From IMG/VR virus record IMGVR_UViG_3300045988_143923: a DNA stretch of 64,000 bases, one strand, 5' to 3'. The notes under the pieces were generated by a model that made no database searches, was not told where the DNA came from, and saw nothing but the letters and a program-made list of their open reading frames with translations. The translations under genes and the position numbers were made by a program. This DNA is from a virus. Positions 1 to 64,000 of this stretch are shown here, in pieces. Each line of letters starts with the position of its first letter. The first letter of the stretch is position 1.

Positions 1-45
1 TTTCGTTTTATTTGCGAAATGTAAAGAAACCGAGGACAAAAACGG

Positions 46-327
46 TCATTCCTCGGTTAATACACTCACATCCGCGTCATATACATCCTCAGCAGGACGC
101 GAATCCTCATAGGTGATGGTCGGAGTCTCCGCGATAACGGGAGTTTCTACGACCGGTTCCTTCGCCGCAGCTTCAGCGGCTTTGCGTGCGCGAACAGTGT
201 CTACCCAGATATTCCAGCATTCGGGCGAGCATGCTACAGCACGCCAGCTGCCGATCTGTTCACACTTCTCGCAATGGTGATACTTTTTACCGCAGACTTT
301 GCAGACTGCGTTCAGATATTCAGCCAT
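46..327 (-). CDS. small Cys-rich zinc-ribbon-like protein (hypothetical)
   Basis: 93-aa ORF; AAGGAAA RBS upstream of ATG at 327; CKVCGKKYHHCEKC...C..C pattern. Confidence 0.55.
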   Translation of the reverse strand: MAEYLNAVCKVCGKKYHHCEKCEQIGSWRAVACSPECWNIWVDTVRARKAAEAAAKEPVVETPVIAETPTITYEDSRPAEDVYDADVSVLTEE

Positions 328-430
328 AATAGTTTCCTTTCTTATTTAATGTGGCACGAGTGCTTCGAGTCGAACGAAGATCGGAGAATTTTGGAGATTC
401 CCAGTTTCCCAATTAGCCTACACTCGCATG

Positions 431-523
431 TGGCAGAGATGGTTGGATTCGAACCAACGAGCGAGAGCGTTACCTCTCTTGGCGGAGTCAAATTCCGCTG
501 CCTTACCGCTTGGCCACACCTCT
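431..523 (-). tRNA. class-II tRNA (long variable arm), hand-folded anticodon UUG, G73, CCA encoded
   Basis: Reverse complement folds as acceptor AGAGGTG/CATCTCT, D arm GCC-AAGCGGTAA-GGC, anticodon stem GCGGA/TCCGC with loop ATTTGAC, ~23-nt variable region containing a GAGAG/CTCTC helix, T arm GTTGG-TTCGAAT-CCAAC. Confidence 0.6.
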
Positions 524-567
524 GTATAAAAAGGGAGGCTCGAAAGCCTCCCGATGAATCAGATAAC

Positions 568-1371
568 TTAGGCTACCAGATAGATGTTCCAGAGGGTCTT
601 GTCCTTGGCACATACGTCGGTCAGAGTCTTAGCGCTGAACGCATGAACAGCCGGCTCGTCACCGATATCCAGAGTGTAGTTGCCGTCGATCTTAGCCTTC
701 GGAATCTCGAGGATTGCATGGTGCTTGATGTTCTCGTCGCACTTCTCAGCAACAGTGCAGTCAACCAGAATGCGTGCATTCTTAGAGAAGTTGTCTGCGA
801 TGTTGGAAATCTTGCGGCCCTCGGTGATCTCGTGGTCATAAGCAACGTAGATCTCGGAACCCTTCTTCAGATCATCAGCTGCGAAGGTGATGGTCTTCTC
901 TGCAGCATTAACAGTGAAGGACTTGCCCTTAACCGGAGTCTCAGCAACAACAGTGTACTCAGCACCCTGCGTGCCATCGCTTGCAACCAGCCAGATGCGC
1001 TTAACCTCAGCACCCTCAACGCCTACCGGAACGTAGGACAGCTTAGCGGTGGTGTCGGTGTCCAGCTCAACGCGCTCGAAGTTCGGAACCTGAATCTTGT
1101 TGTCCTCAGATGCCTCTTCAATGTCAGTACCAGCCTGAGCAGCCAGCAGACCAGCTACGAGGAATGCGTTGTTCCAAGTAATCGTTGCAGCCTTGTTACG
1201 GTCGAGGGAAGCGAGCAGCATGCCCATCTTACCGGTAACATCGCTGGAATCAACGGTGTTTTCCAGAGAACCATCCTTAATCTGGTCGCACAGTGCATAC
1301 AGCTCACCGGTGGTGATGTCGTAGATAGACGCCAGGTCGAAGGACTCCAGAAGGAAATTCTCCATATTCAT
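568..1371 (-). CDS. putative major tail (tube) protein
   Basis: 268 aa from ATG 1371 (RBS AAGGAAGAG); sequence flavour of TP901-1/phi13-type major tail proteins; distal position in head-tail module. The upstream start of the 289-aa ORF lacks an RBS. Confidence 0.5.
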   Translation of the reverse strand: MNMENFLLESFDLASIYDITTGELYALCDQIKDGSLENTVDSSDVTGKMGMLLASLDRNKAATITWNNAFLVAGLLAAQAGTDIEEASEDNKIQVPNFERVELDTDTTAKLSYVPVGVEGAEVKRIWLVASDGTQGAEYTVVAETPVKGKSFTVNAAEKTITFAADDLKKGSEIYVAYDHEITEGRKISNIADNFSKNARILVDCTVAEKCDENIKHHAILEIPKAKIDGNYTLDIGDEPAVHAFSAKTLTDVCAKDKTLWNIYLVA

Positions 1372-1415
1372 AGTGTGTCTCTTCCTTTCTTTAGTGTAAG
1401 TTAGTAAAGGAAACC

Positions 1416-2141
1416 TCAACTCAGGTTCCCTAACCAATTCAGAGCGTCATCGCTGATGCTCTTTTTATCCAACGTGCCGGCATACAATCCGGCCGTCAGT
1501 TGCCTTGCTTCGGTGATTTTCTGTGTTCGCTTTAAGCTGTCATAAAACACAAAAATCCGCACATCCCAAACCGTATCGGGGTTGTATTTGAACCCCTCAT
1601 GGTTGCAGAGTGCGGAAATCAAAGGGAACAGGACAGATTCAAAGTGCGGGTGGCGGCGAGCGTACTTTGCAGCACGTCTCTCCTTGGCCAGCATATATTC
1701 TCTGTCATGCTCGGTTACCGTCTTGACGATCTTCTTCGTCATGGAGTGCATCTGACGAATGAATGACGTGATCTGTTGATAGATCGCGTTATCAACGACG
1801 GATTGTGTTTTAGGATTGTATAAGCGAAGCTGACCGTCCTGTGGGTTGAGCTGCGGCTCATAAGCAGACAAGTCTAAATCTCCGAGTAAAATACGGGTAT
1901 CATCTGGTGTTAAGTTGCGAGTGAGCATCAAGAACAGTTGAAAGTCCGTGATCTCCTCGTATCGGATACCCATGTCATCAAGTGCCACCATAAAGTCGCT
2001 CGGCGAACCACAGATAGCGGAAAGCATCTGAAAATAACGCTCTTCGCCAAAATCTGCAATCTCTCCGAGTGTCGGCTGCCGCACTTGGATTAAGTCATTG
2101 ATGACCAAAGGGTCGCCTCGGTACATTTTCAGGTCATTCAA
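1416..2141 (-). CDS. hypothetical virion-module protein
   Basis: 241-aa ORF, translationally coupled (overlaps upstream stop) within the head-tail block. Confidence 0.6.
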   Translation of the reverse strand: MNDLKMYRGDPLVINDLIQVRQPTLGEIADFGEERYFQMLSAICGSPSDFMVALDDMGIRYEEITDFQLFLMLTRNLTPDDTRILLGDLDLSAYEPQLNPQDGQLRLYNPKTQSVVDNAIYQQITSFIRQMHSMTKKIVKTVTEHDREYMLAKERRAAKYARRHPHFESVLFPLISALCNHEGFKYNPDTVWDVRIFVFYDSLKRTQKITEARQLTAGLYAGTLDKKSISDDALNWLGNLS

Positions 2142-2641
2142 TGAATATTGGCCTGCCCATTCTTCAGGTCATTGCCGCGAATTGCGGTAAACTGCAATGT
2201 TCTGAAATAGTATTGCTGAGCAGACATAACGCCCTCCTGCTCATTTACGAGTTTCAAACGGAACATGCCGAGGCTGCGGTTCCAGTTGAGCGTTTCGGAA
2301 ATATCTCCGGCGAGAATATCGGTGCGCGTACCTTTCTGTCCTTTTACCTGCATATTGGTAATCGGGCAAAAGGCAGTCACCGTTACAAGTAGCTGCTTGA
2401 ATCGGTCGTTCTCCAGCGGGCCATTGGAGTCAATGGTCACACCAATGAAGGTGCCAACCTCTTCCTGAATATTAGCCAGCTTTACATACGGGAAAATACA
2501 AACCCATTCAGCGGTATCTGGGCAGTCAGGGTCAACCTGCTCGTTGTCCAGAATTTCAATGATTTCAGGATTGGAATACAGCAGCTTGATGATCTCTCGC
2601 TTGAGCTTCGTTACTTCGGACTGCTTGTCTCCGTTTCTCAC
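2138..2641 (-). CDS. hypothetical head-tail joining protein
   Basis: 167-aa ORF, 4-nt overlaps with both neighbours; position only. Confidence 0.55.
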   Translation of the reverse strand: MRNGDKQSEVTKLKREIIKLLYSNPEIIEILDNEQVDPDCPDTAEWVCIFPYVKLANIQEEVGTFIGVTIDSNGPLENDRFKQLLVTVTAFCPITNMQVKGQKGTRTDILAGDISETLNWNRSLGMFRLKLVNEQEGVMSAQQYYFRTLQFTAIRGNDLKNGQANIH

Positions 2642-3660
2642 GAAACCACCTCCACATCCAGACTTCCTTCAATATCGCCATGCTTAGCGATAAGCTGAAC
2701 CACTACGCCTTGCAATTCGACAAAATCCATAGCCGCCAGACGAGCGAAAGCGCCGCTCGGTGTCAATGTGAATTTGTCCATCAGTACGCCGTCCACAGCA
2801 ATACTCCACTCAAACTCAGCATCAAGAATCTCATTATCCGCGCTGTCATACAGATGTGCGGTGAACTTCTTAGCTGAACCGCCTTGACGAATCGTTGCGT
2901 TGCCATTATAGGTGAACGTAATTTTTCCGTCATCGGCAGGAGATGGTGTCGGGTCTGGCATTTGCGCCGGTTCAACATAATCGCAAAGGAGCAAGTCCTT
3001 GCGGTCGGTCTTGGGGTTGTAAAGGTCTTGTGTTACGTTGAGCACCAAGAATCCGCGAATCTCGCCGCTCTGGTAAGAACGCGCGGTAATGGTATCGACA
3101 GCAGTAACCTTGTACGTTTTCGGGCTTTCACCGATGATTTCGAGCATGAATCGCTTGTCTACGTCGATAAGAGAGGTCTCTTCGTCGAACGTAACCTGAA
3201 TCTTGTACTCACGACTGGAAACTGTGAGCGGCTTTGCCTCATCCAGATTGGAGTAATACGGCTTTTCGGCCGTAACCCAACGGCGAAGAATCTCGCCGGT
3301 ATGGCGATTCTGCCAGATAAGCTCGCGGTTACAGAGCTGCATAATGCCCTTGGTGTATACTTCTTTGTTCTGATCAACTTCTGTGATCAGCCACTTGGCA
3401 TTAAGTGCATCTACCACATCGCCCGCATAAAAGGTTTCGCCCGGATAGGCGTAGATACGGCGGGTGTTGGTAACGCTCTTGTTTTTTGCCACAATTAGTT
3501 CTTGTTGTTTTCCATTGACCTTCGCTTCCGGCTGATAATCAATCGAATCTTTGAAGTGATTTGCAAAGTCCTTTTGAAGAGCAGCGATACGCGAGTCTTT
3601 GGCGTAAGTGGCTTCTTTGCCGAAACAAATCCAACGGTTTTTTTCCAGCGCGTTCATCAA
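2638..3660 (-). CDS. hypothetical structural protein (beta-rich C-terminal domain)
   Basis: 340-aa ORF coupled to neighbours; no motif I can name. Confidence 0.55.
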   Translation of the reverse strand: MMNALEKNRWICFGKEATYAKDSRIAALQKDFANHFKDSIDYQPEAKVNGKQQELIVAKNKSVTNTRRIYAYPGETFYAGDVVDALNAKWLITEVDQNKEVYTKGIMQLCNRELIWQNRHTGEILRRWVTAEKPYYSNLDEAKPLTVSSREYKIQVTFDEETSLIDVDKRFMLEIIGESPKTYKVTAVDTITARSYQSGEIRGFLVLNVTQDLYNPKTDRKDLLLCDYVEPAQMPDPTPSPADDGKITFTYNGNATIRQGGSAKKFTAHLYDSADNEILDAEFEWSIAVDGVLMDKFTLTPSGAFARLAAMDFVELQGVVVQLIAKHGDIEGSLDVEVVS

Positions 3661-4172
3661 CTTTCCTCCGTTTCGTAGGAGGTATAGTCAATACTGCGCT
3701 GTTTGCCGGTCGTTCGGTCTCTGCGAGCATAACGGTCGAGCTTAACCTTGTTCTCCTCTACGACCGTATTGTACATAGCCATAAAGGTCTTTCGGTCATT
3801 AGCAGGGGAGAATACCTGAAGGTCGCTCGGCGTATATTGGTGCTGGAATGCACGGAGCTTGGAAACATCTCGCTTCAGATAGCCCTCATACATCAGGTTG
3901 GCGAGAAGGTCGATTTCGAAGAGAGTTAAGTCAGCAGTGAAAAACTCCTTTTGTTTGCGCCCTTCGCCTTCCGTATAGGTGTCAGTGAAGTCGATTTCAG
4001 CATCGCATTCCATCTGCATTCTGATTGCGGCGTCGCGGAGCAGAGCTTTTGCTCGCTGAATGGCAAGCATGTAACTCTCTTCATCAGTCGCTTCATAGTA
4101 GTTGAAAAAGTCACGATCTTCTTCAATCAAGTCGAAGAAAACATCATAGACAGATTCACAAGGAGTAGACAT
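3657..4172 (-). CDS. hypothetical head-tail connector-like protein
   Basis: 171-aa ORF, RBS GAGGAGG upstream of ATG 4172; position after capsid genes. Confidence 0.55.
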   Translation of the reverse strand: MSTPCESVYDVFFDLIEEDRDFFNYYEATDEESYMLAIQRAKALLRDAAIRMQMECDAEIDFTDTYTEGEGRKQKEFFTADLTLFEIDLLANLMYEGYLKRDVSKLRAFQHQYTPSDLQVFSPANDRKTFMAMYNTVVEENKVKLDRYARRDRTTGKQRSIDYTSYETEES

Positions 4173-4193
4173 TGGGCGTACACCTCCTCGTGT

Positions 4194-4859
4194 TTACTCA
4201 GCGTCGGTCTTCGCAGCCGGAGCAGCTTTCTTGCGGGTGGTCTGCTTCTTCGGTGCGGGCGCAGTCGCAGTCTGCGATGCAGTCTGCATAGCCGCCAGCT
4301 GTGCCTGGAGTGCAGCCATCTGTTCCATCATCGCCGTAATGCGCGGGTCTTCGTCCTGCTTTGCGCGTTCCTTCGCCTTGCCAAGATTGATCTCAGAGTT
4401 GCGGACGCCACGGTTGATCTCATCATAACGCTGGTTGATAATATCGATCATGCGGTTGGAGATTTCCGCACCATCATCGTTCTGCAGAGCAACCATATGA
4501 CTGCGAACACGATGAATCTCCGCAACATCGGCAATCTTCACGAACCGCGCCGCTGCATCCATATCGTTTTCACGAATAATGCGGTCGATCTCTTCATCGA
4601 AGAGAACCGTGTCCTTCCAGTTGTCGAGATAAAGCGCATGATAAATATCATCTCGCTCTTTCTCATCAAACTGAACACGACCATTGCGGAACACCGGTGT
4701 GCGCGAGTTGATGTATTCCACATCAGAGAATGGCATCGTCAGAACCGTTGGAACCCCACGGCTGCCTTCCAGATAATACTCTCGAAACTGACCGGGAAGG
4801 TTGATAGAACTGATGCTGTGGTTAAATACCTTTACTGGGGTATCTGCTTTGTAATTCAA
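4194..4859 (-). CDS. hypothetical protein with C-terminal coiled-coil and basic tail
   Basis: 221-aa ORF immediately downstream of the capsid gene; AAGGAGAC RBS. Confidence 0.6.
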   Translation of the reverse strand: MNYKADTPVKVFNHSISSINLPGQFREYYLEGSRGVPTVLTMPFSDVEYINSRTPVFRNGRVQFDEKERDDIYHALYLDNWKDTVLFDEEIDRIIRENDMDAAARFVKIADVAEIHRVRSHMVALQNDDGAEISNRMIDIINQRYDEINRGVRNSEINLGKAKERAKQDEDPRITAMMEQMAALQAQLAAMQTASQTATAPAPKKQTTRKKAAPAAKTDAE

Positions 4860-4921
4860 GATTTAGTCTCCTTAGATTTATTTTTGGGCGGACTATTGCC
4901 CGCCCGAACACCAAAGGTGGA

Positions 4922-5923
4922 TTACTTAGCGTAAACTACCTTGGCTGCCTTAGAAATGTCGGTGATGACAGAACCGAACGAGTAGCCAGAAACCTTGATG
5001 TGAATCTGTTCGTTGTTGATGTCGGTCTCCTGCAGAGTGCGGGTCTCGCCACGAGTGATGACCTTGCCGATCTTGCCAGCAGCAGCGAACAGGCGCTTGT
5101 CAGGAATAATGAAGTTGCCGTTAGCCAGCTTCTTCACACCAGACAGACCGAACAGACGGCAACCAGCGTACAGTTCAAACTTGCCGAGCTTGTTGTACTG
5201 GTTCTTCACCTCGTTGGACAAACCGGTTACTGCAGACGGCAGTTTGGTCAGGCCAACAATGTACTTGTTCTGACCAAAGATAGCCGGGGTTTCACCATTC
5301 TCAGCAACATCCATTAGGTAGGTTGCCAGATTGCGAGAAACCGTATCAGACGGAACAGCCTCAGCCTCGTTGAATACGTTGTCGCCGTCAGCCAGAGCCT
5401 TGTCGATAACGTTGATGATGCGAGCAACGCGCTCCAACTCAAATGCCTCGTTGATGTAGGCGATCAGATTAGCGACGGTCTTGTAGCCGCCGCGACGGAT
5501 GTCCTCCAGCTTCAGAGAGGTCTCAGCCTGCAGAGAGCAGAAAGTCGGCTTCAGGACCTTGTGGTCAATGAAAGAACGCGGTACGTTGCCGCCGGTGATT
5601 GCGTCATATACCTCGATGGTGTTCTTCGGGTCAACGGTTACACGGTAATCATCAAACTCGCCGATAGAATCGGTGTCGAACAGCATATCGATCAGCTCGG
5701 ACGGAGCAGAAACGGTCTCTGGAGTGAAGGTCTTGGTAATCAGAGCGGACAGCTCGTGATCCTTGTCATAGCCGGTCTTGCCCAGCTCCTTTACCCAAGC
5801 GTCGGTAACTGCGGAGATTTCCTTGTCCTCAGCGGACAGCTCAGCCGGGGAATACTTTACAGCATTAGCCCAGTCCAGAACACGGCCAGACTGATCCATA
5901 ATTGCACTGATTTCAGTGTTCAT
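4922..5923 (-). CDS. major capsid protein (putative)
   Basis: 333 aa from ATG 5923 (RBS AAAGGAAG); size, position after scaffold/decoration genes, highly biased codon use. Confidence 0.6.
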   Translation of the reverse strand: MNTEISAIMDQSGRVLDWANAVKYSPAELSAEDKEISAVTDAWVKELGKTGYDKDHELSALITKTFTPETVSAPSELIDMLFDTDSIGEFDDYRVTVDPKNTIEVYDAITGGNVPRSFIDHKVLKPTFCSLQAETSLKLEDIRRGGYKTVANLIAYINEAFELERVARIINVIDKALADGDNVFNEAEAVPSDTVSRNLATYLMDVAENGETPAIFGQNKYIVGLTKLPSAVTGLSNEVKNQYNKLGKFELYAGCRLFGLSGVKKLANGNFIIPDKRLFAAAGKIGKVITRGETRTLQETDINNEQIHIKVSGYSFGSVITDISKAAKVVYAK

Positions 5924-5995
5924 GTGTATCTTCCTTTCTTCGAAAAATAGAAAAGAGGAGTACAAGACTCCTCAAATGTAGTTGGTTTACAGGGT

Positions 5996-6442
5996 TTACG
6001 CGACGGTAGAAACCTCTACGCGCACGATCTTGCCCATCTTGATACCGGTCGGATCAGAGTAGATGCCGCGGTACTCGTAAGCGTACTGACCAGCAGTTGC
6101 CTTTACGAACTTGCCGTCCTTAGCCTGCAGCTTGTCGCCAGCCTGCAGGGTCTCGGTGTCCAGCTCGGAAGTAGCATACATCTCGCCCGGCAGGGTCTGG
6201 ATAACGCGAACGCGCTCGCCAGCTTCAGCCTTCTCGAACTCGCCGTCGGTCGGCTCAACGATAGAGTAGATGCCCTCGTACTTTGCGTTTACGTCGCACA
6301 GCTTGGTGCCAAGACCTTCTGCGGTTGCCTTTACGGTCTGGTCCTCAGAGTCAACGTCTACCGGCGCGCCCTTCTTAACAACTGCGGAAGTCAGAAGCAG
6401 CTCAACGGGCTTGCCCTGTACAGTTTCAAGCTCTCGAATCAT
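5996..6442 (-). CDS. head decoration-like protein (DUF2190-like by position and size)
   Basis: 148 aa from ATG 6442 (RBS AAGGAGAA); sits between scaffold/protease and capsid genes. Confidence 0.4.
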   Translation of the reverse strand: MIRELETVQGKPVELLLTSAVVKKGAPVDVDSEDQTVKATAEGLGTKLCDVNAKYEGIYSIVEPTDGEFEKAEAGERVRVIQTLPGEMYATSELDTETLQAGDKLQAKDGKFVKATAGQYAYEYRGIYSDPTGIKMGKIVRVEVSTVA

Positions 6443-6467
6443 GTCAATTTCTCCTTTTCTTTTGATT

Positions 6468-7973
6468 TTAGTGGCGCAGGAACGCACGCATCAGAGATAC
6501 GCCGTCTGCGGACGGTTCATTGACCGTCAGGTTGGAAGTATTGGACAGCTGAACCTGCGGTGCAGATACAGTTGCCTGAATCTGCTGCGCCTGTGCGGAA
6601 ACCACACGGTCAGCAATCATCATCTTCAGCACGGACTCATCCAGTTCGCTGAAAATCTTCGTCATTTCCTCGCTCTGCAGCTCTTCTTCAGTGAACTGCT
6701 TGGAATTCTCTGCATAAGCGCGGAGCTTTGCCTCAGCCGCATCGTGTTCTGCCTTCTGAGCAGCCTCACGGTACGGAGTCAGCGTCTCAACCTCAGCCGT
6801 CAGGTCATTCACCTTCTGGTTGAGAGAAGCAATCGTATCCGTCAGTTCAGCGACCTTGCTGTTGATTTCCGATACGGAAACAGACAGCTTCACGTCAACC
6901 GGGTCAGATACGGTAACGGTATCATCATCGTTTACAACGTAAGATACCTGCATATAGGACAGCTCGTCGCCGCCTTCTACGCGCAGAAGTGCCTTGTGCT
7001 CCTCCGGGAACAGATAAGCCACCCAGTACCAGCCGTCAATCAGGTCGCGTGCGCCCTCATCAATCTTTCGCTGGATATCCCAGTCAGTCAGGGAAGCAAC
7101 TACCGGCTCGCCCTGCGGCTCTTCCGGCTGCGGTTCTGCAGGCTCAGCCTGAGCGGGCTCGATATTCTGCGGCTCAGCCTGTGCCGGCTCAACGGTCGGC
7201 TCAACAGGAGCTACCTGTGCAGGCTCAACAGTAGGTTCGGTTGCCTGCGGGTCAACCTGAGGGTCAACCTGCGGCTCAACCTGTGCAGAAGTCTTATTCT
7301 TCTTCAAAGTTTCGTCCTCCTTACTCGATTTTTGGTCGATCAGGTCGCGGCTCAACGCTTCAGCAACCATCAGCTCATCGGTCTGTGACAAAGAAACAAC
7401 CTTCGCGTCCTTGCCATAAGCAGGGTCGGCAAATTCATAGCCGAGGAAGGTATTGCCCTCAAATTCATAGCCGGTGATGGTCTTTACGCCATCTGCAAAG
7501 CTGTATTCATAGCTGGCAATCTCCCACGAATTGTGGAGTTTCCCCTCGGCAAATAGCCGTTTTATAGCCGCTACAGCGTTTTTATTGCGCTTCCAGATCT
7601 TTTGAGTTGCAAAAAGGCAGGGGAGTGTCTCCAGCTTTCCGTTTACGTCCACCGTGTCATCCTTGATTTCAACGGCTGTATGAACGCCAATCGGAGTCGT
7701 GTCGAAGAACAGCTCTCCATCTGCATCCAGTGCAACTTCGTGACTGCCGAAAGTCGGCTCGCCGTCTGCGTTCGTGCGGCATTTTGCATATACCGGCATG
7801 TCAATCAGAGACTGAGCGCACTCTTCAGCAGTATCGGAGGGAAGCAGAACCGAGTTCAGATTTGGCTCATCGTAGTAGCAGATACGGTTGACAAGCGTAA
7901 GAAACTGAGAATTCTCTTCGTCCTCGCTCAGTTCAATCGTGCTACTGGTCAGAAATGTCTTTTCTTTATTCAT
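6468..7973 (-). CDS. putative prohead protease/scaffold fusion protein
   Basis: 501 aa: globular N-domain, Pro/Glu/Gln repeat linker (VEPQVDPQVDPQ...EPAQAEP; DNA repeats ~7130-7290), coiled-coil C-terminus; lies between portal and capsid. Confidence 0.45.
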   Translation of the reverse strand: MNKEKTFLTSSTIELSEDEENSQFLTLVNRICYYDEPNLNSVLLPSDTAEECAQSLIDMPVYAKCRTNADGEPTFGSHEVALDADGELFFDTTPIGVHTAVEIKDDTVDVNGKLETLPCLFATQKIWKRNKNAVAAIKRLFAEGKLHNSWEIASYEYSFADGVKTITGYEFEGNTFLGYEFADPAYGKDAKVVSLSQTDELMVAEALSRDLIDQKSSKEDETLKKNKTSAQVEPQVDPQVDPQATEPTVEPAQVAPVEPTVEPAQAEPQNIEPAQAEPAEPQPEEPQGEPVVASLTDWDIQRKIDEGARDLIDGWYWVAYLFPEEHKALLRVEGGDELSYMQVSYVVNDDDTVTVSDPVDVKLSVSVSEINSKVAELTDTIASLNQKVNDLTAEVETLTPYREAAQKAEHDAAEAKLRAYAENSKQFTEEELQSEEMTKIFSELDESVLKMMIADRVVSAQAQQIQATVSAPQVQLSNTSNLTVNEPSADGVSLMRAFLRH

Positions 7974-8154
7974 CGGTCTCGTTCACCTCCTTCGTCACGC
8001 CAAACTCCAGACCGCGCTCTTTCAGTTTTTGTGCGATCAGTTCAGCGTTTTCTTCTTCAAAAAAGGCATCCGCTGGTTTGCAGATGCCTGATTTGCATAA
8101 TAGAAAGTAGTCCCGCTTGCAATACGGGCAAACCAGTTTCAGCTTTTTTTCCAT
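7966..8154 (-). CDS. small zinc-ribbon protein
   Basis: 62-aa ORF with CPYC...C..GIC; coupled between portal and scaffold genes. Confidence 0.5.
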   Translation of the reverse strand: MEKKLKLVCPYCKRDYFLLCKSGICKPADAFFEEENAELIAQKLKERGLEFGVTKEVNETDE

Positions 8155-8157
8155 TGC

Positions 8158-9753
8158 TTACTCCCGTGTGTCGTTGTAGGTTTCGTCGTATCCCTGTTTG
8201 TCCGGGTCATTGGAATCAGCCGGTCGGCCGGGTTCGCTCTCGCCGTCAGCGTTGCCATCAGAATTATACGAGGTAGCATACGGAAGGAAGATATCGCTGA
8301 GACCGTCAGCCTCTTCCTTTTCGCGCTTAACCCGTTCATCCTCAAGGTCGATGCCGACCATGCCGAGGGCGGTCTCACGGCTGACAGCAAACGTGCTGTA
8401 CAGCAGCTTACTAAGCTCCATACGCATATCCATGTCGAGCAGTTCAGAATCGATAATCTTTACACTCGGGATATACTCGGCACCAATGCCGTTGAGCGAC
8501 AGAACCTGACGGTAGAAATGTTCCAACATACGCTCTACCTGCTCAGAGATAGAGTTGATACACTTGAGCAGCTGAGACAGGTTGATGTTGGCAGTGGAAG
8601 CCGTCTGGGACTTGTCTGCTGCCAGAAAGGCGACGCCCAGAGACGAAAGAACTTTGTTGCGGTACAGATTTACCGTTTCCGCAGAGGTTTCGTTTACCTC
8701 CGGCTCAACATACTTGATTTCCTTAACGGATGGGCCAGTGGTAACAACAACCGTACTGGCTTTCCACGCTTGCATCAGATTGTCATGGTTGTATGCCTGT
8801 TCTTCAAAACAACGGCGGTCAGCACTGGGTCCAAGACATTTCTCATTCATCACCTGATGGATGATTTTCTTAGCCTTGCTTTTCGCCGTGGTCTCATCTG
8901 CGTTGCGGTAAGTCTCCAGCATCAAAACGGAAGACATTGCGCGGAAGATAGGGGAGACACCATATTTCTTGCCAAAATTATTGACGCGAACCATATAAGT
9001 ATAATTGTTGTCAAGAATGGCATAGGTCTCCTTAGCCTTCATCGCTTCACCGACCTCTTTCGGGAAGGTTGCTTCGACCTCTTCCTGCGTGTCGTTGAAG
9101 AACAGAGGCTTGCGCTGCTTGTTCTTGAGCATGGTCTTCTGTAGTGCAGACTTCAGGTTTTCGATGCCCACCAGCAGAACCGGATTGCCATTGCTCTCAT
9201 ACCCGGAGTTCTCGATAATATCCAACGGGAGCCAATCAATCTGCCAGTTCTCCGTATTGTTGCGAAGCACAGCCGCGAAGTTGCCCTCAATATATGCCGT
9301 GATAATTGCTTCTCGGATAAACTGCTCGACTCGCACCTGAGAGTTGAAATCATTCAGGATAGCCTGTGCTTTTTCCAGCGTTTTGGTCTTGTTTCGGGCC
9401 CCGTTGAAGTTGCGGTACGACAGCCGGATATCCGTGTTGATGTTGTTTTGAATGGACTGTACGACCATGCCAACAATGTCATCAATGTTGATGTACTTGC
9501 GGATAATAGCATTGATACTCTGGACGCTGGACAGGTTGGATTGCGCTCCTTCGCCCAGAGAGGAAATCGTGCTGGTAGTCAGCGTGCTTGCTGAAGCGCC
9601 ATCGTTGAGATATGCGCTGTACATGCGATTTTGCGGGTCATATGTCGCAACAGCGTGCTTGTATCGCTCCGCAGTTTCGCGGTCGGCAAATGAGGTGACG
9701 ATAGTTGCACCATCTTCCGCCTCATCAATCAGCGGCTTTGGATTTTCAGCCAT
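8158..9753 (-). CDS. portal protein (putative)
   Basis: 531 aa, GGAGGTGA RBS, directly downstream of the large terminase; acidic C-terminus. Confidence 0.6.
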   Translation of the reverse strand: MAENPKPLIDEAEDGATIVTSFADRETAERYKHAVATYDPQNRMYSAYLNDGASASTLTTSTISSLGEGAQSNLSSVQSINAIIRKYINIDDIVGMVVQSIQNNINTDIRLSYRNFNGARNKTKTLEKAQAILNDFNSQVRVEQFIREAIITAYIEGNFAAVLRNNTENWQIDWLPLDIIENSGYESNGNPVLLVGIENLKSALQKTMLKNKQRKPLFFNDTQEEVEATFPKEVGEAMKAKETYAILDNNYTYMVRVNNFGKKYGVSPIFRAMSSVLMLETYRNADETTAKSKAKKIIHQVMNEKCLGPSADRRCFEEQAYNHDNLMQAWKASTVVVTTGPSVKEIKYVEPEVNETSAETVNLYRNKVLSSLGVAFLAADKSQTASTANINLSQLLKCINSISEQVERMLEHFYRQVLSLNGIGAEYIPSVKIIDSELLDMDMRMELSKLLYSTFAVSRETALGMVGIDLEDERVKREKEEADGLSDIFLPYATSYNSDGNADGESEPGRPADSNDPDKQGYDETYNDTRE

Positions 9754-9768
9754 GATGTCACCTCCAAG

Positions 9769-10305
9769 TTAAAATTCCACGGTCGAAACGCACCGTGGCG
9801 CGTATTTGAATTCATCCGTTGACCGTCGGCGCAGGTCGCGCTCCAGTTCGGATGCAATGTAATTGGCATAAGCCAGACTCGAGTAACGGTCTTTACGCAT
9901 ACCGGATACTTCGTACACCCTGATGTTCTGACCGGCCATCTCGTATTCGAGGTTGATCGTCTCGTTTACAAAGGCGGTAGTCTGGTAGTACGGGTGCTGG
10001 TATGCAACCTGTTCCTCAACGGAGAGTTTGCGGTAAGCCTTGCTCTTTTCGAGCAGCTCAACGCCGTCAATTTCGTTGATAAGCAGGCGCAGTTTGCCTC
10101 GTTTGATACAGTCTCGAAGGGAAACTGCCATCTCGGAGTTCTTCGAAGCAGATGCTTTGATGCTGTATATAACTCTCGGAGCATTCGGATTGCGACTTCG
10201 TGCCGCCATATTTTCGTCATTGATGCACGACCATGCTTTATACTCAACTCCTCGGGTCTCGTCGTAAAGGTCTTGAACGAGTTGATCATAGATTGATATT
10301 CCGAC
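9769..10305 (-). CDS. terL: terminase large subunit, 3' exon (nuclease domain C-terminal part)
   Basis: Frame continues ...VGISIYDQLVQDLY...RKDRYSSLAYANY (typical TerL nuclease end); the 21 codons at the 5' end of the 199-aa ORF look non-coding. Confidence 0.7.
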   Translation of the reverse strand, partial: VGISIYDQLVQDLYDETRGVEYKAWSCINDENMAARSRNPNAPRVIYSIKASASKNSEMAVSLRDCIKRGKLRLLINEIDGVELLEKSKAYRKLSVEEQVAYQHPYYQTTAFVNETINLEYEMAGQNIRVYEVSGMRKDRYSSLAYANYIASELERDLRRRSTDEFKYAPRCVSTVEF

Positions 10306-10560
10306 CTCACCTTTTCTTTCTGGTTTTTTATCCAGAAACTTACGGTTTATTTCCCGTAAGATGAGCATATCTTTTCATCTACGTGAGATGGCGCGGACTC
10401 GTGCGAGGATTATAGTTCGCCAAATTGGCGAGATCACCTCGTATGCGTTGCCTGTGACTTCGTCTTTACTCGAAGCCTTCCAGTCGGATTCCCGTCTCAG
10501 GGTTCCCGTTTTCTTCCGCGCTACACTCCAACTGTCGCCAGAAGGAGGGGCGTCGCCACC
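10306..10560 (-). ncRNA. candidate ORF-less group I intron interrupting terL
   Basis: ~255-nt insert between DTN(G) and VGISIY; 5' exon ends in U, insert ends in G; CGAC-A-GTTGG can pair with both exon ends (P10/P1); long-range GCGCGGA/TCCGCGC pairing and several hairpins. Confidence 0.55.
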
Positions 10561-11733
10561 ATTGGTATCAACTACGACATAATCCACATCCAAATCATCA
10601 TAAAGCTGACGGATACGGATCGCTTGGTCTTGACCATGACCACCATCAATGGTCTCCATGTAACATTCATTGCGGATATACTGTCCGGAGTTGTTAGGCA
10701 GGAGCTGCAACAGAGTGATCGCTGTTGCGTCGTTCTTCGCGCCGCCGGAGGTTGCGATATCGCAGCTCAGCAGGCGAATTTCTCCGGGTTCCTTTGTTGG
10801 GTACTTCAGCTTGGGATCGCCGAGTGCCGCATACATAGGCCGCGGATAGACTGGGCGCGTGATGCGCCGGACAGAGTTTAGGTCTGTAAAAGAGAAGAAT
10901 GCACGTTCGGACTCGCCATAAAATTCTGAGCACATTTCCATGCTCCAGCTTATCTCGTTGAAATCATCTTCCTGCATCTCTTCTCGAATCTGTTCCATCG
11001 GGTAATATCCCGCAGAAACAGGAAGTTGATAAGGGAATCCGCACACGATATACGGTTCGCTCTTGATCATCGACTTAAAATAAGCCTTAAATTTCGCCCA
11101 GCTGTAATGCCATTTGAAGTATGCCGAGCTGATATAGGTCTCCGTGTTACGTTCCTTTGGATAGTTCTTGTATTTCGGGAAACTGTAAAAGCCCGGGGTA
11201 CGCTCGCCAGCTTTGAACTTTCTGAGCACCTTATCAATAATATCCTTCGGAATCTGCACGAATTCGTCCGCAATCATCCAGTTTGTACGCGCAGAACGTG
11301 AAGAATCACGCGCTGTTACAACTTTGACCACGGAGCCATTTTTGAATTTGATATACGCCTCGCTAGGCGTCACTTTGTAATCTTCAATCTCGTTCGTTAG
11401 ATTGGGCGAGTCAGGCATGAACTTTTCGACTATCTTGTTCAATAGGTTCGTTGACTGACTTCGGACGCCGGCTGCGACAGTGACTTCCAAACCGGGATAC
11501 AAAATACACCGAACACAAATGGCCGCCGCCACGATCATGGACTTACCCATGCCGCGAGAAGCGATAATCATCACATAGGTGTTCAGACAGATTAAGTCCA
11601 GCAGGATGCACTGGAACATCGCCAGCCATTTCATGCCGAGATAATCCTGAGCAAAACGATGTGGATTAGCTCGATAGAAACTAACCCACTTGCACATACC
11701 TCGTTCAATTTTTTCAGCTTTGGTGGCATCCAT
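10561..11733 (-). CDS. terL: terminase large subunit, 5' exon (ATPase and start of nuclease domain)
   Basis: Walker A ASRGMGKS, Walker B WMIADEF; after ...DYVVVDTN the 452-aa ORF runs into odd sequence and a TGA. Confidence 0.8.
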
Positions 11734-12800
11734 CAGGCATCACCGCCGTTCTCTTCTCCGGCTTCCTTTTCTGCCAGAAGGTCAACACCCTCCATAGCGC
11801 GATTCATAATGGCGTCAAAGACGTCCTCATCATCGAGATCCTCCAAATCAGGGTCATCGACGCGATATTTGTTCATTTCGTCCTCGTACATCTTGGCGTG
11901 TCGGTTCTTAATGCCAAGCATATGGCACAAATGGCCGAGAAAGTAAATGCTGATGAGACGGACGATACCGTCCACATCCTTCCACTCTGGAAGCGGTTCC
12001 GGAATCGGGTCGTGATCCTCGAATCGCTTAATCATCTTTCCGAGCGGGATTTCCGACTCTCGATCCTTTGCTTCAACGATTTTCGGCGTCAGAGCAGCAC
12101 GGTCGAGTGTCTTCTGATAGGTGTCGGTCAATTTCTGATATACGTCCACCTTGCCGTCCAACAGCATCTTGTTCTGCTGCAGCTTGATGATACAGAGCTC
12201 GCGAACCAGAGATTGCTGTGACTTGCCTTTGACGACACACTTCGCCAGCCAGTCCTCATACTCATTCTGCAGGAATTCATACTCGGTGGCGGTAAAGTTA
12301 AGCCCCCACTCATTCATCAGTTCCTTGGTTACTTGAAAATCTGTCTGCTGAGTAGGGGTTTCGGTATCTTCATAGGTCTGCAAAGCCAAGTCCTGTTCCT
12401 CACGAATCGTCGAATCGTAAGTCTTGCTGTCATAAGCGTTGAGGTTCAATTTTGCGATATAAGCCGACATACGGCTCTTATGTGCTCCCATCTCTTTGGA
12501 TGCTTCAACCAGAGTGGGAGAGTAGTATAGATCAAACTTCATGCAGATACGCCGAATCGCCGTGTCTGCATCGAACATTTCCTGATAGCGGTCGAACAGC
12601 GCATCAATACAACCTCGGCAGACAGGAAGTCGGCCGCTGTTGTTGCGATACAGCATTGTGTTCGGTGCATTGTAAAAATCGGTCGCGCGGGAATATTCCG
12701 TCCCGCAGCAGACGCATCGCTTAATCTGGTGCGGCTTTACTGCGGGTGTGAGCTTGTCTTCTTTTTTAGGGATGGTGGGAATCTTAGGCACTAATGCCAT
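11733..12800 (-). CDS. putative terminase small subunit / packaging accessory protein
   Basis: 355 aa directly upstream of and overlapping terL; N-terminal CxxC...CxxC; assignment by position only. Confidence 0.35.
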   Translation of the reverse strand: MALVPKIPTIPKKEDKLTPAVKPHQIKRCVCCGTEYSRATDFYNAPNTMLYRNNSGRLPVCRGCIDALFDRYQEMFDADTAIRRICMKFDLYYSPTLVEASKEMGAHKSRMSAYIAKLNLNAYDSKTYDSTIREEQDLALQTYEDTETPTQQTDFQVTKELMNEWGLNFTATEYEFLQNEYEDWLAKCVVKGKSQQSLVRELCIIKLQQNKMLLDGKVDVYQKLTDTYQKTLDRAALTPKIVEAKDRESEIPLGKMIKRFEDHDPIPEPLPEWKDVDGIVRLISIYFLGHLCHMLGIKNRHAKMYEDEMNKYRVDDPDLEDLDDEDVFDAIMNRAMEGVDLLAEKEAGEENGGDA

Positions 12801-13159
12801 TAACCCTCACCACCTTCCGCCTCCTGCATCGTAGCGTAGAACTGGTCGGAGGCTTCGTTCAGCTTCGGAAAAGCAGTGAATCGCACCGTGTGCTTAGTCG
12901 GTACAATGCGCTTCTTGCCATCAGAACCCGGGAAGTTGTCTACCATCTGGTAAGATTTACGCTCATGGTTTTCAAACTTGCCGAAGTCCGGCAGCGATAG
13001 CACCTCGCATTCCTTGAGAAGCTGCTTAATGCTGTCCAACACGCTGTTTACAACCTTCTTGCTGTCTTCGTAAGCCATCTCGTACAGTTCGGAGTGCTTC
13101 GAGTACAGTGCAGCATAATACAGCGTGTTCTTATCTTCTTTCTTCTTGGCTCTTGCCAT
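12800..13159 (-). CDS. HU/IHF-family DNA-binding protein
   Basis: 119 aa; DFGKFENHERKS...RIVPTKHTVRFTAFPKL matches the HU beta-arm pattern GFGxF..R.ar.grnP...i.....v.F. Confidence 0.65.
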   Translation of the reverse strand: MARAKKKEDKNTLYYAALYSKHSELYEMAYEDSKKVVNSVLDSIKQLLKECEVLSLPDFGKFENHERKSYQMVDNFPGSDGKKRIVPTKHTVRFTAFPKLNEASDQFYATMQEAEGGEG

Positions 13160-13162
13160 GCT

Positions 13163-14368
13163 TTAATCTTCCTCCAGTTTGAGATAATACACGGCATCGC
13201 GGCCATAGTCCTGCTCGAAAGTCATCAGGAGCTGGCTCGGCTTAGCATAAAGTCGCTTGCCGTGTGCATGATTGTCCGAACCGCAAAGAGCCGGCGCGAT
13301 CATGCTGTCCACACCGAATCGGTCAAGCGATTCTGCATGGTGCTTGTCACCCATGATGGCAATATCCACCGGAGTGCCAAGGTCGCGCGACAGCAACATA
13401 TTCGCCGTCACGCCAAAGTCTCGAACCGTGTCCAGATCGCCGTGTGTAGAAACAACGGTCTTGCCGCCGATGAAGTCTGTGATGAACTCCTCGCACATCG
13501 GGCAGACGTTGATGGTATCGTCATCCTTGAGTCGTGTTGCCAGCCACCAAGGGATGATTTTCTCCATATTGTCGGCGTGGATGCTTTCTTTCTTGTTCTG
13601 GACGGTTCTCATATGATTGCCGTAAGTAGCAAACACATCTACACGGTCTACAGCCGCAGAGATCTCATGGATTGCCTCGGCAAGAATTTCTGAGACGCGC
13701 ATCAGCTGGTCGCAGGTATTCTCGACCGATTCCAGTCGAACTGTAGGATGAATTGCTCCATGAGCAAAATCGCCCAGCAGATGAATATGCAGGTCGGTGA
13801 CCTGATGCATCAGCAGACGCTCTACCGTCTCATCAATCAGGCGGCGGACACGCTGAGCGCATGCCTCTGGGTTATAGCTGTTGAACGGATTGTCGCATAC
13901 CATGCCATAGTGCCAATCGGTCAGAACCAGCAGGGCTTCTGTCCCGAGTCGATGAACTTCTCCCGCTCGAGACAGCGGAACCAGTGGCTTGCTCATATTG
14001 AGCTGCTCAGCCGAGCGGATAATGCACTCGTGCAGGCTTTCTTCGCGTGCCTTTGCGTTGACTACGCGTGTCAGTGCCTGACGCTGGTCGTAGAACTTGC
14101 GCTGTTCCTTGCGGAGCTCAAGCTCGCGCTGTTCAATCTCGTGAAGCTGAGCACTGTTATCGGTCAGCTTATCGCGGTTGGCTTCAAAGAGTTTGCAGAA
14201 TGCCGCATAGTCCTTGCGGTACTTGCTCTCGGTGTACTGGTAGCCAAGCTGATAGTTCAGCAGGTCAGCTACGTCCTGCCAAGAACCAATCTGCTCTTTG
14301 ATATTGCCGATACGGTAAATGTAGGCGTACTCGCTCTCATCTTCTTTTCTGAGCCAGTCAGTCTTCAC
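13163..14368 (-). CDS. calcineurin-like metallophosphoesterase
   Basis: 401 aa with ordered motifs TDWHYG, LGDFAHG, YGNH, THGD, GDKHH. Confidence 0.7.
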   Translation of the reverse strand: MKTDWLRKEDESEYAYIYRIGNIKEQIGSWQDVADLLNYQLGYQYTESKYRKDYAAFCKLFEANRDKLTDNSAQLHEIEQRELELRKEQRKFYDQRQALTRVVNAKAREESLHECIIRSAEQLNMSKPLVPLSRAGEVHRLGTEALLVLTDWHYGMVCDNPFNSYNPEACAQRVRRLIDETVERLLMHQVTDLHIHLLGDFAHGAIHPTVRLESVENTCDQLMRVSEILAEAIHEISAAVDRVDVFATYGNHMRTVQNKKESIHADNMEKIIPWWLATRLKDDDTINVCPMCEEFITDFIGGKTVVSTHGDLDTVRDFGVTANMLLSRDLGTPVDIAIMGDKHHAESLDRFGVDSMIAPALCGSDNHAHGKRLYAKPSQLLMTFEQDYGRDAVYYLKLEED

Positions 14369-14577
14369 GCATTAGCCTCCTCGGCAAGGGCAGCCAGTCG
14401 TGCGCGGCGACGGTCGATAACGTCAAGCAGTGCAGCGGCGTCCTTGTTATGTGGGATAACGCGGAGGTACTTCTCCTCCTCGCACAGCCAATACTTGCCG
14501 GTGGCGGTACGCGGAACACGAAGCTCTGGATAAAGTTTGTAGATGGCGGCTCTCTCAGCCTTGGAAATTCGGATCAA
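14365..14577 (-). CDS. small hypothetical protein (TTG start)
   Basis: AAGGAG 10 nt upstream of TTG at 14577; the longer ATG-14706 version would run through the terminator hairpin. Confidence 0.4.
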   Translation of the reverse strand: MIRISKAERAAIYKLYPELRVPRTATGKYWLCEEEKYLRVIPHNKDAAALLDVIDRRRARLAALAEEANA

Positions 14578-14651
14578 ATCGTTATGTCTCCTTAATTTTT
14601 GATAGGTTAGAACGACGAAAAATCGCTTTCTATACCACTTTGGAGAAAAAT

Positions 14652-14697
14652 AAAAAATGGAGCGATTCCCGAAATTTCGGAATATCGCTCCATTTTT
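14652..14697. terminator. bidirectional rho-independent terminator downstream of the RNA polymerase gene
   Basis: TGGAGCGAT...ATCGCTCCA stem with extended inner pairing, flanked by an A6 run and a T5 run. Confidence 0.7.
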
Positions 14698-14726
14698 ATG
14701 TGTCATACTTCTCTCGATTTTTTATG

Positions 14727-17672
14727 TCAACTTGTCATTTTCTGCTTTTTCTCAATGTTCGCTCGGAGGATCTTCGCAATTTCCTGCATAGTGTGAGGTC
14801 GATTTCGTTCTTTGCGACGTTCTTCTTTTTCTGCTTCGTAGAGCTCTTCAAACACACGGCGTTTTGCCTCATACGCCTCGAATGTATAACCGTACAGCTT
14901 TACACTACCTGTCAGGCATTCGGTCGCGATCTGAATTGGCTCACGGCTCGTCTCGAGCATCTCGTAGAACGAAGAGTTCGCCGTCCCGAACAAAGAATCG
15001 AAGAGCAGCTTACTCACGTCTGAATTTTCTTCTTTCTCCATGTCACGCAAGATAACATACATAGTAGCCGTATTGCATTTGTATTTTCCAACATATTCAA
15101 TCAAATCTCGCTTAATTTCCTTAATCTCGTCCCAGTATGCTTCATAGCGTTCATTGGCATCATGATTATCTCCATCTTTGACAGGAGACGCCAGAGCTCC
15201 ATAGATGGAAGCTATCTGTCGGCGCGCATCTCGAACAGCTTCAATAAACTTCCGTGCCAGCTCATACCGCGCCCCAGCCGTGCCGACCATTACCGGGTCG
15301 ATTACATAACTAAAGGGCTTATTTGCTTTGTACGAGCCTCGCCAGAACCGGCAGCGGTTGATTGTGTGCTGAACGTAGTCCATCGCGGTTTTGTGAAACA
15401 GATAGGCTTTCTTTTCGCTATCATAGTATCCTTTACGGCGAGCAAGCGTCCCGAAGAAGTTCGGCTTGATTGCGCGACCCTTGTCGTCACGGCGCTCATA
15501 CTTAGCTTTCAGGCGCTTGTACTCGTCGCGGTTGTTTACCACAAACTCTTTTTTTGCTTTATCAATTTCCAGGCCGCTCATGACATCTAGCATAGACGTA
15601 TCATAGTAAATCTCAGCCACATCCTCAAAAGCCGCGCCGCTGTTGAGCTTATCCCAAAGCAGACTGTTAAGCTCCTGAGAAAGGTTGATAATCTCGCCGA
15701 TCATATTTTCGCTAGTTTTGATGTCGAGGTCTGTCTGCTGGGCACTGGTATAAGCACGCTTGGTTTTTTTAGACTCAACCAACGAAGTCGGAACTTTGAA
15801 GAGGGAGTAATTCTTCTCAGCCGCCTTAATCAGCATCGGATCATCAGTCAACATGCACGTGTCCGAGTCAAAATCAGCACCTGACAATCTTTGTAAAATA
15901 TTCTCGCCGATAGAATTCAAGCATACGATTTCTTCTGTTAAGTTCATATACCGGCGCACTTCAGGCACATACAGGTTGTCCGCCAGCAAGATATTCCCCT
16001 GACACACATGCGGACTGCGTGACCCCAGTAGACGCTGACCGTCATCAAACCGCAGTGACATCACATGACCAACCGGGATAGACGACTCGCCGTCGAACTG
16101 CCCAATAGACGCTTTCAGCATTTCCAGTGGATTGCCGACCAGAGTTGAATAATTACCGTTGACCAAAACATGGCCGCGACGGATGTTGTTCTGATACGAA
16201 CGAATCAGCCCGTCTCGGAACTCGGCATACATCTGCGTCTGTGCGAATCTGTCGTTGATACCCAACAGACGGAAGATAATGTCGTTTCTGGTCAGCAGTG
16301 GAGACTTCATCTCACTGGCCGCCGACTGCTGTTTCAGATGATAGCGCATAACCGCCGGATTGTTCTTCAGCTGTCGCATGTACTCGATGGACGGTTCGAG
16401 GAACTCATCCACCTCTTCCTGCGACATCTGCAGAGTATTCAGTAGCTGATAATGGGTAGACACCATACGTCCGTCAAAGAAGTGTGTCTTCTTCTCATGC
16501 TTTACCACGCCGAACATAGGGTCAGTACGTTTCAGCCACTCGCGCAGCCGGCCAAACTTCAAATACTTAATGCTGGACGGTGTAGTGATCAGCTTGATGT
16601 CCTCTATGGACTTCGCTAACGTGAATCCGTTCAGCTGCTCGATTTTCGTAATCCCGTGGTCAGCAAGGAACTGCTGAATGTTTGCGTTGAAGCAGCAGGA
16701 CTTGAAAAATCGGTTTCGGAGCAGCAGCATGCCGTACTGCTCGTACTTGGGGCCAAACAGAGACTTGTCCATCAAAGACTGACCGTCCCAGATGCTGTTC
16801 GTGATCTCGACGTGCTCGGGGCCAGACACCAGATGACCGTCTTCACGCACTCTGGTCGCGATAACGTCATCCGTAAACGTGCTCTCAAAATCATCGATTA
16901 CCAGAAAGTTCTCCGGCCGCACCTCCAGCGTGTCCACAATAGAGCTTGCCGTCAGCGCGATATAGCTTTCCAGAGCAGCGAGGTCAATCGCCTGTCCCGG
17001 CTGCACCTTGATGCCGCACATCTCCCACTTGTGCATAGCGGGGTAGAGGCGTTCATCGATGTACAAACACTTGCCAACACGAGAAGAACCGGCCGACCGC
17101 TTGTAACGAACATAATGGATACCGTCACAATAGAAGCCCTTTTCGTAAAGCTCCTCGCGGATGTCAGCAACACTAACCTCGGTGGCAATGTTAATCTTTG
17201 CTTTGTACTGGCCGTCTTCCAGATAGAAATACTTGCCGAGTACGGAATGGGGTAGGGGGTTCTGGACATTCGTGTCGCACTGGATGGCAATCAGCTCGCC
17301 GTCGACAACATACACGCAGTCATCCATGTTCTCGGCAATCTCATCGTATCGCCAGCCGTTTTTGATGTACAGCGTCTTGCGGATACGGTTGAATGCCTTG
17401 ACTGCGTAATGCGCCGTCACGTTGATAACACGGTGGGTGTATTCCTTGCCGCCCAACTCAAAAGAGAAATTCCTGCGGCGGTATACCCGCTCGTAGACGT
17501 CTCTCAACTTGAGCAGGTCGAGCGAGTAATCCAGCGTGTTTCTGAATCGCTTCAGATTGAACCCGCCGTCCGAAGACCGGATGTTGTATCCGATCTCGGT
17601 TGGACGGTCATAGTGGTTTGCGAGGTAGACATCCTTGCCGTCCACACTTGGAATGTATACGGCATTCGTCAT
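14727..17672 (-). CDS. single-subunit two-barrel RNA polymerase (YonO / RdRP-like)
   Basis: 981 aa; ...GSRSPHVCQGNILL...LSGADFDSDTCMLTDD: RxP segment followed by ADFDSD, close to the universal beta-prime NADFDGD metal-binding motif. Confidence 0.7.
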   Translation of the reverse strand: MTNAVYIPSVDGKDVYLANHYDRPTEIGYNIRSSDGGFNLKRFRNTLDYSLDLLKLRDVYERVYRRRNFSFELGGKEYTHRVINVTAHYAVKAFNRIRKTLYIKNGWRYDEIAENMDDCVYVVDGELIAIQCDTNVQNPLPHSVLGKYFYLEDGQYKAKINIATEVSVADIREELYEKGFYCDGIHYVRYKRSAGSSRVGKCLYIDERLYPAMHKWEMCGIKVQPGQAIDLAALESYIALTASSIVDTLEVRPENFLVIDDFESTFTDDVIATRVREDGHLVSGPEHVEITNSIWDGQSLMDKSLFGPKYEQYGMLLLRNRFFKSCCFNANIQQFLADHGITKIEQLNGFTLAKSIEDIKLITTPSSIKYLKFGRLREWLKRTDPMFGVVKHEKKTHFFDGRMVSTHYQLLNTLQMSQEEVDEFLEPSIEYMRQLKNNPAVMRYHLKQQSAASEMKSPLLTRNDIIFRLLGINDRFAQTQMYAEFRDGLIRSYQNNIRRGHVLVNGNYSTLVGNPLEMLKASIGQFDGESSIPVGHVMSLRFDDGQRLLGSRSPHVCQGNILLADNLYVPEVRRYMNLTEEIVCLNSIGENILQRLSGADFDSDTCMLTDDPMLIKAAEKNYSLFKVPTSLVESKKTKRAYTSAQQTDLDIKTSENMIGEIINLSQELNSLLWDKLNSGAAFEDVAEIYYDTSMLDVMSGLEIDKAKKEFVVNNRDEYKRLKAKYERRDDKGRAIKPNFFGTLARRKGYYDSEKKAYLFHKTAMDYVQHTINRCRFWRGSYKANKPFSYVIDPVMVGTAGARYELARKFIEAVRDARRQIASIYGALASPVKDGDNHDANERYEAYWDEIKEIKRDLIEYVGKYKCNTATMYVILRDMEKEENSDVSKLLFDSLFGTANSSFYEMLETSREPIQIATECLTGSVKLYGYTFEAYEAKRRVFEELYEAEKEERRKERNRPHTMQEIAKILRANIEKKQKMTS

Positions 17673-17791
17673 TCAGTCACCTCGCCACTATATTCGGCGC
17701 GGAGACGATCACGCATAGACAAGTGCGCGTCAGGATCGCCCGCTTGGTAGTAACTCATTTCGAGCCAATATTCACTTGGCTCAAGATCTAC

Positions 17792-17893
17792 CTATACAAC
17801 TGCGTACCCGCAGACATCATCTGCTGTCATGTTGCAGGAGTTGTAGCGCGAGCAATACTCGCAGTCATCGTGGATGCAGTGGTTTTTCTTCAT
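17792..17893 (-). CDS. 33-aa Cys-rich peptide
   Basis: AAAGGAGAA RBS then ATG at 17893; MKKNHCIHDDCEYCSRYNSCNMTADDVCGYAVV; below the ORF-track size cutoff. Confidence 0.4.
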   Translation of the reverse strand: MKKNHCIHDDCEYCSRYNSCNMTADDVCGYAVV

Positions 17894-17955
17894 TTAGTTT
17901 TCTCCTTTTATTGGTTTTCTGGCGGCAAAAGCGGCCGCCTCGCTCTCCTTGCTTT

Positions 17956-18711
17956 TTAAGCCTCAGCCGCGAACTTCTCGAACAGCTTCTGCTGACCCTT
18001 GCCGGTAATGGAAGGAACGGTGAAGGCGTGACCGGCCTTGATGACCTCGTAGGTCTTGAACCAGCCGTTGTTGATGTAACGCTGATACGGCATATTGTTA
18101 GCCTGCAGGAAGCCATTTTTGCGGAGCCACTGGAACATGCGGTTGCGGCCAGTCTGGATGCCGAGTTTCTCAGTTACGAGCTTTGCAAAACGCTCGATGG
18201 TGAGAGTTGCGGAAGTGCTGCCGACCGCGTTATAGAAATCAACTTTGTGCTCATCGGCGGCGATCTTAGCTTCGGCTTCCATTCGGCGCTGCTTCTCTTC
18301 CTTCAGCGTGGTAGCCAGTTGGATGAGAAAATCAGGATCGGCCAGAGACTTCTCGATGATGTCCGTGTCCATGTAAGCGCCGTGCTTGCGGATAGTGGGC
18401 AGAACCTCGGAAGTCACCCAACGCTTGAAAACCTTTGCAGTCGGCAGCTTGCTTGCAACGATGAGGCTGTAAAGACCTGATTCGTTGATAACAACTTTAT
18501 TTGGGTTGCCCTGAATACCGTCGCGAATCGCGACGCTATTTTTATCTTCATCGTCTACATGTTTCGCTAAAGCATCACGCTGATTCTTGTACCCGAGAAT
18601 ATCGGCTACATCCTTGCCTACAAACCACGGCTCGCCGTCACGGACAACGGTGCGTACCTGCTGGTCGTTAAAGATGAATTCCTGGGTTACATAGTTGGTA
18701 TTTGCGTTCAT
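17956..18711 (-). CDS. Bro-N / KilA-C (ANT) antirepressor-like protein
   Basis: 251 aa from ATG 18711; N-terminal F.F.....VR....GEPWFV.KDVA..LGY (Bro-N) and a C-terminal ANT/KilAC-like half. Confidence 0.75.
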   Translation of the reverse strand: MNANTNYVTQEFIFNDQQVRTVVRDGEPWFVGKDVADILGYKNQRDALAKHVDDEDKNSVAIRDGIQGNPNKVVINESGLYSLIVASKLPTAKVFKRWVTSEVLPTIRKHGAYMDTDIIEKSLADPDFLIQLATTLKEEKQRRMEAEAKIAADEHKVDFYNAVGSTSATLTIERFAKLVTEKLGIQTGRNRMFQWLRKNGFLQANNMPYQRYINNGWFKTYEVIKAGHAFTVPSITGKGQQKLFEKFAAEA

Positions 18712-18733
18712 AATATTTGCACTTCCTTGAGAA

Positions 18734-19804
18734 TTAGTTTTCTGTTTTCTTGCGTCGTTTTTTATACTTGCCACGCTTCCGCACCAGAAACAGAGGTTCA
18801 AGCTCGGCGGCTATCGCTTTGTTACCGGTGTAAAATACGCGGGGGTTTAACATAATGCTTCCGACCGGCAAACCGTGGAACGGTTCTTTCAGCCGGGTCA
18901 TAATCGTCTCCGTTCCTTTGCTGGTTCGGATGACTTGGTTGTAATAGAGGCTGGTCAACTCTCCGTAACCGCTTCGCTCATAGCCACCAGCGGCACAAAG
19001 CCGAGCGGCTGTAAGAGGAGCCACCAGAAACGGATCATCCTGAAAGGGGTTCAGACAAAATACGTTGAAGTCCTTATGCAGATAAGGAAGCATCGGAAGC
19101 AGGTATTTCAGCCCCAGACTCATGGACTCAGTCCTATACATCTGTGCGATAGAGGAGAAATACATCCTCACATACCTGAAACCGCTCTGCTCCGCTTTCG
19201 TAGACTCGCGTCGTGTAATCTCACCCCTGCGAAACAGGTCTTGGTTAAACAACCACTCGCCGCGGTCATTCTGCCAGATGAAGTCTCTCGCTCGGAACGT
19301 CCGCAGCATTCCCTGAACAACTGGCGCGGTCAGCTGGAACACCTTTGACAAATAGTTCACGATGTCCGGCGGATACACGTCAGCCGCGATCATCAGGTGC
19401 TTGTCAGTAGTAGTCAGGAGCATCATCAGCTTCTGCGCCTCGGTTGGCGTGACGTCATAATAGCTCCCGCCTTCGAGCGGGACGCGCAGCCAGACGAAAG
19501 AGCCATAGGCCGGAGTGGCTGTTGAAACATCTCGCTTATAAGGCTTCGCGGCTGGATTGGCTCCGATATCTCTAATGCGTGCTTCAAAGAAGTCCGGGTC
19601 GAGATAACGGATATCCTTTGGCTCAAGTTTCACCTTGGGGTTGTAGTACCGCAGTACCGAGGTCGGAATATAAGCCCGCTGTCCATTGCCCTCCAGTGTG
19701 AAGGGAACAACGGCGGCGAACTCATGTAAATCAGCCCCGGAGTTGGCTATGTCACGCAGGGTCAGCTCGGCCAACTGCGTTTTTTCTGGCTGGGATTTAC
19801 CCAT
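18734..19804 (-). CDS. hypothetical protein (candidate iteron-binding/replication protein)
   Basis: 356-aa ORF starting 10 nt from a 5-copy iteron array; basic C-terminus KRGKYKKRRKK. Confidence 0.55.
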   Translation of the reverse strand: MGKSQPEKTQLAELTLRDIANSGADLHEFAAVVPFTLEGNGQRAYIPTSVLRYYNPKVKLEPKDIRYLDPDFFEARIRDIGANPAAKPYKRDVSTATPAYGSFVWLRVPLEGGSYYDVTPTEAQKLMMLLTTTDKHLMIAADVYPPDIVNYLSKVFQLTAPVVQGMLRTFRARDFIWQNDRGEWLFNQDLFRRGEITRRESTKAEQSGFRYVRMYFSSIAQMYRTESMSLGLKYLLPMLPYLHKDFNVFCLNPFQDDPFLVAPLTAARLCAAGGYERSGYGELTSLYYNQVIRTSKGTETIMTRLKEPFHGLPVGSIMLNPRVFYTGNKAIAAELEPLFLVRKRGKYKKRRKKTEN

Positions 19805-19813
19805 GTTGCTTCC

Positions 19814-19918
19814 CGTCCTTCCAAATCGAACTCGCGTCCTTCCAAATCAAACCCGCCGTCCTTCCAAATCAAACTTATCGTCCTTCCAAATCAAACTCGT
19901 CGTCCTTCCAAATCAAAC
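19814..19918. repeat. five tandem 18-nt iterons CGTCCTTCCAAATC(A/G)AAC, 21-22-bp period
   Basis: Copies start at 19814, 19835, 19857, 19879, 19901. Confidence 0.9.
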
Positions 19919-19920
19919 CC

Positions 19921-19976
19921 TAATCATAAATACACTAATCATAAATACATAATCAAAATACTTAATCATAAATACA
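19921..19976. repeat. AT-rich repeats TAATCATAAATACA (3 copies plus 1 degenerate)
   Basis: Copies at 19921, 19936, 19963; degenerate copy near 19950. Confidence 0.8.
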
Positions 19977-20038
19977 TAGGCTGAGCTGGGCAGATTTTGA
20001 AAATGCCAGCCAGAGAAATGGAGAAATGGAATCACGCG

Positions 20039-20070
20039 GAATGAGGCTCACTCAGAATGAGGCTCACTCA
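20039..20070. repeat. tandem 16-nt repeat GAATGAGGCTCACTCA x2
   Basis: Perfect tandem duplication just downstream of the RepA_N-like gene. Confidence 0.85.
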
Positions 20071-20079
20071 AGAGGAGCG

Positions 20080-20460
20080 TCACGCTTCGTCTGAACGATT
20101 GGTCGGTATATAAATGCGCGGGGTAGAGAACTGACATTGGCTGTGTCGGCGAATCAGATGTGCTTCTTCAAGCTCCTTAAATATCTGCAGCGCTTTCTTC
20201 TCTCCACAAGAGATGTCGTTCATAACATCTTTGAGAGAGTAATAGATGAATGGCTCGCCATCTTCGTCAATCCATTCTGGCCGGCTTTTTGATAGCTGCA
20301 TTCGGTAGAGCATGAGAGAATACAGGATCTTCCCAGCCGGAGAGACAGACTTGAGGTCAGGAGTTACGGGGATAGGGATGAAATCGAATCCGCTGCGGCC
20401 ATCGTAGCTACGGAACTTTGGGTTCTTCTATGTCGTGTGGATAGCTGGTCGTTTTGCCAT
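20080..20460 (-). CDS. RepA_N-like winged-helix protein with in-frame TAG at codon 11 (readthrough candidate or pseudogene)
   Basis: GGAGG RBS then ATG 20460; MAKRPAIHTT-TAG-KNPKFRSYDGRSGFDFIPIPV...GKILYSLMLYR...DEDGEPFIYYSLKDV...PRIYI aligns with the RepA_N domain of the 38380 gene. The first in-frame ATG after the TAG (20313) would truncate the domain. Confidence 0.5.
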
Positions 20461-20510
20461 CTGAATACCTCCTCCGCGGGGTAATTGGATTTTTTTTGCT
20501 TCTATTAACT

Positions 20511-20539
20511 ACTATACAAAAAAGGCGTTTTTGGGACGC
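20511..20539 (-). promoter_or_regulatory. phage promoter class GCGTCC-N17-TATAGT (copy A)
   Basis: Reverse complement reads TTCGCGTCCCAAAAACGCCTTTTTTGTATAGTA, ~50 nt upstream of ATG 20460. Confidence 0.5.
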
Positions 20540-20680
20540 GAAGTTGAAGAAAAAGATGCATAAAGATTGAGAATTCTTTTGTGCATGTTGCTGAATGGGA
20601 AAATAGCAATCTGAAGTATGCTCTTCTGGCTGGCTTAGACCTATGTAGCAATACTTAGGTAGCAATACTGAAATAGATAA

Positions 20681-20711
20681 AGCCGACCATTAGACCTTGG
20701 CCGGCTGTTTT
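20681..20711 (+). terminator. possible rho-independent terminator (weak)
   Basis: AGCCGACC...GGCCGGCT stem (one mismatch) followed by GTTTT. Confidence 0.3.
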
Positions 20712-21197
20712 AATGAGCGGATACGCCTCTGTGATAGAGCAGGTATGGAGAGGTACGTCAATCATTGAAGAACCATTTTCGTTCTGGCGGCAGAATTGAG
20801 CTGTAATCGATTTTGACATGCGGATGGGAAATTATACCACGAGAATACAAAAAGCCAGTACAGGGCATTCTGAGGCGAATACAGGGCATTGTAGGCAATA
20901 TGTGGAAATGTATGGAAACTATAGGGGTGGGTTTTAGAGATCGCGGCGGCTAATTTATATAGCAGAGAACAATCATAGTAGAGCAGGAGTGTGTAGTGCT
21001 ACATAGTGCTATAGGCAGTATTCCCTTCTGGCGGGAGATAAGGAGATGATAAGTTAGATACAGGATTGCATGGCAGCTGTAGACCTGCGTGACAGATGCA
21101 TGATGGAGCTGCAGTAGAGCTTCCGTAGAGCTTGTGGCTGGCTATACTCGAGCTGACGGTTACAGCAGATTATAGGAATGCACCTTTTTCGAGTGTT

Positions 21198-21336
21198 CGG
21201 GAAAGGGGGAGTGGCGAAAACTCGGGAACAGCGCACGAAATTGAGGAAACGGGGATTAAAGAGGGGAAAAGGGATGGGGAGGAGAGCGAAAGTTCGGGGA
21301 AAGAGGGGGAAAATATGGGGTAGAGTGAGATGAGGT
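21198..21336 (+). repeat. ~140-nt polypurine tract with multiple G3-G5 runs
   Basis: GGGAAAGGGGGAG...GGGGATTAAAGAGGGGAAAAGGGATGGGGAGGAG...GGGGAAAGAGGGGGAAAATATGGGG; almost no pyrimidines on the plus strand. Confidence 0.85.
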
Positions 21337-21798
21337 AACTACCTTTCCTGAAACTGGTAAAATATCTGGAAAAGTGTAAAATATACCCCATATGATAAAA
21401 AAGAAGCATTTACACCGCTGAAAAGTGCCGGAATGCTGTTTTATAGTATACTTGAAAAGTCGATTTTTGAAGCAGGCCGATTTTTTGAGGTGTCAAGACA
21501 CATATCTTTACGCCTAAAGTTGGATATATGAACAGTCGCTCATATGTTATTTTCTTAACATAGTGTTGGCGTGTTGTCTTCTGGTGATCGGCAGGACAGA
21601 GGGCGGAATTCTCAAAAAATAGGCGTGCAGCACGACGGAAAAATCTTTTTTGCGCGCTTTTCTGATTTTTTCTAAAAACTTTTCCGTGCTCTAAATCCCT
21701 GTTTTCGTCTTTTTCGCCTGTTTTGCGAACCTCTACGCGCGCGTGCGTTTTCATTATCTTTGAAAAAATTGCCCCCAAAAATTTTTTTGAAAAAAGTG

Positions 21799-21827
21799 TT
21801 GACACTGTGCGCACAGAGTGCTATACT
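21799..21827 (+). promoter_or_regulatory. near-consensus sigma70-type promoter
   Basis: TTGACA (21799-21804), 17-nt spacer, TATACT (21822-21827); A/T-rich upstream region. Confidence 0.7.
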
Positions 21828-21887
21828 GTGAGCACAGTCAAGGAACGGCACCCCGCCGGACGGCTTGACAGGGACAGTGCCCACTGT
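21805..21887. promoter_or_regulatory. three palindromic operator-like sites sharing ACAGT/ACTGT half-sites
   Basis: CTGTGCGCACAG (21805-21816, in the spacer), ACTGTGAGCACAGT (21825-21838, over the -10/+1), ACAGTGCCCACTGT (21874-21887, between a second TTGACA and TATAGG). Confidence 0.5.
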
Positions 21888-21976
21888 ATAGGGCACGGGG
21901 CGCGCCCCCTATAGCGTGAAGTCCGGACGGCGTCCGGCGTGAAGTTTGACAAGTGAACAGCGACTTCTCGGCTTGT

Positions 21977-22134
21977 ACCGCTTTCCCTCGATAGAGGGCG
22001 GGCGGGTTTCGAGTGCACCGCTTTTCCCTCGATAGAGGGCGGGCGGGCGTTATGCTTGACAGGTCGAAAAGAACAGTTGTGAGAATACCGCTTTCCGGTC
22101 GTGCATAACGGAATTGCACGACTTTCCGCGGGCG
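21977..22134 (+). repeat. three ACCGCTTTCC-hairpin-GGGCG modules in a GC-rich leader
   Basis: 21977-22006 and 22017-22047 nearly identical (CCCTC-GATA-GAGGG hairpin); 22087-22134 has the same flanks around a different 8-bp hairpin GTCGTGCA/TGCACGAC. Confidence 0.75.
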
Positions 22135-22435
22135 CGTTGCGCTTGCGGGTGGGAAAGTGCTTGCGTTCTGCATATGCGGTTCAATCGTGACAGGTGCACC
22201 GCGCAGAGTAGGCAAGGACGGGCTTAGCCCCCGCAAGCAAGCTACGTTTAGCGTGTCCGTGAAAACACGTACCAAAACCGCGCAAGCGGCGGCGGGGTTT
22301 GCGGTTATCCAAAACCGCGCAGGCAGTACATAACAGGTTTCCCCCCGGGGGGTCCCCTTCAATTGACCCCCCGGTGCCAATGCCGCAAGGCAAGTACATA
22401 TTCACGCAAGGACTTTACATACTGGAGGTTTTATT

Positions 22436-23167
22436 ATGACTATGGAAAACATTAAGAACGCTGTCAAGGCGTACAACGACAACCGCGACACCGCAACCGC
22501 AACCGTAAGCGCAAAGGCGTTTGCAAGCATTGATGAATCGTGCAAGGATATCAGCAAGCAGAACCGCAAGTCTGCCCTGTCTGCTCTGGTTGCTTCCGGC
22601 AACCGTTCCGACGTTCTCACCGCGTTCGTAATGGGGTACACTTACAACCGTGTATCCGTCAAGATTGACAAGGACAGCGGCAAGGCGGTTGTCGCTGAAA
22701 CGCCCACCGAACTGCAATGGAAACACGCGAACAAGGCATACGCCGACGCTCACGACGGTGCAAGCCTTGCGGACTCTGTCGGTTTTAACGCCCTTGCCGA
22801 CGGCTTTTTTGACCACCTGTTCAAGGGTCACGTCCGTCTTCAGGGCCGTGGCGGCAAAGCCGCTGTTCTCGTAAGCAAGACGAAAGACGGCGTTATCCGT
22901 GACACCCTCACGCCGGACTTTGAAGCAAACGACGCAATCAGCGCAACCAAGGCAATGAAAATGCTGGCTGACCTGTACACGGCACTGTTGCCGGAAGATA
23001 TCCGCGTAAAGCCGTGCAAGTGCGATCTGATCCGACTGCACGACGCGGTTATCACTCCGCGCGGTGGCAAACAGCTTAAGTCGTCCTCTGACACTCTGTA
23101 CAAGCAGTTCTTTATGGGCGTTCGCGTCCGTATCACTGGCAACGCATACGAGGTTTACGAGAAGTAA
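22436..23167 (+). CDS. hypothetical protein (GC-rich, codon use typical of high expression)
   Basis: 243 aa; GGAGG RBS; strong preference for AAC/AAG/GAC/CGT codons; preferred over the antisense 264-aa ORF, which has no RBS. Confidence 0.7.
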   Translation: MTMENIKNAVKAYNDNRDTATATVSAKAFASIDESCKDISKQNRKSALSALVASGNRSDVLTAFVMGYTYNRVSVKIDKDSGKAVVAETPTELQWKHANKAYADAHDGASLADSVGFNALADGFFDHLFKGHVRLQGRGGKAAVLVSKTKDGVIRDTLTPDFEANDAISATKAMKMLADLYTALLPEDIRVKPCKCDLIRLHDAVITPRGGKQLKSSSDTLYKQFFMGVRVRITGNAYEVYEK

Positions 23168-23275
23168 CCGACAGGGCGGTGCAAACCGCCCATGCCCGCA
23201 ACAGTCCAACCTCCACGCGGTGCGGGTGGATAACCAACCAATGGACTAAAAAACAACGCAAAGGAAGTGCAAGAC

Positions 23276-23809
23276 ATGATGGAAAACTGGGAATGCGGAA
23301 CCCGCAACGCAAGCGGGGCAAAAGTCCGCACTTACGCAAGTGACCTGCCTCGACTTCGTATGAGCACACCGCAATCTGGCTTTGTGCCTTTTCAGTACGA
23401 AAAGGCGTACGGCGTGAAGAATGCGGTGGGAATCCGCATGGTGGCAAAGTGCACGCCTGCGAAGATTCCGGCATGGTCGCGCAAGAACGATTTTGCCGCA
23501 GTCCACGCGGCAACCGGTCGCAAACTACCGGAGAACGTAGCCGCGGCATTGTTCGTAGCAATCGCAATGCCTACGAGCAAACGTGCCGTCCGCAACCGCC
23601 GCCACGCAATAAACGTGTTACGTGATTTCTGCGCAGGCGAAAACCACCGCGCAATGCGATCCGCAACGATTGCGTTCAATCAGGGTTACGCAACCGTAAA
23701 GGTTGCAGGTGAAAACGCGGCAACCCCTGCAACCGTTATGATTCTGGTTGACGGTCTGCGCCGCGCTGGCTATGCAATCGTAAGACCGGCGCGACCGGTA
23801 TCTTTCTAA
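23276..23809 (+). CDS. hypothetical protein
   Basis: 177 aa from ATG 23276 (RBS AAGGAAG); GC-rich like its upstream neighbour. Confidence 0.6.
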   Translation: MMENWECGTRNASGAKVRTYASDLPRLRMSTPQSGFVPFQYEKAYGVKNAVGIRMVAKCTPAKIPAWSRKNDFAAVHAATGRKLPENVAAALFVAIAMPTSKRAVRNRRHAINVLRDFCAGENHRAMRSATIAFNQGYATVKVAGENAATPATVMILVDGLRRAGYAIVRPARPVSF

Positions 23810-23856
23810 CCCGAAAGTATACCATCTTGCTCTGCGATAAGAGCAAAATAATCGCA

Positions 23857-23882
23857 ATGCACAGGAAAAGTGCATCCTTTTT
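23857..23882 (+). terminator. possible terminator (short stem)
   Basis: ATGCAC-AGGAAAA-GTGCAT followed by CCTTTTT. Confidence 0.35.
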
Positions 23883-23907
23883 ACGTCAGTCACCGCCGCG
23901 TAAAAAA

Positions 23908-23936
23908 TTGACCTTTTCCTAAGTTCATGATAAAAT
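23908..23936 (+). promoter_or_regulatory. sigma70-type promoter with extended -10
   Basis: TTGACC, 17-nt spacer, TGA-TAAAAT. Confidence 0.6.
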
Positions 23937-23967
23937 GAACCTATACTTCTGTATAGGCGGTGAAATA

Positions 23968-24162
23968 ATGAATAAGAATCAATATGATAGTGATTTTGTA
24001 AAAAGAAACTACGATAGGGTTTCATTCCAAGTTCCCAAAGGAGGAAAAGATAGACTCAAGAAAGAATGTGACATACGAGGGTTTTCTGGAATTAACGCCC
24101 TTATTACCAACGCTATATTGGAAGCATATGGGATAGATCTCCGCAAGAAAACCGAAAAGTAA
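23968..24162 (+). CDS. ribbon-helix-helix (Arc/CopG-like) protein
   Basis: 64 aa; RVSFQVPKGGKDRLKKECDIRGFSGINALITNAILEAY fits the RHH beta-strand plus two helices. Confidence 0.55.
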   Translation: MNKNQYDSDFVKRNYDRVSFQVPKGGKDRLKKECDIRGFSGINALITNAILEAYGIDLRKKTEK

Positions 24163-24165
24163 ACA

Positions 24166-24200
24166 AGCCCCGGAACAACCATGTTCCGGGGCTTTTCCTT
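24166..24200 (+). terminator. rho-independent terminator
   Basis: AGCCCCGGAAC-AACCAT-GTTCCGGGGCT followed by TTTCCTT. Confidence 0.7.
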
Positions 24201-24219
24201 GCTCAAAGGAGGAAATTAT

Positions 24220-24462
24220 ATGTCAGAACAAACGACAGTAGACTACAATGCACTCGCAGCTCTGTGTATTGCTGAAATCGAGAAAGCAAAAGCTACTCCT
24301 CGTAGCAAATATGACAAAATTACTTTAAGTCTACCTAAAGGGAGTAAAGACTATCTTAAAACACAAGCCGCTATTCGTGGCAAAAAAAGTGTAACAGAGT
24401 TAGTAACTGACGCAATCGAAAGTTACTGCGACGTAACATTGAAAAAAACCGACCGAGAATAA
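24220..24462 (+). CDS. ribbon-helix-helix protein, paralogue of the 23968 gene
   Basis: 80 aa; AAAGGAGG RBS; ITLSLPKGSKDYLKTQAAIRGKKSVTELVTDAIESY. Confidence 0.55.
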   Translation: MSEQTTVDYNALAALCIAEIEKAKATPRSKYDKITLSLPKGSKDYLKTQAAIRGKKSVTELVTDAIESYCDVTLKKTDRE

Positions 24463-24478
24463 ACTCGGTCGGTTTTTA
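24442..24478. terminator. bidirectional terminator between convergent genes
   Basis: A7-ACCGACCGAG-AATAAA-CTCGGTCGGT-T5. Confidence 0.75.
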
Positions 24479-24955
24479 TTAGCAATCTTTCCATTCAAAA
24501 TCGTAAACAGAGTTCTTTTCGAGATAATCAGGCTTAGGAAGTTCCATGTTAATATGTTTCTCGAAAGTCAAGAGATATTTTTTGATAGAAAAATCTCTCC
24601 CGGTTAAGAATAAATTCGCTTGGCTCCGCAAGAAAAGTTCCGCAGGACCTTTATGCATACGCTCAGCTTGTTTGAGTTTTGCAACTCCTGTGATTGTTTT
24701 GTCGTCGATTTGCTGATAAAAAATAATTTTCTGCAACCGCATGACATCACAATGCAAATCTTTAGACAATTCGACAAGATTGGGATATTTGATTGCTAAT
24801 TTGAACACTTTTTCGGTGAAAGCGTCATCGTTTTCTACTTTGCAATTATCAAGAAATAATTGTAAATAATTGCGACTGCTTTCACTTTCACAAGCATTCA
24901 ATTTCTGGTACACAATAAAATCAATCACATTGTCTAAATCCTCTTTAGTATACAT
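24479..24955 (-). CDS. hypothetical protein, AT-rich reverse-oriented moron
   Basis: 158-aa ORF, the only minus-strand gene in the plus-strand block; visibly lower GC; bounded by terminators. Confidence 0.65.
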   Translation of the reverse strand: MYTKEDLDNVIDFIVYQKLNACESESSRNYLQLFLDNCKVENDDAFTEKVFKLAIKYPNLVELSKDLHCDVMRLQKIIFYQQIDDKTITGVAKLKQAERMHKGPAELFLRSQANLFLTGRDFSIKKYLLTFEKHINMELPKPDYLEKNSVYDFEWKDC

Positions 24956-25007
24956 ATTTTCACCTCACTTTCTACCGCAATCATATCATAACAACCTAAT
25001 AAACACA

Positions 25008-25034
25008 AGCACCCAATCCGGGTGCTTTTCTTTT
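25008..25034 (+). terminator. rho-independent terminator-like hairpin
   Basis: AGCACCC-AATCC-GGGTGCT followed by TTTCTTTT. Confidence 0.5.
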
Positions 25035-25069
25035 ACCCAAAACCGACACATAGAAAGGAAGTTTTCACC

Positions 25070-25381
25070 ATGATTAAAAGCACAATTTCTCTGCTCCTCG
25101 CAACCCTTATGACCGGTAGCGTGTCCGCGCCGGTAGCAAATCCGATTGAAAATAAATCGGAAACCCGCACAATCGCTGGCGAAATCTATTCGGTTTCGTA
25201 CCCGACCGATGACCGTGATTACGCAATCACGACTATCGAAACCGAGGACGGTAACCTCTGGAATGCAGAGGACTACGTTGCCCCGCGCAATGTGAAAGTC
25301 GCGGTCACCTTCGATACGATGGGCACGGAAACGATTCTGGATGATGAAATCGTCCAGATCGTAACCGTCTGGAACGCATAA
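25070..25381 (+). CDS. small secreted protein (signal peptide)
   Basis: 103 aa from ATG 25070; MIKSTISLLLATLMTGSVSAP is a signal-peptide-like N-terminus. Confidence 0.65.
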   Translation: MIKSTISLLLATLMTGSVSAPVANPIENKSETRTIAGEIYSVSYPTDDRDYAITTIETEDGNLWNAEDYVAPRNVKVAVTFDTMGTETILDDEIVQIVTVWNA

Positions 25382-25455
25382 GAAACGCAACCGAAACCGG
25401 CCGGAAACGAAAACAAAACCGACCGGAAACGAAAACAAAAAAGGAGTAAAACAAA

Positions 25456-25779
25456 ATGAAAATCATCAACTGCACACCGCACGCAATCACCTTCCTGCGC
25501 GAGGACAATTCCGTCCTCGCAACCATCGAGCCGAGCGGCTCGATTGCCCGCGCCGCTCAGACCCGCGAAAGGGTTTCCGAAGTAAACGGTATCGTAGTAA
25601 ACCAGTGCAGCTACGGTGCCGTAACCGGTTTGCCCGACCCGCAGCCAGAAACAATTTATCTTGTGTCTGCGCTGACTGCGCAGGCATGCCGCAACCGTTC
25701 CGACGTTTTCATTGTGGACGACGCAGTCCGCAACGAATCCGGTCAGATTATCGGCTGTCGAGCAATCGCTCACATCTGA
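25456..25779 (+). CDS. hypothetical protein
   Basis: 107 aa; AAAGGAG RBS; preceded by two 22-nt direct repeats (CCGGAAACGAAAACAAAA). Confidence 0.65.
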   Translation: MKIINCTPHAITFLREDNSVLATIEPSGSIARAAQTRERVSEVNGIVVNQCSYGAVTGLPDPQPETIYLVSALTAQACRNRSDVFIVDDAVRNESGQIIGCRAIAHI

Positions 25780-25945
25780 TGATCAGCAATAAAAACGAAA
25801 GAGGGGATGCCTATGATTGCGGAGCACGGGAAAAAGCTTGTGCCCAACAATAGAAAAGGCCGAGCCTTTCAGGTCTTGCAATCTGCACCGCAGGGCGGAG
25901 AACAAGAAACCGAAAGGTAAGTAATTTGAAAATGATTCCTGCCGG

Positions 25946-25978
25946 AAGGTTCTCGAGGGTTCATCCTTAAAGCCCTCA
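25946..25978 (+). ncRNA. conserved hairpin motif, copy 1 (AAGGTTCTCGAGGGTTCATCCTTAAAGCCCTCA)
   Basis: 33-nt motif repeated at 28263-28295 with compensatory changes in the stem (GAGGG/CCCTC versus GCGGG/CCCGC). Confidence 0.5.
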
Positions 25979-25993
25979 TCCACGCCGAAAGGC

Positions 25994-26247
25994 GGTGATA
26001 ATCTGGTTGTCACAAAAGAAAACACCGACAAGCGCAAGCCTGCCGGTGCTGTCATCAACCGCGCTTGATTGCCAGTACGATCAGCGCAAAGCAAAGCACG
26101 AAAACGTTCTGCTCCACAGTGACCCCTCCATTTCATTATAAAAATCTGCGGCTATGTAAGGTGAAACCGCACACATACTTTCAGTATGTAAAGATTTATA
26201 TCACTGGCCGGAGCGGATCAAAGTTGGTGACAACCAGATTATATCAC
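25994..26247. repeat. inverted repeats (16 bp perfect, ~20 bp with a 2-nt indel) bracketing ~210 bp of ORF-free DNA
   Basis: GGTGATAATCTGGTTGTCAC (25994-26013) versus GGTGACAACCAGATTATATCAC (26226-26247); both followed by AAAAGAAAAC. Confidence 0.8.
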
Positions 26248-26288
26248 AAAAGAAAACCATTCGCAATAAATCGAAAGGGGTAATACAT

Positions 26289-26489
26289 ATGACAGCTATC
26301 GCAACTACCATGCCGCGCAAGTGGCGTAACGTCTATCTCACTCGCAACGAATGGGACAAACTCCGCCCCGCAATCAAATCTGCCACGATCAGTTACAGCG
26401 CAAGCGGCTGTTTCGAGGGAATCTATCTTGAAGTCTATGTAAACGAAACGGAAGCGAACCAGATTGAAAACGATCTGGAAACGCTCTGA
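26289..26489 (+). CDS. hypothetical protein
   Basis: 66-aa ORF with a GGGG-type RBS. Confidence 0.55.
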   Translation: MTAIATTMPRKWRNVYLTRNEWDKLRPAIKSATISYSASGCFEGIYLEVYVNETEANQIENDLETL

Positions 26490-26517
26490 AACCGGAGCAA
26501 AACGGAGGCAAAACGAA

Positions 26518-26793
26518 ATGAAAATCGAAACCTTTCTGGACAGCTATGGTGTCCGCAATATGTGCATTGCTCATGATTACTGCACCTGTATGGACAATGA
26601 CCAGTACAGCAAAATGCTTAACTGGGTGAACGAAACCACCTTCGGAGCAAACGAAATCGAAACGCTCGCAAGATGGATTGCAAACGGCAGCGATTTCACC
26701 GACAGGGAAACCGAAGACCCTGTCGCAAGCGTAGCCTACTCTATCATGAATGAGGCTATCACATGGATTCCGATCATGAATGTTCCGAAATAA
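26518..26793 (+). CDS. hypothetical protein
   Basis: 91 aa from ATG 26518 (RBS GGAGG). Confidence 0.6.
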   Translation: MKIETFLDSYGVRNMCIAHDYCTCMDNDQYSKMLNWVNETTFGANEIETLARWIANGSDFTDRETEDPVASVAYSIMNEAITWIPIMNVPK

Positions 26794-26801
26794 ATCCATT
26801 T

Positions 26802-27049
26802 CGTCAGATCACCCGTGGATGCAAGAAAAAAAGACCGCCTGCGCAAACAGGCGGTCGCAAATCAGCGGCAGAAAATCGCAAGGATAAATCCTGCCACGGT
26901 CAGACACTGGGTTAACAGTGCCATGAAGCAAATCGTAGACTTGCTCAGACCAATCACTCCGTTTCTTTAAGTATTAGGCTTGACGATTTTTCGCAAGCCT
27001 ATGTACAAGATCATTATGTCAACGCCTTGCATCCACGGGTGATCTGACG
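26802..27049. repeat. 24-bp perfect inverted repeats bracketing a ~200-bp cassette
   Basis: CGTCAGATCACCCGTGGATGCAAG (26802-26825) and its exact reverse complement (27026-27049). Inside: hairpin GACCGCCTG-CGCAAA-CAGGCGGTC after an A7 run, and TTGACG within a GGCTTG/CAAGCC hairpin. Confidence 0.85.
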
Positions 27050-27151
27050 GAAACATTATATCATAACAAACGGAATAAATCAAATGCCCACAGCACCCGA
27101 AAAGGGTGCATTTTTTATACCCAAAATCGAAAATAAAGGAGTCTGAACCTC

Positions 27152-27358
27152 ATGAAACACTACTTTTCTACCGCAATGTTTGCGGTGCTCGCTATCATGG
27201 CAACCGTAGCAACGGTTGCAACCGGGGAAAATAATTTCCTTGGATCGATTGTGTTCGGAACGTTCGCAATCGGCGATTTCTGGAGCACCACAAAGGCACT
27301 CTGGAAGCGTTACAAAGAGGAAACAAATTACCGTGCCAAACACAGCCGCGCAGCCTGA
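27152..27358 (+). CDS. small membrane protein
   Basis: 68 aa, AAAGGAG RBS, two hydrophobic segments. Confidence 0.6.
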   Translation: MKHYFSTAMFAVLAIMATVATVATGENNFLGSIVFGTFAIGDFWSTTKALWKRYKEETNYRAKHSRAA

Positions 27359-27372
27359 AAGGAGAATACATA

Positions 27373-28209
27373 ATGAACGACACCAAACGCATCTTAGATG
27401 TTCTGGGGCACGCAATCGAGCTTGCCCGGGACGAACTTGAGAACAGCCCGCAGGAGTATGGACAGCCTGCAGCTCCACAGCGGACTGAAACCACGCTCCA
27501 ACCAGTACCCGAAACCGGGACAAAAAATAATCCGCTTCTGACGAGCAGCAAGATCGAAACATTTTACCACCCAAACTTCGGAACAATCGAAGCCACAAAG
27601 ATTGGTGGTAAGCCGTATTTCAAAGCACTTTCGATTCTCTCTGCGCTGGGTTATAAAAATCCCGCAAGCGTTGCGGAATTATGCCCATTCAAGAAAGTAA
27701 TCCGCGCTCCAAAGTCGAATGGCTCGGTTGATTCTGTGACGTATTTATCACAGTATGACGTCCATTCGCTTATAAATCGCCGCAAAATTGAGCTGCTTTT
27801 CGAGTTTGAGCGATGGATTGACGAGGAAATCGTTCCGACACTTTGCGGCAAGCCATTGCAAAAGAAAATCTATCCGCCGATGAAGCAATTCAAGCATGAC
27901 GAATACGGAACCGTTCTTGCAACTCTGGTTGATGGCGAGGTGTACTACAGAACCATCGACATTTGCAAGATTTGCGGATATAACCGCACTGCGGTTGCAA
28001 ACATATCCGACAAATATTACTTTGCAGGGCCTCGTGATATCTGCGGATCTAATTCAACTTTCATCAAAGCGGAGACAGTTTACTCGGTGTTCCGGCGTAA
28101 AAAGCTGGATAAAATTCCAGTCACAAAAAAGATGCTTGACTGGGTAATCTACGACATTTCGGAACAAATGCGTTCCGAATTCACCGACAGCGATTCCACA
28201 ATCGCATAA
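27373..28209 (+). CDS. protein with two Bro-N-like domains
   Basis: 278 aa; FGTIEATKIGGKPYFKALSILSALGY and YGTVLATLVDGEVYYRTIDICKICGY resemble the Bro-N core. Confidence 0.6.
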   Translation: MNDTKRILDVLGHAIELARDELENSPQEYGQPAAPQRTETTLQPVPETGTKNNPLLTSSKIETFYHPNFGTIEATKIGGKPYFKALSILSALGYKNPASVAELCPFKKVIRAPKSNGSVDSVTYLSQYDVHSLINRRKIELLFEFERWIDEEIVPTLCGKPLQKKIYPPMKQFKHDEYGTVLATLVDGEVYYRTIDICKICGYNRTAVANISDKYYFAGPRDICGSNSTFIKAETVYSVFRRKKLDKIPVTKKMLDWVIYDISEQMRSEFTDSDSTIA

Positions 28210-28224
28210 CTGGAAGAAATTACA

Positions 28225-28253
28225 ACGTCCCAAATCAGGGCGATTTGTATAGT
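28225..28253 (+). promoter_or_regulatory. phage promoter class (A)CGTCC-N17-TATAGT (copy E)
   Basis: ACGTCC 28225-28230, 17-nt spacer, TATAGT 28248-28253; upstream of the 28329 gene. Confidence 0.45.
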
Positions 28254-28262
28254 AATTAGTGT

Positions 28263-28295
28263 AAGGTTCTCGCGGGTTCATCCATAAAGCCCGCA
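28263..28295 (+). ncRNA. conserved hairpin motif, copy 2 (5' leader of the 28329 gene)
   Basis: AAGGTTCTCGCGGGTTCATCCATAAAGCCCGCA begins ~10 nt after the TATAGT box. Confidence 0.5.
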
Positions 28296-28328
28296 GCCAA
28301 CCTAAATAAGGCAAGGAGGCAATACATA

Positions 28329-28637
28329 ATGAAATATGAACTCACACAGGAACAGTGCCACACGTTCTCTATAAGCGCACTGTTTGACCATTTTGCGGAG
28401 GCAATGGGATACAAGAACGTATCCGCACTCCGCTACGACTGTACCCGCATTCTGGTATCGACCGCAATCCAGAATGAATTCTTTGCGGCTTACAAAGAAA
28501 ACGGTACTCCGGAGGCCGCAGCCAGAATGATATGGTGTTTGGCAGGCCCCAAATCAACCATCGACGATGAGCGGTTCCTTTTCGAACCGCAAGAAGGATT
28601 CATTATCGAAAACGAAAAGGAGGAAGAATCACTATGA
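28329..28637 (+). CDS. hypothetical protein
   Basis: 102 aa, AAGGAGG RBS. Confidence 0.65.
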   Translation: MKYELTQEQCHTFSISALFDHFAEAMGYKNVSALRYDCTRILVSTAIQNEFFAAYKENGTPEAAARMIWCLAGPKSTIDDERFLFEPQEGFIIENEKEEESL

Positions 28638-28894
28638 CGATGACAACTATTCTGCGGTACATGAACCGAAATGACCCGAACGGTGAATATGATGATGCAA
28701 TCGCAATCGCCGAGGGCACCGACACCGCAAAGCAGGCAGAAATCGCAAGAGAAGTAATGACGATTCTCGACCGTTGGATGGATGATATTGGCGATGACCC
28801 GCTGTTGTGCAGTCAGCTAATTGACATGTTCGCGTTCTGCAATCGGTACGCAACCGAGCGCGAACGCAAGAATTCGGTTCTCCTGCTGAGATAA
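28634..28894 (+). CDS. hypothetical protein
   Basis: 86 aa, AGGAGGAA RBS, 4-nt overlap with the upstream gene. Confidence 0.65.
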   Translation: MTMTTILRYMNRNDPNGEYDDAIAIAEGTDTAKQAEIAREVMTILDRWMDDIGDDPLLCSQLIDMFAFCNRYATERERKNSVLLLR

Positions 28895-28922
28895 AACCGT
28901 CATTTAACAAGGGGAAAAGTCC

Positions 28923-28951
28923 TTGTTATTGTACCTTGACAATGTTATAAT
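28923..28951 (+). promoter_or_regulatory. sigma70-type promoter with extended -10
   Basis: TTGTTA, 17-nt spacer, TGT-TATAAT. Confidence 0.6.
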
Positions 28952-28976
28952 GGCAAGCAAAGAGAGGTGATAAGCG

Positions 28977-29453
28977 TTGTCAATGGCAAAAGCACAATGT
29001 CACTGTGCGGTCTGTGGGAATGATTTTGAGATAAAAGTCAAGCGCCGCAACAGGGAAGAAGCCACCAGCTTTGAAGAATGGGCAGCGAAAAATATCACAG
29101 TCTGCCGTGGTTGTGAGCAGAAGATTCGGAAACAAGAAAACCATAAACGTGCATTAGAAAACTCCGATGGCCTTCCTGCTCTGGAAGGAACCGAGAAACA
29201 AATTGCATGGGCTTTCGACATCCGCGGCAAGTTTACTGATTTCTCTTTTCTGGATGATCGCTCATGGGGTTTCTTCATCGAACATTATCTACAAGGCAAG
29301 ACTTCGGCGAAGTGGTGGATTGACCATCGAGAGCCATCCAATGCTCGAGACATGTTCTGTAATCTCATGGCAGGAACGTGGGGCGATGAAGAGCGCGACG
29401 AAATGATGAAGGCTGCAGCCGCTTACGATAGATTGAAAGGTGAGAACAAATGA
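28977..29453 (+). CDS. zinc-ribbon protein (hypothetical)
   Basis: 158 aa (TTG 28977 or ATG 28983); CHCAVCG...CRGC. Confidence 0.6.
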   Translation: MSMAKAQCHCAVCGNDFEIKVKRRNREEATSFEEWAAKNITVCRGCEQKIRKQENHKRALENSDGLPALEGTEKQIAWAFDIRGKFTDFSFLDDRSWGFFIEHYLQGKTSAKWWIDHREPSNARDMFCNLMAGTWGDEERDEMMKAAAAYDRLKGENK

Positions 29454-29626
29454 AAACGACCAAGTTCTATGATCCTGAAACCGAGAAGATAATTGACTAT
29501 CCTATTACGGATGAAGCCTACGAATACTACAAAGAAAATATCGGAGACCCTTCCGAGATGGGATTTTGGGCAGGGTTATTTGGAAACCTAACAGATTTCT
29601 CCGATTTTCCGCACAAAGACAAGTAA
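29450..29626 (+). CDS. 58-aa hypothetical protein
   Basis: ATGA overlap with the upstream stop; below the ORF-track cutoff; followed by a terminator. Confidence 0.45.
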   Translation: MKTTKFYDPETEKIIDYPITDEAYEYYKENIGDPSEMGFWAGLFGNLTDFSDFPHKDK

Positions 29627-29641
29627 ATATCGAATATATGT

Positions 29642-29676
29642 AAGAGCTTGCAATAACCTGCAAGCTCTTCTTTTTT
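29642..29676 (+). terminator. rho-independent terminator
   Basis: AAGAGCTTGCA-ATAACC-TGCAAGCTCTT followed by CTTTTTT. Confidence 0.8.
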
Positions 29677-29730
29677 GCACAAATTGCCGGACAAAATGTT
29701 CGGACGGACGCTTAAAAGGAGCGAATACCT

Positions 29731-30237
29731 ATGGAAAAGAAAGTAATCTGGAGCAATTACAATCTCGATTATGAAGATTGGAAGGATTTCTTCGATGATG
29801 AGTATCCCGATCTGGATGAAGATAAGCGCATCGACCTGATGTACGAATTGAATAACGTATATCTGGACGATGAGCGCATGAACCTTGACATTCCTGTTTC
29901 CGAGGAAATCATCGTGCTCGGTGACCTTGGTCTCTGGGACGGTCGTAAGTCCGGTTACAAAGAAATCCACGGACATTCGATTAAAGATTGCCTGTATACA
30001 GATACCGACTACGCAACGTGGTATCTCGATGGCCGCGGTGATTTGTGCTGCGAAGCCATTCATCATGACGGAACCAACCATTACCTATATCGAGTATTCA
30101 AGCCGGACGTAAGCGACATTCGAAAGGAAAACTTTCTGGAAAAGGTTCTTCGCGGAACCGTGACCAGAGCAGATATCACTCGTACCACTCAGCGTCTCGG
30201 TGATAAAATCGCCGATGTGTATGGCTGGAAGATTTGA
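29731..30237 (+). CDS. hypothetical acidic protein
   Basis: 168 aa, AAAGGAG RBS. Confidence 0.65.
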   Translation: MEKKVIWSNYNLDYEDWKDFFDDEYPDLDEDKRIDLMYELNNVYLDDERMNLDIPVSEEIIVLGDLGLWDGRKSGYKEIHGHSIKDCLYTDTDYATWYLDGRGDLCCEAIHHDGTNHYLYRVFKPDVSDIRKENFLEKVLRGTVTRADITRTTQRLGDKIADVYGWKI

Positions 30238-30251
30238 AAGGAGAATTAACC

Positions 30252-30680
30252 ATGGCAAATTACAATTGTGCAATCAGAACGAATTATTTCCGTGTTAAGG
30301 ATGCTGACAAGTTCAAAGCATTCATGTCCGATGTATATGGCTCCGAGGACGAAATCGAAGTATTCGAGGAAACCGATAAGGACGGTGTAACTCGTTATGG
30401 TTTCGGTTGTTACGGAGGCATCAGCGGCGTTTGTTCGATGGACGAAGATTGTGAAGATTCCTCATATGATCTGTTCATCGAGGGCTTGCAGCAGTGCGTT
30501 GCAGACGATGATGCAATCATCCTTCTTGAATCCGGAAACGAAAAGCTCCGTTATCTGGTAGGTTCCGCGGAAGTTATTACCTCCAAAGAACACAGGTATA
30601 TGCGGATTGAAGATTTTGCTATCTCCGAAGCCGCAAAGATGCTCAATAACCCGAAATTTACCACCGAAGTTGCTTATTAA
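30252..30680 (+). CDS. hypothetical acidic protein
   Basis: 142 aa from ATG 30252 (RBS AAAGGAGAA). Confidence 0.65.
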   Translation: MANYNCAIRTNYFRVKDADKFKAFMSDVYGSEDEIEVFEETDKDGVTRYGFGCYGGISGVCSMDEDCEDSSYDLFIEGLQQCVADDDAIILLESGNEKLRYLVGSAEVITSKEHRYMRIEDFAISEAAKMLNNPKFTTEVAY

Positions 30681-30693
30681 GGAGGCGTGAATT

Positions 30694-31020
30694 ATGACAG
30701 ACAAGCAGCGCAAAATCTGCGAAGACCTCGGCTGGAAAGTTTATGAAGACGGGGATGATATCGAACTCGAAAAATATTCTTCATTAGGTGAAGATGTTTG
30801 TTTTAGTGTAAGTGCAAACAAATTTCTTAAAGATTTATGTGATTACTACGAGGATTTCGATCCAGAAGAGCACGCAGCAATGTGGTACAATGCGCGACAT
30901 TCCATGGTAGGAGTTCCACAGAGCCTTCGTGCTCTTTTGGATGATGCGATTGAAATCGACGGAATGCTCGAAGATTTGTGCATTGAGTTATCCAGACCAG
31001 AAGAGCGAGGAGGAGAGTGA
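30694..31020 (+). CDS. hypothetical protein
   Basis: 108 aa, AAGGAGG RBS. Confidence 0.65.
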   Translation: MTDKQRKICEDLGWKVYEDGDDIELEKYSSLGEDVCFSVSANKFLKDLCDYYEDFDPEEHAAMWYNARHSMVGVPQSLRALLDDAIEIDGMLEDLCIELSRPEERGGE

Positions 31021-31023
31021 ATC

Positions 31024-31695
31024 ATGAAAACAGAATTTGACGTAAGTTTCGAGAAAAACGGAGTTTGTCAAGCAAGAATTGTTGTTGCCAAGAATAAGGA
31101 TTTCGCCGAGCGGTGGTTCCGTATGATCGAACCAGAGGCGGTCGTACTCGGAATTAGTGAGAACTATGAGTACAAACCCGGGAAGCCGGTTGAAGAGGTC
31201 CCCTACGAGTGGAACGGCATCGTGTTCGATGATGTTTTCGATGATAAATACAGCAGCGAACGAATCCTGTACTTCGATGTTCCGTTGGAATACCTTGGTG
31301 AGGATTACTTCGATGAAAAAGACCGAGCCAAAGCAGTTGGTGCAACCATCAGTATCTCGTTCAATCCAGAATATCCGAATTGGATTGAATCTCGATTTGA
31401 AATTTCTCCAACCGACGCAGACGGCAGTGACTTCGATTGGCTGCAGTACGACATGGATCGCGACCAGTATGAAGAACTTATGAATCTGGCAGGTGAAACA
31501 TTCGACCGTTGCATCAATGTAGGCTATTCCTATCGTGATGATGATGGGACCACCAGATACGACGAAACACAGTTCGATCTTCCGAATATAAACGGAGGAT
31601 ACGATGAGCTCGAACTTCTTAACCTCATCGTAAATTTCTTCAAGGAAAACGAGGACATCAATCTTCCCTCGGTAACCTACATTGAGGAGGCATAA
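31024..31695 (+). CDS. hypothetical acidic protein
   Basis: 223 aa, AGGAGGAG RBS. Confidence 0.65.
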   Translation: MKTEFDVSFEKNGVCQARIVVAKNKDFAERWFRMIEPEAVVLGISENYEYKPGKPVEEVPYEWNGIVFDDVFDDKYSSERILYFDVPLEYLGEDYFDEKDRAKAVGATISISFNPEYPNWIESRFEISPTDADGSDFDWLQYDMDRDQYEELMNLAGETFDRCINVGYSYRDDDGTTRYDETQFDLPNINGGYDELELLNLIVNFFKENEDINLPSVTYIEEA

Positions 31696-31698
31696 CAA

Positions 31699-32031
31699 AT
31701 GGACAACACATTAAAACTCCCTCGTTGGAACATAGAAGAGATGTGCGGCTACAAGCCGTTCACTACCTTCTGGCAGGACTTTAGCATCGCCGACAATTTT
31801 GGTATCGACGCGGTTTGTGATACATATAACCGCGCTTTTCAGGAATGGAAAACCGATTATAAGTACCTGACCGAGCTGGTCATGGTGCTCAACTGGAAGA
31901 TCTGGCAGCACTACGAACACAATGAGCCGCTCGCCAGACTGTATAACACCCTCTGGGAGCGTGCCGCTCAGTATGCACAGGAAAACCTCAAGGGTGACGA
32001 ACTGACCTATTACTTCGTCACAACAGACTAA
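31699..32031 (+). CDS. hypothetical protein
   Basis: 110 aa, GAGGAGG RBS. Confidence 0.65.
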   Translation: MDNTLKLPRWNIEEMCGYKPFTTFWQDFSIADNFGIDAVCDTYNRAFQEWKTDYKYLTELVMVLNWKIWQHYEHNEPLARLYNTLWERAAQYAQENLKGDELTYYFVTTD

Positions 32032-32071
32032 CACAAAATACGTGTTTCATGGGAAGATTGGAGAAATCGAT

Positions 32072-32275
32072 ATGAAAAAATATTATCCTATTGAGGATGC
32101 AATAAACAATGTATCAAAGAAATTTCGTTTAAATCTAAAAGACTCAAATGAGATGGATGAGAAAGAATTAGAAGAAGCTGAGATGTTGATAACGGAATAT
32201 GTCGAGTTTGTAGAACATCCTGAGTATGTTCAATTGGTTCCTAAAATGAAAAGGACAAACGAACTTATACTTTGA
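32072..32275 (+). CDS. hypothetical protein (AT-rich)
   Basis: 67 aa from ATG 32072 (RBS GGAGAA). Confidence 0.5.
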   Translation: MKKYYPIEDAINNVSKKFRLNLKDSNEMDEKELEEAEMLITEYVEFVEHPEYVQLVPKMKRTNELIL

Positions 32276-32365
32276 ATCTAAGATTTGAAAGAAAACAAGA
32301 AAAATGACGAATACACCGGTTGGTGGTATGTCCAGTTTGTGTAAAAAGAGAAGGAGATAAAACTT

Positions 32366-32590
32366 ATGCTGAAAACTGATCGTGAACCTGATCTGACCAT
32401 GACGAATGCGTGGCTTGCTCAGATGTATGATGAAGAAATCAAGGATGTCGAGGGAGACATCCTGAACATATCACTCTGGGTAATTGGAAGTGCAGATGAT
32501 TCGGAGCGCGAAATGTTCCTTCAGAACGTAGCCGACAAGCAGGCGTATCTCGAAAAGCTAAAGGAGCTCCGCGCTAAAACGAGTATTTGA
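32366..32590 (+). CDS. hypothetical protein
   Basis: 74 aa, AAGGAG RBS. Confidence 0.6.
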   Translation: MLKTDREPDLTMTNAWLAQMYDEEIKDVEGDILNISLWVIGSADDSEREMFLQNVADKQAYLEKLKELRAKTSI

Positions 32591-32601
32591 GGTGAAGATA
32601 C

Positions 32602-32973
32602 ATGACGTTAGATGAATATTTTGAAAAGCACTACGGAGATTTTGAATGCGAGTGTGAGTGGTATGTAGACCCAACTCCAAAATCGTGGAAATTCTATGTC
32701 CCGAGCCTCCACGTTGACATTGTATTATCTGAAAACGATGGAGAAGTAACCGAATTGAAAGTTTCTAAGCTCCCCAGTGACAGAGCTTTTAGGGATGTAG
32801 TTGTAGAAGAACTCTGGGACAATCTAACTGATGTCCCCTTTGACCCCGAAACGGAAGAGCTCGACGAGCCTTATTACATCTGGCCCAAAGGAACCGACAA
32901 GGAAGATATCTGGCATTGGTTCGACGAGCATCACAGCAAAGGCGTCGCATATCTTCTGGGGTTTGCAGACTAA
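32602..32973 (+). CDS. hypothetical protein
   Basis: 123 aa, GAGGTGA RBS. Confidence 0.6.
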   Translation: MTLDEYFEKHYGDFECECEWYVDPTPKSWKFYVPSLHVDIVLSENDGEVTELKVSKLPSDRAFRDVVVEELWDNLTDVPFDPETEELDEPYYIWPKGTDKEDIWHWFDEHHSKGVAYLLGFAD

Positions 32974-32994
32974 ATAGTTGAGAGGTGAAATATT

Positions 32995-33237
32995 ATGACC
33001 CTGATGGAAAAGCTCGAAGCCGCAGGCTATCCGCGAGAGGAAATGTACCATCATGAATCTGATCTCTATGTGTTCATCACTCCGCTGACCAAGCGAGTAA
33101 TTGACGAATGGCTCCAAGAAGAGGGCCTTACGCGAAACCTGTTCGTAAGCACATTCAGAGATCAGATTACTGGCAAGCCGATGTATGACGTCGCTTTTCA
33201 GTACACGCCAGCATTTGACCGAAGCATTTGGCCTTAA
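32995..33237 (+). CDS. hypothetical protein
   Basis: 80 aa, AGAGGTGA RBS. Confidence 0.6.
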   Translation: MTLMEKLEAAGYPREEMYHHESDLYVFITPLTKRVIDEWLQEEGLTRNLFVSTFRDQITGKPMYDVAFQYTPAFDRSIWP

Positions 33238-33252
33238 GGAGGGTACATAGTA

Positions 33253-33414
33253 ATGTATTTCAAAACAGTCTGGGGATTCAGCGGAACTGATGAGCAGAAG
33301 GAGTTGCAAAAGAAGCAGCTCCGCGACGTGCTGACGAGGTTAGGCGCTGATGTAAAGATGGACGATGTTGATCTCGACGGCGAAAAGGCGTTCGCAATCA
33401 CTATTGAAACGTAA
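33253..33414 (+). CDS. 53-aa hypothetical protein
   Basis: AAGGAGGG RBS; below the ORF-track cutoff. Confidence 0.45.
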   Translation: MYFKTVWGFSGTDEQKELQKKQLRDVLTRLGADVKMDDVDLDGEKAFAITIET

Positions 33415-33441
33415 GCAGGTATTTGAAAGGAGAAGTATTAA

Positions 33442-33639
33442 ATGCCGAAAGTAAGGTATCTTCCAGTGTCAGAAGGATGGCAGGTCAACATTGAATCATT
33501 CCCTAATTTCGATAAATCTGGGAGCATCTTGGGGATGAAAAAGAAATACTACGGCAAAGACGCTCTACTGGTTCGCTGTGGTTCTTACATTTATAACGTG
33601 TCTCTATGCCCCAATATTTACTATAAAAGAGCGTATTAA
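33442..33639 (+). CDS. hypothetical protein
   Basis: 65 aa, AAAGGAG RBS. Confidence 0.55.
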   Translation: MPKVRYLPVSEGWQVNIESFPNFDKSGSILGMKKKYYGKDALLVRCGSYIYNVSLCPNIYYKRAY

Positions 33640-33661
33640 ACAAGAGTTTGGAGGTGTTAAG

Positions 33662-34000
33662 ATGGGACGAAAAAAGAAACAGCCAGAAGAGTATCGTCTT
33701 CTGCCGGACGGTCGGATTTCGATGCGCTGCGGTGTTCCAATGCCGAGAAAATATCTCCGACCGAATCAAGAAAGGGTTGACAAGCTGGTTGCCAATATGG
33801 TTGATTATGCAATCAAATGCCAAAACGAATATGTGATAAAAGAATTATCCGACATGATTAGGGAGCCGGATTTTGATAAGGCGATGGAGCATTTTCAGAA
33901 TGTGTCTGACATGAACGCATATTTTGAAAGGCTGTTAGCTATCGTCAATCCCTCAGTGTATGAGGAAATCAGCAAAGAAAACGGCAATCCAGACCAATAA
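33662..34000 (+). CDS. hypothetical protein
   Basis: 112 aa from ATG 33662 (RBS GGAGGTG). Confidence 0.6.
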   Translation: MGRKKKQPEEYRLLPDGRISMRCGVPMPRKYLRPNQERVDKLVANMVDYAIKCQNEYVIKELSDMIREPDFDKAMEHFQNVSDMNAYFERLLAIVNPSVYEEISKENGNPDQ

Positions 34001-34027
34001 AACGATGAACAGAGAGGAGAAAACACC

Positions 34028-34237
34028 ATGGATGGAGCTTTTCAGAATAAATGCTTTGGCCTACCCGATGATTTTGATTGTGATAGCTGTCATTACAACG
34101 TTGGTTTTCAAACCGGCTGGGGCGGTGTTGTAGGTCCTTGCGGACAGCAGAATTGCTGGTACTCCTGCACAGCTTGTATGTATAACAACGGCGGTGAATG
34201 CTATGCAGAAGATATAGTTGAAGACGGCGATGAATAA
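34028..34237 (+). CDS. small Cys-rich protein
   Basis: 69 aa, 10 Cys, AGAGGAG RBS. Confidence 0.55.
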   Translation: MDGAFQNKCFGLPDDFDCDSCHYNVGFQTGWGGVVGPCGQQNCWYSCTACMYNNGGECYAEDIVEDGDE

Positions 34238-34260
34238 ATACGATTGGGAGGTGACTCCAC

Positions 34261-34434
34261 ATGATCAAAAACAGATACTGCAAGCGATGCGGCCATAAAG
34301 TCAAGCGAGAAACCACGAAGGGATTACGGAAAGAATATCCGTATTATTGCCCTTATTGCGACGAGAACATGTACAGGTTTGAGACTGTGAAACATCGTTC
34401 TGAGAAGACGAATGGAGTGGAAATCAGAGTTTAA
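34261..34434 (+). CDS. 57-aa zinc-ribbon protein
   Basis: GGGAGGTGA RBS; CKRCG...CPYC. Confidence 0.5.
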   Translation: MIKNRYCKRCGHKVKRETTKGLRKEYPYYCPYCDENMYRFETVKHRSEKTNGVEIRV

Positions 34435-34523
34435 GATTTTCACAACAGCATAAAGCGAATGTTTGGATAAAATTCGTTTCCGGAATATATATAGAAAGAA
34501 ACAAATAAAGGAGAAAAAAAGAT

Positions 34524-34721
34524 ATGAAGGATGAGCTTTGGCAGTATATTTTGGATAATTTTACAATTGATAATGATGGAAGAAAGATAATCTGCAATAT
34601 CCTTGACTGGATTTGGCTTCAGTCGATTGATAAAGAAGATACAGTTAATACATTACTGATCCTTTTAGATGGAATTGGTATCGAAAAGGAAGAGATTGAG
34701 AAATTTGTTAACTGGGATTAA
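34524..34721 (+). CDS. hypothetical protein (AT-rich)
   Basis: 65 aa, AAGGAG RBS. Confidence 0.55.
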   Translation: MKDELWQYILDNFTIDNDGRKIICNILDWIWLQSIDKEDTVNTLLILLDGIGIEKEEIEKFVNWD

Positions 34722-34768
34722 GCAATAAAGTGCGTATTGGGCATGAAAACGATGTTTAGGAGGTAATT

Positions 34769-35059
34769 ATGAATTACATTGCATTACAAAAAGCTCAGGA
34801 AGAGCTCAATCTCACGCCAGCAGAAAAGGAACGCTACGACACTCTGACTGCAATGCACCATCTCGTAATGTGCATGAACGATGAAACTGCATACATGACG
34901 TGGATTTGGTCAGTTCCAGATGAAGCAAGCGCATATGACCTTGCCGATATTGCTAAGGAAAAGGACGAGTTTGACGGTGTCGTAAGACTTTTCAAAAAGC
35001 TCTGGAAGAAATACGCCGCAAGCGATTCCGGTTTATGCATCGGAAGAACAACCTATTAA
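34769..35059 (+). CDS. hypothetical protein
   Basis: 96 aa, AGGAGG RBS. Confidence 0.6.
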   Translation: MNYIALQKAQEELNLTPAEKERYDTLTAMHHLVMCMNDETAYMTWIWSVPDEASAYDLADIAKEKDEFDGVVRLFKKLWKKYAASDSGLCIGRTTY

Positions 35060-35138
35060 AATTGAATCCGTATAAAATAATGACACAAGCAGGAGCCAAC
35101 AGCTCCTGCTTTTTATATCCAAATAGGAGGTATACATC

Positions 35139-35834
35139 ATGAATAATAACATCAAGGAAAAAATCGCAAAGCTCCTCGCACTGGCAGAGTCCCCGAATGA
35201 AAACGAAGCGAAAGCCGCTCTGCTCAAGGCTCGCGCCCTCATGGTACAGCACAAGCTCCGTCCAGAAGAGTGCACCGGCAAAAAAGAAAAGGTCGTGACC
35301 AAGGTTCTTGCCGATATCAAGTGCACGACCATGACCGACTTCTGGATTTACAAGCTGAGCGACGTGATTGCCAAGCATTATTGCTGCAAGAATTACTGCC
35401 GCAAGCCGCCGCGCAGCAAGGCACTCACGATTATTTTGATGGGCCTTGAAAGCGATATTGAAATCGCCGAGCGCATCCTCCGCTACGCAATCGACTGCGT
35501 CAAGAGGGAACAGCGCACCATTCATCACACGAGAAAGTGGCAGGGTTACAGCGCAACCGATATCCGCCTTGCCTGCAACGCTTACGGCGACGGTTTCGTT
35601 GCCGGTCTGGATCAGGAATACCAGAAACAGGACGCCGAGCATCAGGAATGGGGACTGGTCATGATGACACCGAAGGACGTGCAGGATGCCTACGGTAACC
35701 TCAGCATGAAAACGAGCACGTCTCTTGCAAGAACCGCCGGTGCCTGGGCAAATAAATACCGCGATCAGGGTGTAGAGCACGGACGTTCTTTCAAACCTGA
35801 CCAGCGCCTGCACAACACCGCAATCGCAAGATAA
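35139..35834 (+). CDS. DUF2786-like protein
   Basis: 231 aa; N-terminal KIAKLLALAESPNENEAKAALLKARALM is the DUF2786 signature as I recall it. Confidence 0.55.
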   Translation: MNNNIKEKIAKLLALAESPNENEAKAALLKARALMVQHKLRPEECTGKKEKVVTKVLADIKCTTMTDFWIYKLSDVIAKHYCCKNYCRKPPRSKALTIILMGLESDIEIAERILRYAIDCVKREQRTIHHTRKWQGYSATDIRLACNAYGDGFVAGLDQEYQKQDAEHQEWGLVMMTPKDVQDAYGNLSMKTSTSLARTAGAWANKYRDQGVEHGRSFKPDQRLHNTAIAR

Positions 35835-35846
35835 GGAGGAATTGTT

Positions 35847-36344
35847 ATGATTGTATTCGCAGTATCTCAGCTCCGCAGTTATTACGACTGCGGAGAACGA
35901 TATTTTGGCACCGAGGGTATTTTTCTTACTTACGGCGAAGCAAAGGAATTTATCAAGCAGGAGATCGACGATATCATCTCCGGTTCTAACATAGACGACC
36001 ATGAGACATTCTTCGGCTCGGACGACGAATTCGAGGACGAGGTGTCTTTGACTGATAATTCCATCTCGAGTTTCGGTCACAAGTTTCAATGGGATATTTC
36101 GCCTGTTACATTGAAAAAATCTGTGAAACAGAAGGTTTTCGAAACCATCCAGCACGAAAACGATATTGAAGATATCAAAAATATTATCGAAGTCGAAGAC
36201 GATCTGCTCTACGACCATATCCGCGATATTTCGATTGACACCATGAACCGTATGGCATACCTCAAACGCGAGAAGGAAGACAACGGCATGGCGTGGAACG
36301 ATGCCGCATCCGCAGCATTCCATGAAGTAATCAACCAGCAGTAA
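35847..36344 (+). CDS. hypothetical acidic protein
   Basis: 165 aa, AAGGAGG RBS. Confidence 0.65.
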   Translation: MIVFAVSQLRSYYDCGERYFGTEGIFLTYGEAKEFIKQEIDDIISGSNIDDHETFFGSDDEFEDEVSLTDNSISSFGHKFQWDISPVTLKKSVKQKVFETIQHENDIEDIKNIIEVEDDLLYDHIRDISIDTMNRMAYLKREKEDNGMAWNDAASAAFHEVINQQ

Positions 36345-36362
36345 ATAAGGAGTGTATACATC

Positions 36363-36974
36363 ATGACTATCAATACCAATATTAAGATCAGCCCGGGCAA
36401 TTCCAAGATGGGAGCAATCCCGTCCGTCAGCCTGCCGGCCATTAAGACCTGCCGCGACTGCAAATGCAAAGAGAAGTGCTACGCAGCTAAGCTGGAGCGT
36501 CTGAGACCGACCGTAAGAAACGCCTATCAGCATAACCTCGAGGTGCTCCAGAGCAATCCTGAGACGTTCTGGCGTGAAGTAGAGGCAACCGTAATGCTTA
36601 ACCGTTACTTCCGGTTTCACGTCAGCGGTGACATTCCGAGCAAGGATTATCTGTTCCGCATGATCGGTATCGCCGAGCGCAATCCGCACTGCGAAATCCT
36701 GTGTTTTACCAAGCGATATGATTTTGTAAACGCTGTCCTGCGTGACGGCAAGCATATTCCCAACAATTTACATCTCATTCTTTCCGGATGGGTTGACCTC
36801 GAAATGGTCAATCCTTTTTCTTTACCCGAAGCACACGTTCGCTTCAAGGATGGCACAACGACCGCAAGAGCAGATGCAAAGCCGTGCAGCGGTAACTGTG
36901 CCGAGTGTGCAATGACTGACACCGGCTGTTGGACACTGAAGCGCGGCGAGCAGGTTGTGTTCAACGAGCACTAA
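36363..36974 (+). CDS. Cys-rich GP88-like protein (tentative)
   Basis: 203 aa; N-terminal NSKMGAIPSVSLPAIKTCRDCKCKEKCYA and C-terminal CSGNCAECAMTDTGCW clusters. Confidence 0.4.
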   Translation: MTINTNIKISPGNSKMGAIPSVSLPAIKTCRDCKCKEKCYAAKLERLRPTVRNAYQHNLEVLQSNPETFWREVEATVMLNRYFRFHVSGDIPSKDYLFRMIGIAERNPHCEILCFTKRYDFVNAVLRDGKHIPNNLHLILSGWVDLEMVNPFSLPEAHVRFKDGTTTARADAKPCSGNCAECAMTDTGCWTLKRGEQVVFNEH

Positions 36975-37021
36975 ACCGACCGAACGAAAACAACAAATCC
37001 GACCGATTGGAGGTAATCAAA

Positions 37022-37303
37022 ATGAAAAAAATCTATGTTCTGCGCTACTGGTACGATAATGAAGATACTTCCGGCGGTGAAGTAATCGCCGCCAGTGAGA
37101 ACTTGCACACACTGAACAGCATCATGCGTGACAGCGTAAAGCGCAGCGGCGTTCTGGATGATGAGGAAACCGAGTGGGACGAGGACGAAACCGAGTTCCT
37201 GACCGACGACCCTAACCAGATGTATGTTTGTTACTCTTTTTATTGCAGTCCCTGCAATTACGCCAAAACCGTGTGGGAAATCACCGAAGTCGAAGTGAAA
37301 TAA
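37022..37303 (+). CDS. hypothetical protein
   Basis: 93 aa from ATG 37022 (RBS GGAGGT). Confidence 0.6.
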   Translation: MKKIYVLRYWYDNEDTSGGEVIAASENLHTLNSIMRDSVKRSGVLDDEETEWDEDETEFLTDDPNQMYVCYSFYCSPCNYAKTVWEITEVEVK

Positions 37304-37315
37304 GGAGGAAAATAC

Positions 37316-37873
37316 ATGAAAAAGATTTACAAATGTACCGAATGCGGTAAGTCGTTCACCCTTGACGATTGCGAGCTTCCCGAGCCGCGCACCATCAACG
37401 ACGGCACAAAACACGAGCGCATTGTCTGCGATTCCTGTTTTGAATACCTGTGGGATAAAACGGAAATCGTCAACTGCTTCAACTGTGGCTGTTGGTTTGA
37501 CAGCCGGGACGTTCTGCTCCACGGAGAAGATATCGGAAGCGAAACCTTTTATCCCTGCCCGAATTGCAATCATGATATTGTCGATGGCAAAACGAAAGCA
37601 GAGTACATTAAAGAAGCGAATCTGACAAAGGCAGAAGAAAACCCGAGCTTCGCAGTCACTTTTGCCTACGATGATGGTGACAACGCCACTTATCTCTTCC
37701 CGACGGAAGAAAAGCGCATTATGTTTATCGACCAGAGGATCAGAGACCTCAAGGAAGACGGCACTTACCTTGGTTCGGCCAGCATCCATCCCGATGCACT
37801 CGTTGTCATCACCGAGGATGCAAACAGGGAAAAGCACCGTATGCAGATCATTAAGAGCAACATTTATCGATAA
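37316..37873 (+). CDS. multi-zinc-ribbon protein (candidate partner of the downstream MazF-like toxin)
   Basis: 185 aa; CTECG...CDSC, CFNCGC, CPNCNH; ends 11 nt before the toxin gene. Confidence 0.6.
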   Translation: MKKIYKCTECGKSFTLDDCELPEPRTINDGTKHERIVCDSCFEYLWDKTEIVNCFNCGCWFDSRDVLLHGEDIGSETFYPCPNCNHDIVDGKTKAEYIKEANLTKAEENPSFAVTFAYDDGDNATYLFPTEEKRIMFIDQRIRDLKEDGTYLGSASIHPDALVVITEDANREKHRMQIIKSNIYR

Positions 37874-37884
37874 GGAGAATATTT

Positions 37885-38286
37885 ATGAACGACAGAGACA
37901 TTCGCCGCGGCGACATTTTTTACATCAAGAACGATGACAACGCAGTAGGCTTCGAGCAGAAGAAAACCCGACCGGCCATCATCGTATCCAACAACGCCAA
38001 CAATCGCGCTTCCGGTGTGGTAGAGATCGTGTATCTGACCACATCGCAAAAGCATCGTCCGCTTCCGACTCACATTCGAGTTCGCGGTTACGTTCCGTCC
38101 ATTGCTCTCTGCGAACAGGTTGTGACGGTCGATGTGAGCCGCCTGATGGAGCGAATCGGCTGCTGCAGCTACGATGAAATGGAAGCGGTCAATTGCGGAC
38201 TGGCGGTTTCACTCGGCTTAAAGAGCGTAAATAGTTACTCATATCAGCAGGTTAGAAGTGAAAAGCCGTGGTTATTTGCCAAATAA
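37885..38286 (+). CDS. PemK/MazF-family toxin-like protein
   Basis: 133 aa; RRGDIFYI....G.EQKKTRPAIIVSNN.....GVVEIVYLTT......P.H......SIALCEQVVTVD..RL matches the MazF/PemK fold signature. Confidence 0.7.
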   Translation: MNDRDIRRGDIFYIKNDDNAVGFEQKKTRPAIIVSNNANNRASGVVEIVYLTTSQKHRPLPTHIRVRGYVPSIALCEQVVTVDVSRLMERIGCCSYDEMEAVNCGLAVSLGLKSVNSYSYQQVRSEKPWLFAK

Positions 38287-38314
38287 ATTGTTCACAAATT
38301 ATTAACAGGTTTCC

Positions 38315-38343
38315 GCGTCCTTTTTTCGGGTCAGACGTATAGT
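38315..38343 (+). promoter_or_regulatory. phage promoter class GCGTCC-N17-TATAGT (copy D)
   Basis: GCGTCC 38315-38320, 17-nt spacer, TATAGT 38338-38343; upstream of the RepA_N gene. Confidence 0.5.
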
Positions 38344-38379
38344 AGATAGTATCGGGAAAAAACTCGGAGGACAAAGAAA

Positions 38380-39348
38380 ATGAAAGAAAATACCAATCGA
38401 GTGGGCGACTTTTCGTTCATTCGCTTTCCGGCGGCACTGGTCAAGCTGCCCTGTTTCAAAGCACTTTCCGCTGACGCTAAACTTCTTTACGCCTTAATTG
38501 TAGATCGGTTCAACCTCTCTATCTCGAATAAATGGAGAGATGAAAACGGTACGCCGTATGTCTATTTTTCCATTGACTCGGTGATGGAAAGCATTGGCTG
38601 TGCAAAGGCAAAAGCGGTCAAGCTGATGGATACGCTCGAAGATTGGGGTCTCATTCGCAGAGCGAAGCAAGGGCTCGGCAAGCCGAATCGCATCTATGTG
38701 CTCGACCCGGCATTGCTCGACCAGTTCGAAAACCGAACCACTTTATCCACAAGCTCATCCACAGACCAGTTCGATTCTGATACCAGTTCGGAAATCAAAC
38801 CGGTCGGAAATCAAACCACTTTATCCACAGACCAGTTTGATTCTGAAACTACTTTATCCACAGACCAGTTCGATAATCAAACCAGTTCAGACCAGTTCGA
38901 TTTTGAGACTAGTTCGATTATCAAACCCAAGAAGTTTGATTTTCAAACCCAAGAAGTTCGATTTTCAAACCCTAATCAGACTAAGTATAATCAGACTAAT
39001 AATAATCAGACTGAAAGGACAGAGAGAGAAACGAAAGTCCCGGCTCTGGTCAGCGGCGTCATGAACCAGAATGCAAAGGAAATTCTTTGCAGAAGTTTTG
39101 ACGAAGCCTTAGTGAAGCGGACAACCAGTCTGCTCTATGAACTCGTAGCAACACCGAGCCAACACGTTCGCGTTGATAACACACTGACAAGCGGCTACGC
39201 TCTCAGCCAGCAGTTGGCTAATATCAGCGTAGAGCAAATCCAGTCGGCGCTGAATAACTTCACAACAAGAACATGTCCTGCAGCAGAGGAACGAGATTAC
39301 TTACTGACAGCATTGTATGACGCAAGCAAGAATAACAGAACATCATAG
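38380..39348 (+). CDS. RepA_N-family replication initiator
   Basis: 322 aa; F.FIRFP..L......KALSADAKLLYALIVDRFNLS..NKWRDENG.PYVYFS.....E.IGC...KAVKLMD.LE.WGLIRR......KPNRIYV; central region encoded by dense DNA repeats. Confidence 0.7.
   Translation: MKENTNRVGDFSFIRFPAALVKLPCFKALSADAKLLYALIVDRFNLSISNKWRDENGTPYVYFSIDSVMESIGCAKAKAVKLMDTLEDWGLIRRAKQGLGKPNRIYVLDPALLDQFENRTTLSTSSSTDQFDSDTSSEIKPVGNQTTLSTDQFDSETTLSTDQFDNQTSSDQFDFETSSIIKPKKFDFQTQEVRFSNPNQTKYNQTNNNQTERTERETKVPALVSGVMNQNAKEILCRSFDEALVKRTTSLLYELVATPSQHVRVDNTLTSGYALSQQLANISVEQIQSALNNFTTRTCPAAEERDYLLTALYDASKNNRTS
38737..39015. repeat. iteron-like direct repeats inside the RepA_N gene
   Basis: ACCACTTTATCCACAGACCAGTTCGAT variants (x3), GACCAGTTCGATT (many), TCAAACCCAAGAAGTTYGATTT (x2), AATCAGACT (x4). 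Confidence 0.85.
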
Positions 39349-39359
39349 GAGAATGACAC

Positions 39360-39593
39360 ATGAACAAGATGAACCGCAAGCAGCTCAGTGACCTGATCAG
39401 CCGTATCGAAACCATCCACGAGGAGCTGGATGAAATCAAGGACGGTGAGGAAGAGAAGTTCGATAACATGCCGGAGAGCCTGCAGGACAGCGAGAAGGGC
39501 GAAGCACTTTCCGAGATCATCGATTTTCTCGATTCCGCATCGGAGAGTCTGAACGAATGCGTCGAGAGCATTCAGAGCGCAATCGACAACTGA
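39360..39593 (+). CDS. small acidic coiled-coil protein
   Basis: 77 aa, AGGAG RBS. Confidence 0.6.
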   Translation: MNKMNRKQLSDLISRIETIHEELDEIKDGEEEKFDNMPESLQDSEKGEALSEIIDFLDSASESLNECVESIQSAIDN

Positions 39594-39623
39594 CACATAA
39601 GCAGCGAAAGGAGATTACACAAT

Positions 39624-40451
39624 ATGGCAGCGGAAGTAATTAAACTTTATCAAGACGAGAACGTAGAGCCGTTGCAGAACATGACGAGGTATGCAGCGAT
39701 TGACTACAATCTCCTTGCCTCCGCTCTGGCTGACGAAATGGAACGCCGCCAGAAGGCAGAGCAGGCGCAGAAAAAAGCCGCCAGAGCAGAAGCCTCGGTT
39801 AAGCGCCGTACAACGGTCGGCGCAAATGGCACGGTCGATCCTATCCGCAACAAAGAGGACATCTTCAAGATTGCACAGTATTTCTATGACAAAGGTCAGC
39901 TTCGCAATGCACTGATGTTTCTCATTGGATGCAGTATAGGTTTACGATGTGGAGATCTCTGTAAGGCTAAAATCGGGGATATTGCAGAGGACGGTAAATG
40001 CCGCTTAAAAGAAGAAAAGACCGGCAAGTACAGGACAGTAGTGCTTAACAATTTTGCAATGCAGTGCTACCGTGAATTAGTGGCTTCGATTCCAAATCAC
40101 ACGAATGAAACACCACTGTTTATCTCTCAAAAAGGGGAAAATCAGAGTATTGAGCGCGGCTCGTTCGGCCGTATCCTCCGAAATGCTGGCAAGGATTTGA
40201 ATCTCCCGTACAAGCTCGGCACGCATAGCATGAGAAAAACGTTCGGTTATCACCTGTTCATGGATAACCAGCAGTCGCCGGAGATTCTGGCGTATGTGCA
40301 AGAGATACTCAATCATACAAGTGGAAGGACAACGCTTCGTTACATCGGTCTGGACGAAGAAAAGAAAAACAAGCTGTACGAGAACCTCGACTACGGATTC
40401 ACACTGGATGATATCAAAGGCAAAGACATTACAGAGAGCGAGGAGAAGTGA
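39624..40451 (+). CDS. tyrosine recombinase (phage integrase family)
   Basis: 275 aa; GLRCGDL (Arg I), HSMRKTFG (H-x-x-R), LNHTSGRTTLRYIG (His...Tyr). Confidence 0.75.
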   Translation: MAAEVIKLYQDENVEPLQNMTRYAAIDYNLLASALADEMERRQKAEQAQKKAARAEASVKRRTTVGANGTVDPIRNKEDIFKIAQYFYDKGQLRNALMFLIGCSIGLRCGDLCKAKIGDIAEDGKCRLKEEKTGKYRTVVLNNFAMQCYRELVASIPNHTNETPLFISQKGENQSIERGSFGRILRNAGKDLNLPYKLGTHSMRKTFGYHLFMDNQQSPEILAYVQEILNHTSGRTTLRYIGLDEEKKNKLYENLDYGFTLDDIKGKDITESEEK

Positions 40452-40456
40452 ACGCA

Positions 40457-40840
40457 ATGGCGAAAATGCGAGTACCCGAGCGCGGTTCTGAGGAAGAGCG
40501 CCGCTATTATCTTACGAAAGAAGGTCTTAAAGATTTCGATAGCTACAAGGAATTCGATTGGCGCCGGGCGTTGGAGCTTCTGTTCGAGGATGCACCTGAC
40601 GTAAACTGGCAGAATTGCAGCGCAAACGACTTCAAGGAGCTCCGTGACAAAGGAGTGATCACTGAAGAAGAGTGCGATCTGGCGCTTAGCATTGGTTCCA
40701 GAATGCTTTCGCAGGCACTGCATTTCCCGGAGACGCCGCTTCACGAAAAAATTCTGGTTGTGCTGTTCGGAGGCCCGTGGTCGATTTATCTTTGGTTGTT
40801 CATTACGGCCTTCGTGATTCATTGTATACTTTTGGGCTGA
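40457..40840 (+). CDS. hypothetical membrane-anchored protein, paralogue 1
   Basis: 127 aa; shares RGS.EER.YY.TKEGL...D..FDWRR..ELLFEDAP.VNW..CS..DF..LRD.GVIT.EECD with the next gene; C-terminal TM helix. Confidence 0.6.
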   Translation: MAKMRVPERGSEEERRYYLTKEGLKDFDSYKEFDWRRALELLFEDAPDVNWQNCSANDFKELRDKGVITEEECDLALSIGSRMLSQALHFPETPLHEKILVVLFGGPWSIYLWLFITAFVIHCILLG

Positions 40841-40883
40841 ATAATTACGATAATGACAGATTTACGATAAGGAGATAATTTTT

Positions 40884-41279
40884 ATGAGTAAGAAAGTATT
40901 GAAGAGGGGTTCGGCAGAAGAACGGTGGTATTATACCACCAAAGAGGGTCTTGACAGCGTTGACATCGATGATGATTTTGATTGGCGGAGAGGCATGGAG
41001 TTGTTGTTCGAAGATGCCCCGGAAGTCAACTGGGAGCATTGCAGCATGGAAGACTTTCAGATGTTGCGAGACACAGGGGTCATCACAAAAGAAGAATGTG
41101 ATATCGCCTGTGACATCGGAGCAACTATGATCGCTCATAAATTCTGCAGCGCACAGGCGAAAACTTCGTGGTACGACCCGATTTTGTACCTTCTGTTCTG
41201 TAATGGATGGGTTTCGGCATTCTTTTGGTTCATGATTATTTACGCGGTCTTTTCCACCATTTGTGCGAGCATTTATTAA
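40884..41279 (+). CDS. hypothetical membrane-anchored protein, paralogue 2
   Basis: 131 aa, AAGGAG RBS; tandem paralogue of the 40457 gene. Confidence 0.65.
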   Translation: MSKKVLKRGSAEERWYYTTKEGLDSVDIDDDFDWRRGMELLFEDAPEVNWEHCSMEDFQMLRDTGVITKEECDIACDIGATMIAHKFCSAQAKTSWYDPILYLLFCNGWVSAFFWFMIIYAVFSTICASIY

Positions 41280-41295
41280 ACGGGGGTGAATAACA

Positions 41296-41886
41296 ATGTT
41301 ACCGGGATTTCAGTTACTTTTAGGCTTGGGTGCTTTGTTTACAGCAGATGTACGCCAGCGGGCTGAACAGGCTAACAGACCCGATCAGGCCACGCCGGAG
41401 AGTATGGCTTTGTTCGAGAAATATCTGGACATCAGAGCGAAAGCCATTGAGTATCCAGACGAAGACTGGCCCAGATATCGTATCGCTAATAAAGGATTCA
41501 AAACAAACTGGAAGCGCCTCGCCGGGTATTGGAACACCAGTATCCACGGATTGCAGATTGAATATTTCGAGTGGAAGTGTGAGCAGCTCGGAATCGAATT
41601 CAATTACAAGCTGGTGCATCGTGCTTATCACCGCGATGATGTGACAGGCAGAGGATGGCACTATCCGGAATACGATATTGAGCCGTACTATCCGATTGAT
41701 GAATCCATCGATCCTCGCGTAAAAGAAGACAAGGAGAAGAAACGCAAGGAAGAGGAGGCTGTGCGAAAGCAGGAAGCCTACTTGAACAGCGACGAGCGTA
41801 AAAAACTCGACGATGAAATCCGCCAGCGACGCGCCGCTCACCGGGCAGAACGTCTGGCCAGAGAAGCAGCAGAAAAGCGAAAGTAA
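41296..41886 (+). CDS. hypothetical protein with Lys/Arg/Glu-rich C-terminus
   Basis: 196 aa, GGGGGTGA RBS. Confidence 0.6.
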   Translation: MLPGFQLLLGLGALFTADVRQRAEQANRPDQATPESMALFEKYLDIRAKAIEYPDEDWPRYRIANKGFKTNWKRLAGYWNTSIHGLQIEYFEWKCEQLGIEFNYKLVHRAYHRDDVTGRGWHYPEYDIEPYYPIDESIDPRVKEDKEKKRKEEEAVRKQEAYLNSDERKKLDDEIRQRRAAHRAERLAREAAEKRK

Positions 41887-41905
41887 AAAAAACGAAGCAG
41901 AAGTG

Positions 41906-41936
41906 AGAAGTCCCTATATTGGGACTTCTTTCTTTT
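41906..41936 (+). terminator. rho-independent terminator
   Basis: AGAAGTCCC-TATATT-GGGACTTCT followed by TTCTTTT. Confidence 0.75.
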
Positions 41937-42032
41937 GCATGAAAAACTTACCATTGCATAGACAAGGTAAAAATGGTATTATAAGCATATCTGAAAATGC
42001 GAACACTTGTTCGATAAAATGGAGGAGCAGTC

Positions 42033-42350
42033 ATGACCACAATTTTCTTTAATGACTGGAGAAGTTTGAATCATTTTCTCCAAGAAGGGAACTTCATTAG
42101 CCTCGAGATGGAGCTTTCCCATCACAAAAACGATACAGCCGCAATCGAAATGATTTGCGATTCGGTCGAGCCACTGAAAAACGGTGTGTACTTAGCAGCC
42201 GTGATGACAGGCAAGGTCTTCATCGAAGGTGACCTGCTCTGGGCGGTTGCAAAAGAAACTGAGCCGGACATTTTCTTTCTCAGCCTCCGCGTAGTAGGGC
42301 AGTCTCCATATTATTTCACGGTCGGTGTCGGAGAAGACGAAGACTGCTGA
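42033..42350 (+). CDS. hypothetical protein
   Basis: 105 aa, GGAGGAG RBS. Confidence 0.6.
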   Translation: MTTIFFNDWRSLNHFLQEGNFISLEMELSHHKNDTAAIEMICDSVEPLKNGVYLAAVMTGKVFIEGDLLWAVAKETEPDIFFLSLRVVGQSPYYFTVGVGEDEDC

Positions 42351-42355
42351 TAATC

Positions 42356-42385
42356 TTGTTAAATTCCTCGTGTTTGTGTTATAAT
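42356..42385 (+). promoter_or_regulatory. sigma70-type promoter with extended -10
   Basis: TTGTTA, 18-nt spacer, TGT-TATAAT; same architecture as the 28923 promoter. Confidence 0.55.
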
Positions 42386-42418
42386 AGCCGTATCAGTATG
42401 AATGCGAGGAATTGCAGT

Positions 42419-43282
42419 ATGGACGGTAAAAGCGATTACGAAAGCCTGCGAAAACAATATACGAGTTCGTTATCCTCTGTCAGCAAAAAAATAATGGAGA
42501 GCATATTCAGAAGTGCAAAGCCGATTGAGTTATCTTCTGGAAAGCCGATGGAACGTTTTTCGGGAGCAGAATGGAGAGAACTGTTCCGACAGGCAGTGTG
42601 GGATAGACCAACCACGTCAAAATATAGACGCCGCGATATCCATAACTACGGAGTTTTTCTTGTTGAAAATGGTGCCAGCTTTGATTTTAATGCTCTGGAA
42701 GAAACCACCGGGCAACAGGCAGAATCATGGGGCAAAAGGTATTTTATCTCATTCGAAGAAATGGAGCGTACATTTTTAGAGCTTCCATTTCGCGGAGGAA
42801 GTTACAACAAGAAGGCTTTGGTTCTCGCGTTATTATCTCTTGGCCTGCAAATGAAAGAGATCGCGGCATTGACTAGAACTGCGGTAGATGAGAACAAACG
42901 GACAGTAAGAGTTGAACGTCTAACAATCGAAGATGTTGAACCATTTGTATTTCGTTTCCTCCCTCTGACAGGAGAACAGCTTATACAGACGCAATCACAG
43001 TCTCCGGTGACAGAGAAGACGGTTGAGAACATTGCATACCGAGTGTTCCGTCAGCAGGAAGCTAAAGAATTGTCTCGCTCTATTGCTCCGAAGAATCTTG
43101 CTGAGTCCTATTTTTTCTTAAAACTGAGAAAGTATGAAAGAATATCCGGCGAGTTAATCGAGAATCTGGCTAAAAGGGAGTGGTTTTACGAGCAATGCCG
43201 CAAATGGTCTGGATTGGTCGATGATAAAATTATCTTTTCATCCTTAATTCGTGACTATAACAGACTTAAAAAGCTCGAATGA
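42419..43282 (+). CDS. hypothetical protein
   Basis: 287 aa from ATG 42419 (RBS GAGGAA). Earlier in-frame starts lie upstream of, or at, the predicted transcription start. Confidence 0.55.
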   Translation: MDGKSDYESLRKQYTSSLSSVSKKIMESIFRSAKPIELSSGKPMERFSGAEWRELFRQAVWDRPTTSKYRRRDIHNYGVFLVENGASFDFNALEETTGQQAESWGKRYFISFEEMERTFLELPFRGGSYNKKALVLALLSLGLQMKEIAALTRTAVDENKRTVRVERLTIEDVEPFVFRFLPLTGEQLIQTQSQSPVTEKTVENIAYRVFRQQEAKELSRSIAPKNLAESYFFLKLRKYERISGELIENLAKREWFYEQCRKWSGLVDDKIIFSSLIRDYNRLKKLE

Positions 43283-43362
43283 GTTGTATACTATCACTAA
43301 GAACGGCTATGTAGCCGTTCTTTTTTGTGCAATTAACCAAAACGAAAAAACTTTCAAAATTC

Positions 43363-43391
43363 GCGTCCCAAAAACGCGATTTTTGTATAGT
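43363..43391 (+). promoter_or_regulatory. phage promoter class GCGTCC-N17-TATAGT (copy B)
   Basis: TTCGCGTCCCAAAAACGCGATTTTTGTATAGTAGTA upstream of the sigma-factor gene. Confidence 0.5.
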
Positions 43392-43430
43392 AGTAAGTGT
43401 AAGGGAAATCGAGTAACGTATTCTACACCA

Positions 43431-43482
43431 AAAGGAAGAATTGACACCATTTATGAAATCACAAAGGAAGAATTGACACCAT
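43431..43482 (+). repeat. two 20-nt direct repeats AAAGGAAGAATTGACACCAT in the sigma-gene leader
   Basis: Copies at 43431-43450 and 43463-43482. Confidence 0.85.
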
Positions 43483-43517
43483 CCCTTGCGAGAAAACCAG
43501 AATCGGAGGGATTGCAG

Positions 43518-44033
43518 ATGATTGATGAAAGCCAATATCAAAAAGCGCTGCTCTTGTTTGAGCAGCATGACAAGATCAGATATTTCGTTATCCGCAAATA
43601 TTACCCGACCTTGCTCTACAACGAGGATGTGGAGCAGGCGACAAAATGCGGATTGTGGCGAGCGGCCGTAACATACGACCAGAATAAGGATTGTACATTT
43701 TCCCATTATGCAATTTCCTGCATCATGGCGGAGATGGTTCCCTACACCAGAACCATCAATAAGCACAATAAAGCTACGGATAACGCGATTAAATGTTCCG
43801 ATAGAAATCGCCGCCCGATGAATTCGCCGGATGACGTCCTCTGCATTGACCTGCTGGACTTCCTCGCTCGGCTTCCAAGTGATCTGAAAGTTGTAGTCGA
43901 TTACCGAAAAGTCGGCTATCGCTCTGAAGAAATTGGTCAAATCCTCGGAATCACAAAGCGGTCGGTTGACCGCCGGCTGGTAAAGGCACTGAGAATGTGG
44001 CACGACTTTATCGACGATTCGTCTGCGGCATAA
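43518..44033 (+). CDS. sigma-70 family (region 2 + region 4) sigma factor
   Basis: 171 aa from ATG 43518 (RBS GGAGGG); ...DVEQATKCGLWRAAVTYD......FSHYAISCI (region 2-like) and GYRSEEIGQILGITKRSVDRRLVKAL (region 4 HTH). Confidence 0.6.
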   Translation: MIDESQYQKALLLFEQHDKIRYFVIRKYYPTLLYNEDVEQATKCGLWRAAVTYDQNKDCTFSHYAISCIMAEMVPYTRTINKHNKATDNAIKCSDRNRRPMNSPDDVLCIDLLDFLARLPSDLKVVVDYRKVGYRSEEIGQILGITKRSVDRRLVKALRMWHDFIDDSSAA

Positions 44034-44062
44034 CCTCGCGGGGCGAAAGCCCCGCAAAATAT

Positions 44063-44136
44063 GCGCTTGTGTTGTAATGGCAGCAAATCAGCTTCCCAAG
44101 CTGAGAGTGCGGGTTCGATCCCCGTCAGGCGCTCCA
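44063..44136 (+). tRNA. tRNA-Gly (CCC)
   Basis: Acceptor GCGCTTG/CAGGCGC, anticodon arm TCAGC-TTCCCAA-GCTGA, T arm GCGGG-TTCGATC-CCCGT, CCA encoded. Confidence 0.85.
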
Positions 44137-44210
44137 CCCCGAAAGGGGTCATTGTTTAACTCTCCGACAATCCGGAAAGACGGACGGCGGCGTGGAATGC
44201 GCCGCAACAT

Positions 44211-44287
44211 GGGTCTTTAGCGCAACTGGTTAGTGCCTTCGGCTCATAACCGAAAGATTGCGGGTTCGAGTCCCGCAAGACCCACCA
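44211..44287 (+). tRNA. tRNA-Met/Ile2 (CAT)
   Basis: Acceptor GGGTCTT/AAGACCC, anticodon arm TTCGG-CTCATAA-CCGAA, T arm GCGGG-TTCGAGT-CCCGC, CCA. Confidence 0.85.
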
Positions 44288-44341
44288 CCGACGCAAGTCG
44301 GCAACTCCTTTCAATGCTAGGAGGCGGCAACGCCTCCAAAC

Positions 44342-44417
44342 CACCCATTAACTCAACTGGCAGAGTAATCGGCCTTTAACCGATAAGTTCCGAGTTCAAA
44401 CCTCGGATGGGTGACCA
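44342..44417 (+). tRNA. tRNA-Lys (TTT) with unusual C33
   Basis: Acceptor CACCCAT/ATGGGTG, anticodon arm ATCGG-CCTTTAA-CCGAT (second loop position is C, not U), T arm CCGAG-TTCAAAC-CTCGG, CCA. Confidence 0.7.
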
Positions 44418-44552
44418 CGTCCGCCGCGCAGGACAAAAATAATTCAAATTGGAGGAACTCCCAACCAAGGTTTCCAAGCCGCGCGGGGCACGACGTTGCC
44501 CAGACGTCAACAATTTCATAAACGGGTTGCCCGCCCCGTCAGCGGGTGATCT

Positions 44553-44608
44553 GCTCTCGTAGCTCAAGGCAGAGCAGGGCGATGTCGGTTCGATTCCGAC
44601 TGAGAGCA
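44553..44608 (+). ncRNA. 56-nt tRNA-like element lacking an anticodon arm
   Basis: Acceptor GCTCTCG/TGAGAGC, D arm GCTC-AAGGCA-GAGC, T arm GTCGG-TTCGATT-CCGAC; only 8 nt (A26 plus GGGCGAT) lie between the D and T arms; no CCA. Confidence 0.45.
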
Positions 44609-44614
44609 GCACAT

Positions 44615-44708
44615 AGAGGAGTGGTGTAACGGTCAGCACGCAGGGTTCTAACCCCTGAGCAGGTGACACCCTGCGTCGGTCTGGGTTCGAGTCCCGGCTC
44701 CTCCGCCA
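44615..44708 (+). tRNA. amber suppressor tRNA (anticodon CTA), class-II scaffold
   Basis: Anticodon arm CAGGG-TTCTAAC-CCCTG (CTA at 44648-44650); 23-nt variable region with GCAGG/CCTGC helix; T arm CTGGG-TTCGAGT-CCCGG; acceptor AGAGGAG/CTCCTCC (A1-C72 mismatch); G73; CCA. Confidence 0.75.
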
Positions 44709-44734
44709 GAGCAAAAAAGAAAGTCGGTGAAGCA

Positions 44735-45241
44735 GTGTTAGAAAAAGAATATGTCCTATACCATTCAAAGAAAAAGCGATATGTCGCTATTGACAGTAAA
44801 GCAAGACCGACATTTGTGTTCGATCCGGCTAAAGCAAAAGCATTCACGCACACGGCGGCTAAGAATTTTCTCCGAGTAAATGCCCGCGGCGAATTCAAAA
44901 ACTGTTGTATCGAGCCAGTAGATGAGAAAGTCAGACAGCAGCTTGTACCGATTGTGAACGCGGCGGTTTCCCAGAGTGATGTTCTGCAAAAGATCATCGA
45001 CGACCTTTCGATTACGGTGCATGACTGTGATCTAAAGATGGTTGACTTGTACCACTTCGCTGGAAACAATCCCAAACTTCCAGCGCATCGCGGCTACAAA
45101 ATCTATAAAAAACTGGCCGAGCTTGTGCAGGAACGAGCCAAAGCCAAGGCGCAAATCCAAGCCATTAAGTCAGCAATGACTTATGAATATGTACCATACA
45201 ACCCAAGAACCGAGCTTTATAACGAGCTCGACAAAATGTGA
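44735..45241 (+). CDS. hypothetical protein
   Basis: 168 aa from GTG 44735 (GGTGA upstream). Upstream in-frame codons overlap the suppressor tRNA. Confidence 0.55.
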   Translation: MLEKEYVLYHSKKKRYVAIDSKARPTFVFDPAKAKAFTHTAAKNFLRVNARGEFKNCCIEPVDEKVRQQLVPIVNAAVSQSDVLQKIIDDLSITVHDCDLKMVDLYHFAGNNPKLPAHRGYKIYKKLAELVQERAKAKAQIQAIKSAMTYEYVPYNPRTELYNELDKM

Positions 45242-45251
45242 GGTGATTAAA

Positions 45252-45797
45252 ATGCCAACCCTTGTCGTAAATTTGTTCGGCGGCCCCGGAAGCGGCAAAT
45301 CTACCGGTGCGGCGTATGTTTTCGCAAGATTGAAAATGCTGGGGTATAACGCTGAACTGGTAACCGAGTTTGCGAAAGACAAAACTTGGGAGAAAAACGA
45401 AACTGCTCTCGCCGCACAGGACTACATCACAGCAAAACAGCATTACAGACTACGGCGCTGTGCTGATCAGGTAGATGTCGTTATTACAGATTCTCCGTTG
45501 CTTCTTGGACTGGTTTATCTTAATAAAGATGACCCATGTTACGGAGAGGTGTACAAGCAGTACACGCTGAACATTTGGAACACCTACAACAATCTCAATT
45601 ACTTTCTGGCTCGAGTGAAGGAATACAATCCAGCAGGACGCAACCAAACAGAGGCTGAAGCTGATGGCGTCGCCGAGCTCATCCTGAAAACCTTGAACCA
45701 AAACGGCATCGAATTCCAATACACAACCGGAGATATGGTCGGCTATGACCGTATCGTAGAAGACGTAATCGACCAACTGAAGAAAAAAGGAGACTGA
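45252..45797 (+). CDS. P-loop NTPase (nucleotide kinase-like)
   Basis: 181 aa from ATG 45252; Walker A GGPGSGKST; Walker B-like VVITDSP. Confidence 0.6.
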   Translation: MPTLVVNLFGGPGSGKSTGAAYVFARLKMLGYNAELVTEFAKDKTWEKNETALAAQDYITAKQHYRLRRCADQVDVVITDSPLLLGLVYLNKDDPCYGEVYKQYTLNIWNTYNNLNYFLARVKEYNPAGRNQTEAEADGVAELILKTLNQNGIEFQYTTGDMVGYDRIVEDVIDQLKKKGD

Positions 45798-45799
45798 AT

Positions 45800-46393
45800 A
45801 TGAACAAGCACGCACTTCGACGAGCGGCGGCCGCAGCCGCCTGTTTAACCACCGTACTTACCGTAAGCGCAGGAGCAGTAAGCTCCGCGGATATCAAGAA
45901 GGATCTTGATAAGGCGCTACAGCAGCGCAATGCAGCGCATCAGCTCGCAGAAAATGCCCGCGCACTCGGCGCAGAAGAGCATCATTACACCATCTGGTAC
46001 GCCAAGCAGATGTGGAATGAGCATAACGAAACCGTCATCGATCTGACCGCGCAGTACAACGCGGCGGTCGCAGAGGAAAAGAAAAAGGCCGAGGAAAACT
46101 CCAAGGGTCGGCTTCTTGGACGTTATAAGCTGACTTTCTACACGGGCGCCGCTGATGAAGGTGGAAGTATTACCGCTCTCGGAACACCGGTGACGCCGTG
46201 GTACACGGTGGCGGTTGATCCGCGAGTGATTCCTCTCGGTTCCAAGATTCGCATTGAAGGTTACGATGGCGTCTTCTACTGCGCTGACACAGGATCGGCC
46301 ATTCATGGTTCGATTATCGATGTTGCCGTCGGCAGTAAATCCGAAGCAAGTCGCCTCGGCATCCAGTATCGTAATGTTTATCTCGTAAAGTGA
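45800..46393 (+). CDS. secreted 3D-domain (MltA/RlpA-like) peptidoglycan hydrolase
   Basis: 197 aa; signal peptide; C-terminal ...YKLTFYTG...TALGTPV....VAVDP.VIPLGSKIRIEGY...YCADTGSAI.G..IDV resembles the 3D domain. Confidence 0.6.
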   Translation: MNKHALRRAAAAAACLTTVLTVSAGAVSSADIKKDLDKALQQRNAAHQLAENARALGAEEHHYTIWYAKQMWNEHNETVIDLTAQYNAAVAEEKKKAEENSKGRLLGRYKLTFYTGAADEGGSITALGTPVTPWYTVAVDPRVIPLGSKIRIEGYDGVFYCADTGSAIHGSIIDVAVGSKSEASRLGIQYRNVYLVK

Positions 46394-46406
46394 GGTCAAA
46401 GCAATC

Positions 46407-46664
46407 TTGAAAGGGAAGTATTTCCTCGGCGGCTTGATCGCCGTAATAATGGCGCTCGGACTGACTGCCTGCGGTTCACAGCCGATTGAGAATCCAACAA
46501 GCCTGCAAGCGCATTTTGTCAAAATCGCCTCCTATCCCTATTATGACATCGTGTATAACGCTGCAAACCGTGTAATGTATACACAATCTCGCGGTATGTA
46601 CAATCGCGGAACGCTCACACTTCTTGTCAACGATGATGGTTCACCAATGATTTGGAAGGGCTGA
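46407..46664 (+). CDS. lipoprotein (TTG start)
   Basis: 85 aa; lipobox LGLTAC after a hydrophobic N-terminus. Confidence 0.55.
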   Translation: MKGKYFLGGLIAVIMALGLTACGSQPIENPTSLQAHFVKIASYPYYDIVYNAANRVMYTQSRGMYNRGTLTLLVNDDGSPMIWKG

Positions 46665-46754
46665 TTCCATGAGTAAAAGCGTATATCTGGCTGCCGCCGC
46701 CCTGGCTTTGTTCCTGTTGGCGGCAACCGCAGTAAGTGTTTTTTGAGGTGAATT

Positions 46755-46946
46755 ATGAAATCTGAATTTGGCATCTTAGGCGATGACAAAAAGCACACGG
46801 TTACAGTTCTCGTCGATGGTTTCCGGTTATTTAAGATCGAAAATCCAGAGATTGAAGTAACTGTTGATCAGACAGAAGCTGTAAAGCAAATCGCTCCGGG
46901 CGTTTTTGAGAAAAAATACTCGCAGACTCCGTTATTGCCAAAGTAG
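46755..46946 (+). CDS. hypothetical protein (TAG stop)
   Basis: 63 aa, GAGGTGA RBS. Confidence 0.55.
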   Translation: MKSEFGILGDDKKHTVTVLVDGFRLFKIENPEIEVTVDQTEAVKQIAPGVFEKKYSQTPLLPK

Positions 46947-47003
46947 AAATCAAGGGCAGAATTGACATGACCACAGAGATTACGTTTGGAGGGAACTGAC
47001 ACG

Positions 47004-47309
47004 ATGAAAAAATACATCTACCGTCCACAAAGAGGAGGACTCGCAGAGGCGATGAAGGAAGTTAAGGAATTTGATACGGTCGATGAACTCAGGTCTCATG
47101 TAGCAAGCCATTTCAATGATATTTCTCCTGACTTAGTGAATCCAGACGATGTAGTAATTGACGAAGAATCGAGAAGCGATCCGCGAATTGGTTGGGGAAA
47201 TGAGCATATGGTTTTGATCAACAAATGTGGCGGCACTGATTTTATCCAAGAATATGGCTGCGGGCAATGTGTTGGCTTTGTGAATATCAATACGTTTGGA
47301 GGCGATTAA
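47004..47309 (+). CDS. hypothetical protein
   Basis: 101 aa from ATG 47004 (GGAGGG upstream). Confidence 0.6.
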   Translation: MKKYIYRPQRGGLAEAMKEVKEFDTVDELRSHVASHFNDISPDLVNPDDVVIDEESRSDPRIGWGNEHMVLINKCGGTDFIQEYGCGQCVGFVNINTFGGD

Positions 47310-47310
47310 A

Positions 47311-47682
47311 GTGGACTTTCATGTAGGTGAATACGTAGAATTAGCCGATGGCAGCGTTGGTTATATTGTCAGGTTTTATGACAGCAGCGATTATGCCGGT
47401 CTTGTAAGATTGAGACGTAAAACAATCGAAGTGAGGATAACGGCATCAGAAAAGGATGAAGGGTCTCTTAGATCGATACTTGTGTACGAAGGAGATTCTC
47501 TTTCTGATTATTTCGCTCGGGTAGGCAACAGAAAACTAAGAGAAGACAAAAAGAATAAAATCAAGCCGGTCAACACTGATGGAGTTTTCGTCAGCCAGAC
47601 AGAGCTCTTGATTACCAACAAAGTAGACGAATTAGTCGAAGCAGTCAACAAAATCAACGAACAGTTAGCGAAGGAGCGATAA
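47311..47682 (+). CDS. hypothetical protein (GTG start)
   Basis: 123 aa; GGAGG 8 nt upstream of GTG 47311. Confidence 0.55.
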   Translation: MDFHVGEYVELADGSVGYIVRFYDSSDYAGLVRLRRKTIEVRITASEKDEGSLRSILVYEGDSLSDYFARVGNRKLREDKKNKIKPVNTDGVFVSQTELLITNKVDELVEAVNKINEQLAKER

Positions 47683-47684
47683 AA

Positions 47685-48095
47685 ATGGCAGACAATAATA
47701 CGAACTGGCAAGTAGTTCTTATTCGCGACGGAGAAATTTACGGATACATGGATGAACCGAATGTCTACGCAAGACACATGAAGGATGTCCCTCATCTTGT
47801 GTTTACGGCAGAAGGCGGTGTAAAAACTCTGCGAAGAGGTCGAACAAACACATGGAAAGCCAACGAGCTGTGCAGGGAACTGGAGAAGATCATCAGCCCG
47901 GAGTCTGCTGCGGAACATAAGAAAGAAAACAAACCGTATCTCGTCTACGGAATTGACATTAAAAGTCTCGAAAGAATGCTTGTTCCGAATGCAGAAATGT
48001 TCCCGATTGAGGTAACCGCCAAGATCAACGAACTGATTTCCGCAGTAAAGACACTTAACGAACGCTTTGAGGAGGATATTTACCATGCAGACTAA
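47685..48095 (+). CDS. hypothetical protein
   Basis: 136 aa, AAGGAG RBS. Confidence 0.6.
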   Translation: MADNNTNWQVVLIRDGEIYGYMDEPNVYARHMKDVPHLVFTAEGGVKTLRRGRTNTWKANELCRELEKIISPESAAEHKKENKPYLVYGIDIKSLERMLVPNAEMFPIEVTAKINELISAVKTLNERFEEDIYHAD

Positions 48096-48705
48096 ACCCA
48101 CGTTCTACATGATGGTCGGCGTGCCGGGTTCCGGCAAAACCACCTACGCCCACCAGATTCCGAACGCAACCGTGCTCTCAAGTGACGATATTCGCGCTGA
48201 GATCGGAGCAGACGGCGGCGACAAGAAAATGCACAAGCAGGTCTTCGATATCCTGCATGAGCGTACAAAGGAAACACTTTCTGTTGGTAAAGATGTTGTT
48301 TACGATGCAACGAATCTGCGGCATACGCGCCGCACCGAGCTTCTGAATGAGCTCAAGGGATTGGCTGACCACAAGGTTTGCGTTTACTTTGCAATCCCGT
48401 TGGAACAGGCGCTGTCCCAGAATGCCGACCGCGACACGCCGGTTCCGGAAGAAGTGATCAAGCGCATGAATCTGGAGCTGTGTGAGCCGAGAATTGATGA
48501 GGGCTGGGATGAAATCAAAGTCATCCGTAGTCTGCCGGAGCGCAACATCGACCGTATCCGCAAGATGACGGTTCGGAAGATGGCAGAATTCTTAATAAAC
48601 GAGTGCAGTGATGCTGTTGATCACGTTTTCGCTTACGCATCCGCAGAAAGAAAGGACTTGGTTGCTGATTGCGTCGATTGGCTGAACCGTCCTGCCGAGG
48701 ATTAA
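48085..48705 (+). CDS. P-loop kinase (AAA_33 / polynucleotide-kinase-like)
   Basis: 206 aa from ATG 48085 (GAGGAGG); VGVPGSGKTT Walker A, ...DATN... and R-rich lid typical of PNK/zeta-like kinases. Confidence 0.6.
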   Translation: MQTKPTFYMMVGVPGSGKTTYAHQIPNATVLSSDDIRAEIGADGGDKKMHKQVFDILHERTKETLSVGKDVVYDATNLRHTRRTELLNELKGLADHKVCVYFAIPLEQALSQNADRDTPVPEEVIKRMNLELCEPRIDEGWDEIKVIRSLPERNIDRIRKMTVRKMAEFLINECSDAVDHVFAYASAERKDLVADCVDWLNRPAED

Positions 48706-48708
48706 CCC

Positions 48709-48912
48709 ATGTTTTTTGATCTCGGAGAAACCTACAGCGTCATCATTGAGCAGTACATCGGAAATACGTTGGTCAGCCGTCAGCAGATAGCCGCACCGAA
48801 AGAATTTTTGATGATGCAGTTTATGGGGCTATGTGAGGAAGCCTCTCGTCAGCCGCAGCCAATCAAGCTGAGAATGGTTCGCTATGAAGAGGAGTCAATG
48901 ACCCATGACTAA
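48709..48912 (+). CDS. hypothetical protein
   Basis: 67-aa ORF, weak RBS. Confidence 0.5.
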   Translation: MFFDLGETYSVIIEQYIGNTLVSRQQIAAPKEFLMMQFMGLCEEASRQPQPIKLRMVRYEEESMTHD

Positions 48913-49198
48913 AGTCACGGGCTTGCGCAAACGAGCTCAGATTTTAGCTATGCTCGAAAGAGTGCATTGACTACCCTATGCACCGTAAGAGGTGCCCCGT
49001 TGCTCGCGAATAGATAGTTACCGCATAGCGTTAATCCTAACTGTGCGCTCTAAGACAACACATCACATAAAGCTGAGGTAAGGCCGACAGGTGTGGCTGA
49101 GTAAACCGCTTGCAACTTTGGGTAAGGATTTCGACTCCTCTTTAGAGGAGAACAGCTTCTTTTTAGTTGTTAATTTATTAGGAAAGGAGCGTGACATC
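48913..49198 (+). ncRNA. candidate omega-RNA (HEARO-type) upstream of iscB
   Basis: ORF-free, stem-rich (e.g. CTCCTC-TTTA-GAGGAG) and located where IscB guide RNAs are encoded; boundaries not determined. Confidence 0.45.
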
Positions 49199-50458
49199 AT
49201 GTATGTATACGTTATCAACAAGCATGGCGAGCCTTTGATGCCATGCTCATCACGCAAGGCTCGTACATTGTTGAACAATAAGAAAGCGTGTGTAGTGAAG
49301 CGCACGCCGTTTACCATCAAGCTCCTGCACGGCAGTGCAGGATACAAACAACCGATCACCCTCGGCGTTGACGCAGGAAGTAAACACATTGGTCTTTCTG
49401 TATCGACTGAAACTCATGAAATCTATCGCGAGGAGTTTGCGCCTCGTAATGATGTAGTGGATTTACTTTCTACACGCAGAGAATTCCGTCATGCAAGACG
49501 CAATCGAAAGACTCGCCACCGTGCACCGAGATTTAATAATCGCGTACATAGCAAACACAAGGGTTGGTTAGCTCCATCCGTAGAGGTTAAAATTCAGGAG
49601 CATATCACTGTTATTAAGCATGTGTGTCAGATTATGCCTATCTCGCTTGTTCGAGTGGAAACGGCAGAGTTCGACACGCAGCGCCTGAAAGCAATGATTG
49701 CAGGGAAACCTCTGCCGGTGGGTACAGATTATCAGTTTGGTGAAATGTACGACGAATACAATGTTCGTCAGTATGTATTGAAGCGTGATAACTATACTTG
49801 CCAGTGCTGTGGAGCACATGCAACAAAGACAAAGCAGGTTAAGCTGCATGTACATCATTTGGAGAGTCGAAAGGTAGGAGGTAATGCGCCAAATAATCTG
49901 ATTACTTTGTGTCCAATCTGTCATAAGGCTATCCATGAAGGTAAGAAAGCTCTTGGTAAGAAGAAACGCGGCAAGCCGCTTCGAGATGCTGCGTTCATGG
50001 GTATCATGCGAAAGACCCTGCTTGCTCGGCTGCGTGAAGAGTTATCAATCCCGGTGCAACAGACGTATGGCTACATTACTAAGATGCTTCGTGAGAAGAA
50101 TAATCTTCTTAAAAGCCACATGAATGATGCATTGTGCATTGCAAAACATCCGAAAGCAGCACCTTGCGAAAATTGTTATCGGTCGAAAGCCGTAAGGCAT
50201 CACAATCGGCAGATTCACAAGGCAACGATCCTTAAAGGCGGTATTCGTAAGAATAATCAAGCTCCATACATTGTAAAAGGTTTCCGCCTTTGGGACAAGG
50301 TTCTGTATAACGGACAGGAATGCTTTATCTCCGGACGACGTGCGACAGGATATTTTGCCTTGAAAAAGTTAGACGGCACGGTTGTTACCACCGGTGCATC
50401 ATATAAAAAGTTGCGGTTGTTGGAAACCACTAAAAATTATTTAAGAGAAAGGATGTGA
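49199..50458 (+). CDS. iscB: IscB-like RNA-guided nuclease (PLMP + RuvC + HNH)
   Basis: 419 aa from ATG 49199: GEPLMPC (PLMP), LGVDAGSKHIG (RuvC-I), Arg-rich bridge TRREFRHARRNRKTRHR, ETAEFD (RuvC-II), CQCCG...HVHHLESRKVGG...NLITLCPICHKAIH (HNH), SHMNDALCIA (RuvC-III). Confidence 0.8.
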   Translation: MYVYVINKHGEPLMPCSSRKARTLLNNKKACVVKRTPFTIKLLHGSAGYKQPITLGVDAGSKHIGLSVSTETHEIYREEFAPRNDVVDLLSTRREFRHARRNRKTRHRAPRFNNRVHSKHKGWLAPSVEVKIQEHITVIKHVCQIMPISLVRVETAEFDTQRLKAMIAGKPLPVGTDYQFGEMYDEYNVRQYVLKRDNYTCQCCGAHATKTKQVKLHVHHLESRKVGGNAPNNLITLCPICHKAIHEGKKALGKKKRGKPLRDAAFMGIMRKTLLARLREELSIPVQQTYGYITKMLREKNNLLKSHMNDALCIAKHPKAAPCENCYRSKAVRHHNRQIHKATILKGGIRKNNQAPYIVKGFRLWDKVLYNGQECFISGRRATGYFALKKLDGTVVTTGASYKKLRLLETTKNYLRERM

Positions 50459-50586
50459 ATGGGCAAGTCCTCCCACGATTAAAATCGCGAGGCTCCTTGC
50501 CTAATGGAATGGAATCAGCTTGAACAGCAGGTAAAGCGGCTTGAGTTCAGCATTGAATTTCGTAGTAACAGATTCGGAGGTTGATT

Positions 50587-50694
50587 ATGAGAAGACAAAC
50601 GTTAAATCGACTGGGCGACATCGCCGCAGGGATGCTCTTCGGCGCAGTGATGCTCATTCCGATGTTCCTCTACGTTTGGGGTTACGGGGTATGA
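50587..50694 (+). CDS. 35-aa membrane peptide
   Basis: GGAGG RBS; hydrophobic core; ATGA-coupled to the next gene. Confidence 0.4.
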   Translation: MRRQTLNRLGDIAAGMLFGAVMLIPMFLYVWGYGV

Positions 50695-51542
50695 GTTCAT
50701 TTAAGGTTGGCGATCAGGTATGGGTTCCGCATGCGGTAGACATGGCGTGGGAACCCAGCCTTACGAAAGTAAAAAGAATCGAGCTCGACCCATATGGCAA
50801 CCCGCACTACGTTGTTGACTTACTGTTCCAGCGCTCTGCGCTCAGAGAGGAACTGCATCCAGAGGAATGTAAGTTCTTAGAGAACCGGGTTTTCGCTGAT
50901 TATCCGTCCTGTGAGAAGTTCGTCAAAGAGTATTACTACGACGGCTTGTGCCATGGATGTCATTACGAAGACCAGTGCGGTCACATCTGGATGTGTCAGC
51001 AATGCGAATACGCAAAGTGGACTTATGACAAATATGGTCACAAAGCCGCTCAGGTCTGCGCTCGAAACGAAATACAAGTATCTACAGATACGATTCGAAA
51101 CGGTCAAGAGTGTTGTAGATATTTTAAGCCGATTCTGCCGCAGAACAAAGAAACCTACCAGTCGTGGGAGCATTACGAAGATGTTCTTCGGAACTGCGAG
51201 TTCAACCAAAAATGTGAGCACCATAAGAACTCCGCTCACAAAACCTGTTCCTATGAGTATTGGCTAAGTATGTTGCTCCGCATTCCATGTTCCTTTGAGT
51301 ACAAGGATAGAAAAGTAAAGGCTGTCATCGTTCCAAGAAATCTCTGGATTGACCAGACATTTAAGAACGGCGACAACGTGCAGTGCCACAGCCTAATTTT
51401 TGAGCCAATTCTCACGAAGAAGGGTCTAAAGAAGAAAGGCATCGAAAATTATGAATCGTTCGAGTGCCTCAAAACAGTCAACATTTCGACCGGAGAAATC
51501 CAAGCTCCAGGCGAAATAACGAAAGATAAAAGTCAAGTTTGA
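50691..51542 (+). CDS. Cys/His-rich hypothetical protein
   Basis: 283 aa from ATG 50691; many CxxC/HxxC clusters. Confidence 0.6.
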   Translation: MSSFKVGDQVWVPHAVDMAWEPSLTKVKRIELDPYGNPHYVVDLLFQRSALREELHPEECKFLENRVFADYPSCEKFVKEYYYDGLCHGCHYEDQCGHIWMCQQCEYAKWTYDKYGHKAAQVCARNEIQVSTDTIRNGQECCRYFKPILPQNKETYQSWEHYEDVLRNCEFNQKCEHHKNSAHKTCSYEYWLSMLLRIPCSFEYKDRKVKAVIVPRNLWIDQTFKNGDNVQCHSLIFEPILTKKGLKKKGIENYESFECLKTVNISTGEIQAPGEITKDKSQV

Positions 51543-51608
51543 GATGAGAACGAGCTTACGAAACGGAGATTTGGCGAGTGAAACGAATGGTGAAGGACGG
51601 AGCGTGCA

Positions 51609-52232
51609 ATGAAAACTTACACGGAAGCAGAATTGAATGAAATTTTAAGAAATCATAAACATTGGATTCTGAAGAATATAGATGGTTGGAAAGAGATGAG
51701 AGCAGACTTGCGCGGAGCAAGCCTGTGTGGAGCAGACTTGCGCGGAGCAGACTTGCGCGGAGCAAACCTGCGCGAAGTGAAACTGTGCGGAGCAAACCTG
51801 TGCATAGCAGACCTGCGCAGAGCAGACCTGTGCGAAGCGGACCTGTACGGAGCGAACCTGTACGGAGCAGACCTGTGCGGAGCAAAAAATATACCTTTTA
51901 TTCCGATGGCTTGTCCAGATATAGGAACTTTTGTCTCATGGAAAAAGGCAAACGGACACATTGTTAAGTTGGAGATTCCAGAGGATGCCCGTCGAAGTTC
52001 CGCAACGGGAAGAAAGTGCCGATGCGATAAAGCGAAAGTGATAGAGATTCAGGAATTAGATGGTTCACCATCTGAATTAACGGAAGTCGCAAGTGGATAT
52101 GACCGCAATTTTGTTTACCGTGTAGGCGAAATTGCGGAAGAGCCTAAATACGATGAAGATCGTTGGAATGAATGTGCGCCGGGTATTCATTTTTTCATCA
52201 ATCGTCAGGAAGCAGTGGATTACAGTGGTTAA
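51609..52232 (+). CDS. pentapeptide-repeat protein
   Basis: 207 aa; ~14 tandem A(D/N)LxG/A-type pentapeptides ([33 protein letters not shown]...); C-terminal ...APGIHFF.NRQEA. Confidence 0.8.
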
Positions 52233-52279
52233 TAGAAATCACACGAAAACTTGTCGGTGCGAGGAATGGGAGGAAAACG

Positions 52280-52465
52280 ATGTGGAGTGAAAACTGTAAT
52301 TGGGCAAACAGGACAAAGGGAATTTGCCCATTCTCGCTGGCAGACAAGGATAAAAGATTTTCTGCCGAGTGTGTGCACGAGAACTGCGCGTGGTATTCCA
52401 CAGAACGCGGAGAATGCGCCGTAAAGGTTATTGCGAGACAGGAGGAAGACGATGGCGATAAGTAA
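52280..52465 (+). CDS. small Cys-rich protein
   Basis: 61 aa from ATG 52280 (RBS GGAGGAAA). Confidence 0.5.
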   Translation: MWSENCNWANRTKGICPFSLADKDKRFSAECVHENCAWYSTERGECAVKVIARQEEDDGDK

Positions 52466-52844
52466 GAAAATCCGCGAAGAAGTATACCGCAAATACGACG
52501 GGCACTGTGCTTATTGCGGCAGAGAGATTGCATACAAAGATATGCAAGTAGATCATTTTCTCCCACTGAGGGCATGGGGAATTGAAGATGCGGGGACAGA
52601 TGATATTTCGAATCTCATGCCGTCCTGTCGAATGTGCAATCATTACAAGCGAGCCCATACGCTGGAAACATTCCGGCGCTACATCGCGGAAATTCCGAGA
52701 AAGCTGCGCGAAAATTACATCTATAAGGTTGGCGTAGTTTACGGGAATGTGATCGAGAATGAAAAGCCGATTGAGTTTTACTTTGAGAAGCAGAAAAGTG
52801 CAACTCATTTGGGAAAGGGGTGCGAAAATGGGTGGATACATTAA
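52452..52844 (+). CDS. HNH endonuclease
   Basis: 130 aa; CAYCG....Y.DMQVDHF.P.......D..SNLMPSCRMCNHYK. Confidence 0.75.
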   Translation: MAISKKIREEVYRKYDGHCAYCGREIAYKDMQVDHFLPLRAWGIEDAGTDDISNLMPSCRMCNHYKRAHTLETFRRYIAEIPRKLRENYIYKVGVVYGNVIENEKPIEFYFEKQKSATHLGKGCENGWIH

Positions 52845-53100
52845 GCGGGATACTGCCATAAGAGCGGTGATGGCGGCGAAATGGGTGGACGGTTCCGACG
52901 GTGCCATGGCAATGGAAATTGTTGCCTCGCCGCCAGCCGCTGACGTTGTGTCGGTGGTACATGGGTGGTGGAACGCAGACGAAACTTGCTCATTGTGCGG
53001 AGAGAAGTCAACGGAAGGACTGGACGCAACGAAGTGGAACTATTGGCTCCCTAATTACTGCCCCAACTGCGGGGCTAAGATGGACGGAGGTGCAGAATAA
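52828..53100 (+). CDS. hypothetical zinc-ribbon protein (paralogue of the 53770 gene)
   Basis: 90 aa; shares ...AADV.PVVHG.W......C..CG.......YCPNCGAKMDGG with the 53770 gene. Confidence 0.6.
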   Translation: MGGYIKRDTAIRAVMAAKWVDGSDGAMAMEIVASPPAADVVSVVHGWWNADETCSLCGEKSTEGLDATKWNYWLPNYCPNCGAKMDGGAE

Positions 53101-53248
53101 TGCGGAAATCCGTGCAAGGACTGCATCTATTACCACAAAGAGAATAAAACTTGCCAGTCGAAGAAATGCGCTACTTATGGCGACGGAAAAGTATCTTGGA
53201 TTGATAGATTGTTTTGTTCTCCGTGCAAAAATTGAGGAGAGGCGGACA

Positions 53249-53419
53249 ATGGATTTAGCAAACAAGCATTTGGCGGCCGGGTTAATCTGTGAAAAGATGT
53301 TTGATCCGATTGAGACAACGTGCGATCTGTCACTTTTCTCTGCTGATGAGCGCTGTTTGATTGAGACAATCGTACAAAGCATTATGAAGAATATGGACGG
53401 AGGTGCAGACAATGGCTGA
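53249..53419 (+). CDS. 56-aa hypothetical protein
   Basis: GAGGAGAGG RBS upstream of ATG 53249. Confidence 0.5.
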   Translation: MDLANKHLAAGLICEKMFDPIETTCDLSLFSADERCLIETIVQSIMKNMDGGADNG

Positions 53420-53461
53420 GGTGATTGGGCAGAAAGTCGAAAATTTCCCAGTGGAACTTCG

Positions 53462-53617
53462 ATGGAACGCAGTTGTGTAATTGATAACGGCCTGTGGAGT
53501 TGTTATCTTTGTCCTACTTGCCAAGAAATTACCGCTTCGCTGAAATACGGCGATAAATATGGATTCGGTGATTTAAGAGAATACGCTTTGGAAAAGGAAG
53601 GTGCTAACAATGGCTGA
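53462..53617 (+). CDS. 51-aa zinc-ribbon protein
   Basis: MERSCVIDNGLWSCYLCPTCQE...; coupled to the next gene. Confidence 0.4.
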   Translation: MERSCVIDNGLWSCYLCPTCQEITASLKYGDKYGFGDLREYALEKEGANNG

Positions 53618-53777
53618 ACTGAAACCTTGCCCGTTCTGTGGGAGCAACAGAATCTCGGTGGAATACCTATATTTTAGACCTTATATCATTTGCGAGAAGT
53701 GCCACGCACAAATCCCTTGCTATAACACCTATCCAAAGGCAAAAGAAGCATGGAACAGGAGGGCAGACAATGCCTGA
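53610..53777 (+). CDS. Lar-family restriction-alleviation-like protein
   Basis: 55 aa; MAELKPCPFCGS......C..C......Y..KAKEAWNRRA matches the Lar pattern (CPFCG...C..C...a.eaWNrR). Confidence 0.55.
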   Translation: MAELKPCPFCGSNRISVEYLYFRPYIICEKCHAQIPCYNTYPKAKEAWNRRADNA

Positions 53778-54069
53778 ATACATTGAGCGCGCAGTTGCGT
53801 TTGATGCTATAACCGATCTTGCTGGGAAAGCCCCGACACGCTCGGCTTATGAAGCTGTATGGAAATCAGCGAAAGTGTTGAAGAAAATCCCTGCCGCCGA
53901 CGTTGCGCCGGTGGTGCATGGGAAGTGGATTCGACCGCACTGGAAAAACAGTAATTATTGTTGTGACTGTTCAGAGTGTGGCGGGGAAGCAATGCACAGA
54001 GAATATCAATGGAACAAAAAGGGTATTTACCCCATCTGCCCCAATTGCGGTGCAAAGATGGACGGATAG
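53770..54069 (+). CDS. hypothetical zinc-ribbon protein (TAG stop)
   Basis: 99 aa; paralogue of the 52828 gene. Confidence 0.6.
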   Translation: MPEYIERAVAFDAITDLAGKAPTRSAYEAVWKSAKVLKKIPAADVAPVVHGKWIRPHWKNSNYCCDCSECGGEAMHREYQWNKKGIYPICPNCGAKMDG

Positions 54070-54096
54070 TTGAACTTCGTGTGACGATTAAGGAAG

Positions 54097-54285
54097 ATGA
54101 AGAAAATGACAGTCAGCAATAAAAAATTATTAGAAGCTGTTGAAACCATTGGCACATTCTGCGAAGAACAATCATGTTGCCAGAACTGTATTTTGCCGCA
54201 GCTTTGTGCAGATGGTTGGAACTGCTGTATGAAGTTATGTATTGCTTCTGAATTATCAGAAGCAATGGCAAACGAGGACGGCTAA
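54097..54285 (+). CDS. small Cys-rich protein
   Basis: 62 aa (or 59 aa from ATG 54106, which has better RBS spacing). Confidence 0.5.
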   Translation: MKKMTVSNKKLLEAVETIGTFCEEQSCCQNCILPQLCADGWNCCMKLCIASELSEAMANEDG

Positions 54286-54506
54286 TGAAAAAATCAAAAG
54301 CGCTTGCGACATATGAAAGTATAAGTAAATACCGTCATATGTCAAGTATTGAATTTGTAGAAAAGGAATTGGGAGTCAAACTTCTTCCCTATCAAGCTGA
54401 ATTAACCACCAGACGATTAAGGAGAAACAAACTTGAATCCAGTATTCTATGCGCTTTGTATCATCGCCGGGGTGTTTATCTGGGCCTGCTGCGCTTTTAT
54501 GTTTAA
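54285..54506 (+). CDS. hypothetical protein (3' part doubtful)
   Basis: 73-aa ORF, GAGGA RBS; the C-terminal third overlaps a better-supported TTG-start gene in another frame. Confidence 0.35.
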   Translation: MKKSKALATYESISKYRHMSSIEFVEKELGVKLLPYQAELTTRRLRRNKLESSILCALYHRRGVYLGLLRFYV

Positions 54507-54609
54507 GAAGCTCGGCAGTGTTCTGACAAGTATCTTCGGCGATGCGATAAAGGAAATGTCCGATGAGGACGAAAATAACAAAAACGAAGGAGAAAACAAA
54601 CATGAGTAA
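54433..54609 (+). CDS. 58-aa membrane protein (TTG start)
   Basis: AAGGAGAA RBS 8 nt upstream of TTG; TM helix then an acidic tail. Confidence 0.45.
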   Translation: MNPVFYALCIIAGVFIWACCAFMFKKLGSVLTSIFGDAIKEMSDEDENNKNEGENKHE

Positions 54610-55462
54610 GGGTGCAGTAGGCGGCGTTGTTCTAGCGGCCGCTCTGGTGTTCGGCGGTATCGGAGCTTTCGTGTGTACAGAACGAATCCCGACCGGCTAC
54701 GTCGGTGTGGTTTACAGCATGAACGGCGGCGTACAGGACGAGGTTCTAACACAGGGTTTCCATGTCGTAAGTCCGACCAAGAAGGTAAAGAGGTTCACCG
54801 TCGGCAATGAGCAGCTCGTTCTGACCAAGGATTCTCGCGACGGCAGTGAGGGCGACGATTCCTTTAACGTAGCAACGGCAGATAACGCCAACATCAATAT
54901 CAGCTTCCAGATGTCCTACCGATTTAAGCAGGACGAGGTTGTTGACACCTATAAGAAGTTCCGCGGTATGGACGGCGAGGACATCGTGAACAACCGTGTC
55001 CGCACGATTCTGAAATCTAAGATTTCAGAGGTCACGACCGATTACACTATGATGGATATCTATTCCGGTGACCGTGCGAAGATCAACACCCAGCTGACAG
55101 AGGCTCTTTCCGAGAAACTCGGTGACGAGTTCGGTATTGATGTTATCGACGCCTCTATCATCGACGTACATCCCGATGAGCAGCTGCAGCAGACGATCAA
55201 TGACCGTGTGACGGCAATGCAGAAGAAGCAGCAGGCTGAAGCGGAGCAGGAAACCATCAAGGTACAGAACCAGACGAAGATTCTGGAAGCGCAGGCTGAC
55301 GCGCAGGCCAAGCAGATTGCAGCAGAGGCAGAAGCAAAGGCAAACTCGACGATTTCTGCTTCTCTGACCGATAAGCTGCTCAAGAAAATGGAAATGGAAG
55401 CCCGCGAGAAGCATGGCTGGGTCACCGTTCAGGGCGGCACTGTAGTCACGGACACCAAGTAA
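54602..55462 (+). CDS. SPFH/Band-7 (prohibitin/HflC-like) membrane protein
   Basis: 286 aa from ATG 54602; N-terminal TM helix, VP.GYVGVVY...G....VL..GFH.V.P, Ala/Gln/Glu-rich coiled coil. Confidence 0.75.
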   Translation: MSKGAVGGVVLAAALVFGGIGAFVCTERIPTGYVGVVYSMNGGVQDEVLTQGFHVVSPTKKVKRFTVGNEQLVLTKDSRDGSEGDDSFNVATADNANINISFQMSYRFKQDEVVDTYKKFRGMDGEDIVNNRVRTILKSKISEVTTDYTMMDIYSGDRAKINTQLTEALSEKLGDEFGIDVIDASIIDVHPDEQLQQTINDRVTAMQKKQQAEAEQETIKVQNQTKILEAQADAQAKQIAAEAEAKANSTISASLTDKLLKKMEMEAREKHGWVTVQGGTVVTDTK

Positions 55463-55490
55463 AAATTTTTTTGAAAAATTTTCAGATTTC

Positions 55491-55519
55491 GCGTCCCAAA
55501 AATCGATTTTTTGTATAGT
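55491..55519 (+). promoter_or_regulatory. phage promoter class GCGTCC-N17-TATAGT (copy C)
   Basis: TTCGCGTCCCAAAAATCGATTTTTTGTATAGTAGTA upstream of the second tRNA array. Confidence 0.5.
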
Positions 55520-55599
55520 AGTATATGTAGACAAAAAACGATAACAGTGTGGCGACGGCGGGAAAGACCGCTGACAGCCGGGAAAGACCGGCGATATAT

Positions 55600-55712
55600 G
55601 AGGAGTGTCCGGTGACAGAGTTATGGTGCGACGGGCGGGCGCACGAACAGCAAATACATACAAAAAACTTTCTGCAAAAAAGTTTCTCGCGGTTCGACTC
55701 CGCGGCTCCTCA
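55600..55712 (+). tRNA. tRNA-Cys(GCA)-like gene with a ~40-nt expansion of the D region
   Basis: Acceptor GAGGAGT/GCTCCTC, anticodon arm ACTTT-CTGCAAA-AAAGT, T arm CGCGG-TTCGACT-CCGCG; 60 nt (including hairpin GTGCG...CGCAC) where ~20 nt of D arm is expected; no CCA. Confidence 0.4.
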
Positions 55713-55733
55713 AAATTCCGCCAACTAAATATG

Positions 55734-55848
55734 TCCGGTGTAGCTCAATAGGCAGAGCGCGAAACATGTGGACTGATAAGTCCGCTGACAGCAATTTTCT
55801 TTTAGATTTGTAATCTCGATGCTGTCGGTTCGAATCCGGCCTCCGGGC
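55734..55848 (+). tRNA. tRNA-Thr(TGT)-like gene with a 42-nt insertion 5' of the anticodon loop
   Basis: Acceptor TCCGGTG/CTCCGGG (one mismatch), D arm GCTC-AATAGGCA-GAGC, 5' anticodon-stem CGAAA, insert 55765-55806, loop TTTGTAA, TCTCG, T arm GTCGG-TTCGAAT-CCGGC. Confidence 0.4.
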
Positions 55849-55969
55849 ACCTTCTTCTAAGTCACCGAGAAGTAAAAGAGAAAAAGGCGACTGAGCCGTG
55901 GGTTGACAGCCTACGCAGTTCTGAATCATCAGTTCTTTCGTCTGACAGCTCGGAAAAGACGAGCAACAA

Positions 55970-56046
55970 CGAGGTGTGGCTCAGCTTGGTAGAGCGCTTG
56001 CTTTGGGAGCAAGATGCCGCAGGTTCAAATCCTGTCACCTCGACCA
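55970..56046 (+). tRNA. tRNA-Pro (TGG)
   Basis: Acceptor CGAGGTG/CACCTCG, anticodon arm CTTGC-TTTGGGA-GCAAG, T arm GCAGG-TTCAAAT-CCTGT, CCA. Confidence 0.85.
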
Positions 56047-56304
56047 ATCCTCACCGTGCGGAGGAAATTATTTGTCCGTGAGCAAACTCTACTCACACAC
56101 ACCGCTTGGCACGGCAAGCGAACCCTCTCGAGAGCTGCTGAACGCATTTGGAGAAAATGTGCAAGGCAAAGGGTGGCGAACCAGCCTGGAACTTACCCTC
56201 TCTACAACTGGTTCGGAAAAACCGTTTCACTCTTCTTCACGGGCGTAAGGTAAGCCGAAGTAAGAAGAAAACCGGCGACGAGGTTGCAAACTCCCGCCGG
56301 ATAT
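56047..56304 (+). ncRNA. 258-nt ORF-free structured spacer within the tRNA array
   Basis: Consecutive helices: CCTC/GAGG, GTGAG/CTCAC, CGCTTG/CAAGCG, CTCTCGAGAG, TCTTCTT/AAGAAGA, CCGGCG/CGCCGG. Confidence 0.35.
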
Positions 56305-56378
56305 GCTCCAGTAGTTTAATGGCAGAGCATCAGATTTCCAATCTGATAGTGCGAGTTCGATCCTCGTCTGGAGCTCCA
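56305..56378 (+). tRNA. tRNA-Gly (TCC)
   Basis: Acceptor GCTCCAG/CTGGAGC, anticodon arm TCAGA-TTTCCAA-TCTGA, T arm CGAGT-TCGATCC-TCG region, CCA. Confidence 0.85.
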
Positions 56379-56381
56379 TAT

Positions 56382-56468
56382 GCCGGTGTGCCGGAATAGG
56401 CAGACGGGAGCGTCTCAAAAACGTCCGCTCAACAGAGCATCGGGGTTCAAGTCCCCGCATCGGCACCA
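56382..56468 (+). tRNA. tRNA-Leu (CAA)
   Basis: Class II; acceptor GCCGGTG/CATCGGC, loop CTCAAAA, variable helix GCTC/GAGC, T arm CGGGG-TTCAAGT-CCCCG, A73, CCA. Confidence 0.8.
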
Positions 56469-56471
56469 AAT

Positions 56472-56557
56472 GCGATTGTGGCGGAATTGGCAGACGCAGC
56501 GGATTTAAGCTCCGCTGGGAGATTCCCGTGAGAGTTCGAGCCTCTCCAGTCGCACCA
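56472..56557 (+). tRNA. tRNA-Leu (TAA)
   Basis: Class II; acceptor GCGATTG/CAGTCGC, anticodon arm GCGGA-TTTAAGC-TCCGC, variable helix GGGA/TCCC, A73, CCA. Confidence 0.85.
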
Positions 56558-56564
56558 TCAATAT

Positions 56565-56694
56565 ACGGCGGTAGCAAAGCGGTAATGCGTCATCCATAAA
56601 AAATGCGAGCTGACAAGTTCACTGACAGCAATCTTAACAGTAAAAAGATATGCCATGATGATAATCGCTGGTTCGACTCCAGCCCGCCGTACCA
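56565..56694 (+). tRNA. tRNA-Gly(GCC)-like gene with a 55-nt insertion 5' of the anticodon loop
   Basis: Perfect acceptor ACGGCGG/CCGCCGT, D arm GCA-AAGCGGTAA-TGC, anticodon stem TCATC...GATGA separated by the insert (~56595-56649) plus loop (C)TGCCAT, T arm GCTGG-TTCGACT-CCAGC, CCA. Confidence 0.45.
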
Positions 56695-56863
56695 CAGGGA
56701 CACTCACAGCAAAATTACAGGCTTTGACTTTTAATCAAAATACCTTTGTGTCCCGCATCCCTCCAAAGGGCGCGTACAGCCAATAAAAACTATCTCCATA
56801 AAACACTGGCAGGCTGATTCCCTGCAATGCGCCCTGTGGAATTAAAACAAGGAGGAAAAGAAA

Positions 56864-58417
56864 ATGGATTTTACAACCGCAATGGCTAACACGCTGAACG
56901 AAGATTACAACGTCAGCGTAACCGAGAACGGCGCTGTCGGTTACAGAACGACCGGCAAAGCGCTGCTCGACCTGAATTTCTCCGTAGCCTCGCTCCGCAG
57001 CGCAAGCGAAGCTGAGATCGTGAGTAAGTTCGTCAAGGCATTCTTCGAGGACAAAATGGCCGCGATGAAGTGGCTGTTCTTCGCCCGAGATGTTCGCGGT
57101 GGACTCGGCGAGCGCCGATTGTTCCGCACCGTAATGAAGTATCTGGCGGACAACCTGCCGGAATACGTCCGGCCAGTAATCGAGTTGATTGCAGAATACG
57201 GTCGCTATGATGACCTGCTGTGCCTGTTGGATACAGATTTGGAAGTAAAAGTTTTGGACTACATCTACTTTCAGTTCAATTATGACATCCATCGTTATGA
57301 AGAAGGTAATCCGATCTCACTGCTAGCAAAATGGCTTCCGTCTCCGGGCGCTTCTTCTTACAATTCCCGTCGATATGCAAAGATTATTTGTAATCGACTG
57401 AACTTCACTCAGAAGTATTACCGCCAGACTCTTTCCAAACTACGCGGCTATCTCGATGTAGTCGAGAAGAAAATGTCCGCAAAGCAGTGGGGCGAGATCA
57501 AATATGAAGCAGTCCCGTCCCGCGCAAATCTCATTTATAATAAGGCGTTTCTGAGGAACGATGAGGAGCGCCGCCGTGCTTATCTGGAAAGCCTCGCTAA
57601 GGGCGAAACCAAGATAAACGCAGGCACGCTGTTCCCGCACGAGATCGTCCATAAGTATGGCAACTCTGGATGGAATACAATCACCGAGTGTAACGAAACG
57701 CTCGAACAACTGTGGAAGGCTCTGCCTGATACGGTGAACGGCAACGGGAACACCATTGTCGTAGCGGACGGCAGCGGCAGTATGACCTGCGGCGTAGACC
57801 CGCACAGCAGCGTAACTGCACTGGACGTAGCAAATGCACTTGCGATTTACTTCGCGGAGCATTCCTCCGGCCAGTTCAAGGACAAGTACATCACGTTTTC
57901 CACTCGTCCTCGGCTGGTTGATTTCTCCAAAGCAAAGAACCTGCGTGAGAAGCTGTTAATCGCTAAGCAGCATAACGAGATGGGAAATACCAACATTGAA
58001 GCTGTTTTTAACCTGATTTTGACCACAGCGGTCAACAATCGAATGAAGCAGGAAGATATGCCGCAGAATATTCTCATCATCTCCGATATGGAGTTCGACT
58101 CCTGTGCAACTTGCGGCAGTCAAACGGGTTACTGGAGCCGAAAGCGGCCGGATTCCCGTCTGTTTAACGTGATTCGTCAGAAATATGAAGCAGCCGGTTA
58201 TAAACTGCCGCGCCTCGTGTTCTGGAATGTCAACAGCCGCACCGGAACCATTCCGGTTAAGGAAAACGATCTCGGTGTTGCTCTGGTCAGCGGCTTCAGC
58301 CAGAATGTAGCTTCTATGGTGATGAGCGGTAAGCTCGACCCGTATGAATGCCTGATGGAAACGCTAAACAGTAAGAGATATGATCCAATCGCGAAAGCAC
58401 TGGAGGGGATTGCGTGA
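56864..58417 (+). CDS. DUF2828-like (TROVE-like) + vWA domain protein
   Basis: 517 aa; N-terminal ...TENGAVGY.TTGKALLDLNF........WLFFARDVRGGLGERRLFR...; MIDAS motif VVADGSGSMT. Confidence 0.65.
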   Translation: MDFTTAMANTLNEDYNVSVTENGAVGYRTTGKALLDLNFSVASLRSASEAEIVSKFVKAFFEDKMAAMKWLFFARDVRGGLGERRLFRTVMKYLADNLPEYVRPVIELIAEYGRYDDLLCLLDTDLEVKVLDYIYFQFNYDIHRYEEGNPISLLAKWLPSPGASSYNSRRYAKIICNRLNFTQKYYRQTLSKLRGYLDVVEKKMSAKQWGEIKYEAVPSRANLIYNKAFLRNDEERRRAYLESLAKGETKINAGTLFPHEIVHKYGNSGWNTITECNETLEQLWKALPDTVNGNGNTIVVADGSGSMTCGVDPHSSVTALDVANALAIYFAEHSSGQFKDKYITFSTRPRLVDFSKAKNLREKLLIAKQHNEMGNTNIEAVFNLILTTAVNNRMKQEDMPQNILIISDMEFDSCATCGSQTGYWSRKRPDSRLFNVIRQKYEAAGYKLPRLVFWNVNSRTGTIPVKENDLGVALVSGFSQNVASMVMSGKLDPYECLMETLNSKRYDPIAKALEGIA

Positions 58418-58465
58418 TACTTCTTCTGTACTTTCTGATTTGTATCATTGTCAGCGGAGCAAATT

Positions 58466-58600
58466 ATGCCTTTTCTCAAAACCCCGAAGAGCGAAGGCTT
58501 CGATCCTGATGAATTCGATGTACTCATGGTTGTCGCAGGGCTTTTATGGCCTCTTGTTGTCGGAATGGCCATTGCATATGGTCTATTCAAAGACAATTGA
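58466..58600 (+). CDS. 44-aa membrane peptide
   Basis: ATG 58466; hydrophobic VLMVVAGLLWPLVVGMAIAYGLF; weak RBS. Confidence 0.3.
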   Translation: MPFLKTPKSEGFDPDEFDVLMVVAGLLWPLVVGMAIAYGLFKDN

Positions 58601-58625
58601 TCGATGGGAAACGAAAGGAGAACAA

Positions 58626-59174
58626 ATGAAAGTTTTAGTAGTAGTGGATATGCAGAATGACTTCATCGATGGCGCTCTCGGTACGCCGGAAGCAAAAGCT
58701 ATTGTTTCAAAGGTAGTCGAAAAAATCAAAGCTGTCGGTGATGACGATATTATTTGCGTAACAAAGGACACACATTACGCGGATTATCTCGATACACAAG
58801 AGGGGAAATTGCTCCCGATTCCTCACTGCCTTGTGGAAACGCACGGTTGGGAGATCGAGCAGACTGTTCAGAATGAATTAGACAAACGAGGGGAAACTCT
58901 CGTATTCGAGAAAGAAACGTTCGGTTCTGTTGATCTTGGTGACGCACTGGATTTGGTTTGGATCGACAATCTGGATGAAATTATTTTGGTTGGCCTTTGC
59001 ACAGACATTTGCGTTATTTCCAACGCTTTGCTTATCAAAGCATATCTCCCAGAGGTAAAGATCACAGTAGATGCGTCCTGCTGTGCCGGAACAACGCCTG
59101 AAAACCATAAGAATGCGCTGGCAGCCATGAAAATGTGCCAGATTAACATCGAAAACGAGGAGGAAGCCGTATGA
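58626..59174 (+). CDS. isochorismatase-family hydrolase, nicotinamidase (PncA)-like
   Basis: 182 aa from ATG 58626 (RBS AAAGGAGAA); VVVDMQNDF, ...KD.H, LVGLCTDICV catalytic Cys motif. Confidence 0.7.
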   Translation: MKVLVVVDMQNDFIDGALGTPEAKAIVSKVVEKIKAVGDDDIICVTKDTHYADYLDTQEGKLLPIPHCLVETHGWEIEQTVQNELDKRGETLVFEKETFGSVDLGDALDLVWIDNLDEIILVGLCTDICVISNALLIKAYLPEVKITVDASCCAGTTPENHKNALAAMKMCQINIENEEEAV

Positions 59175-59965
59175 TTTCCGTAAATGGGGACCCGATTGAT
59201 TTTACCTGTTTTCCAGACGGAACGACTTCGTTTCGTTACGATCCAAGCTTGGAAGAAGAGGAGTTTGTCATCCAGTGGAAGTATGATGGTGATCATGAGT
59301 GCATTTTGCTGTGGTATCTGGTTCATCGTATACGAAGCTATGACTCTCGTGCTGAGATTATACTTCAGCTTCCGTATATTCCCAACGCGAGAATGGATCG
59401 TGTTAAAAGCTCTGACGAAGTTTTCACATTAAAATACTTTGCAGAGTTTATCAATAGTCTGTCTTTTGATTTTGTGGTTGTTCGTGATCCACATTCTAAT
59501 GTAGCCCCAGCATTGCTCAATAACGTTAAGGTTCTCGATGCTAGATATTATATCATGCAAGCAATCGCGAATTGTATGACATGCGGAGAGGATTTGCTGC
59601 TCTGTTACCCTGATGAAGGAGCTGCAAAACGTTACACTGAGCTTCTGAAGCGCGAGCACGTTTTCTGTATCAAACACCGCGACTGGCGCACGGGGAATAT
59701 CGAGGGGTTGGAGCTGACCAACCCGGAACTTGTCGAAGGACGCAACGTTCTGATTGTAGATGACATCTGCTCTCGCGGCGGTACGTTCACTCATACAGCC
59801 AAAGCACTCAGAGAAGCCGGGGCGAAGGATATTTTCCTTTATATCACCCATTGCGAAAACACCATCAAAAAGGGCACAATTCTGACTGACGGCCTGATTA
59901 AGCACGTTTACACCACCGGAAGCATTTATCGCGGCAACCACGAAATGATTACGGTTCTGTTCTGA
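59171..59965 (+). CDS. ribose-phosphate pyrophosphokinase (Prs)-like protein; NARP1 Adps candidate
   Basis: 264 aa; PRPP/phosphoribosyltransferase loop VLIVDDICSRGGT; Prs-like two-domain length; coupled to the NAMPT-like gene. Confidence 0.65.
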   Translation: MISVNGDPIDFTCFPDGTTSFRYDPSLEEEEFVIQWKYDGDHECILLWYLVHRIRSYDSRAEIILQLPYIPNARMDRVKSSDEVFTLKYFAEFINSLSFDFVVVRDPHSNVAPALLNNVKVLDARYYIMQAIANCMTCGEDLLLCYPDEGAAKRYTELLKREHVFCIKHRDWRTGNIEGLELTNPELVEGRNVLIVDDICSRGGTFTHTAKALREAGAKDIFLYITHCENTIKKGTILTDGLIKHVYTTGSIYRGNHEMITVLF

Positions 59966-59980
59966 TAAGGAGACGAAACA

Positions 59981-61474
59981 ATGATTGACTACAATCCGCT
60001 GCTGTGCTTGGACTTCTACAAGACCTGCCACGCCGAACAGTATCCGAAGGGACTGACCCGTATGGTCAGCTATTATACGCCGCGAATGTCTCGTCTGGCA
60101 GACACAGATAAGGTAACGATGTTCGGCTTGCAAGCGTTCATCAAGGAATACCTGATTGACGGCTTTAACAAATATTTTTTCGAGCGAGATTTCGAAAAGG
60201 AAATCCTCCCGGAGTACAAGCGTGTGCTTGGCGCAACAATCGGAACTTCCGGCGTGGGCAAAGAGCGGCTGCTGAAGCTGCATAATCTCGGCTTTCTGCC
60301 TCTGATAATCAAGGCAGTTCCGGAAGGAACACGGACTAACATTCATGTGCCGCAGATCGAGATTACCAATACGTTGCCATCTTTTGTCTGGTTGGTAAAC
60401 AGCATTGAAACCATGCTGTCCTGCACAATGTGGCACACGCAGGTTTCTGCGGAGGTTGGCTATCGGTATCGCCAGATCGTCAACAAGTACGCAGACCTGA
60501 CCTGCGACGACGATGTTGACCGCGCCCGACTTCTCGGTGATTTCTCGATGAGAGGACAGGAGAGCGTCGAGAGCGCAACAAAGAGCTCGGCAGCGTTTCT
60601 GTTGAGTTTTCTCAATACAGCGACTGTCCCGGCTATTCTTTGGTTGGAACGAAATTATAACTGCAGCTGCGATCAGGAACCGGTTGGATATGGTGGTATT
60701 TCGACCGAACACAGCGTAATGTGCTCCAATGCCGCAGTTGACGGTGATGAGATTACACATCTGCGCCGACTGCTCACCGAGATTTATCCGCATAGCAGTT
60801 TCTCCGTTGTGTCTGACAGCTACGACTATTGGAATTTAGTTGATAAGCTGTTGCCGCAGCTCAAGAACGAAATCCTTGAACACAATGGAACTCTTTCTAT
60901 TCGCGGTGACAGCGGTGATCCGGTCGAGGTTGTCACCCAGACAGTATTTCATCTCTGGAATATTTTTGGCGGCACGAGAAACAGCAAGGGATTCAAAGTT
61001 CTGAATCCGCATATCAAGGCGCTGTACGGAGACAGCATTACGCCGCAGCGTTGCGAAAAGATTTACTCAATCCTGAAAGAGAATGGGTTCGCAATTAACA
61101 ACGTGGCTTTGGGTGTCGGCTCCTTCTCCATGGAATGTCTGGAGACGATTGACGAAAATGGAAATGTCCAGTATAACCCGTATACGAGAGACACGTTCGG
61201 CATCGCGGTCAAGGCAACCTACGCAGAGGATGAGAACGGGCCGATTATGATTTTCAAAAATCCAAAGACGGACACCGGCCATTTTAAGAAGTCCCAGCGC
61301 GGATGCTGTATCGTGCGGGAGAACGACGGCGAGTATTCTTACGAGGACGGACACACCTTTAAGGAAACATACGACCTTGATAATGAGATGGCACCTGTAT
61401 TCATCCACGGTAATATGGTCAATGAATACACGCTGGCAGAGGTGCGCGACAGATTGCACGGAGGTAAATTCTAA
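59981..61474 (+). CDS. NAMPT-family phosphoribosyltransferase (NadV/Namat-like)
   Basis: 497 aa; N-terminal NPLLCLDFYKTCHAEQYP (compare N..L.TDSYK..H..QYP), ...RGDSGDP..., ...GVGSF... Confidence 0.75.
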   Translation: MIDYNPLLCLDFYKTCHAEQYPKGLTRMVSYYTPRMSRLADTDKVTMFGLQAFIKEYLIDGFNKYFFERDFEKEILPEYKRVLGATIGTSGVGKERLLKLHNLGFLPLIIKAVPEGTRTNIHVPQIEITNTLPSFVWLVNSIETMLSCTMWHTQVSAEVGYRYRQIVNKYADLTCDDDVDRARLLGDFSMRGQESVESATKSSAAFLLSFLNTATVPAILWLERNYNCSCDQEPVGYGGISTEHSVMCSNAAVDGDEITHLRRLLTEIYPHSSFSVVSDSYDYWNLVDKLLPQLKNEILEHNGTLSIRGDSGDPVEVVTQTVFHLWNIFGGTRNSKGFKVLNPHIKALYGDSITPQRCEKIYSILKENGFAINNVALGVGSFSMECLETIDENGNVQYNPYTRDTFGIAVKATYAEDENGPIMIFKNPKTDTGHFKKSQRGCCIVRENDGEYSYEDGHTFKETYDLDNEMAPVFIHGNMVNEYTLAEVRDRLHGGKF

Positions 61475-62226
61475 TGGGAAACGCAAAGACACTGAAAAAT
61501 CATATTGTCCAGTGGATTATGAACTACTTCGAAGATAACGGCAAAGACTGTTACGCCGTTGTTGGCATCTCTGGAGGGAAGGACAGCAGCGTTGTTGCCG
61601 CTCTCTGCGCTGAGGCACTCGGCAAAGACCGTGTTGTCGGCGTGCTGATGCCGAATGACAAACAGTCAGACATCGAAGATTCGTACCGGTTGGTTGAGGC
61701 TCTCGGAATCAAAAGTGTCGAAATCAATGTCGGCGACGCTTATTCTATGATGCTCAGCGAAGGTTCGCACGAACTACCTATCAGCAAGCAGGCGGAGGTA
61801 AATCTGGCACCCAGACTTCGAATGGCGGCTCTGTACATGGTAGCGCAGTCTTTAGAGCACGGCGGCCGCGTAGCTAACACCTGCAATTATTCCGAAGACT
61901 ACGTTGGTTACTCCACCAAGTACGGTGACAGCGCCGGTGATTTCAGTCCACTGTCCGGCTTGCTTGTCAGCGATGTCGTAGCGGTCGGTCACGAGCTGCC
62001 GATCCCTGCCGATCTGGTGGACAAGACTCCATCTGACGGACTTTGCGGAAAGTCTGACGAGTCAAATCTCGGTTTTACTTACGCTCAGTTGGAGAAGCAT
62101 ATCGTAGATGGCAGCTGTGGTGATCGAGAGATCGACAAGAAGATTTGCAATCTGCATTATAAGAACCTTCACAAGATTACGCCCATGCCGTATTTCAAAA
62201 AGCAGTTGCCCCTGGAAGGCTTCTAA
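61474..62226 (+). CDS. nadE: NH3-dependent NAD+ synthetase
   Basis: 250 aa; PP-loop GISGGKDSSVVAAL; ...GTxNxSE-like NTCNYSEDYVGYSTKYGD. Confidence 0.8.
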   Translation: MGNAKTLKNHIVQWIMNYFEDNGKDCYAVVGISGGKDSSVVAALCAEALGKDRVVGVLMPNDKQSDIEDSYRLVEALGIKSVEINVGDAYSMMLSEGSHELPISKQAEVNLAPRLRMAALYMVAQSLEHGGRVANTCNYSEDYVGYSTKYGDSAGDFSPLSGLLVSDVVAVGHELPIPADLVDKTPSDGLCGKSDESNLGFTYAQLEKHIVDGSCGDREIDKKICNLHYKNLHKITPMPYFKKQLPLEGF

Positions 62227-62264
62227 GCTACAGGTTTGCGGTCAACCTTAAACCGCACTTTTAC

Positions 62265-62335
62265 GGGTGAGTGGTGAACAGGAAACACCGGAGAGTAATA
62301 TCATCGAAAAGCAGGTTCGAATCCTGCCTCACCCG
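62265..62335 (+). ncRNA. tRNA-like element with degenerate anticodon arm
   Basis: Acceptor GGGTGAG/CTCACCC, D arm GTG-AACAGGAAA-CAC, T arm GCAGG-TTCGAAT-CCTGC; the 17 nt in the anticodon-arm position (GGAGAGTAATATCATCG) do not pair; no CCA. Confidence 0.4.
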
Positions 62336-62437
62336 AATCGCACCGCAGATCAACAAGGCTTGCAAGCACCTGCGGTGAACAGTCCGTGCCTGCGAGGTGT
62401 CGTCGGACTATAATTCAGAAAAAACGCCTCGCTACAT

Positions 62438-62505
62438 TCCTCGGGACAGGTTTCGGCCGTAATTCGCGATATCGGCCTCGAGTTCGAATCTCGACCGGGG
62501 AGCCA
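62438..62505 (+). ncRNA. 68-nt tRNA-like element without a recognisable D arm
   Basis: Acceptor TCCTCGG/CCGGGGA, T arm TCGAG-TTCGAAT-CTCGA, G73, CCA; middle is GGCCG...CGGCC with a 13-nt loop. Confidence 0.4.
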
Positions 62506-62508
62506 CAT

Positions 62509-62598
62509 GGCACAGTAAGCCTAAAGGTAAGGCAGTAGTCTTGAAAACTACCAGTAACCCGTAAGGGTGTGAGATTTCGAAATTCTCCTGTGCCGCCA
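62509..62598 (+). tRNA. tRNA-Ser (TGA)
   Basis: Class II; acceptor GGCACAG/CTGTGCC, anticodon arm GTAGT-CTTGAAA-ACTAC, variable helix ACCC/GGGT, G73, CCA; T stem has a T-T closing pair. Confidence 0.8.
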
Positions 62599-62706
62599 TC
62601 GTGTTGGTGCAACGCACGCCTCACCGGCACAAATGTACTTAGAGCGGTGTTCTCTCATGTCACGTCCGTTAAGCGTGACAACTATTGTCGAAAAGAGGTG
62701 ATTCTT

Positions 62707-63132
62707 TTGTACGACGTATTGACAATCTCAGATTACATTATCAGGCGTTGCTCTAACGAGGGGTACACTGTCAGTAATCTGAAGCTACAGAAACTGCTGT
62801 ACTTCGTTCAAGCCGAGTTCCTTGTCGTTACTGGGAAGCCATGCTTTCGAGAGAAGATTGTCGCTTGGGATTTTGGACCCGTAATTCCTGAAGTATATCA
62901 CGAGTTTTGCATATTTGGTTCCGCTCATATTCCGGTAGGTGTAGCTTCAGCGCCGGGTTTGTCTAAAGAAACGGCAGAACTTATCGACGGTATCGTCTTT
63001 ACATGTCTGCCATTCAGCTCGTCACAGCTTGTCGAAATCACTCAGCATCAAAACCCGTGGATCTGTGCTTATGCAAAGGGCTACGGCACAGAGATTACGA
63101 ATGAGTCCATCCTCAACTTTTTCGCGGAATAA
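62707..63132 (+). CDS. DUF4065 (Panacea/SocA-like) antitoxin-domain protein
   Basis: ~141 aa from TTG 62707; ...NLKLQKLLYFVQAEFLV.TGKP.F.EKIVAWDFGPVIPEVYHEF... is the DUF4065 core pattern. Confidence 0.6.
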   Translation: MYDVLTISDYIIRRCSNEGYTVSNLKLQKLLYFVQAEFLVVTGKPCFREKIVAWDFGPVIPEVYHEFCIFGSAHIPVGVASAPGLSKETAELIDGIVFTCLPFSSSQLVEITQHQNPWICAYAKGYGTEITNESILNFFAE

Positions 63133-63135
63133 TAT

Positions 63136-63203
63136 CTCCCTCCATGTACGGCGAGCGCAATCCGCGGCACGATGCTCGGCCGGTTCGATTCCGGCGAGGG
63201 AGA
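63136..63203 (+). ncRNA. 68-nt tRNA-like element with compressed D/anticodon region
   Basis: Acceptor CTCCCTC/GAGGGAG, T arm GCCGG-TTCGATT-CCGGC; only 36 nt between them and no clean cloverleaf; no CCA. Confidence 0.35.
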
Positions 63204-63857
63204 ATCGGCTGACCTTTCCTGTCGATTCAGAAAAGAGGAGTGGCACAACCTTGCCGGTATTTTGGTTAAACCGTGGTTAGGGCGACAAGCCCAAATAATC
63301 CTCTGTGCTGCTCGCACAAGACATCACCTTAAGCGTTCAAGGAGATGGAGAAGAGCAAGCATTAAAGTGTCTAAGATTGAAAACGGGAGCGTTTATAGGG
63401 AACGGGAGTTGAACGCCTTCTGTTCCCGAGTTACTGGTTGCAAAGTGTCGGGCACGCCAGCAAAATGAGCATCGTCTGCAAGCGATACCCCTCGCAAACA
63501 GGTGATTAGACGGACGCACACGGCGGATTCCGCGCTCGACCAGAAAACGGCCGCACAGCGGTGTGATTGGTTGAGAACAAGCCCGCAAATTGGGGGAGAG
63601 TTTAGATGTCCGAGGGTTTGCTCAGATCTTCGGATGTCAAACTCGCATTAAGTTATATTGCGACAGTTGCCGGAATAGACCGGTGGCTTAAACTTTATGG
63701 CAAAAAAGAGAGGCGGTGATTTTAGTGGGAGTAAAGCAGAACGTAAAGCATTTCTTTAAGGGGCTGTACGAGGCAAATCTCGCGGCTCAAAAGGAAGTCC
63801 GTGGATTTAGCTATTTTGACATTCGATAAACATCGCCCGCGTTTCGCGGGCCTATAT
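63204..63857 (+). ncRNA. ~650-nt ORF-free, helix-dense RNA candidate (ROOL/GOLLD-like context)
   Basis: No convincing ORF; long-range and pseudoknot-type pairings (GCGTTCAA...GGGAAC...TTGAACGC...GTTCCC; AGAGGA/TCCTCT; GAGTTT/AAACTC; CACAC/GTGTG) plus many local hairpins; flanked by tRNA and tRNA-like genes. Confidence 0.45.
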
Positions 63858-63935
63858 GCTGGCATGGCGCAATTGGTAGCGCATCTGAGTTGTAATCAGA
63901 GGGTTTTCTCGGTTCGATTCCGAGTGCCAGCTCCA
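63858..63935 (+). tRNA. tRNA-Thr (TGT)
   Basis: Acceptor GCTGGCA/TGCCAGC, anticodon arm TCTGA-GTTGTAA-TCAGA, T arm CTCGG-TTCGATT-CCGAG, CCA. Confidence 0.85.
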
Positions 63936-63963
63936 TAATAAAACCATTGTTTGAGGTGAAATT

Positions 63964-64000
63964 ATGATCGGCGCAATTATCGGTGATATTGTCGGCTCAC
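63964..64000 (+). CDS. 5' end of a gene; N-terminus resembles ADP-ribosylglycohydrolase family (truncated by window)
   Basis: GAGGTGA RBS; MIGAIIGDIVGS... resembles the common ARH N-terminus; only 12 codons visible. Confidence 0.35.
   Translation, partial: MIGAIIGDIVGS

Follow-up and report, generated by a model that had tools for sequence, protein, structure and literature searches.

A conserved in-frame TAG in a RepA_N-like gene of an SPbeta-like gut phage and its putative decoding by a phage-encoded tRNA(CUA)

Recoding of the TAG stop codon, and the carriage of suppressor tRNAs by relatives that keep the standard code, have been described in phages (Borges et al., bioRxiv 10.1101/2021.08.26.457843). 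In the same study, recoding was suggested to control the expression of late or lytic genes, and perhaps the lysogeny switch as well. In the gut phages phAss-1, 41 TAG-containing ORFs and three suppressor tRNAs were reported; they were compared by the authors with Spbetavirus genomes, and Clostridia were predicted as hosts (Babkin et al. 2023, PMC10607447). Genome surveys have led to the proposal that phages regulate genes by means of suppressor tRNAs and in-frame stops, which is hard to test where dozens of genes are recoded and the hosts are uncultured. The system presented here involves a single codon, a single gene and a single tRNA. Whereas stop-codon recoding in phages is known, the new element is one fixed TAG at the DNA-binding gene that heads an operon in a phage using the standard code.

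The analysis was conducted on a 64,000-nt stretch of viral DNA (IMG/VR record IMGVR_UViG_3300045988_143923), hereafter the window. It is part of a temperate, SPbeta-like phage of gut Clostridia with a genome of about 125 kb: contigs of relatives are ~125 kb long, minus-strand genes at 1-19804 match terminase, portal protein, exonuclease and anti-repressor, the terminase shares 44% identity with YonF of SPbeta, and the gene order follows yonF-yonG-yonJ-yonN-yonO. Furthermore, the Pfam families YonB, YonD, YonG, YonJ, YomU, YomV, YomW and YomN were present in the gene calls of relatives. The phage is common in human gut metagenomes, and the 356-aa protein encoded next to the gene studied here is indexed in 208 blocks of an assembly collection, the samples shown including human gut metagenomes. 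One annotated copy lies on a 709-kb contig of Butyricicoccus sp. AM05-1, and the strain-style name suggests a cultured isolate. A search of GenBank phages returned nothing at near-identity to 22 kb, and two scans of GTDB representative genomes found nothing; the evidence for the host therefore rests on one NCBI protein name, that of Butyricicoccus sp. AM05-1.

The gene interrupted by TAG (hereafter the TAG gene) is the first of a leftward operon. It is followed by the 356-aa gene (18734..19804, minus strand) and then by an Ant/Bro gene, a 981-aa YonO-like gene, YonJ, HU, YonG, terminase and portal genes. The 981-aa gene occupies the yonO position and exhibits weak collinear similarity to YonO, and its homologue in a relative gave a weak Pfam RdRP match. 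It should be added that this gene (14727-17672, minus strand) is represented in several relatives (L004, L005, L008, L010, L022-L025) by three ORFs, of 710, 253 and 271 aa or of 623, 105 and 264 aa, which suggests an inserted element or a split gene, and that in one relative an IS605 OrfB/TnpB-type gene (Cas12f1-like_TNB; L022:5384-6511) lies between the 356-aa gene and the Ant gene. A 2-kb non-coding stretch (20461-22430) with almost no credible ORF parts the TAG gene from the rightward block; G+C-rich repeats were noted in it, e.g. CGCCCGCCCTCTATCGAGGGAAA, found twice near 22040-21990, along with a GGGG..CCCC palindrome near 22370. At ~56800-64000 and in contig L058, genes for nicotinamidase-like protein, phosphoribosyltransferase, NAMPT and NAD synthase were identified; the same part of the window also encodes ADP-ribosylglycohydrolase, PARG-like, SocA_Panacea and 'Sequestin' families, and this NAD/ADP-ribose-related run is likely a counter-defence block.

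The layout of the TAG gene, entirely on the minus strand, could be read directly in the sequence, as the original prediction had it: a strong GGAGG-type ribosome-binding site (GGAGGAGG, 20468..20475) lies 7 nt 5' of the start ATG (20460-20458), which opens the leader MAKRPAIHTT of codons 1-10 (20431..20460). Codon 11 is the in-frame TAG (20428..20430), in the context ACA-TAG-AAG/AAT. It is followed by 115 sense codons (12-126; 20083..20427) that encode a short linker and a RepA_N winged-helix domain, and the 126-codon frame is closed by TGA (20080-20082). The GGAGG core is kept in all relatives while the flanking bases differ, and the next base 3' of TAG is A in every copy; in E. coli genetics it is established that amber suppression is favoured by a 3' purine. 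A promoter scan found no consensus promoter 5' of the gene, and the conserved block upstream of it is presumed to act as promoter.

With the TAG filled in, the predicted product matched Pfam RepA_N (PF06970) over residues 37-97 with 54.3 bits against a cut-off of 30 (1.3e-14). It also matched solved RepA N-terminal domains, 4PTA with 1.2e-09 and 4PQL, 5KBJ and 4PT7 with ~2e-06. The PDB chains of these domains comprise 131-136 aa, and residues 32-108 of the query correspond to chain positions 25-100; the readthrough product is therefore of the size of a complete RepA N-terminal domain. By the same offset, the first 24 chain residues would correspond approximately to query residues 8-31. The post-TAG part had been said to align from its first residues with the RepA_N domain encoded at 38380; the similarity to this paralogue was confirmed (39% identity over residues 25-118), with the correction that the alignment begins 14 residues past the TAG. 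Both the ORF list and reading of the frame bore out the statement that no ATG, GTG or TTG occurs between the TAG and Met-50, which is the start of a 77-aa ORF (20080..20313). Initiation at Met-50 would cost approximately the first 42 chain positions, i.e. about a third of the domain, and the Pfam, paralogue and PDB alignments agree with the predicted loss of the N-terminal third. The ORF stops after 126 codons, and the C-terminal domain of full-length RepA_N initiators (~300 aa in total) is missing. Standard gene callers recover only a fragment of 73-99 residues, and such truncation of the gene represents an annotation hazard.

TAG was found at this codon position in 45 of 45 independent assemblies, which represent three diverged alleles and many samples. 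Forty-four of these loci were obtained as matches to DNA patterns agnostic to the codon or were reached through neighbouring genes, and the third allele constitutes the 45th. TAG was present in all 44, which span 22 protein variants; they include ten near-identical loci and nine IMG/VR contigs with amino-acid divergence of up to 8%. When the metagenome collection was scanned with a DNA pattern in which any codon was allowed at position 11, 18 of 18 matches had TAG. None of the 45 copies contained another stop or a frameshift in the frame of the TAG gene. In the second allele the RepA_N domain is only 59% identical, and the leader and the in-frame TAG are unchanged. The third allele, reached independently via the neighbouring gene, has a 7-codon leader (MASPRFT), another spacing of the ribosome-binding site and the sequence ACT-TAG-AAG-AAC-CC, in frame with a diverged domain. 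Chance or sequencing error is thus excluded by the 45 independent assemblies, and the fixation of a single TAG at one position in three alleles looks like the result of selection, not of drift. In a more remote relative, with 57% identity in the neighbouring protein, the corresponding RepA_N gene encodes 180 aa from an ordinary ATG with no internal stop; the TAG arrangement is therefore specific to this lineage.

Relatives carrying a sense codon at this position would have spoken for simple mutation, and none was found in the search for them. Ten database proteins of 126 residues (P0001-P0010), in which residue 11 is Q, were considered as such relatives and rejected, as the DNA of two of them reads TAG. 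Translation of this DNA under table 11 gives no match to the database protein sequence, and all ten proteins come from contigs of 2 kb or less. These Q versions are an artefact of a gene caller using a TAG=Gln model. In the same protein collection, P0014 and P0018 apparently have TGA translated as W, a non-standard code on short contigs. The "Gln" versions in large protein databases, being products of gene callers and not of the DNA, pose a further annotation hazard, since they may be mistaken for sense-codon relatives.

Coding constraint around the TAG was estimated as pN/pS from 19 distinct nucleotide sequences of the main allele, with synonymous divergence of ~0.2. The ratio was 0.20 for codons 1-10 (bootstrap 95% CI 0-0.71), with synonymous changes in the leader at codons 3, 5, 7 and 8. 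Codons 12-15 are hypervariable. Values of 0.10 (0-0.34) and 0.16 (0.05-0.34) were obtained for codons 16-27 and 16-49, respectively, none of the 2000 bootstrap replicates reaching 1 for the latter, and the value for codons 50-126 was 0.13 (0.05-0.25). The low pN/pS of codons 16-49 indicates that the stretch from the TAG to Met-50 is translated in this frame. This stretch has no start of its own, and the ATG, the ribosome-binding site and the frame persist in three alleles; translation that begins at Met-1 and continues through the TAG accounts for this most simply. The locus thereby has the features of programmed readthrough, namely a conserved stop and a downstream frame under purifying selection without its own start.

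In the ~100 kb surveyed, the phage otherwise follows the standard code. We looked for coding segments preceded by an in-frame TAG and lacking a start codon within 15 codons, in the window and ~35 kb of extensions from the same or closely related genomes (~100 kb of the ~125-kb phage). This search returned the TAG gene alone, the few weak candidates having non-coding upstream segments. Standard-code translation gives full-length terminase, portal and YonB/D/G/J homologues, and gene calls of relatives are dense. With late genes intact and a single TAG-interrupted gene in ~100 kb, the region is otherwise of standard code, in line with the original prediction. Counted in the phage alone, stop use among ~97 ORFs of the window was TAA 56, TGA 36 and TAG 5. 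The three TAG terminators noticed initially among ~75 plus-strand ORFs (39348, 46946 and 54069) were recovered, and the other two end doubtful 63-aa ORFs; in the extensions, TAG ends 2 of ~220 ORFs. As TAG is nearly absent as a terminator, a resident suppressor is affordable. Back-up stops gave no signal: the three TAG-terminated genes have one within 4-7 codons, as do 30-53% of the others, which is not significant. Among the features of a TAG-sense recoded phage, a CUA tRNA and rarity of TAG terminators were thus observed here, while numerous TAG-interrupted genes and their concentration among structural and lysis genes were not.

The predicted tRNA with anticodon CUA (44615..44708, plus strand; 94 nt) was found by both ARAGORN and Rfam (tRNA model, 50.3 bits). 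It is the last of a Gly-Met-Lys-CUA tRNA cluster located downstream of a sigma-factor-like gene (43251-44033, plus strand), which lies directly upstream of the cluster. Its anticodon arm consists of a 5-bp stem (CAGGG/CCCTG) and a clean 7-nt loop, UUCUAAC, with the loop features of an amber suppressor: CUA at positions 34-36, U33 and a purine at 37. The D-loop contains GG, the T-loop contains TTCGA, the discriminator is G73 and CCA is encoded; positions A1 and C72 are mismatched, and the extra arm, of 23 nt, is unusual. None of its 94 columns varies among 7 genomes, as compared with 42 of 603 (~7%) in the flanks. In IMG/VR, the tRNA(CUA) was detected on 6 contigs only, all 6 of which carry the TAG gene, and no version of it with another anticodon was found there. 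Taking the window and 8 IMG/VR contigs in which both loci were readable, the invariant tRNA is present in 7 of the 9 genomes. All copies are from a single phage lineage, so shared descent explains part of the association between gene and tRNA.

The two remaining contigs (L011 and L018) have an intact TAG gene and a different, 76-nt tRNA at the tRNA locus, with an identical D-arm (Rfam 49 bits). Its loop, UUUCUAAC, is ambiguous: on one reading it has 8 nt with CUA among them, on the other it has 7 nt, the anticodon is UCU (Arg) and the stem contains a bulge. This weakens a strict dependence of the TAG gene on a clean CUA tRNA and represents the main weakness of the proposed decoding. Quadruplet decoding of UAGA by the 8-nt-loop variant was considered as a productive route and discarded, as the shifted frame stops after ~20 codons.

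ARAGORN gave the label tRNA-Pyl to every CUA-anticodon tRNA reported here. A tRNA-Pyl features a 3-nt variable loop, a small D-loop without GG and a 6-bp anticodon stem, and has no T-psi-C motif; the present sequence, with its D-loop GG, TTCGA, 5-bp anticodon stem and 23-nt extra arm, does not conform, and the label was rejected. The nearest tRNA in the window is the phage tRNA-Gln(UUG), and similarity to the Gln identity elements described in E. coli is seen in G73, the weak 1-72 pair, G2-C71 and U35. Glutamine is accordingly our best guess, as read from the tRNA sequence, for the amino acid that would be inserted at the TAG; serine is possible, the long extra arm and G73 being suited to seryl-tRNA synthetase. 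BLAST of both tRNA forms against annotated phage tRNAs assigned no amino-acid identity.

Several further observations concern unusual tRNAs of this lineage. The tRNA-Gln(UUG) itself (window 431-523, minus strand; locus also read at L069:3988-4080 and L070:4006-4080) is 93 nt long, with a hairpin of ~18 nt inserted in the variable region and a differing anticodon stem. In a close relative, this locus is occupied by a tRNA-Gln of normal length (75 nt), whose acceptor and T arms are identical. It follows that the extra arm is polymorphic and replaces the anticodon-stem and variable segment. A Ser-like nature of the 93-nt tRNA(UUG) was rejected, since the D-arm and the 75-nt allele of the relative show it to be tRNA-Gln with an inserted arm. 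In two relatives, the slot of tRNA-Met(CAU) (window 44211-44287) is taken by a tRNA of 94 nt that has a UAU anticodon, A73 and a long extra arm (L027:2863-2956, L029:3276-3369), a third case of an extra-arm tRNA in the phage lineage. Just 5' of the tRNA(CUA) lies a 56-nt tRNA-like element (window ~44555-44610, plus strand; L051:4298-4353 in a relative, where it scored 44.7 bits with the Rfam tRNA model), which has acceptor stem, D-arm and T-arm and no anticodon arm. Two other odd tRNA-like genes were detected on the plus strand, one at 62264-62336 with a two-base 'anticodon' according to ARAGORN (Rfam 35.6 bits) and another at 55734-55848, which is 115 nt long, was matched by Rfam only (34.6 bits) and possibly contains an insertion.

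As to the role of the protein, approximately five direct repeats of 22 nt (iterons), whose unit reads GTTTGATTTGGAAGGACGnnnn on the gene strand, are located between the TAG gene and the next ORF (19813..19918, minus strand). They adjoin 3-4 copies of the AT-rich short repeat TAATCATAAATAC (19915..19978), and two tandem 16-nt repeats (20032..20063) lie just past the stop codon of the TAG gene, all on the same strand. The three protein alleles are accompanied by three variants of the 22-nt repeat, with a common GTTTGAT core and a differing second half of the unit. Since each allele has its own repeats directly downstream, the protein probably binds them. It may possibly also bind related repeats inside the full-length RepA_N paralogue, a 322-aa gene that ends in TAG (38380..39348, plus strand; Pfam 75.7 bits), the central part of which contains 22-nt tandem repeats with the GTTTGATT core: ten copies of this core exist in the window, five at 38793-38941 and four in the iterons. 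In plasmid RepA_N replicons the origin is situated inside the rep gene. Given that the product of the TAG gene comprises the N-terminal domain only and that a complete RepA_N gene exists elsewhere in the phage, its domain content makes a repeat-binding regulator or accessory factor more likely than an initiator. It should be added that a tyrosine-recombinase-like gene (39624-40451, plus strand) is located directly 3' of the full-length RepA_N gene, a plasmid-like arrangement of replicon and resolvase.

From the sequence data outlined above, we infer that the tRNA(CUA) decodes the TAG of the RepA_N-like gene, and we regard gating of its translation by this suppressor as the best explanation of the locus, held with moderate confidence. 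If no TAG-reading tRNA were available, the ribosome would release a 10-residue peptide and no DNA-binding protein would be made; in the presence of the phage tRNA(CUA), supplied from a gene 24 kb away in an oppositely oriented block, the TAG would be read as an amino acid, and the full 126-residue protein could then bind the 22-nt repeats directly downstream. Should the TAG be read only with the tRNA(CUA), the protein would be conditional on expression of this tRNA. Such a gate may serve for timing or for the choice between lysogeny and the lytic cycle. The suppressor-dependent expression of a single gene, as originally predicted, is supported by the conservation of the TAG, the rejection of a pseudogene and the standard code elsewhere.

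Among the alternatives, it is conceivable, although unlikely, that termination at the TAG is leaky at the level of the host, so that low basal readthrough by host tRNAs keeps the protein scarce and the tRNA(CUA) serves otherwise, either as a replacement for host tRNAs cut by a defence system or in the extension of other proteins. The two relatives that keep the TAG gene intact without a clean CUA tRNA are compatible with this, and conserved in-frame stops with low dN/dS are reported as common in prokaryotic genes (PMC7918605). However, a dedicated and invariant tRNA(CUA) resides in the same genome in 7 of 9 cases. Furthermore, TGA is the leakier stop in bacteria, and the stop found here was TAG in 45 of 45 copies, never TGA or TAA, a weak point given that these represent only ~20 distinct sequences.

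A more far-reaching and rather doubtful extension of suppressor gating is that the TAG and the tRNA(CUA), as the two parts of one switch, control the entire leftward operon via polarity. A stop at codon 8-11 would leave ~620 nt of untranslated RNA before the next gene, and transcription could end before it reaches the genes for the YonO-like late polymerase and the head. The tRNA, produced from the opposite early block, would then restore the coupling of translation with transcription and license the late programme. If this were true, a single amber codon would act as a lysogeny or early-to-late checkpoint of an SPbeta-like phage. The RNA just 3' of the TAG contains a C-rich, G-poor patch, which is too weak to support polarity.

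It is also improbable that the first ten codons represent a regulatory uORF and that the RepA_N protein is started independently at a non-canonical codon. In the NCBI annotation of the Butyricicoccus sp. AM05-1 copy, ATC at codon 28 is used as the start of a 99-aa protein, and the second allele has GTG at the equivalent place, called as a start; moreover, copies of the main allele show conservation of the leader peptide as well. Nevertheless, codons 16-27, upstream of the presumed start, exhibit the above pN/pS of 0.10 at normal synonymous divergence and are thus translated; neither a start nor a near-cognate codon occurs from the TAG to codon 16, and codon 28 is preceded by no Shine-Dalgarno sequence. 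The leader and the domain are kept in one frame in three alleles despite different leaders; the third allele, with a leader of another sequence and length, speaks against a regulatory peptide that is sequence-specific. Finally, a plain nonsense pseudogene, the alternative named originally, or a sequencing or assembly error is hardly credible and was rejected: it would agree with the 73-99-residue fragment seen by standard gene callers, but not with TAG in 45 of 45 independent assemblies, three alleles free of other lesions, pN/pS far below 1 on both sides of the TAG including the stretch up to Met-50, and the conserved ribosome-binding site and ATG.

Suppressor gating would place this locus next to the TAG-recoded ('code 15') gut phages, with which it shares a phage tRNA(CUA), a host of standard code and depletion of TAG as a terminator, and in which the in-frame TAG has been proposed as a post-transcriptional gate; the genome of phAss-1 is about equal in size to that of the present phage. 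Recoded phages, however, have TAG in dozens of genes, mainly structural and lysis ones, and standard-code calls in them are fragmented, whereas one small DNA-binding gene is concerned here. Similarly to standard-code relatives that have acquired a suppressor tRNA, i.e. the intermediate of Borges et al., the phage has rare TAG stops and a resident suppressor. That intermediate predicts passive accumulation of in-frame stops, in contrast with the single TAG fixed across three alleles.

A conserved in-frame stop and a constrained downstream ORF are likewise known from programmed readthrough (e.g. the Q-beta A1 protein; survey in PMC7918605). Classical readthrough extends a complete protein at its C-terminus by means of host tRNAs, whereas the present genome supplies the cognate tRNA, and a stop at codon 8-11 leaves, unlike classical readthrough, no functional short product. 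With the RepA_N plasmid initiators, such as RepA of pSK41 and pTZ2162, the protein shares a winged-helix N-terminal domain of the same size and repeats that adjoin the gene; unlike them, it is without the C-terminal domain, and a complete RepA_N gene exists elsewhere in the phage. In its predicted behaviour, the arrangement resembles laboratory amber-mutant phages on suppressor hosts and engineered amber gating, where the product is made only with a suppressor tRNA; unlike these laboratory systems, it is natural, conserved in wild populations, and has both of its parts carried by the phage.

Follow-up and report, generated by a model that had tools for sequence, protein, structure and literature searches.

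Why certain phages reassign a stop codon is debated, and the leading idea is that recoding controls the timing of late or lytic gene expression. Tests of this idea have been difficult, since dozens of genes are recoded in such phages and their hosts are mostly uncultured. The virus record IMGVR_UViG_3300045988_143923 offers a simpler case, with one amber suppressor tRNA, two in-frame TAG codons in 64 kb, and a prophage in a named strain. The question raised by this locus is what such a tRNA would do in a phage that otherwise uses the standard genetic code. The analysis covered the whole stretch of 64,000 nucleotides, referred to below as the window.

The window comes from an SPbeta-like temperate phage or prophage of gut Clostridia (Butyricicoccus). 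This assignment is based on phrog and tblastn matches and on Pfam families of the SPbeta type, and the gene content includes terminase, portal and YonO-like RNA polymerase genes; anti-defence-like genes are also present. The prophage also occurs in the genome assembly of Butyricicoccus sp. AM05-1. Neither megablast of 40-50 kb nor blastn of the tRNA region gave a match in the GenBank phage collection, and the nearest record there has an RNA polymerase that is only 46% identical and has no CUA tRNA. To the right of the window end, only contigs of 2-3 kb were recovered.

The suppressor tRNA and the features around it are as follows.

44615-44708, plus strand: amber suppressor tRNA, called here the L-type allele, with anticodon CUA at 44648-44650 (ARAGORN, Rfam RF00005)
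44658-44680, plus strand: extra (variable) arm of the suppressor, 23 nt, from the sequence; accommodated by cmscan as a variable-region insert of 20 nt
44553-44608, plus strand: tRNA-like element with acceptor, D and T arms only and no anticodon arm (Rfam tRNA, 42.5 bits)
44063-44417, plus strand: cluster of Gly(CCC), Met(CAU) and Lys(UUU) tRNAs, directly upstream of the suppressor and co-oriented with it
43284-44033: sigma-70-like gene that precedes the Gly/Met/Lys tRNA cluster

At 44615-44708(+), ARAGORN finds a tRNA of 94 nt whose anticodon is cta. RF00005 matches the same sequence with 50.3 bits (gathering score 29), and the E value for a search of the entire window is 8e-8. The RF00005 alignment covers the full length of the tRNA in the canonical 7/5 register, with U8 unpaired according to both cmscan and ARAGORN. 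The acceptor stem, AGAGGAG/CTCCTCC, contains an A1·C72 mismatch that cmscan marks 'v', the discriminator is G73 (44705), and the CCA end is encoded (44706-44708). The D arm is GTGT-AACGGTCA-GCAC with a loop of 8 nt, and the T arm is CTGGG-TTCGAGT-CCCGG. The anticodon arm, CAGGG-TTCTAAC-CCCTG, has a 5-bp stem and a 7-nt loop in which U33 and A37 flank C34 U35 A36. The variable region consists of a single A, the hairpin GCAGG-TGACAC-CCTGC (44659-44674; 5-bp stem GCAGG/CCTGC, 6-nt loop) and an unpaired 6-nt linker, GTCGGT; with more than 10 nt and a stem-loop, it has the length and fold of a class II variable region. The first-pass annotation had proposed a CUA amber suppressor in a phage with this anticodon arm, a 23-nt variable region with a 5-bp helix, G73 and an A1·C72 mismatch. 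All of these structural details are correct, and the identification is borne out by ARAGORN, by a covariance model that accepts both the fold and the anticodon loop, and by the phage genes of the window.

Another 17 contigs, drawn from IMG/VR and from gut metagenomes, carry the suppressor without a single change in its 94 nucleotides (94/94), even though the flanks vary. The 18 L-type copies are thus all identical, and one other allele is known at the locus. A 23-mer spanning the anticodon arm had 0 matches among species-representative genomes. The next ORF lies only 26 nt from the tRNA.

Several other identities were considered for this RNA and set aside. ARAGORN labels it 'Pyl', a label that reflects the anticodon only. 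tRNA-Pyl is a compact molecule, with very short variable and D loops and an anticodon stem of 6 bp; the 23-nt variable region, 8-nt D loop and 5-bp anticodon stem seen here rule it out, and the scanned window proteins included no pyl-like gene products. A Sec reading was dropped on geometry. The allo-tRNAs are defined by a 12-bp acceptor branch divided 8/4 or 9/3 (PMC5389517), and the acceptor stem of 7 bp, T stem of 5 bp and unpaired U8 of the suppressor do not conform. An alternative 7-bp pairing had also been suggested as a way of remodelling the anticodon arm. The two partners, CGCAGGG and CCCTGCG, are both present, but the folding energy disfavours their pairing: the best fold constrained to include it reaches -26.4 kcal/mol, compared to -34.2 for the cloverleaf, a gap of about 8 kcal/mol. 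A scan for an HDV-like or theta ribozyme beside the tRNA had been suggested as well; cmscan with Rfam detected no ribozyme family between 43950 and 44900 at E<=5, a dedicated theta model perhaps being absent from Rfam 15.

Judged from the window and 10 kb beside it, the phage is not globally recoded. Counted with strand constraints on the ORFs, TAG terminates 5 of 109 ORFs, two of which overlap tRNA genes, or about 3 of 107 otherwise; of stop trinucleotides overall, 17% are TAG. As a terminator, TAG has been almost purged from this phage. Reading TAG as a sense codon barely lengthens the ORFs. Terminase, portal, tube and other structural genes (1-20 kb) are intact under the standard code, and the same is true of a further 10 kb to the left of the window, which contains tail genes, one with a 2502-aa product, and no TAG-interrupted gene. 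Two antisense ORFs, 34992-36755 and 36971-37837 (-), were discarded as spurious, the PHROG matches falling to plus-strand ORFs.

Both strands of the 64 kb were scanned for a Shine-Dalgarno (SD) sequence and start codon followed by a TAG and an open coding stretch, and only two sites were returned. The same scan with TGA and TAA returned two or three ordinary adjacent-gene cases, so that the scan alone is not specific. The first-pass annotation had reported one in-frame TAG (20430). That TAG is real, on the minus strand at 20428-20430, but a second one at 17792-17794 brings the number to two. The genes concerned, and the features that bear on them, are listed here.

20080-20460, minus strand: small RepA_N-family gene (Pfam RepA_N, E=1.3e-14) with an in-frame TAG at codon 11 (20428-20430)
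19792-19940, just 3' of the small RepA_N gene: six iteron-like direct repeats with core CGTCCTTCCAAATCAAAC and a 21-22-nt period, found by repeat search
38380-39348, plus strand: full-length RepA_N paralogue (Pfam, E=2.6e-21) with a TAG terminator
17669-17893, minus strand: Cys-rich ORF of 74 codons, of which codon 34 is an in-frame TAG (17792-17794)
14727-17672, minus strand: gene for a YonO-like single-subunit RNA polymerase (phrog_8308; tblastn)

The small RepA_N gene begins with a strong SD (GGAGGAGG-N7-ATG) and reads MAKRPAIHTT#KNPKF..., where # is the TAG; the full-length product would have 126 aa. The Pfam match corresponds to the part downstream of the TAG; the first canonical start beyond the TAG is 38 codons on, and the Pfam domain begins before that point. 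PGAP places the start at an ATC 13 codons past the TAG. The ratio pN/pS is 0.14 downstream of the TAG (24.5 synonymous and 12.5 non-synonymous changes) and 0.10 upstream, compared to 2.16 and 1.68 in the control frames, and third positions make up 37 of the 58 variable sites downstream. These values indicate that the codons before the TAG and those after it are both under purifying selection. The TAG itself is present in all nine IMG/VR relatives (9/9), in three more metagenome contigs, one of which has a remodelled leader (MTKCST#K), in four contigs of a variant that is only 59% identical downstream, and in the isolate genome (Butyricicoccus sp. AM05-1). The repeats just beyond the gene are a putative origin or Rep-binding array. 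In the case of the paralogue, readthrough of its terminal TAG would add 4 residues.

The Cys-rich ORF has an AAAGGAG and an ATG. Its stop codon, TGA, shares bases with the start codon of the RNA polymerase gene that follows directly (ATGA). The tblastn matches of this polymerase are annotated RNA polymerase homologues in Enterocloster and Psychrobacillus phages, and genes adjoining it belong to SPbeta-type Pfam families. The codon-34 TAG is found in 9/9 IMG/VR relatives and in the isolate genome. Past the TAG, the numbers are small, with 3 synonymous changes versus 1 non-synonymous change, along with an in-frame 3-nt (codon) deletion. The ORF also has an internal ATG 11 codons past the TAG, which allows a two-ORF reading. 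In MT835469.1, a distant relative that lacks a CUA tRNA, this position is taken by a Cys-rich ORF of 74 aa that is uninterrupted, a positional analogue with no significant similarity to the present one (E=0.87). No homologue with a sense codon in place of the TAG was recovered for the 74-aa ORF, only N-terminal fragments that end at the TAG, and in more distant prophages the ORFs upstream of the polymerase are unrelated to it. In-frame TAGs in conserved genes, which the suppressor proposal called for, are thus present in both of these minus-strand genes. A CUA-loop tRNA, in one or other of its two alleles, is present in all of the large contigs that bear the TAG genes. As the relatives are close (mostly >90% identity), the conservation of the TAGs partly reflects shared descent.

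The best way to account for a strictly conserved suppressor tRNA, two TAGs embedded in coding-type selection and the scarcity of TAG stops is that a functional amber suppressor licenses a few regulators in an otherwise standard-code SPbeta-like phage, and this is probably correct. We infer from this pattern that the suppressor is expressed and charged, that readthrough actually takes place, and that it has a regulatory purpose. The suppressor would be transcribed together with the plus-strand tRNA cluster. The phage has no synthetase of its own, as is also the case for recoded gut phages, and a host synthetase would therefore have to charge the tRNA. The charged tRNA would then compete with RF1 at UAG, allowing ribosomes to read through the codon-11 TAG of the small RepA_N gene and the codon-34 TAG of the Cys-rich ORF. 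Because readthrough is needed at both TAGs, the full-length regulators would depend on the phage's own tRNA, which may in this way license replication and late-transcription functions at the level of translation. Local recoding, or suppression used as a regulatory device, had been suggested from the start, and with a standard code, about 3 TAG stops in 107 ORFs and two conserved in-frame TAGs it remains the best fit.

The tRNA might instead play no part in decoding: it could be a relic or a processing element, or it could divert host defences that target tRNAs by acting as a decoy. We regard this alternative as improbable. The TAGs would then be true stops that define a 10-residue leader and a 33-residue Cys peptide, with downstream translation by re-initiation at non-canonical or internal starts. 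Such starts are available, in that PGAP begins the RepA_N protein at the ATC past the TAG and the Cys-rich ORF has its internal ATG, but neither alternative start has an SD. Furthermore, the 10 RepA_N codons before the TAG vary synonymously, the 13 codons from TAG to ATC lie in the same selected frame, and the TAG persists despite replacement of the leader or of the domain. Anti-defence roles are known for phage tRNAs (PMC10264068, PMC11555353, PMC11464382), the anti-defence-like genes elsewhere in the window would suit such a role, and tRNA-like RNAs incapable of decoding adjoin the suppressor. The suppressor itself, however, has a canonical anticodon loop (U33, CUA, A37), an encoded CCA and an absolutely conserved sequence, and the near-absence of TAG terminators is expected with an active suppressor and otherwise unexplained. 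At the opposite extreme, the phage could be a code 15 phage with many TAG sense codons, of which the window shows few by chance. Related large Clostridia phages of the phAss-1 group have TAG in 28% of their ORFs and several CUA tRNAs, recoding is often limited to late modules, and the window holds at most about two thirds of the genome. This interpretation is nonetheless highly improbable, given that the structural genes and the 10 kb further left need no recoding, that sense TAG adds so little to ORF length, that just two genes in 64 kb have an in-frame TAG, and that about 3 ORFs still end in TAG.

The amino acid inserted by the licensing suppressor is a separate question, for which the phage's own tRNA-Gln provides an internal comparison.

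431-523, minus strand: tRNA-Gln(UUG), 93 nt, with a comparable extra hairpin, acceptor AGAGGTG/CATCTCT and G73

The sequence gives a tentative lean, at close to even chances, toward insertion of Gln by GlnRS-type recognition, in preference to Ser. This lean derives from the weak 1:72 pair, G2-C71, G73, G10, U35 and an acceptor like that of the phage tRNA-Gln, and it is built on E. coli identity rules, from which those of a Clostridium-class host may differ. By these rules (PMC9976931), the suppressor matches the GlnRS set at A1·C72, G2-C71, G73, G10 and U35. The E. coli Gln determinants G3-C70 and G36 are replaced by A3-U70 and A36, and the phage tRNA-Gln too has A3-U70. Among the 13 tRNAs in the window, the combination of A1, an AGAGG acceptor and G73 is common to the suppressor and tRNA-Gln only, with acceptor 5' strands of AGAGGAG and AGAGGTG, respectively. 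An amber tRNA-Ser with a long arm was converted into a Gln acceptor by changes at 1-72 and 3-70 (PMC9976931). G73 argues against Leu and Tyr, again under E. coli rules. The apparent Gln at codon 11 of homologous RepA_N proteins was rejected as a guide to the inserted residue. Ten database proteins have Q at this codon; the three that were checked at the DNA level have TAG, which is not translatable by table 11, and the Q must therefore come from code-15 gene calling and is no evidence for Gln.

A Ser-accepting suppressor is possible but somewhat unlikely. In that case the long arm and G73 would lead to charging by SerRS independently of the anticodon, and TAG would mean Ser. The 5-bp variable hairpin, G73, G2-C71 and A3-U70 all suit this, A3-U70 and a long arm with G73 fitting Ser rules. 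In addition, the other allele at the locus (S-type) apparently uses an anticodon-independent synthetase, based on its AlaRS determinants, which makes it plausible that such enzymes are exploited here as well. However, the arm is attached differently, with 6 unpaired nucleotides on its 3' side compared to 2 in the phage tRNA-Ser. The D arm is of a class-I type, common to Gln, Met and Glu tRNAs of other phages, and in both acceptor and D arm the suppressor has no resemblance to the Ser and Leu tRNAs of the window. A1·C72 is not a Ser feature, and matches the weak 1:72 pair favoured by GlnRS. Finally, the persistence of a tRNA-Gln(UUG) with a hairpin, G73, G2-C71 and A3-U70 argues that the hairpin alone does not cause serylation.

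The allelic variation at these loci also bears on the origin of the extra arm. The S-type allele, 76 nt long, is a class-I tRNA that has the same D arm but no extra arm, and its G3·U70 and A73 are AlaRS determinants; its identity set is thus Ala-like, as opposed to the Gln- or Ser-like A1·C72/G73 set of the L-type. A class-I allele of tRNA-Gln(UUG) with the same acceptor and no hairpin is found in L010 and L078. Within the clade, extra hairpins occur in three class-I tRNAs, the suppressor, Gln and Ile-UAU, each of which has alleles with and without the arm. The extra arm therefore looks like a lineage-specific hairpin added to a class-I body, and not like a mark of Ser, Leu or Tyr ancestry. 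The first-pass annotation had reasoned from a class-II scaffold to a Ser-like identity, an argument weakened by the class-I allele at the locus, the hairpin alleles of tRNA-Gln and the Gln-like acceptor.

A more ambitious reading combines three propositions, namely that the system is a minimal TAG-lock switch, that the inserted residue is irrelevant, and that the extra hairpins are adaptive; as a combination we consider it unlikely. The TAG would act as a lock on an origin-binding RepA_N protein and on a polymerase-coupled ORF, and replication and late transcription would start only after the phage tRNA cluster had been expressed. The inserted amino acid would be irrelevant since the two alleles carry different identity sets, and the extra hairpins, as an adaptive architecture specific to phage tRNAs, could help them to evade host defences that target tRNAs or to be recognised by a phage factor.

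The licensing role proposed here has its closest parallels in the recoded gut phages of the crAss-like, Lak and Agate/Jade groups (Borges et al., bioRxiv 10.1101/2021.08.26.457843; Peters et al., PMC9523058; for phAss-1, PMC10607447). These phages likewise combine a phage CUA tRNA, a standard-code host, in-frame TAGs and depletion of TAG terminators, and a role in the timing of lytic functions has been proposed for them as well. In recoded phages, among them the related phAss-1 group, TAG encodes Gln, which adds to the lean toward Gln for the present suppressor. In contrast, the present phage is SPbeta-like and temperate, and has only two TAGs in 64 kb, in small regulatory genes and not in structural or lysis genes. 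It corresponds to the stage at which, in the description of Borges et al., a relative still using the standard code has gained a suppressor. In the literature searched, there was no report of a 23-nt variable region in a phage suppressor.

With the supE-type Gln suppressors and the amber suppressors mischarged by GlnRS (E. coli rules, PMC9976931), the phage tRNA shares a CUA anticodon with U35, a weak 1:72 pair, G2-C71, G73 and G10. Unlike these, it is no single-anticodon-change derivative of a host tRNA-Gln, has A3-U70 instead of G3-C70, carries an extra arm, and belongs to a phage whose host is a Clostridium-class bacterium. A long arm joined to an anticodon other than Ser, Leu or Tyr is also seen in the nev-tRNAs of nematodes (PMC3333845) and the bacterial allo-tRNAs (PMC5389517). 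There, it is the arm that decides which amino acid is attached (Leu or Ser), the same logic that underlay the first-pass prediction of a Ser-like identity. The suppressor differs from both in its 6-nt 3' linker and in having a class-I body that is also found armless (the S-type and tRNA-Gln alleles), and from the allo-tRNAs in its 7/5 instead of 8/4 or 9/3 geometry. The coexistence of alleles with and without a variable-region hairpin in tRNAs for amino acids other than Ser, Leu and Tyr bears on how the identity and architecture of phage tRNAs evolve. For annotation pipelines, there is a double caution: a long arm is not proof of Ser, and a code-15 'Q' is not evidence of the inserted residue.

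The two TAGs also resemble programmed readthrough in phages, as in the Qbeta A1 protein (general survey, PMC7918605), in that an in-frame stop is conserved with coding selection on both sides and the product is made only if the stop is read through. Qbeta-type readthrough depends on near-cognate host tRNAs at a leaky UGA, unlike the UAG and the phage's own suppressor in the present case.

The tRNA-like element without an anticodon arm is separated from the suppressor downstream of it by 6 nt and always accompanies it. It has A73 followed by GCA instead of CCA. Across the same contigs in which the suppressor stays identical, the 56-nt element exists in 10 sequence variants, and its stems are nevertheless maintained: 160 of 160 cells are paired, and both sides change in two T-stem pairs.

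Of the 13 tRNA genes that ARAGORN called in the window, one is 94 nt long with anticodon cta (44615-44708, plus strand); the label "Pyl" that it received derives from the anticodon alone and was set aside. The Rfam tRNA model, whose gathering score is 29, gave this suppressor 50.3 bits (E=8e-8 across the 64 kb) and aligned with it at full length in the canonical register with a 7-bp acceptor and a 5-bp T-stem. Both the fold and the CUA anticodon are confirmed, and the first-pass annotation, which had described an amber suppressor with a long variable arm, was correct throughout in its structure when compared with the sequence, ARAGORN and Rfam. Its suggestion that an alternative 7-bp pairing could remodel the anticodon arm did not hold up; that helix is not a credible competitor, because the best fold containing it reaches -26.4 kcal/mol versus -34.2 kcal/mol for the cloverleaf. 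The nominal minimum-energy fold is an unrelated non-cloverleaf structure (-38.6 kcal/mol). The parts of the suppressor and the two TAG-interrupted genes are as follows.

44615-44708 (+), suppressor acceptor: AGAGGAG/CTCCTCC, with A1·C72
same gene (+), 3' end: G73, CCA encoded
same gene (+), D arm: GTGT-AACGGTCA-GCAC
same gene (+), anticodon arm: CAGGG-TTCTAAC-CCCTG, with CUA at 44648-44650
44658-44680 (+), variable region, 23 nt: 1 unpaired base, a hairpin (5-bp stem, 6-nt loop), 6 unpaired bases
same gene (+), T arm: CTGGG-TTCGAGT-CCCGG
20080-20460 (-), small RepA_N gene: GGAGGAGG-N7-ATG, 10 codons, TAG at 20428-20430, 115 codons
17669-17893 (-), Cys-rich ORF: AAAGGAG, ATG, 33 Cys-rich codons, TAG at 17792-17794, 40 codons

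There is no global recoding in this phage. Its ORF landscape hardly changed when TAG was read as sense, and under code 11 the structural operon runs without interruption, as does another 10 kb leftward. TAG terminators are nearly absent: the 109 strand-constrained ORFs end in TAA (64), TGA (40) or TAG (5), and tRNA genes overlap two of the five TAG-ended ORFs; the TAG share of all stop trinucleotides is 17%. Two long minus-strand ORFs at 34992-37837 (587 and 288 aa), which mislead a naive gene caller, were rejected as antisense artefacts, since the plus-strand ORFs tiled there match PHROG families.

Two conserved genes do carry an in-frame TAG, and comparison among relatives shows both to be under coding selection. 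The first-pass annotation had recognized only one; the TAG at 20428-20430 is real, and a second lies at 17792-17794. In the small RepA_N gene, the 115 codons after the TAG match Pfam RepA_N (E=1.3e-14), and the first canonical start after it comes 38 codons on, inside the domain. The TAG is kept in all nine IMG/VR relatives and occurs in three further metagenome contigs, one with the remodelled leader MTKCST#K (# being the TAG), as well as in four contigs of a variant whose domain is 59% identical and whose leader is identical. Its pN/pS is 0.14 on the 3' side of the TAG and 0.10 on the 5' side, versus 2.16 and 1.68 in the control frames. Both TAGs are present in an isolate genome. Just 3' of the small RepA_N gene is an array of six iteron-like repeats, recurring every 21-22 nt. 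Stops interrupt each of the six frames in the approximately 2 kb at 20461-22435 that separates the divergent gene blocks. This stretch also has strong positive GC skew and several short direct repeats (e.g. 25-nt copies at 21982 and 22023), and nothing in Rfam matches it; an origin, a control region or an uncharacterized RNA are candidate explanations.

The Cys-rich ORF adjoins the YonO-like RNA polymerase gene, its terminal TGA overlapping the polymerase ATG. Its TAG is likewise kept in 9/9 relatives, and the changes 3' of it are three synonymous, one non-synonymous and one in-frame codon deletion. This is the weaker case, because the counts are small and the ORF has an internal ATG 11 codons past the TAG. 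A distant relative lacking a CUA tRNA has an uninterrupted 74-aa Cys-rich ORF of the same position and length, with no detectable sequence similarity to that of the window.

The CUA tRNA is canonical and strictly conserved. The exact 94-nt sequence (the L-type allele) was found at 17 other loci in IMG/VR and gut metagenomes, always preceded in the order tRNA-Gly(CCC), a Met or Ile tRNA, tRNA-Lys(UUU) and a 56-nt tRNA-like element. Since that element has 10 variants in the same contigs, the invariance of the suppressor reflects constraint rather than too little divergence time. When the D arm and the TCTAAC loop served as search keys, only one further allele was retrieved, the S-type, at eight loci (L016:1906-1978; also on contigs L017, L029, L033, L034, L036, L041 and L043). 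This is a 76-nt class-I tRNA (Rfam 49.3 bits) with the same D arm, acceptor GGGGGAG/CTTCTCC, A73, no encoded CCA and a 4-nt variable loop, so the long arm is not fixed at this locus. Its anticodon loop has 8 nt, TTTCTAAC, one U more than in the L-type, and is readable as CUA, UCU or a four-base UCUA; the base after the RepA_N TAG is always A (UAGA). Each large contig with the TAG genes also has one of the two CUA-tRNA alleles. The acceptor stems of the two alleles differ at positions 1, 3, 68 and 73, and positions 1, 3:70 and 73 are classic tRNA identity positions. The S-type carries G3·U70 and A73, the AlaRS determinants, and over the 24 nt of its T arm and 3' acceptor strand it exactly matches a tRNA-Ala(UGC) on the unrelated viral contig L086. 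Given that the alleles bear different identity sets and accompany the same TAGs, the comparison suggests that readthrough is more important than the residue inserted.

For the L-type we favour Gln over Ser as the inserted residue, with a confidence just short of even. Among the 13 window tRNAs, A1, AGAGG and G73 are common only to the suppressor and tRNA-Gln. The GlnRS recognition elements are the 1:72 and 3:70 pairs, G73, G10 and U35, and two acceptor-stem changes turned an amber tRNA-Ser into a Gln acceptor (PMC9976931); the suppressor has a weak 1:72 pair, G2-C71, G73, G10 and U35. G73 counts against LeuRS and TyrRS (PMC9976931), and the phage Leu tRNAs have A73. Charging with Ser is the main, somewhat less likely alternative (the first-pass annotation had predicted a Ser-like or novel identity from the class-II scaffold): the long arm, G73 and A3-U70 also fit the Ser rules, and the CUA anticodon weakens GlnRS recognition, but the acceptor end is Gln-like and differs from that of the phage tRNA-Ser (GGCACAG...G73), while the arm recurs on tRNA-Gln and is missing from the S-type suppressor and from 75-nt tRNA-Gln alleles. 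Database proteins offer no help. P0004-P0013, compared with loci L075-L077, represent the TAG-interrupted RepA_N at full length, with Q where the gene has its TAG; that Q comes from gene callers switching to code 15 on short contigs, and was rejected as evidence for Gln because the underlying codon is TAG in all three cases checked. In NCBI PGAP annotation the gene start is placed at an ATC 3' of the TAG; both practices hide the in-frame stop.

The extra arm is not peculiar to the suppressor. The 93-nt tRNA-Gln(UUG) at 431-523(-) is a second window tRNA that combines a long arm with a non-class-II anticodon, and its locus elsewhere (L010:10849-10923; L078; L079; L081) has alleles with and without the arm (93 versus 75 nt) that share the acceptor AGAGGTG/CATCTCT and G73. 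In one variant of the long allele a stem A-U pair has become G·U, which keeps the pairing, and the Gln and suppressor arm alleles assort independently among contigs. A 94-nt tRNA-Ile(UAU) with a long variable hairpin (L002:2863-2956; L004:3276-3369), which takes the place of tRNA-Met(CAU) in the cluster, is the third such class-I isoacceptor in the clade. Variable-region hairpins on non-Ser/Leu/Tyr bodies in three tRNA families, with coexisting alleles, were not found described in the literature searched.

The window belongs to a phage whose minus-strand genes at 1-20 kb include terminase, portal and the 981-aa YonO-like RNA polymerase. Contigs with the same proteins carry the SPbeta-named Pfam families YonD, YonB, YomW, YomV, YomU, YomN, YonJ and YonG. 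Relatives are common in human gut metagenomes, and NCBI assemblies, among them that of Butyricicoccus sp. AM05-1 (Clostridia), contain the phage as a prophage; polymerase homologues at a greater distance (40-53% identity) come from Lachnospiraceae, Christensenella, Roseburia and other Clostridia. Among divergent-RepA_N relatives, the polymerase gene is called as three pieces (L083:4156-7712; also L082, L084, L085), and tblastn detects a shift of frame and the partial duplication of a segment; an insertion, an intron or intein, or assembly are candidate causes. Outside the window, a related contig has a group I intron among its tail genes (L010:20149-20457; Rfam 69.2 bits).

The proposed mechanism is that the suppressor would be transcribed with the plus-strand tRNA cluster, 3' of a sigma-like gene, charged by a host enzyme, and would compete with RF1 at TAG. 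Synthesis of full-length RepA_N-like protein and of the 74-aa protein would then require the phage tRNA, which would in effect license replication and late-transcription functions at the level of translation. Of the first-pass proposal of partial or local recoding, or of regulatory suppression, the standard code overall and the two TAG genes are observed; the regulatory role is one that we infer. Earlier work has described suppressor tRNAs in phages, depletion of TAG ahead of recoding, and relatives on the standard code that have acquired suppressors, and a regulatory hypothesis for such tRNAs has been put forward (Borges et al., bioRxiv 10.1101/2021.08.26.457843). This phage belongs to that known kind and is in line with the hypothesis, but it involves two genes only, and in a temperate phage. 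The literature searched had no description of an SPbeta-like prophage with its in-frame TAGs confined to two small regulatory genes, and the main interest of the phage is as a tractable test system.

The 56-nt tRNA-like element (44553-44608, plus strand) lies 6 nt 5' of the suppressor in every contig. It has acceptor, D and T arms, 7 nt in place of the anticodon arm, and A73 followed by GCA, and it matches the Rfam tRNA model at 42.5 bits with the anticodon arm deleted. All stem positions are paired in the 10 variants, and two T-stem pairs are changed on both sides. Its candidate roles are those of processing scaffold, decoy and non-decoding acceptor; an anticodon-arm-less tRNA-like RNA fused upstream of a suppressor was not found described in the literature searched. 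A 115-nt tRNA-model match (34.6 bits) at 55734-55848(+), with a 49-nt insertion at the anticodon-loop position and no ARAGORN call, is a candidate structured RNA with no decoding role; the gene of a DUF2828/DUF7788/VWA protein (56864-58417), labelled RNA-binding protein in PHROGs, lies about 1 kb 3' of it. A tRNA-like gene at 62264-62336(+) (Rfam 35.6 bits) has a 6-nt anticodon loop, to which ARAGORN assigns a two-base anticodon, and G73 without CCA. Among the tRNA genes, 62647-63132(+) encodes a SocA_Panacea-domain protein, on the basis of precomputed Pfam assignments in relatives. The cluster at 58626-62226(+) encodes isochorismatase/nicotinamidase-like and PRPP-synthetase-like proteins, nicotinamide phosphoribosyltransferase and NAD synthase, and we take it to be like phage NAD-reconstitution counter-defence modules. 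The AAA_33/KTI12-like kinase at 48085-48705(+) may be a polynucleotide-kinase-type enzyme, which would suit an RNA-repair or anti-defence theme.

What the first reader, a model, noticed from the sequence alone, without database searches (positions are those of the whole stretch)
55600..56694. Three tRNA-like genes carrying 40-55-nt insertions, two of them at the same position just 5' of the anticodon loop
Three genes are affected:
- 56565-56694 has a perfect 7-bp acceptor stem, D arm, T arm and CCA. Its anticodon stem halves TCATC/GATGA are separated by a 55-nt insert followed by a normal loop (C)UGCCAU (Gly-GCC). Excising the insert gives a 75-nt canonical tRNA.
- 55734-55848 has the same layout: a 42-nt insert, then loop UUUGUAA (Thr-UGU).
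- 55600-55712 has normal acceptor, anticodon (Cys-GCA) and T arms but ~40 extra nt in the D region.

The two anticodon-side inserts both begin with CAT and share CTGACAGCAAT. The inserts are far too short for group I introns, and bacteria and phages are not known to use protein-spliced tRNA introns. The options are a new kind of small tRNA intervening sequence, tRNAs disrupted by a mini-insertion element, regulated or inactive pro-tRNAs, or tRNA-like scaffolds displaying an extra domain. An intact tRNA-Thr(UGU) also exists at 63858.
Basis: seen in the sequence. Interest (0 to 1): 0.7.

Follow-up and report, generated by a model that had tools for sequence, protein, structure and literature searches.

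The report
Ro60-partner RNA module inside phage tRNAs
The three "interrupted tRNAs" each carry a conserved small RNA module (a hairpin followed by CAGCAA) that in hundreds of phages is encoded right next to a Ro60-like RNA-binding protein, so they look like tRNA-based partners of that protein rather than classical introns or broken genes.

Summary
Two genes (55734-55848, 56565-56694) are tRNAs with 42- and 55-nt inserts. A third (55600-55712) is tRNA-like with about 45 extra nt in its D region. The inserts do not sit at the same site: 32/33 in Gly, 28/29 in Thr.

All three inserts are one module: a covarying hairpin, a 1-4 nt linker, then invariant CAGCAA.

- The module occurs in dozens of different phage tRNAs, at D-loop, anticodon-stem and anticodon-loop positions.
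- It also occurs as about 60-nt stand-alone RNAs; two lie at 56697-56835.
- It always sits beside one gene, here 56864-58417 (DUF2828+DUF7788). The predicted fold of that protein matches Ro60/TROVE.
- In 71 loci chosen by this protein alone, CAGCAA reaches 0.6-0.8 copies per 100 nt just upstream of the gene, against about 0.03 elsewhere.
- Cultured phages carry it too (Listeria A511, Felix O1-like, mycobacteriophage MiniMac, Lak).

Best reading: these are Y-RNA-like ligands of a Ro60-like protein, built into tRNAs. Deleting the module restores canonical tRNAs, so splicing remains possible, but I found no splicing machinery or splice-site structure. The stand-alone RNAs resemble Dictyostelium Class I RNAs, below the Rfam threshold.

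Verdict: new variant of a known kind, high interest.

The parts
55600..55712 (+). tRNA-like RNA no. 1. It has acceptor, T arm and a CUGCAAA anticodon-type hairpin, and the module replaces or occupies the D region. P2 hairpin 55626-55644 (GTGCG-ACGGGCGGG-CGCAC), linker GAA, CAGCAA 55648-55653.
   Evidence: Read directly. ARAGORN gives 107 after a 45-nt deletion. It belongs to a conserved family that comes first in the array in many phages. Rfam does not call it a tRNA.
55734..55848 (+). tRNA-Thr(UGU) carrying a 42-nt module in the 5' strand of the anticodon stem. Insert about 55763-55804, P2 55768-55785 (GTGGAC-TGATAA-GTCCGC), linker TGA, CAGCAA 55789-55794. G-1:C73 gives an 8-bp acceptor stem; no CCA is encoded.
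   Evidence: Rfam tRNA 34.6 bits. The deletion scan gives ARAGORN 117.3. Orthologues were compared.
56565..56694 (+). tRNA-Gly(GCC) carrying a 55-nt module between positions 32 and 33. Insert 56596-56650, P2 56605-56622 (GCGAGC-TGACAA-GTTCAC), linker TGA, CAGCAA 56626-56631. CCA is encoded.
   Evidence: ARAGORN with introns allowed. Rfam tRNA 47.6 bits. The anticodon stem changes by compensation in L007/L009: TCATC/GATGA becomes CCCCC/GGGGG.
56697..56754 (+). Stand-alone 58-nt CAGCAA RNA. Terminal stem GGGACAC/GTGTCCC, linker TCA, CAGCAA 56707-56712, variable interior.
   Evidence: Read directly. It aligns end to end with Rfam Class I RNA at 15.6 bits, below threshold. The same type makes up 122 of 249 sites upstream of DUF2828 genes.
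56767..56835 (+). Second stand-alone RNA of the same design. Terminal stem AGGGCGC/GCGCCCT and a degenerate motif CAGCCAA at 56777-56783. Relatives have CAGCAA here.
   Evidence: Read directly. Relatives L001-L011 show GGGCGC-tca/ta-CAGCAA at the matching place.
56864..58417 (+). Gene for a 517-aa DUF2828 + DUF7788 (vWA with an intact DxSxS MIDAS motif) protein with a Ro60/TROVE-like fold. It is the inferred protein partner of the CAGCAA module. An AGGAGG ribosome-binding site lies just upstream.
   Evidence: Pfam. AlphaFold2 model with pLDDT 72.9. The top 11 Foldseek PDB hits are all Ro60/TROVE, E 2e-8 to 2e-5. BFVD search. Co-occurrence.
55970..56557 (+). Uninterrupted tRNAs of the same array (Pro-UGG, Gly-UCC, Leu-CAA, Leu-UAA) and a 258-nt spacer (56047-56304).

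Best explanation
The inserts are copies of one conserved RNA module: a helix, a 1-4 nt linker, then single-stranded CAGCAA, usually followed by A or U.

**What I infer it is.** This module marks a widespread class of small phage RNAs encoded next to, and on the same strand as, a Ro60-like protein (DUF2828/DUF7788: a TROVE-like ring plus a vWA domain). I infer that the module is the binding site for that protein. The RNAs would then be functional analogues of Y RNAs.

**How it appears in genomes.** In most phages the module is a stand-alone RNA of about 60 nt closed by a terminal stem. In this gut-phage lineage it is also built into real tRNA genes, as a discrete 32-60 nt unit placed in the D loop, the 5' strand of the anticodon stem, or the anticodon loop.

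**Likely function.** The product would be a tRNA body tethered to the Ro60-like ring, much as the tRNA-like domain of bacterial YrlA is tethered to Ro60. The likely role is handling tRNAs or the enzymes that bind them (repair, quality control, or countering host tRNA-targeting defences) during infection.

**What is shown and what is not.**
- Shown: the module, its covariation, its spread, and its tight linkage to the gene.
- Inferred: that the protein binds the module.
- Speculative: the cellular role.
- Unresolved: whether the module is later cut out to release a working tRNA.
For: **1. One module in all three window genes and in many unrelated phage tRNAs.**
- Seen: - Six of the seven hairpin pairs show changes on both sides. 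The covariation score is 1.0, against 0.35 in shuffles and 0.2 or less when the partners are slid.
- Without pre-selection, 54% of tRNA-context sites have the hairpin, against 5.8% of other sites.

**2. Only one window protein is shared with the loci found by the RNA pattern.**
- That protein is DUF2828. It is present in 53 of 78 loci at 32-97% identity. In every one of those loci it lies just downstream of the module tRNA on the same strand.
- Most of the remaining loci end before the gene could appear.
- The same link holds in bacterial MAG contigs.

**3. The reciprocal test holds.**
- I took 71 loci picked by protein homology alone.
- CAGCAA on the gene's strand reaches 0.56-0.82 per 100 nt in the 500 nt upstream. 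Background is about 0.03, and the opposite strand has about 0.
- 70 of 71 loci have at least 2 copies within 1.2 kb upstream.
- Of 249 unique sites, 122 are the terminal-stem type and 89 are tRNA-embedded.

**4. The protein is Ro60-like.**
- All 11 Foldseek PDB hits with E <= 1e-3 are Ro60/TROVE, aligned over the full length.
- The MIDAS residues are invariant.
- Homologues in mycobacteriophages are annotated 'Ro-like RNA binding protein'.

**5. L016 carries a YrlA-like RNA with the motif in its terminal stem.**
- The full YrlA model aligns at 28.5 bits, and CTGACAGCAA sits in the terminal stem. That is where Ro60 binds Y RNAs (PMC4201824, PMC12135203).

**6. Cultured phages have CAGCAA RNAs beside the gene.**
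- They are A511, Andreotti, MiniMac, FADO, phiSHEF13 and Lak-B6.

**7. The module outlasts the tRNA.**
- In L011, L007/L009 and the tRNA-like no. 1 family, the module is kept although no canonical tRNA can be rebuilt.
Against: - No binding data exist. The link is genomic and structural only.
- The protein model is of medium confidence (pLDDT 72.9, TM 0.4-0.57 to Ro60). No sequence-level hit to TROVE or to Ro60 in the PDB was found.
- The RNAs do not reach the Rfam YrlA threshold. They also lack its GNCGAA motif.
- A pure scaffold reading does not explain why the exons keep complete canonical anticodon arms. These include a loop split exactly between C32 and U33.
- It also does not explain why the rebuilt tRNAs score as high as normal ones.
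- The hairpin covariation set was pre-selected for pairing.
- The predicted helix between the two linkers is not supported against shuffles.
Confidence: 0.72

Rival explanations
1. The inserts are true intervening sequences. The module is excised from the precursor and the halves are rejoined, for example by RtcB, to give working tRNAs. The Ro60-like protein would act as a cofactor, or the released module would be the actual product. This can coexist with the best explanation.
For: - Deleting one contiguous 32-60 nt segment gives canonical tRNAs for most copies. The median ARAGORN score is 117.3, against 115.0 for 226 uninterrupted tRNAs of the same loci.
- More than 20 anticodons are represented.
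- The Gly loop is split cleanly at 32/33.
- The anticodon stem changes by compensation across the insert.
- In some phages nearly every tRNA of the cluster carries the module.
- L007 and L011 carry the same 40-42 nt unit at different sites of one gene. Each gene is uninterrupted where the other is interrupted.
- Listeria phage A511 encodes a 'tRNA splicing ligase' 1.3 kb downstream of its DUF2828 gene.
- Lak phages, which have reported 'enigmatic' tRNA introns (10.1101/356790), also encode a DUF2828 homologue with a CAGCAA RNA.
Against: - The junctions lie at variable distances from the module (0-12 nt on the 5' side, 1-23 nt on the 3' side), with no shared splice-site structure.
- The bulge-helix-bulge motif is seen in 2 of 60 precursors, against 7.6 expected.
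- Pairing between the two linkers is not significant.
- No endonuclease, RtcB or Rnl was found in the 64-kb window or near the clusters.
- The deletion scan picks the best of about 800 deletions, so its scores are optimistic.
- Several copies cannot be rebuilt into canonical tRNAs.
Confidence: 0.35
2. The insert is a selfish miniature mobile DNA element that lands in tRNA genes and inactivates them. Its position next to DUF2828 would be incidental.
For: The same unit sits at two positions of one gene in two close relatives. Some host tRNAs look degenerate (L011, L007/L009).
Against: - Hairpin sequences differ and covary even within one genome, which is not what recent copies look like.
- The motif is strictly strand-specific and tied to one gene across 32-97% protein identity and across phyla.
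- No transposase is consistently linked to it.
- Exons stay canonical.
Confidence: 0.05
3. The insert is a small self-cleaving or self-splicing ribozyme, or an archaeal-type intron spliced by protein.
For: The size range and hairpin content are compatible with small ribozymes. Its positions in the D and anticodon arms recall archaeal non-canonical introns.
Against: - No Rfam ribozyme or intron family hits even at E up to 10.
- At 42-55 nt it is far below group I or II size.
- There is no bulge-helix-bulge enrichment.
- The same motif occurs in stand-alone RNAs that have nothing to splice.
Confidence: 0.04

Closest known systems
Bacterial and phage Y RNAs of the YrlA type with Ro60 (Rsr) (Chen et al. 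2014, PMC4201824; Thermus phage phiLo Ro60 with Yrl1/2, PMC12135203)
   Same: - Small RNAs are encoded within about 1 kb of a Ro60-fold protein, on the same strand.
- A stem carries a conserved unpaired motif.
- A tRNA-like domain is attached.
- Both occur in phages.
- One relative (L016 1840-1947) aligns to the whole YrlA model.
   Different: - The protein is DUF2828/DUF7788, not Pfam TROVE.
- The motif is CAGCAA, not GNCGAA.
- Scores stay below the YrlA threshold (28.5 bits or less, against 69).
- The tRNA part is a complete real tRNA with its own termini and anticodon arm, and the module is inserted inside it. That is the reverse topology of YrlA.
- There are several RNAs per locus.
Dictyostelium Class I RNAs (Rfam RF01414; Kjellin et al. 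2021, PMC7919456)
   Same: - About 56-62 nt long.
- A 5-7 bp terminal stem of variable, covarying sequence.
- The conserved motif lies directly after the 5' strand (Class I: CCUUACAGCAA; phage: cU[ga/ua]ACAGCAA). They agree at the positions reported as near-invariant.
- The interior is variable and A/U-rich.
- The 3' end is often CUG(U).
- Six phage RNAs align end to end with the model.
   Different: - All scores (15.6-25.7 bits) are below the gathering score of 41.5.
- Class I RNAs were reported as unique to Dictyostelia, with their own promoter element.
- Their known binder is an RRM protein.
- I could not test whether Dictyostelium has a DUF2828 protein that binds them.
'Enigmatic' tRNA introns of Lak megaphages (Devoto et al., 10.1101/356790)
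   Same: Phage tRNA genes are interrupted by short conserved inserts of unknown mechanism. Lak-B6 also encodes a DUF2828 homologue with a CAGCAA RNA just upstream.
   Different: I did not examine the Lak introns themselves. One of them was described as containing a tRNA-like sequence. No CAGCAA module or protein partner was reported.
Archaeal non-canonical tRNA introns (bulge-helix-bulge, cut by EndA) and the box C/D RNA inside the archaeal tRNA-Trp intron
   Same: Short inserts lie at several positions of the D and anticodon arms. A functional small RNA can be housed inside a tRNA gene.
   Different: There is no bulge-helix-bulge motif. A conserved sequence motif is present. The hosts are bacterial phages. 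No EndA was found.

Membership tests
tRNA (Rfam RF00005) | Cloverleaf scoring at or above the gathering score of 29 bits | tested here: met
   56565-56691 scores 47.6 bits and 55734-55848 scores 34.6 bits, with the insert treated as a loop insertion. 55600-55712 is not detected by Rfam. It scores only ARAGORN 107 after deletion, so that gene is tRNA-like, not a confirmed tRNA.
Group I / group II self-splicing introns | Conserved catalytic core and a size of roughly 200 nt or more | tested here: not met
   The inserts are 42-55 nt. No intron family appears in Rfam at E up to 10.
Archaeal/eukaryal protein-spliced tRNA introns | Bulge-helix-bulge motif at the splice sites | tested here: not met
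   2 of 60 unique precursors fit a relaxed bulge-helix-bulge pattern, against 7.6 expected from intron shuffles.
Y RNA, YrlA type (RF02553) | Encoded next to a Ro60 orthologue and on the same strand | tested here: met
   with the caveat that the protein is Ro60-like by fold, not a Pfam TROVE member.
Y RNA, YrlA type (RF02553) | Covariance-model score at or above gathering (69 bits) and the GNCGAA motif | tested here: not met
   The best score is 28.5 bits, in L016. There is no hit in the window. The motif is CAGCAA.
Y RNA (functional definition) | Bound by the Ro60-family protein | not testable with these tools
   Needs RIP/CLIP or a gel-shift assay.
Ro60/TROVE proteins (for ORF 56864-58417) | HEAT-repeat ring plus a vWA domain with MIDAS | tested here: met
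   All top 11 Foldseek PDB hits are Ro60/TROVE over more than 500 aligned columns. D302-x-S304-x-S306 is invariant. The model is of medium confidence.
Ro60/TROVE proteins (for ORF 56864-58417) | Sequence match to Pfam TROVE or to solved Ro60 structures | tested here: not met
   Pfam gives only DUF2828, DUF7788 and a weak VWA_2 hit. phmmer and hmmsearch against the PDB find no Ro60.
Dictyostelium Class I RNA (RF01414) | Short terminal stem, the 11-nt motif directly after the 5' strand, and a length of about 60 nt | tested here: met
   Window 56697-56754 (58 nt, GGGACAC stem, UCACAGCAA). Also the A511, L016 and L074 RNAs. The median length is 62 nt.
Dictyostelium Class I RNA (RF01414) | Covariance-model score at or above gathering (41.5 bits) | tested here: not met
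   Scores are 15.6 (window), 22.3 (L016), 25.7 and 20.4 (L074), and 23.1 and 19.6 (A511) bits.

The most novel reading that the evidence does not exclude
DUF2828 proteins and helix+CAGCAA RNAs form a second, ancient Ro60/Y-RNA-like ribonucleoprotein family. It would span phages of many bacterial phyla, giant viruses and eukaryotes. The Dictyostelium Class I RNAs, whose function has been unknown for 20 years, would be its eukaryotic members. In gut phages the same module would act as a true tRNA intervening sequence that is excised and religated, for example by RtcB, with the Ro60-like protein as cofactor. That would be the first splicing of tRNAs in the bacterial world that is neither self-splicing nor archaeal-type.
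Probability: 0.15. Interest if true: 0.95.

Novelty: new variant of a known kind. Interest (0 to 1): 0.8.

Why it matters
**Why it would matter if true**

- It gives a large uncharacterised protein family a predicted RNA ligand and a testable function. DUF2828 has more than 8000 database relatives and is present in 711 sequenced phage records. The phages include Felix O1-like phages, Listeria A511, mycobacteriophages and Lak megaphages.
- It explains at least one set of 'enigmatic' interrupted phage tRNAs.
- It shows a Ro60-type system in which real tRNA genes, not just tRNA mimics, carry the protein-binding element. That ties Ro60 biology directly to tRNA handling during infection.
- The element is small, modular and portable, which makes it attractive as a tool. 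Culturable hosts exist for experiments.
- The resemblance to Dictyostelium Class I RNAs suggests a concrete candidate partner for an orphan eukaryotic RNA class.

Tried and rejected
**Checks that gave negative results or led nowhere**

- **Promoter reading of CTGACAGC.** The upstream TG is not conserved outside this lineage. The downstream -10 matches are poor, and the promoter scan found nothing above chance.
- **Box C/D, GNRA tetraloop, hammerhead and pistol readings.** Rejected by inspection. The linker is variable, no pseudoknot partner exists, and there are no Rfam hits.
- **tmRNA-like reading frame after GCA.** It is not consistent across copies.
- **Helix between the 5' and 3' linkers (P1).** Not supported. 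The mean z-score is -0.04 against composition-preserving shuffles. Only the composition is asymmetric: A-rich on the 5' side, U-rich on the 3' side.
- **Bulge-helix-bulge motif.** Not enriched.
- **RNA ligase, RtcB or endonuclease.** None in the window ORFs. None among conserved neighbours of the clusters, whose other shared genes are terminase, HU, PP2C and kinase. The window does hold an AAA_33 kinase (48067-48705), a metallophosphoesterase and a MazF-like toxin. None of these is linked to the module across loci.
- **Sequence-level link of the protein to Ro60.** None found.
- **Intron-less alleles of the interrupted tRNAs.** Only the L007/L011 pair was found.
- **Literature.** No paper in the held library connects DUF2828 with these RNAs. 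Avesson 2011 and the Wolin reviews could not be read.
- **Dictyostelium DUF2828.** I could not determine whether Dictyostelium DDB_G0281243 is a DUF2828 protein.
Full report
**1. The observation**

Default ARAGORN finds 13 tRNAs in the window and none of the three reported genes.
- With introns allowed, it calls 56565-56694 as tRNA-Gly(GCC) with a 55-nt insert between positions 32 and 33.
- The Rfam tRNA model scores that gene 47.6 bits and 55734-55848 at 34.6 bits. The gathering score is 29. In both cases it skips a long insertion in the anticodon region.
- 55600-55712 has a 7-bp acceptor stem, a T arm and a CUGCAAA hairpin, with about 45 extra nt where the D arm should be. Rfam does not call it.
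- The intact tRNA-Thr(UGU) at 63858 exists.

One detail is wrong: the two anticodon-side inserts are not at the same place. In the Thr gene the parse that scores best, and the only one supported by ten orthologues, is ...GAGCG-CG|insert|AGA-UUUGUAA-UCUCG. That puts the insert in the 5' strand of the anticodon stem at 28/29.

**2. One module in all three genes**

Alignment with relatives shows that each insert has three parts: a hairpin (P2) whose sequence varies but stays paired, a 1-4 nt linker (often UGA), and the invariant hexamer CAGCAA, usually followed by A or U.

| Gene | Hairpin | Linker | Motif |
|---|---|---|---|
| Gly | GCGAGC-UGACAA-GUUCAC | UGA | CAGCAA |
| Thr | GUGGAC-UGAUAA-GUCCGC | UGA | CAGCAA |
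| tRNA-like no. 1 | GUGCG-ACGGGCGGG-CGCAC | GAA | CAGCAA |

- On 27 copies with the same geometry, 6 of 7 hairpin pairs show changes on both sides. The covariation score is 1.0, against 0.35 in shuffles and 0.2 or less when partners are slid. Those copies were pre-selected for pairing.
- An unselected count gives the same message. A strong hairpin ends 0-4 nt upstream of 54% of CAGCAA sites in tRNA context, against 5.8% of other CAGCAA sites in the same loci.

**3. Spread**

A pattern scan of the viral collection for CTGACAGCAA followed by a T loop returned 78 stretches with about 55 distinct contexts. The module sits in many unrelated phage tRNAs.

I deleted every possible segment around each of 103 module copies and rescored with ARAGORN.
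- About three quarters became canonical tRNAs after loss of one contiguous 32-60 nt piece (median 46 nt).
- More than 20 anticodons were represented.
- The last 5'-exon nucleotide was position 28 (19 cases), 29 (9), 32 (8), 30 (6), 38 (4) and others. Lower-scoring cases lay in the D loop.
- Their scores (median 117.3) equal those of 226 uninterrupted tRNAs from the same loci (median 115.0). The scan picks the best of about 800 deletions, so this is optimistic.
- In some phages almost every tRNA of a cluster carries the module.

In L007 and L011 the same 40-42 nt unit (GUUUUC-P2-GCG-CAGCAA-UUUUCUU) sits at two different sites of the orthologous gene. Each gene is uninterrupted where the other is interrupted. 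The unit is therefore discrete and can change place.

**4. Stand-alone copies**

Right after the Gly gene lie two RNAs of a second type.
- 56697-56754: GGGACAC-UCA-CAGCAA-...-GUGUCCC.
- 56767-56835: AGGGCGC-GUA-CAGCCAA-...-GCGCCCU. Relatives have CAGCAA at this place.

Here the helix that precedes the motif is formed by the two ends of the RNA. This is a circular permutation of the tRNA-embedded form.

**5. The partner gene**

I ran all 84 window ORFs by tblastn against the loci found by the RNA pattern.
- Only one ORF is widely shared: 56864-58417. It is present in 53 of 78 loci at 32-97% identity, always just downstream of the module tRNA on the same strand.
- Most other loci stop before the gene could appear.
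- All-against-all clustering of the ORFs in the loci gave no second widely shared family.
- In bacterial genome and MAG contigs, true modules again come with this gene. The contigs are from Lachnospiraceae, Ruminococcus, Oscillospiraceae, Roseburia, Blautia and one Meiothermus. Chance pattern matches lack the gene.

The reciprocal test is the strongest result. I took 71 viral loci picked only by homology to the protein (60-68% identity).
- CAGCAA on the gene's strand reaches 0.56-0.82 copies per 100 nt in the 500 nt upstream.
- Elsewhere the density is about 0.03, and in that upstream stretch the opposite strand has essentially none.
- 70 of 71 loci have at least two copies within 1.2 kb, with a mean of 4.9.
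- Of 249 unique sites, 122 are stand-alone (median 62 nt) and 89 are tRNA-embedded.

**6. What the protein is**

- Pfam gives DUF2828 plus DUF7788 and a weak vWA match.
- An AlphaFold2 model (pLDDT 72.9) finds, as its 11 best PDB matches, only Ro60/TROVE proteins. These include Thermus phage phiLo Ro60, Deinococcus Rsr, and Xenopus and human Ro60. E-values run from 2e-8 to 2e-5 over more than 500 aligned columns.
- In BFVD it matches DUF2828 proteins of phages and giant viruses first, then 'TROVE domain' and 'Ro-like RNA binding' proteins.
- The MIDAS motif DxSxS is invariant.
- No sequence-level link to Ro60 was found.

**7. Relation to Y RNAs**

Ro60 proteins of bacteria and phages bind Y RNAs. 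These RNAs are encoded beside the gene on the same strand, and they carry a stem with a conserved unpaired motif and a tRNA-like domain (PMC4201824, PMC12135203).

Locus L016 holds an RNA (1840-1947) that aligns to the whole Rfam YrlA model at 28.5 bits, below the threshold of 69. Its terminal stem reads AGGAUA-CUGACAGCAAUUUU-...-UAUCCU. That puts the motif exactly where Ro60 binds Y RNAs.

The window RNAs do not hit YrlA, and the motif differs from YrlA's GNCGAA. I therefore file them as working like Y RNAs, not as members of YrlA.

**8. Cultured phages**

tblastn finds the protein in 711 phage records. Seven were sampled, and six have CAGCAA RNAs beside the gene.

| Phage | CAGCAA RNAs beside the gene |
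|---|---|
| Listeria A511 | Three, upstream. An annotated 'tRNA splicing ligase' lies 1.3 kb downstream. |
| Escherichia phage Andreotti (Felix O1-like) | Five sites downstream, four with the AGACC/GGUCU terminal-stem design, inside the tRNA array. |
| Mycobacterium phage MiniMac | Three, downstream of its 'Ro-like RNA binding protein'. |
| Bacillus FADO | Four. |
| Enterococcus phiSHEF13 | Two. |
| Prevotella phage Lak-B6 | One. |
| Vibrio CZ01 | None convincing. |

Lak phages are the ones for which 'enigmatic' tRNA introns were reported.

**9. Splicing or not**

For splicing:
- The exons are complete and canonical.
- A loop is split cleanly at 32/33.
- The anticodon stem changes by compensation across the insert (TCATC/GATGA to CCCCC/GGGGG).
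- A wide range of isoacceptors carries the module.
- The unit can move.
- A511 links the system to RtcB.

Against splicing:
- The junctions lie at variable distances from the module.
- There is no bulge-helix-bulge signal (2 of 60 against 7.6 expected).
- Pairing between the linkers is not significant.
- No nuclease or ligase is linked to the clusters.
- Several copies cannot be rebuilt into tRNAs but keep the module. These are L011, L007/L009 and the tRNA-like no. 1 family.

I therefore commit to the module being the ligand of the Ro60-like protein (0.72). I give splicing about one chance in three.

**10. An unexpected resemblance**

The stand-alone phage RNAs align end to end with Rfam's Dictyostelium Class I RNA model.

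| RNA | Score (bits) |
|---|---|
| L016 | 22.3 |
| L074 | 25.7 and 20.4 |
| A511 | 23.1 and 19.6 |
| Window 56698-56755 | 15.6 |

The gathering score is 41.5. Class I RNAs are about 60 nt long. They have a short covarying terminal stem, an 11-nt motif (Rfam consensus CCUUACAGCAA) directly after the 5' strand, and a CUGU end. Their function is unknown, and they were reported as unique to Dictyostelia (PMC7919456).

The A511 RNAs read GGAAU-CUAACAGCAAUUA...GAUUCCUG(U). DUF2828 also occurs in eukaryotes' giant viruses. One protein pulled down with a Class I RNA, DDB_G0281243, has no known function. I could not test whether it is a DUF2828 protein. This is a lead, not a finding.

**11. Verdict**

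The finding is real and not ordinary. It is a new variant of the Ro60/Y-RNA theme. The protein branch is different, the RNA motif is different, and the motif is inserted as a portable unit inside genuine tRNA genes.

Noticed in passing
window 56697-56835; L269 (Listeria phage A511) 2688-2832; L016 2141-2195; L074(-) 668-836: Stand-alone CAGCAA RNAs share length, terminal stem, motif position and CUG(U) end with Dictyostelium Class I RNAs. They align end to end with RF01414 at 15.6-25.7 bits, below the threshold of 41.5.
   Followed up: partly
window 49091-50458 (+); L013 14095-14337 (-): The ORF has RRXRR and HNH domains, which is an IscB-like architecture. A relative locus has a full HEARO RNA hit (139 bits). 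No HEARO hit was seen in the window itself.
   Followed up: no
window 37885-38286 (+): A MazF/PemK-type endoribonuclease toxin gene (E 2e-22) sits inside the phage window. It is not linked to the module in other loci.
   Followed up: no
window 44615-44708 (+) and 431-523 (-): tRNA(CUA), called 'Pyl' by ARAGORN, and tRNA-Gln(UUG) are 93-94 nt long, so they have long extra arms. A CUA suppressor tRNA hints at TAG recoding. Neither contains CAGCAA.
   Followed up: no
window 62264-62336 (+); also L005, L006, L007, L009: This tRNA-like gene is called with a 2-nt 'anticodon' (aa), meaning a 6-nt loop. It is conserved in relatives.
   Followed up: no
window 54563-55462 (+); L272 (Mycobacterium phage MiniMac) 243-1175: A Band-7/SPFH gene lies just upstream of the tRNA, CAGCAA RNA and Ro60-like block, both in this gut phage and in a mycobacteriophage. 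This may be conserved synteny.
   Followed up: no
window 55555-55599 (+); L052(-) 1-55: Two short hairpins with GGGAAAGACC loops flank CTGACAGCC directly upstream of tRNA-like no. 1. They are conserved in distant relatives. CTGACAGC also precedes tRNA-Pro at 55942. This could be a processing or promoter signal.
   Followed up: no
window 56047-56304 (+): The spacer between tRNA-Pro and tRNA-Gly(UCC) is 258 nt here, against about 107 nt in close relatives. A terminator-like hairpin lies at 56048-56065. The rest is unexplained.
   Followed up: no
L269 (Listeria phage A511) 5836-7047: An annotated 'tRNA splicing ligase' and an HD phosphohydrolase lie 1-2 kb downstream of the DUF2828 gene on the same strand. 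This recalls the bacterial rsr-yrlBA-rtcBA operon.
   Followed up: partly
window 58380-62226 (+): An NAD salvage and synthesis cluster follows the Ro60-like gene: isochorismatase-family, PRPP synthetase-like, NAMPT-like and NAD synthase genes.
   Followed up: no
window 55626-55644 and family members: In the tRNA-like no. 1 family the P2 loop is G-rich (ACGGGCGGG, CGGACGG, GUGGUGGG). It can pair with the conserved 5' segment UCCG/UCUG. This may be a pseudoknot that replaces the D arm.
   Followed up: partly
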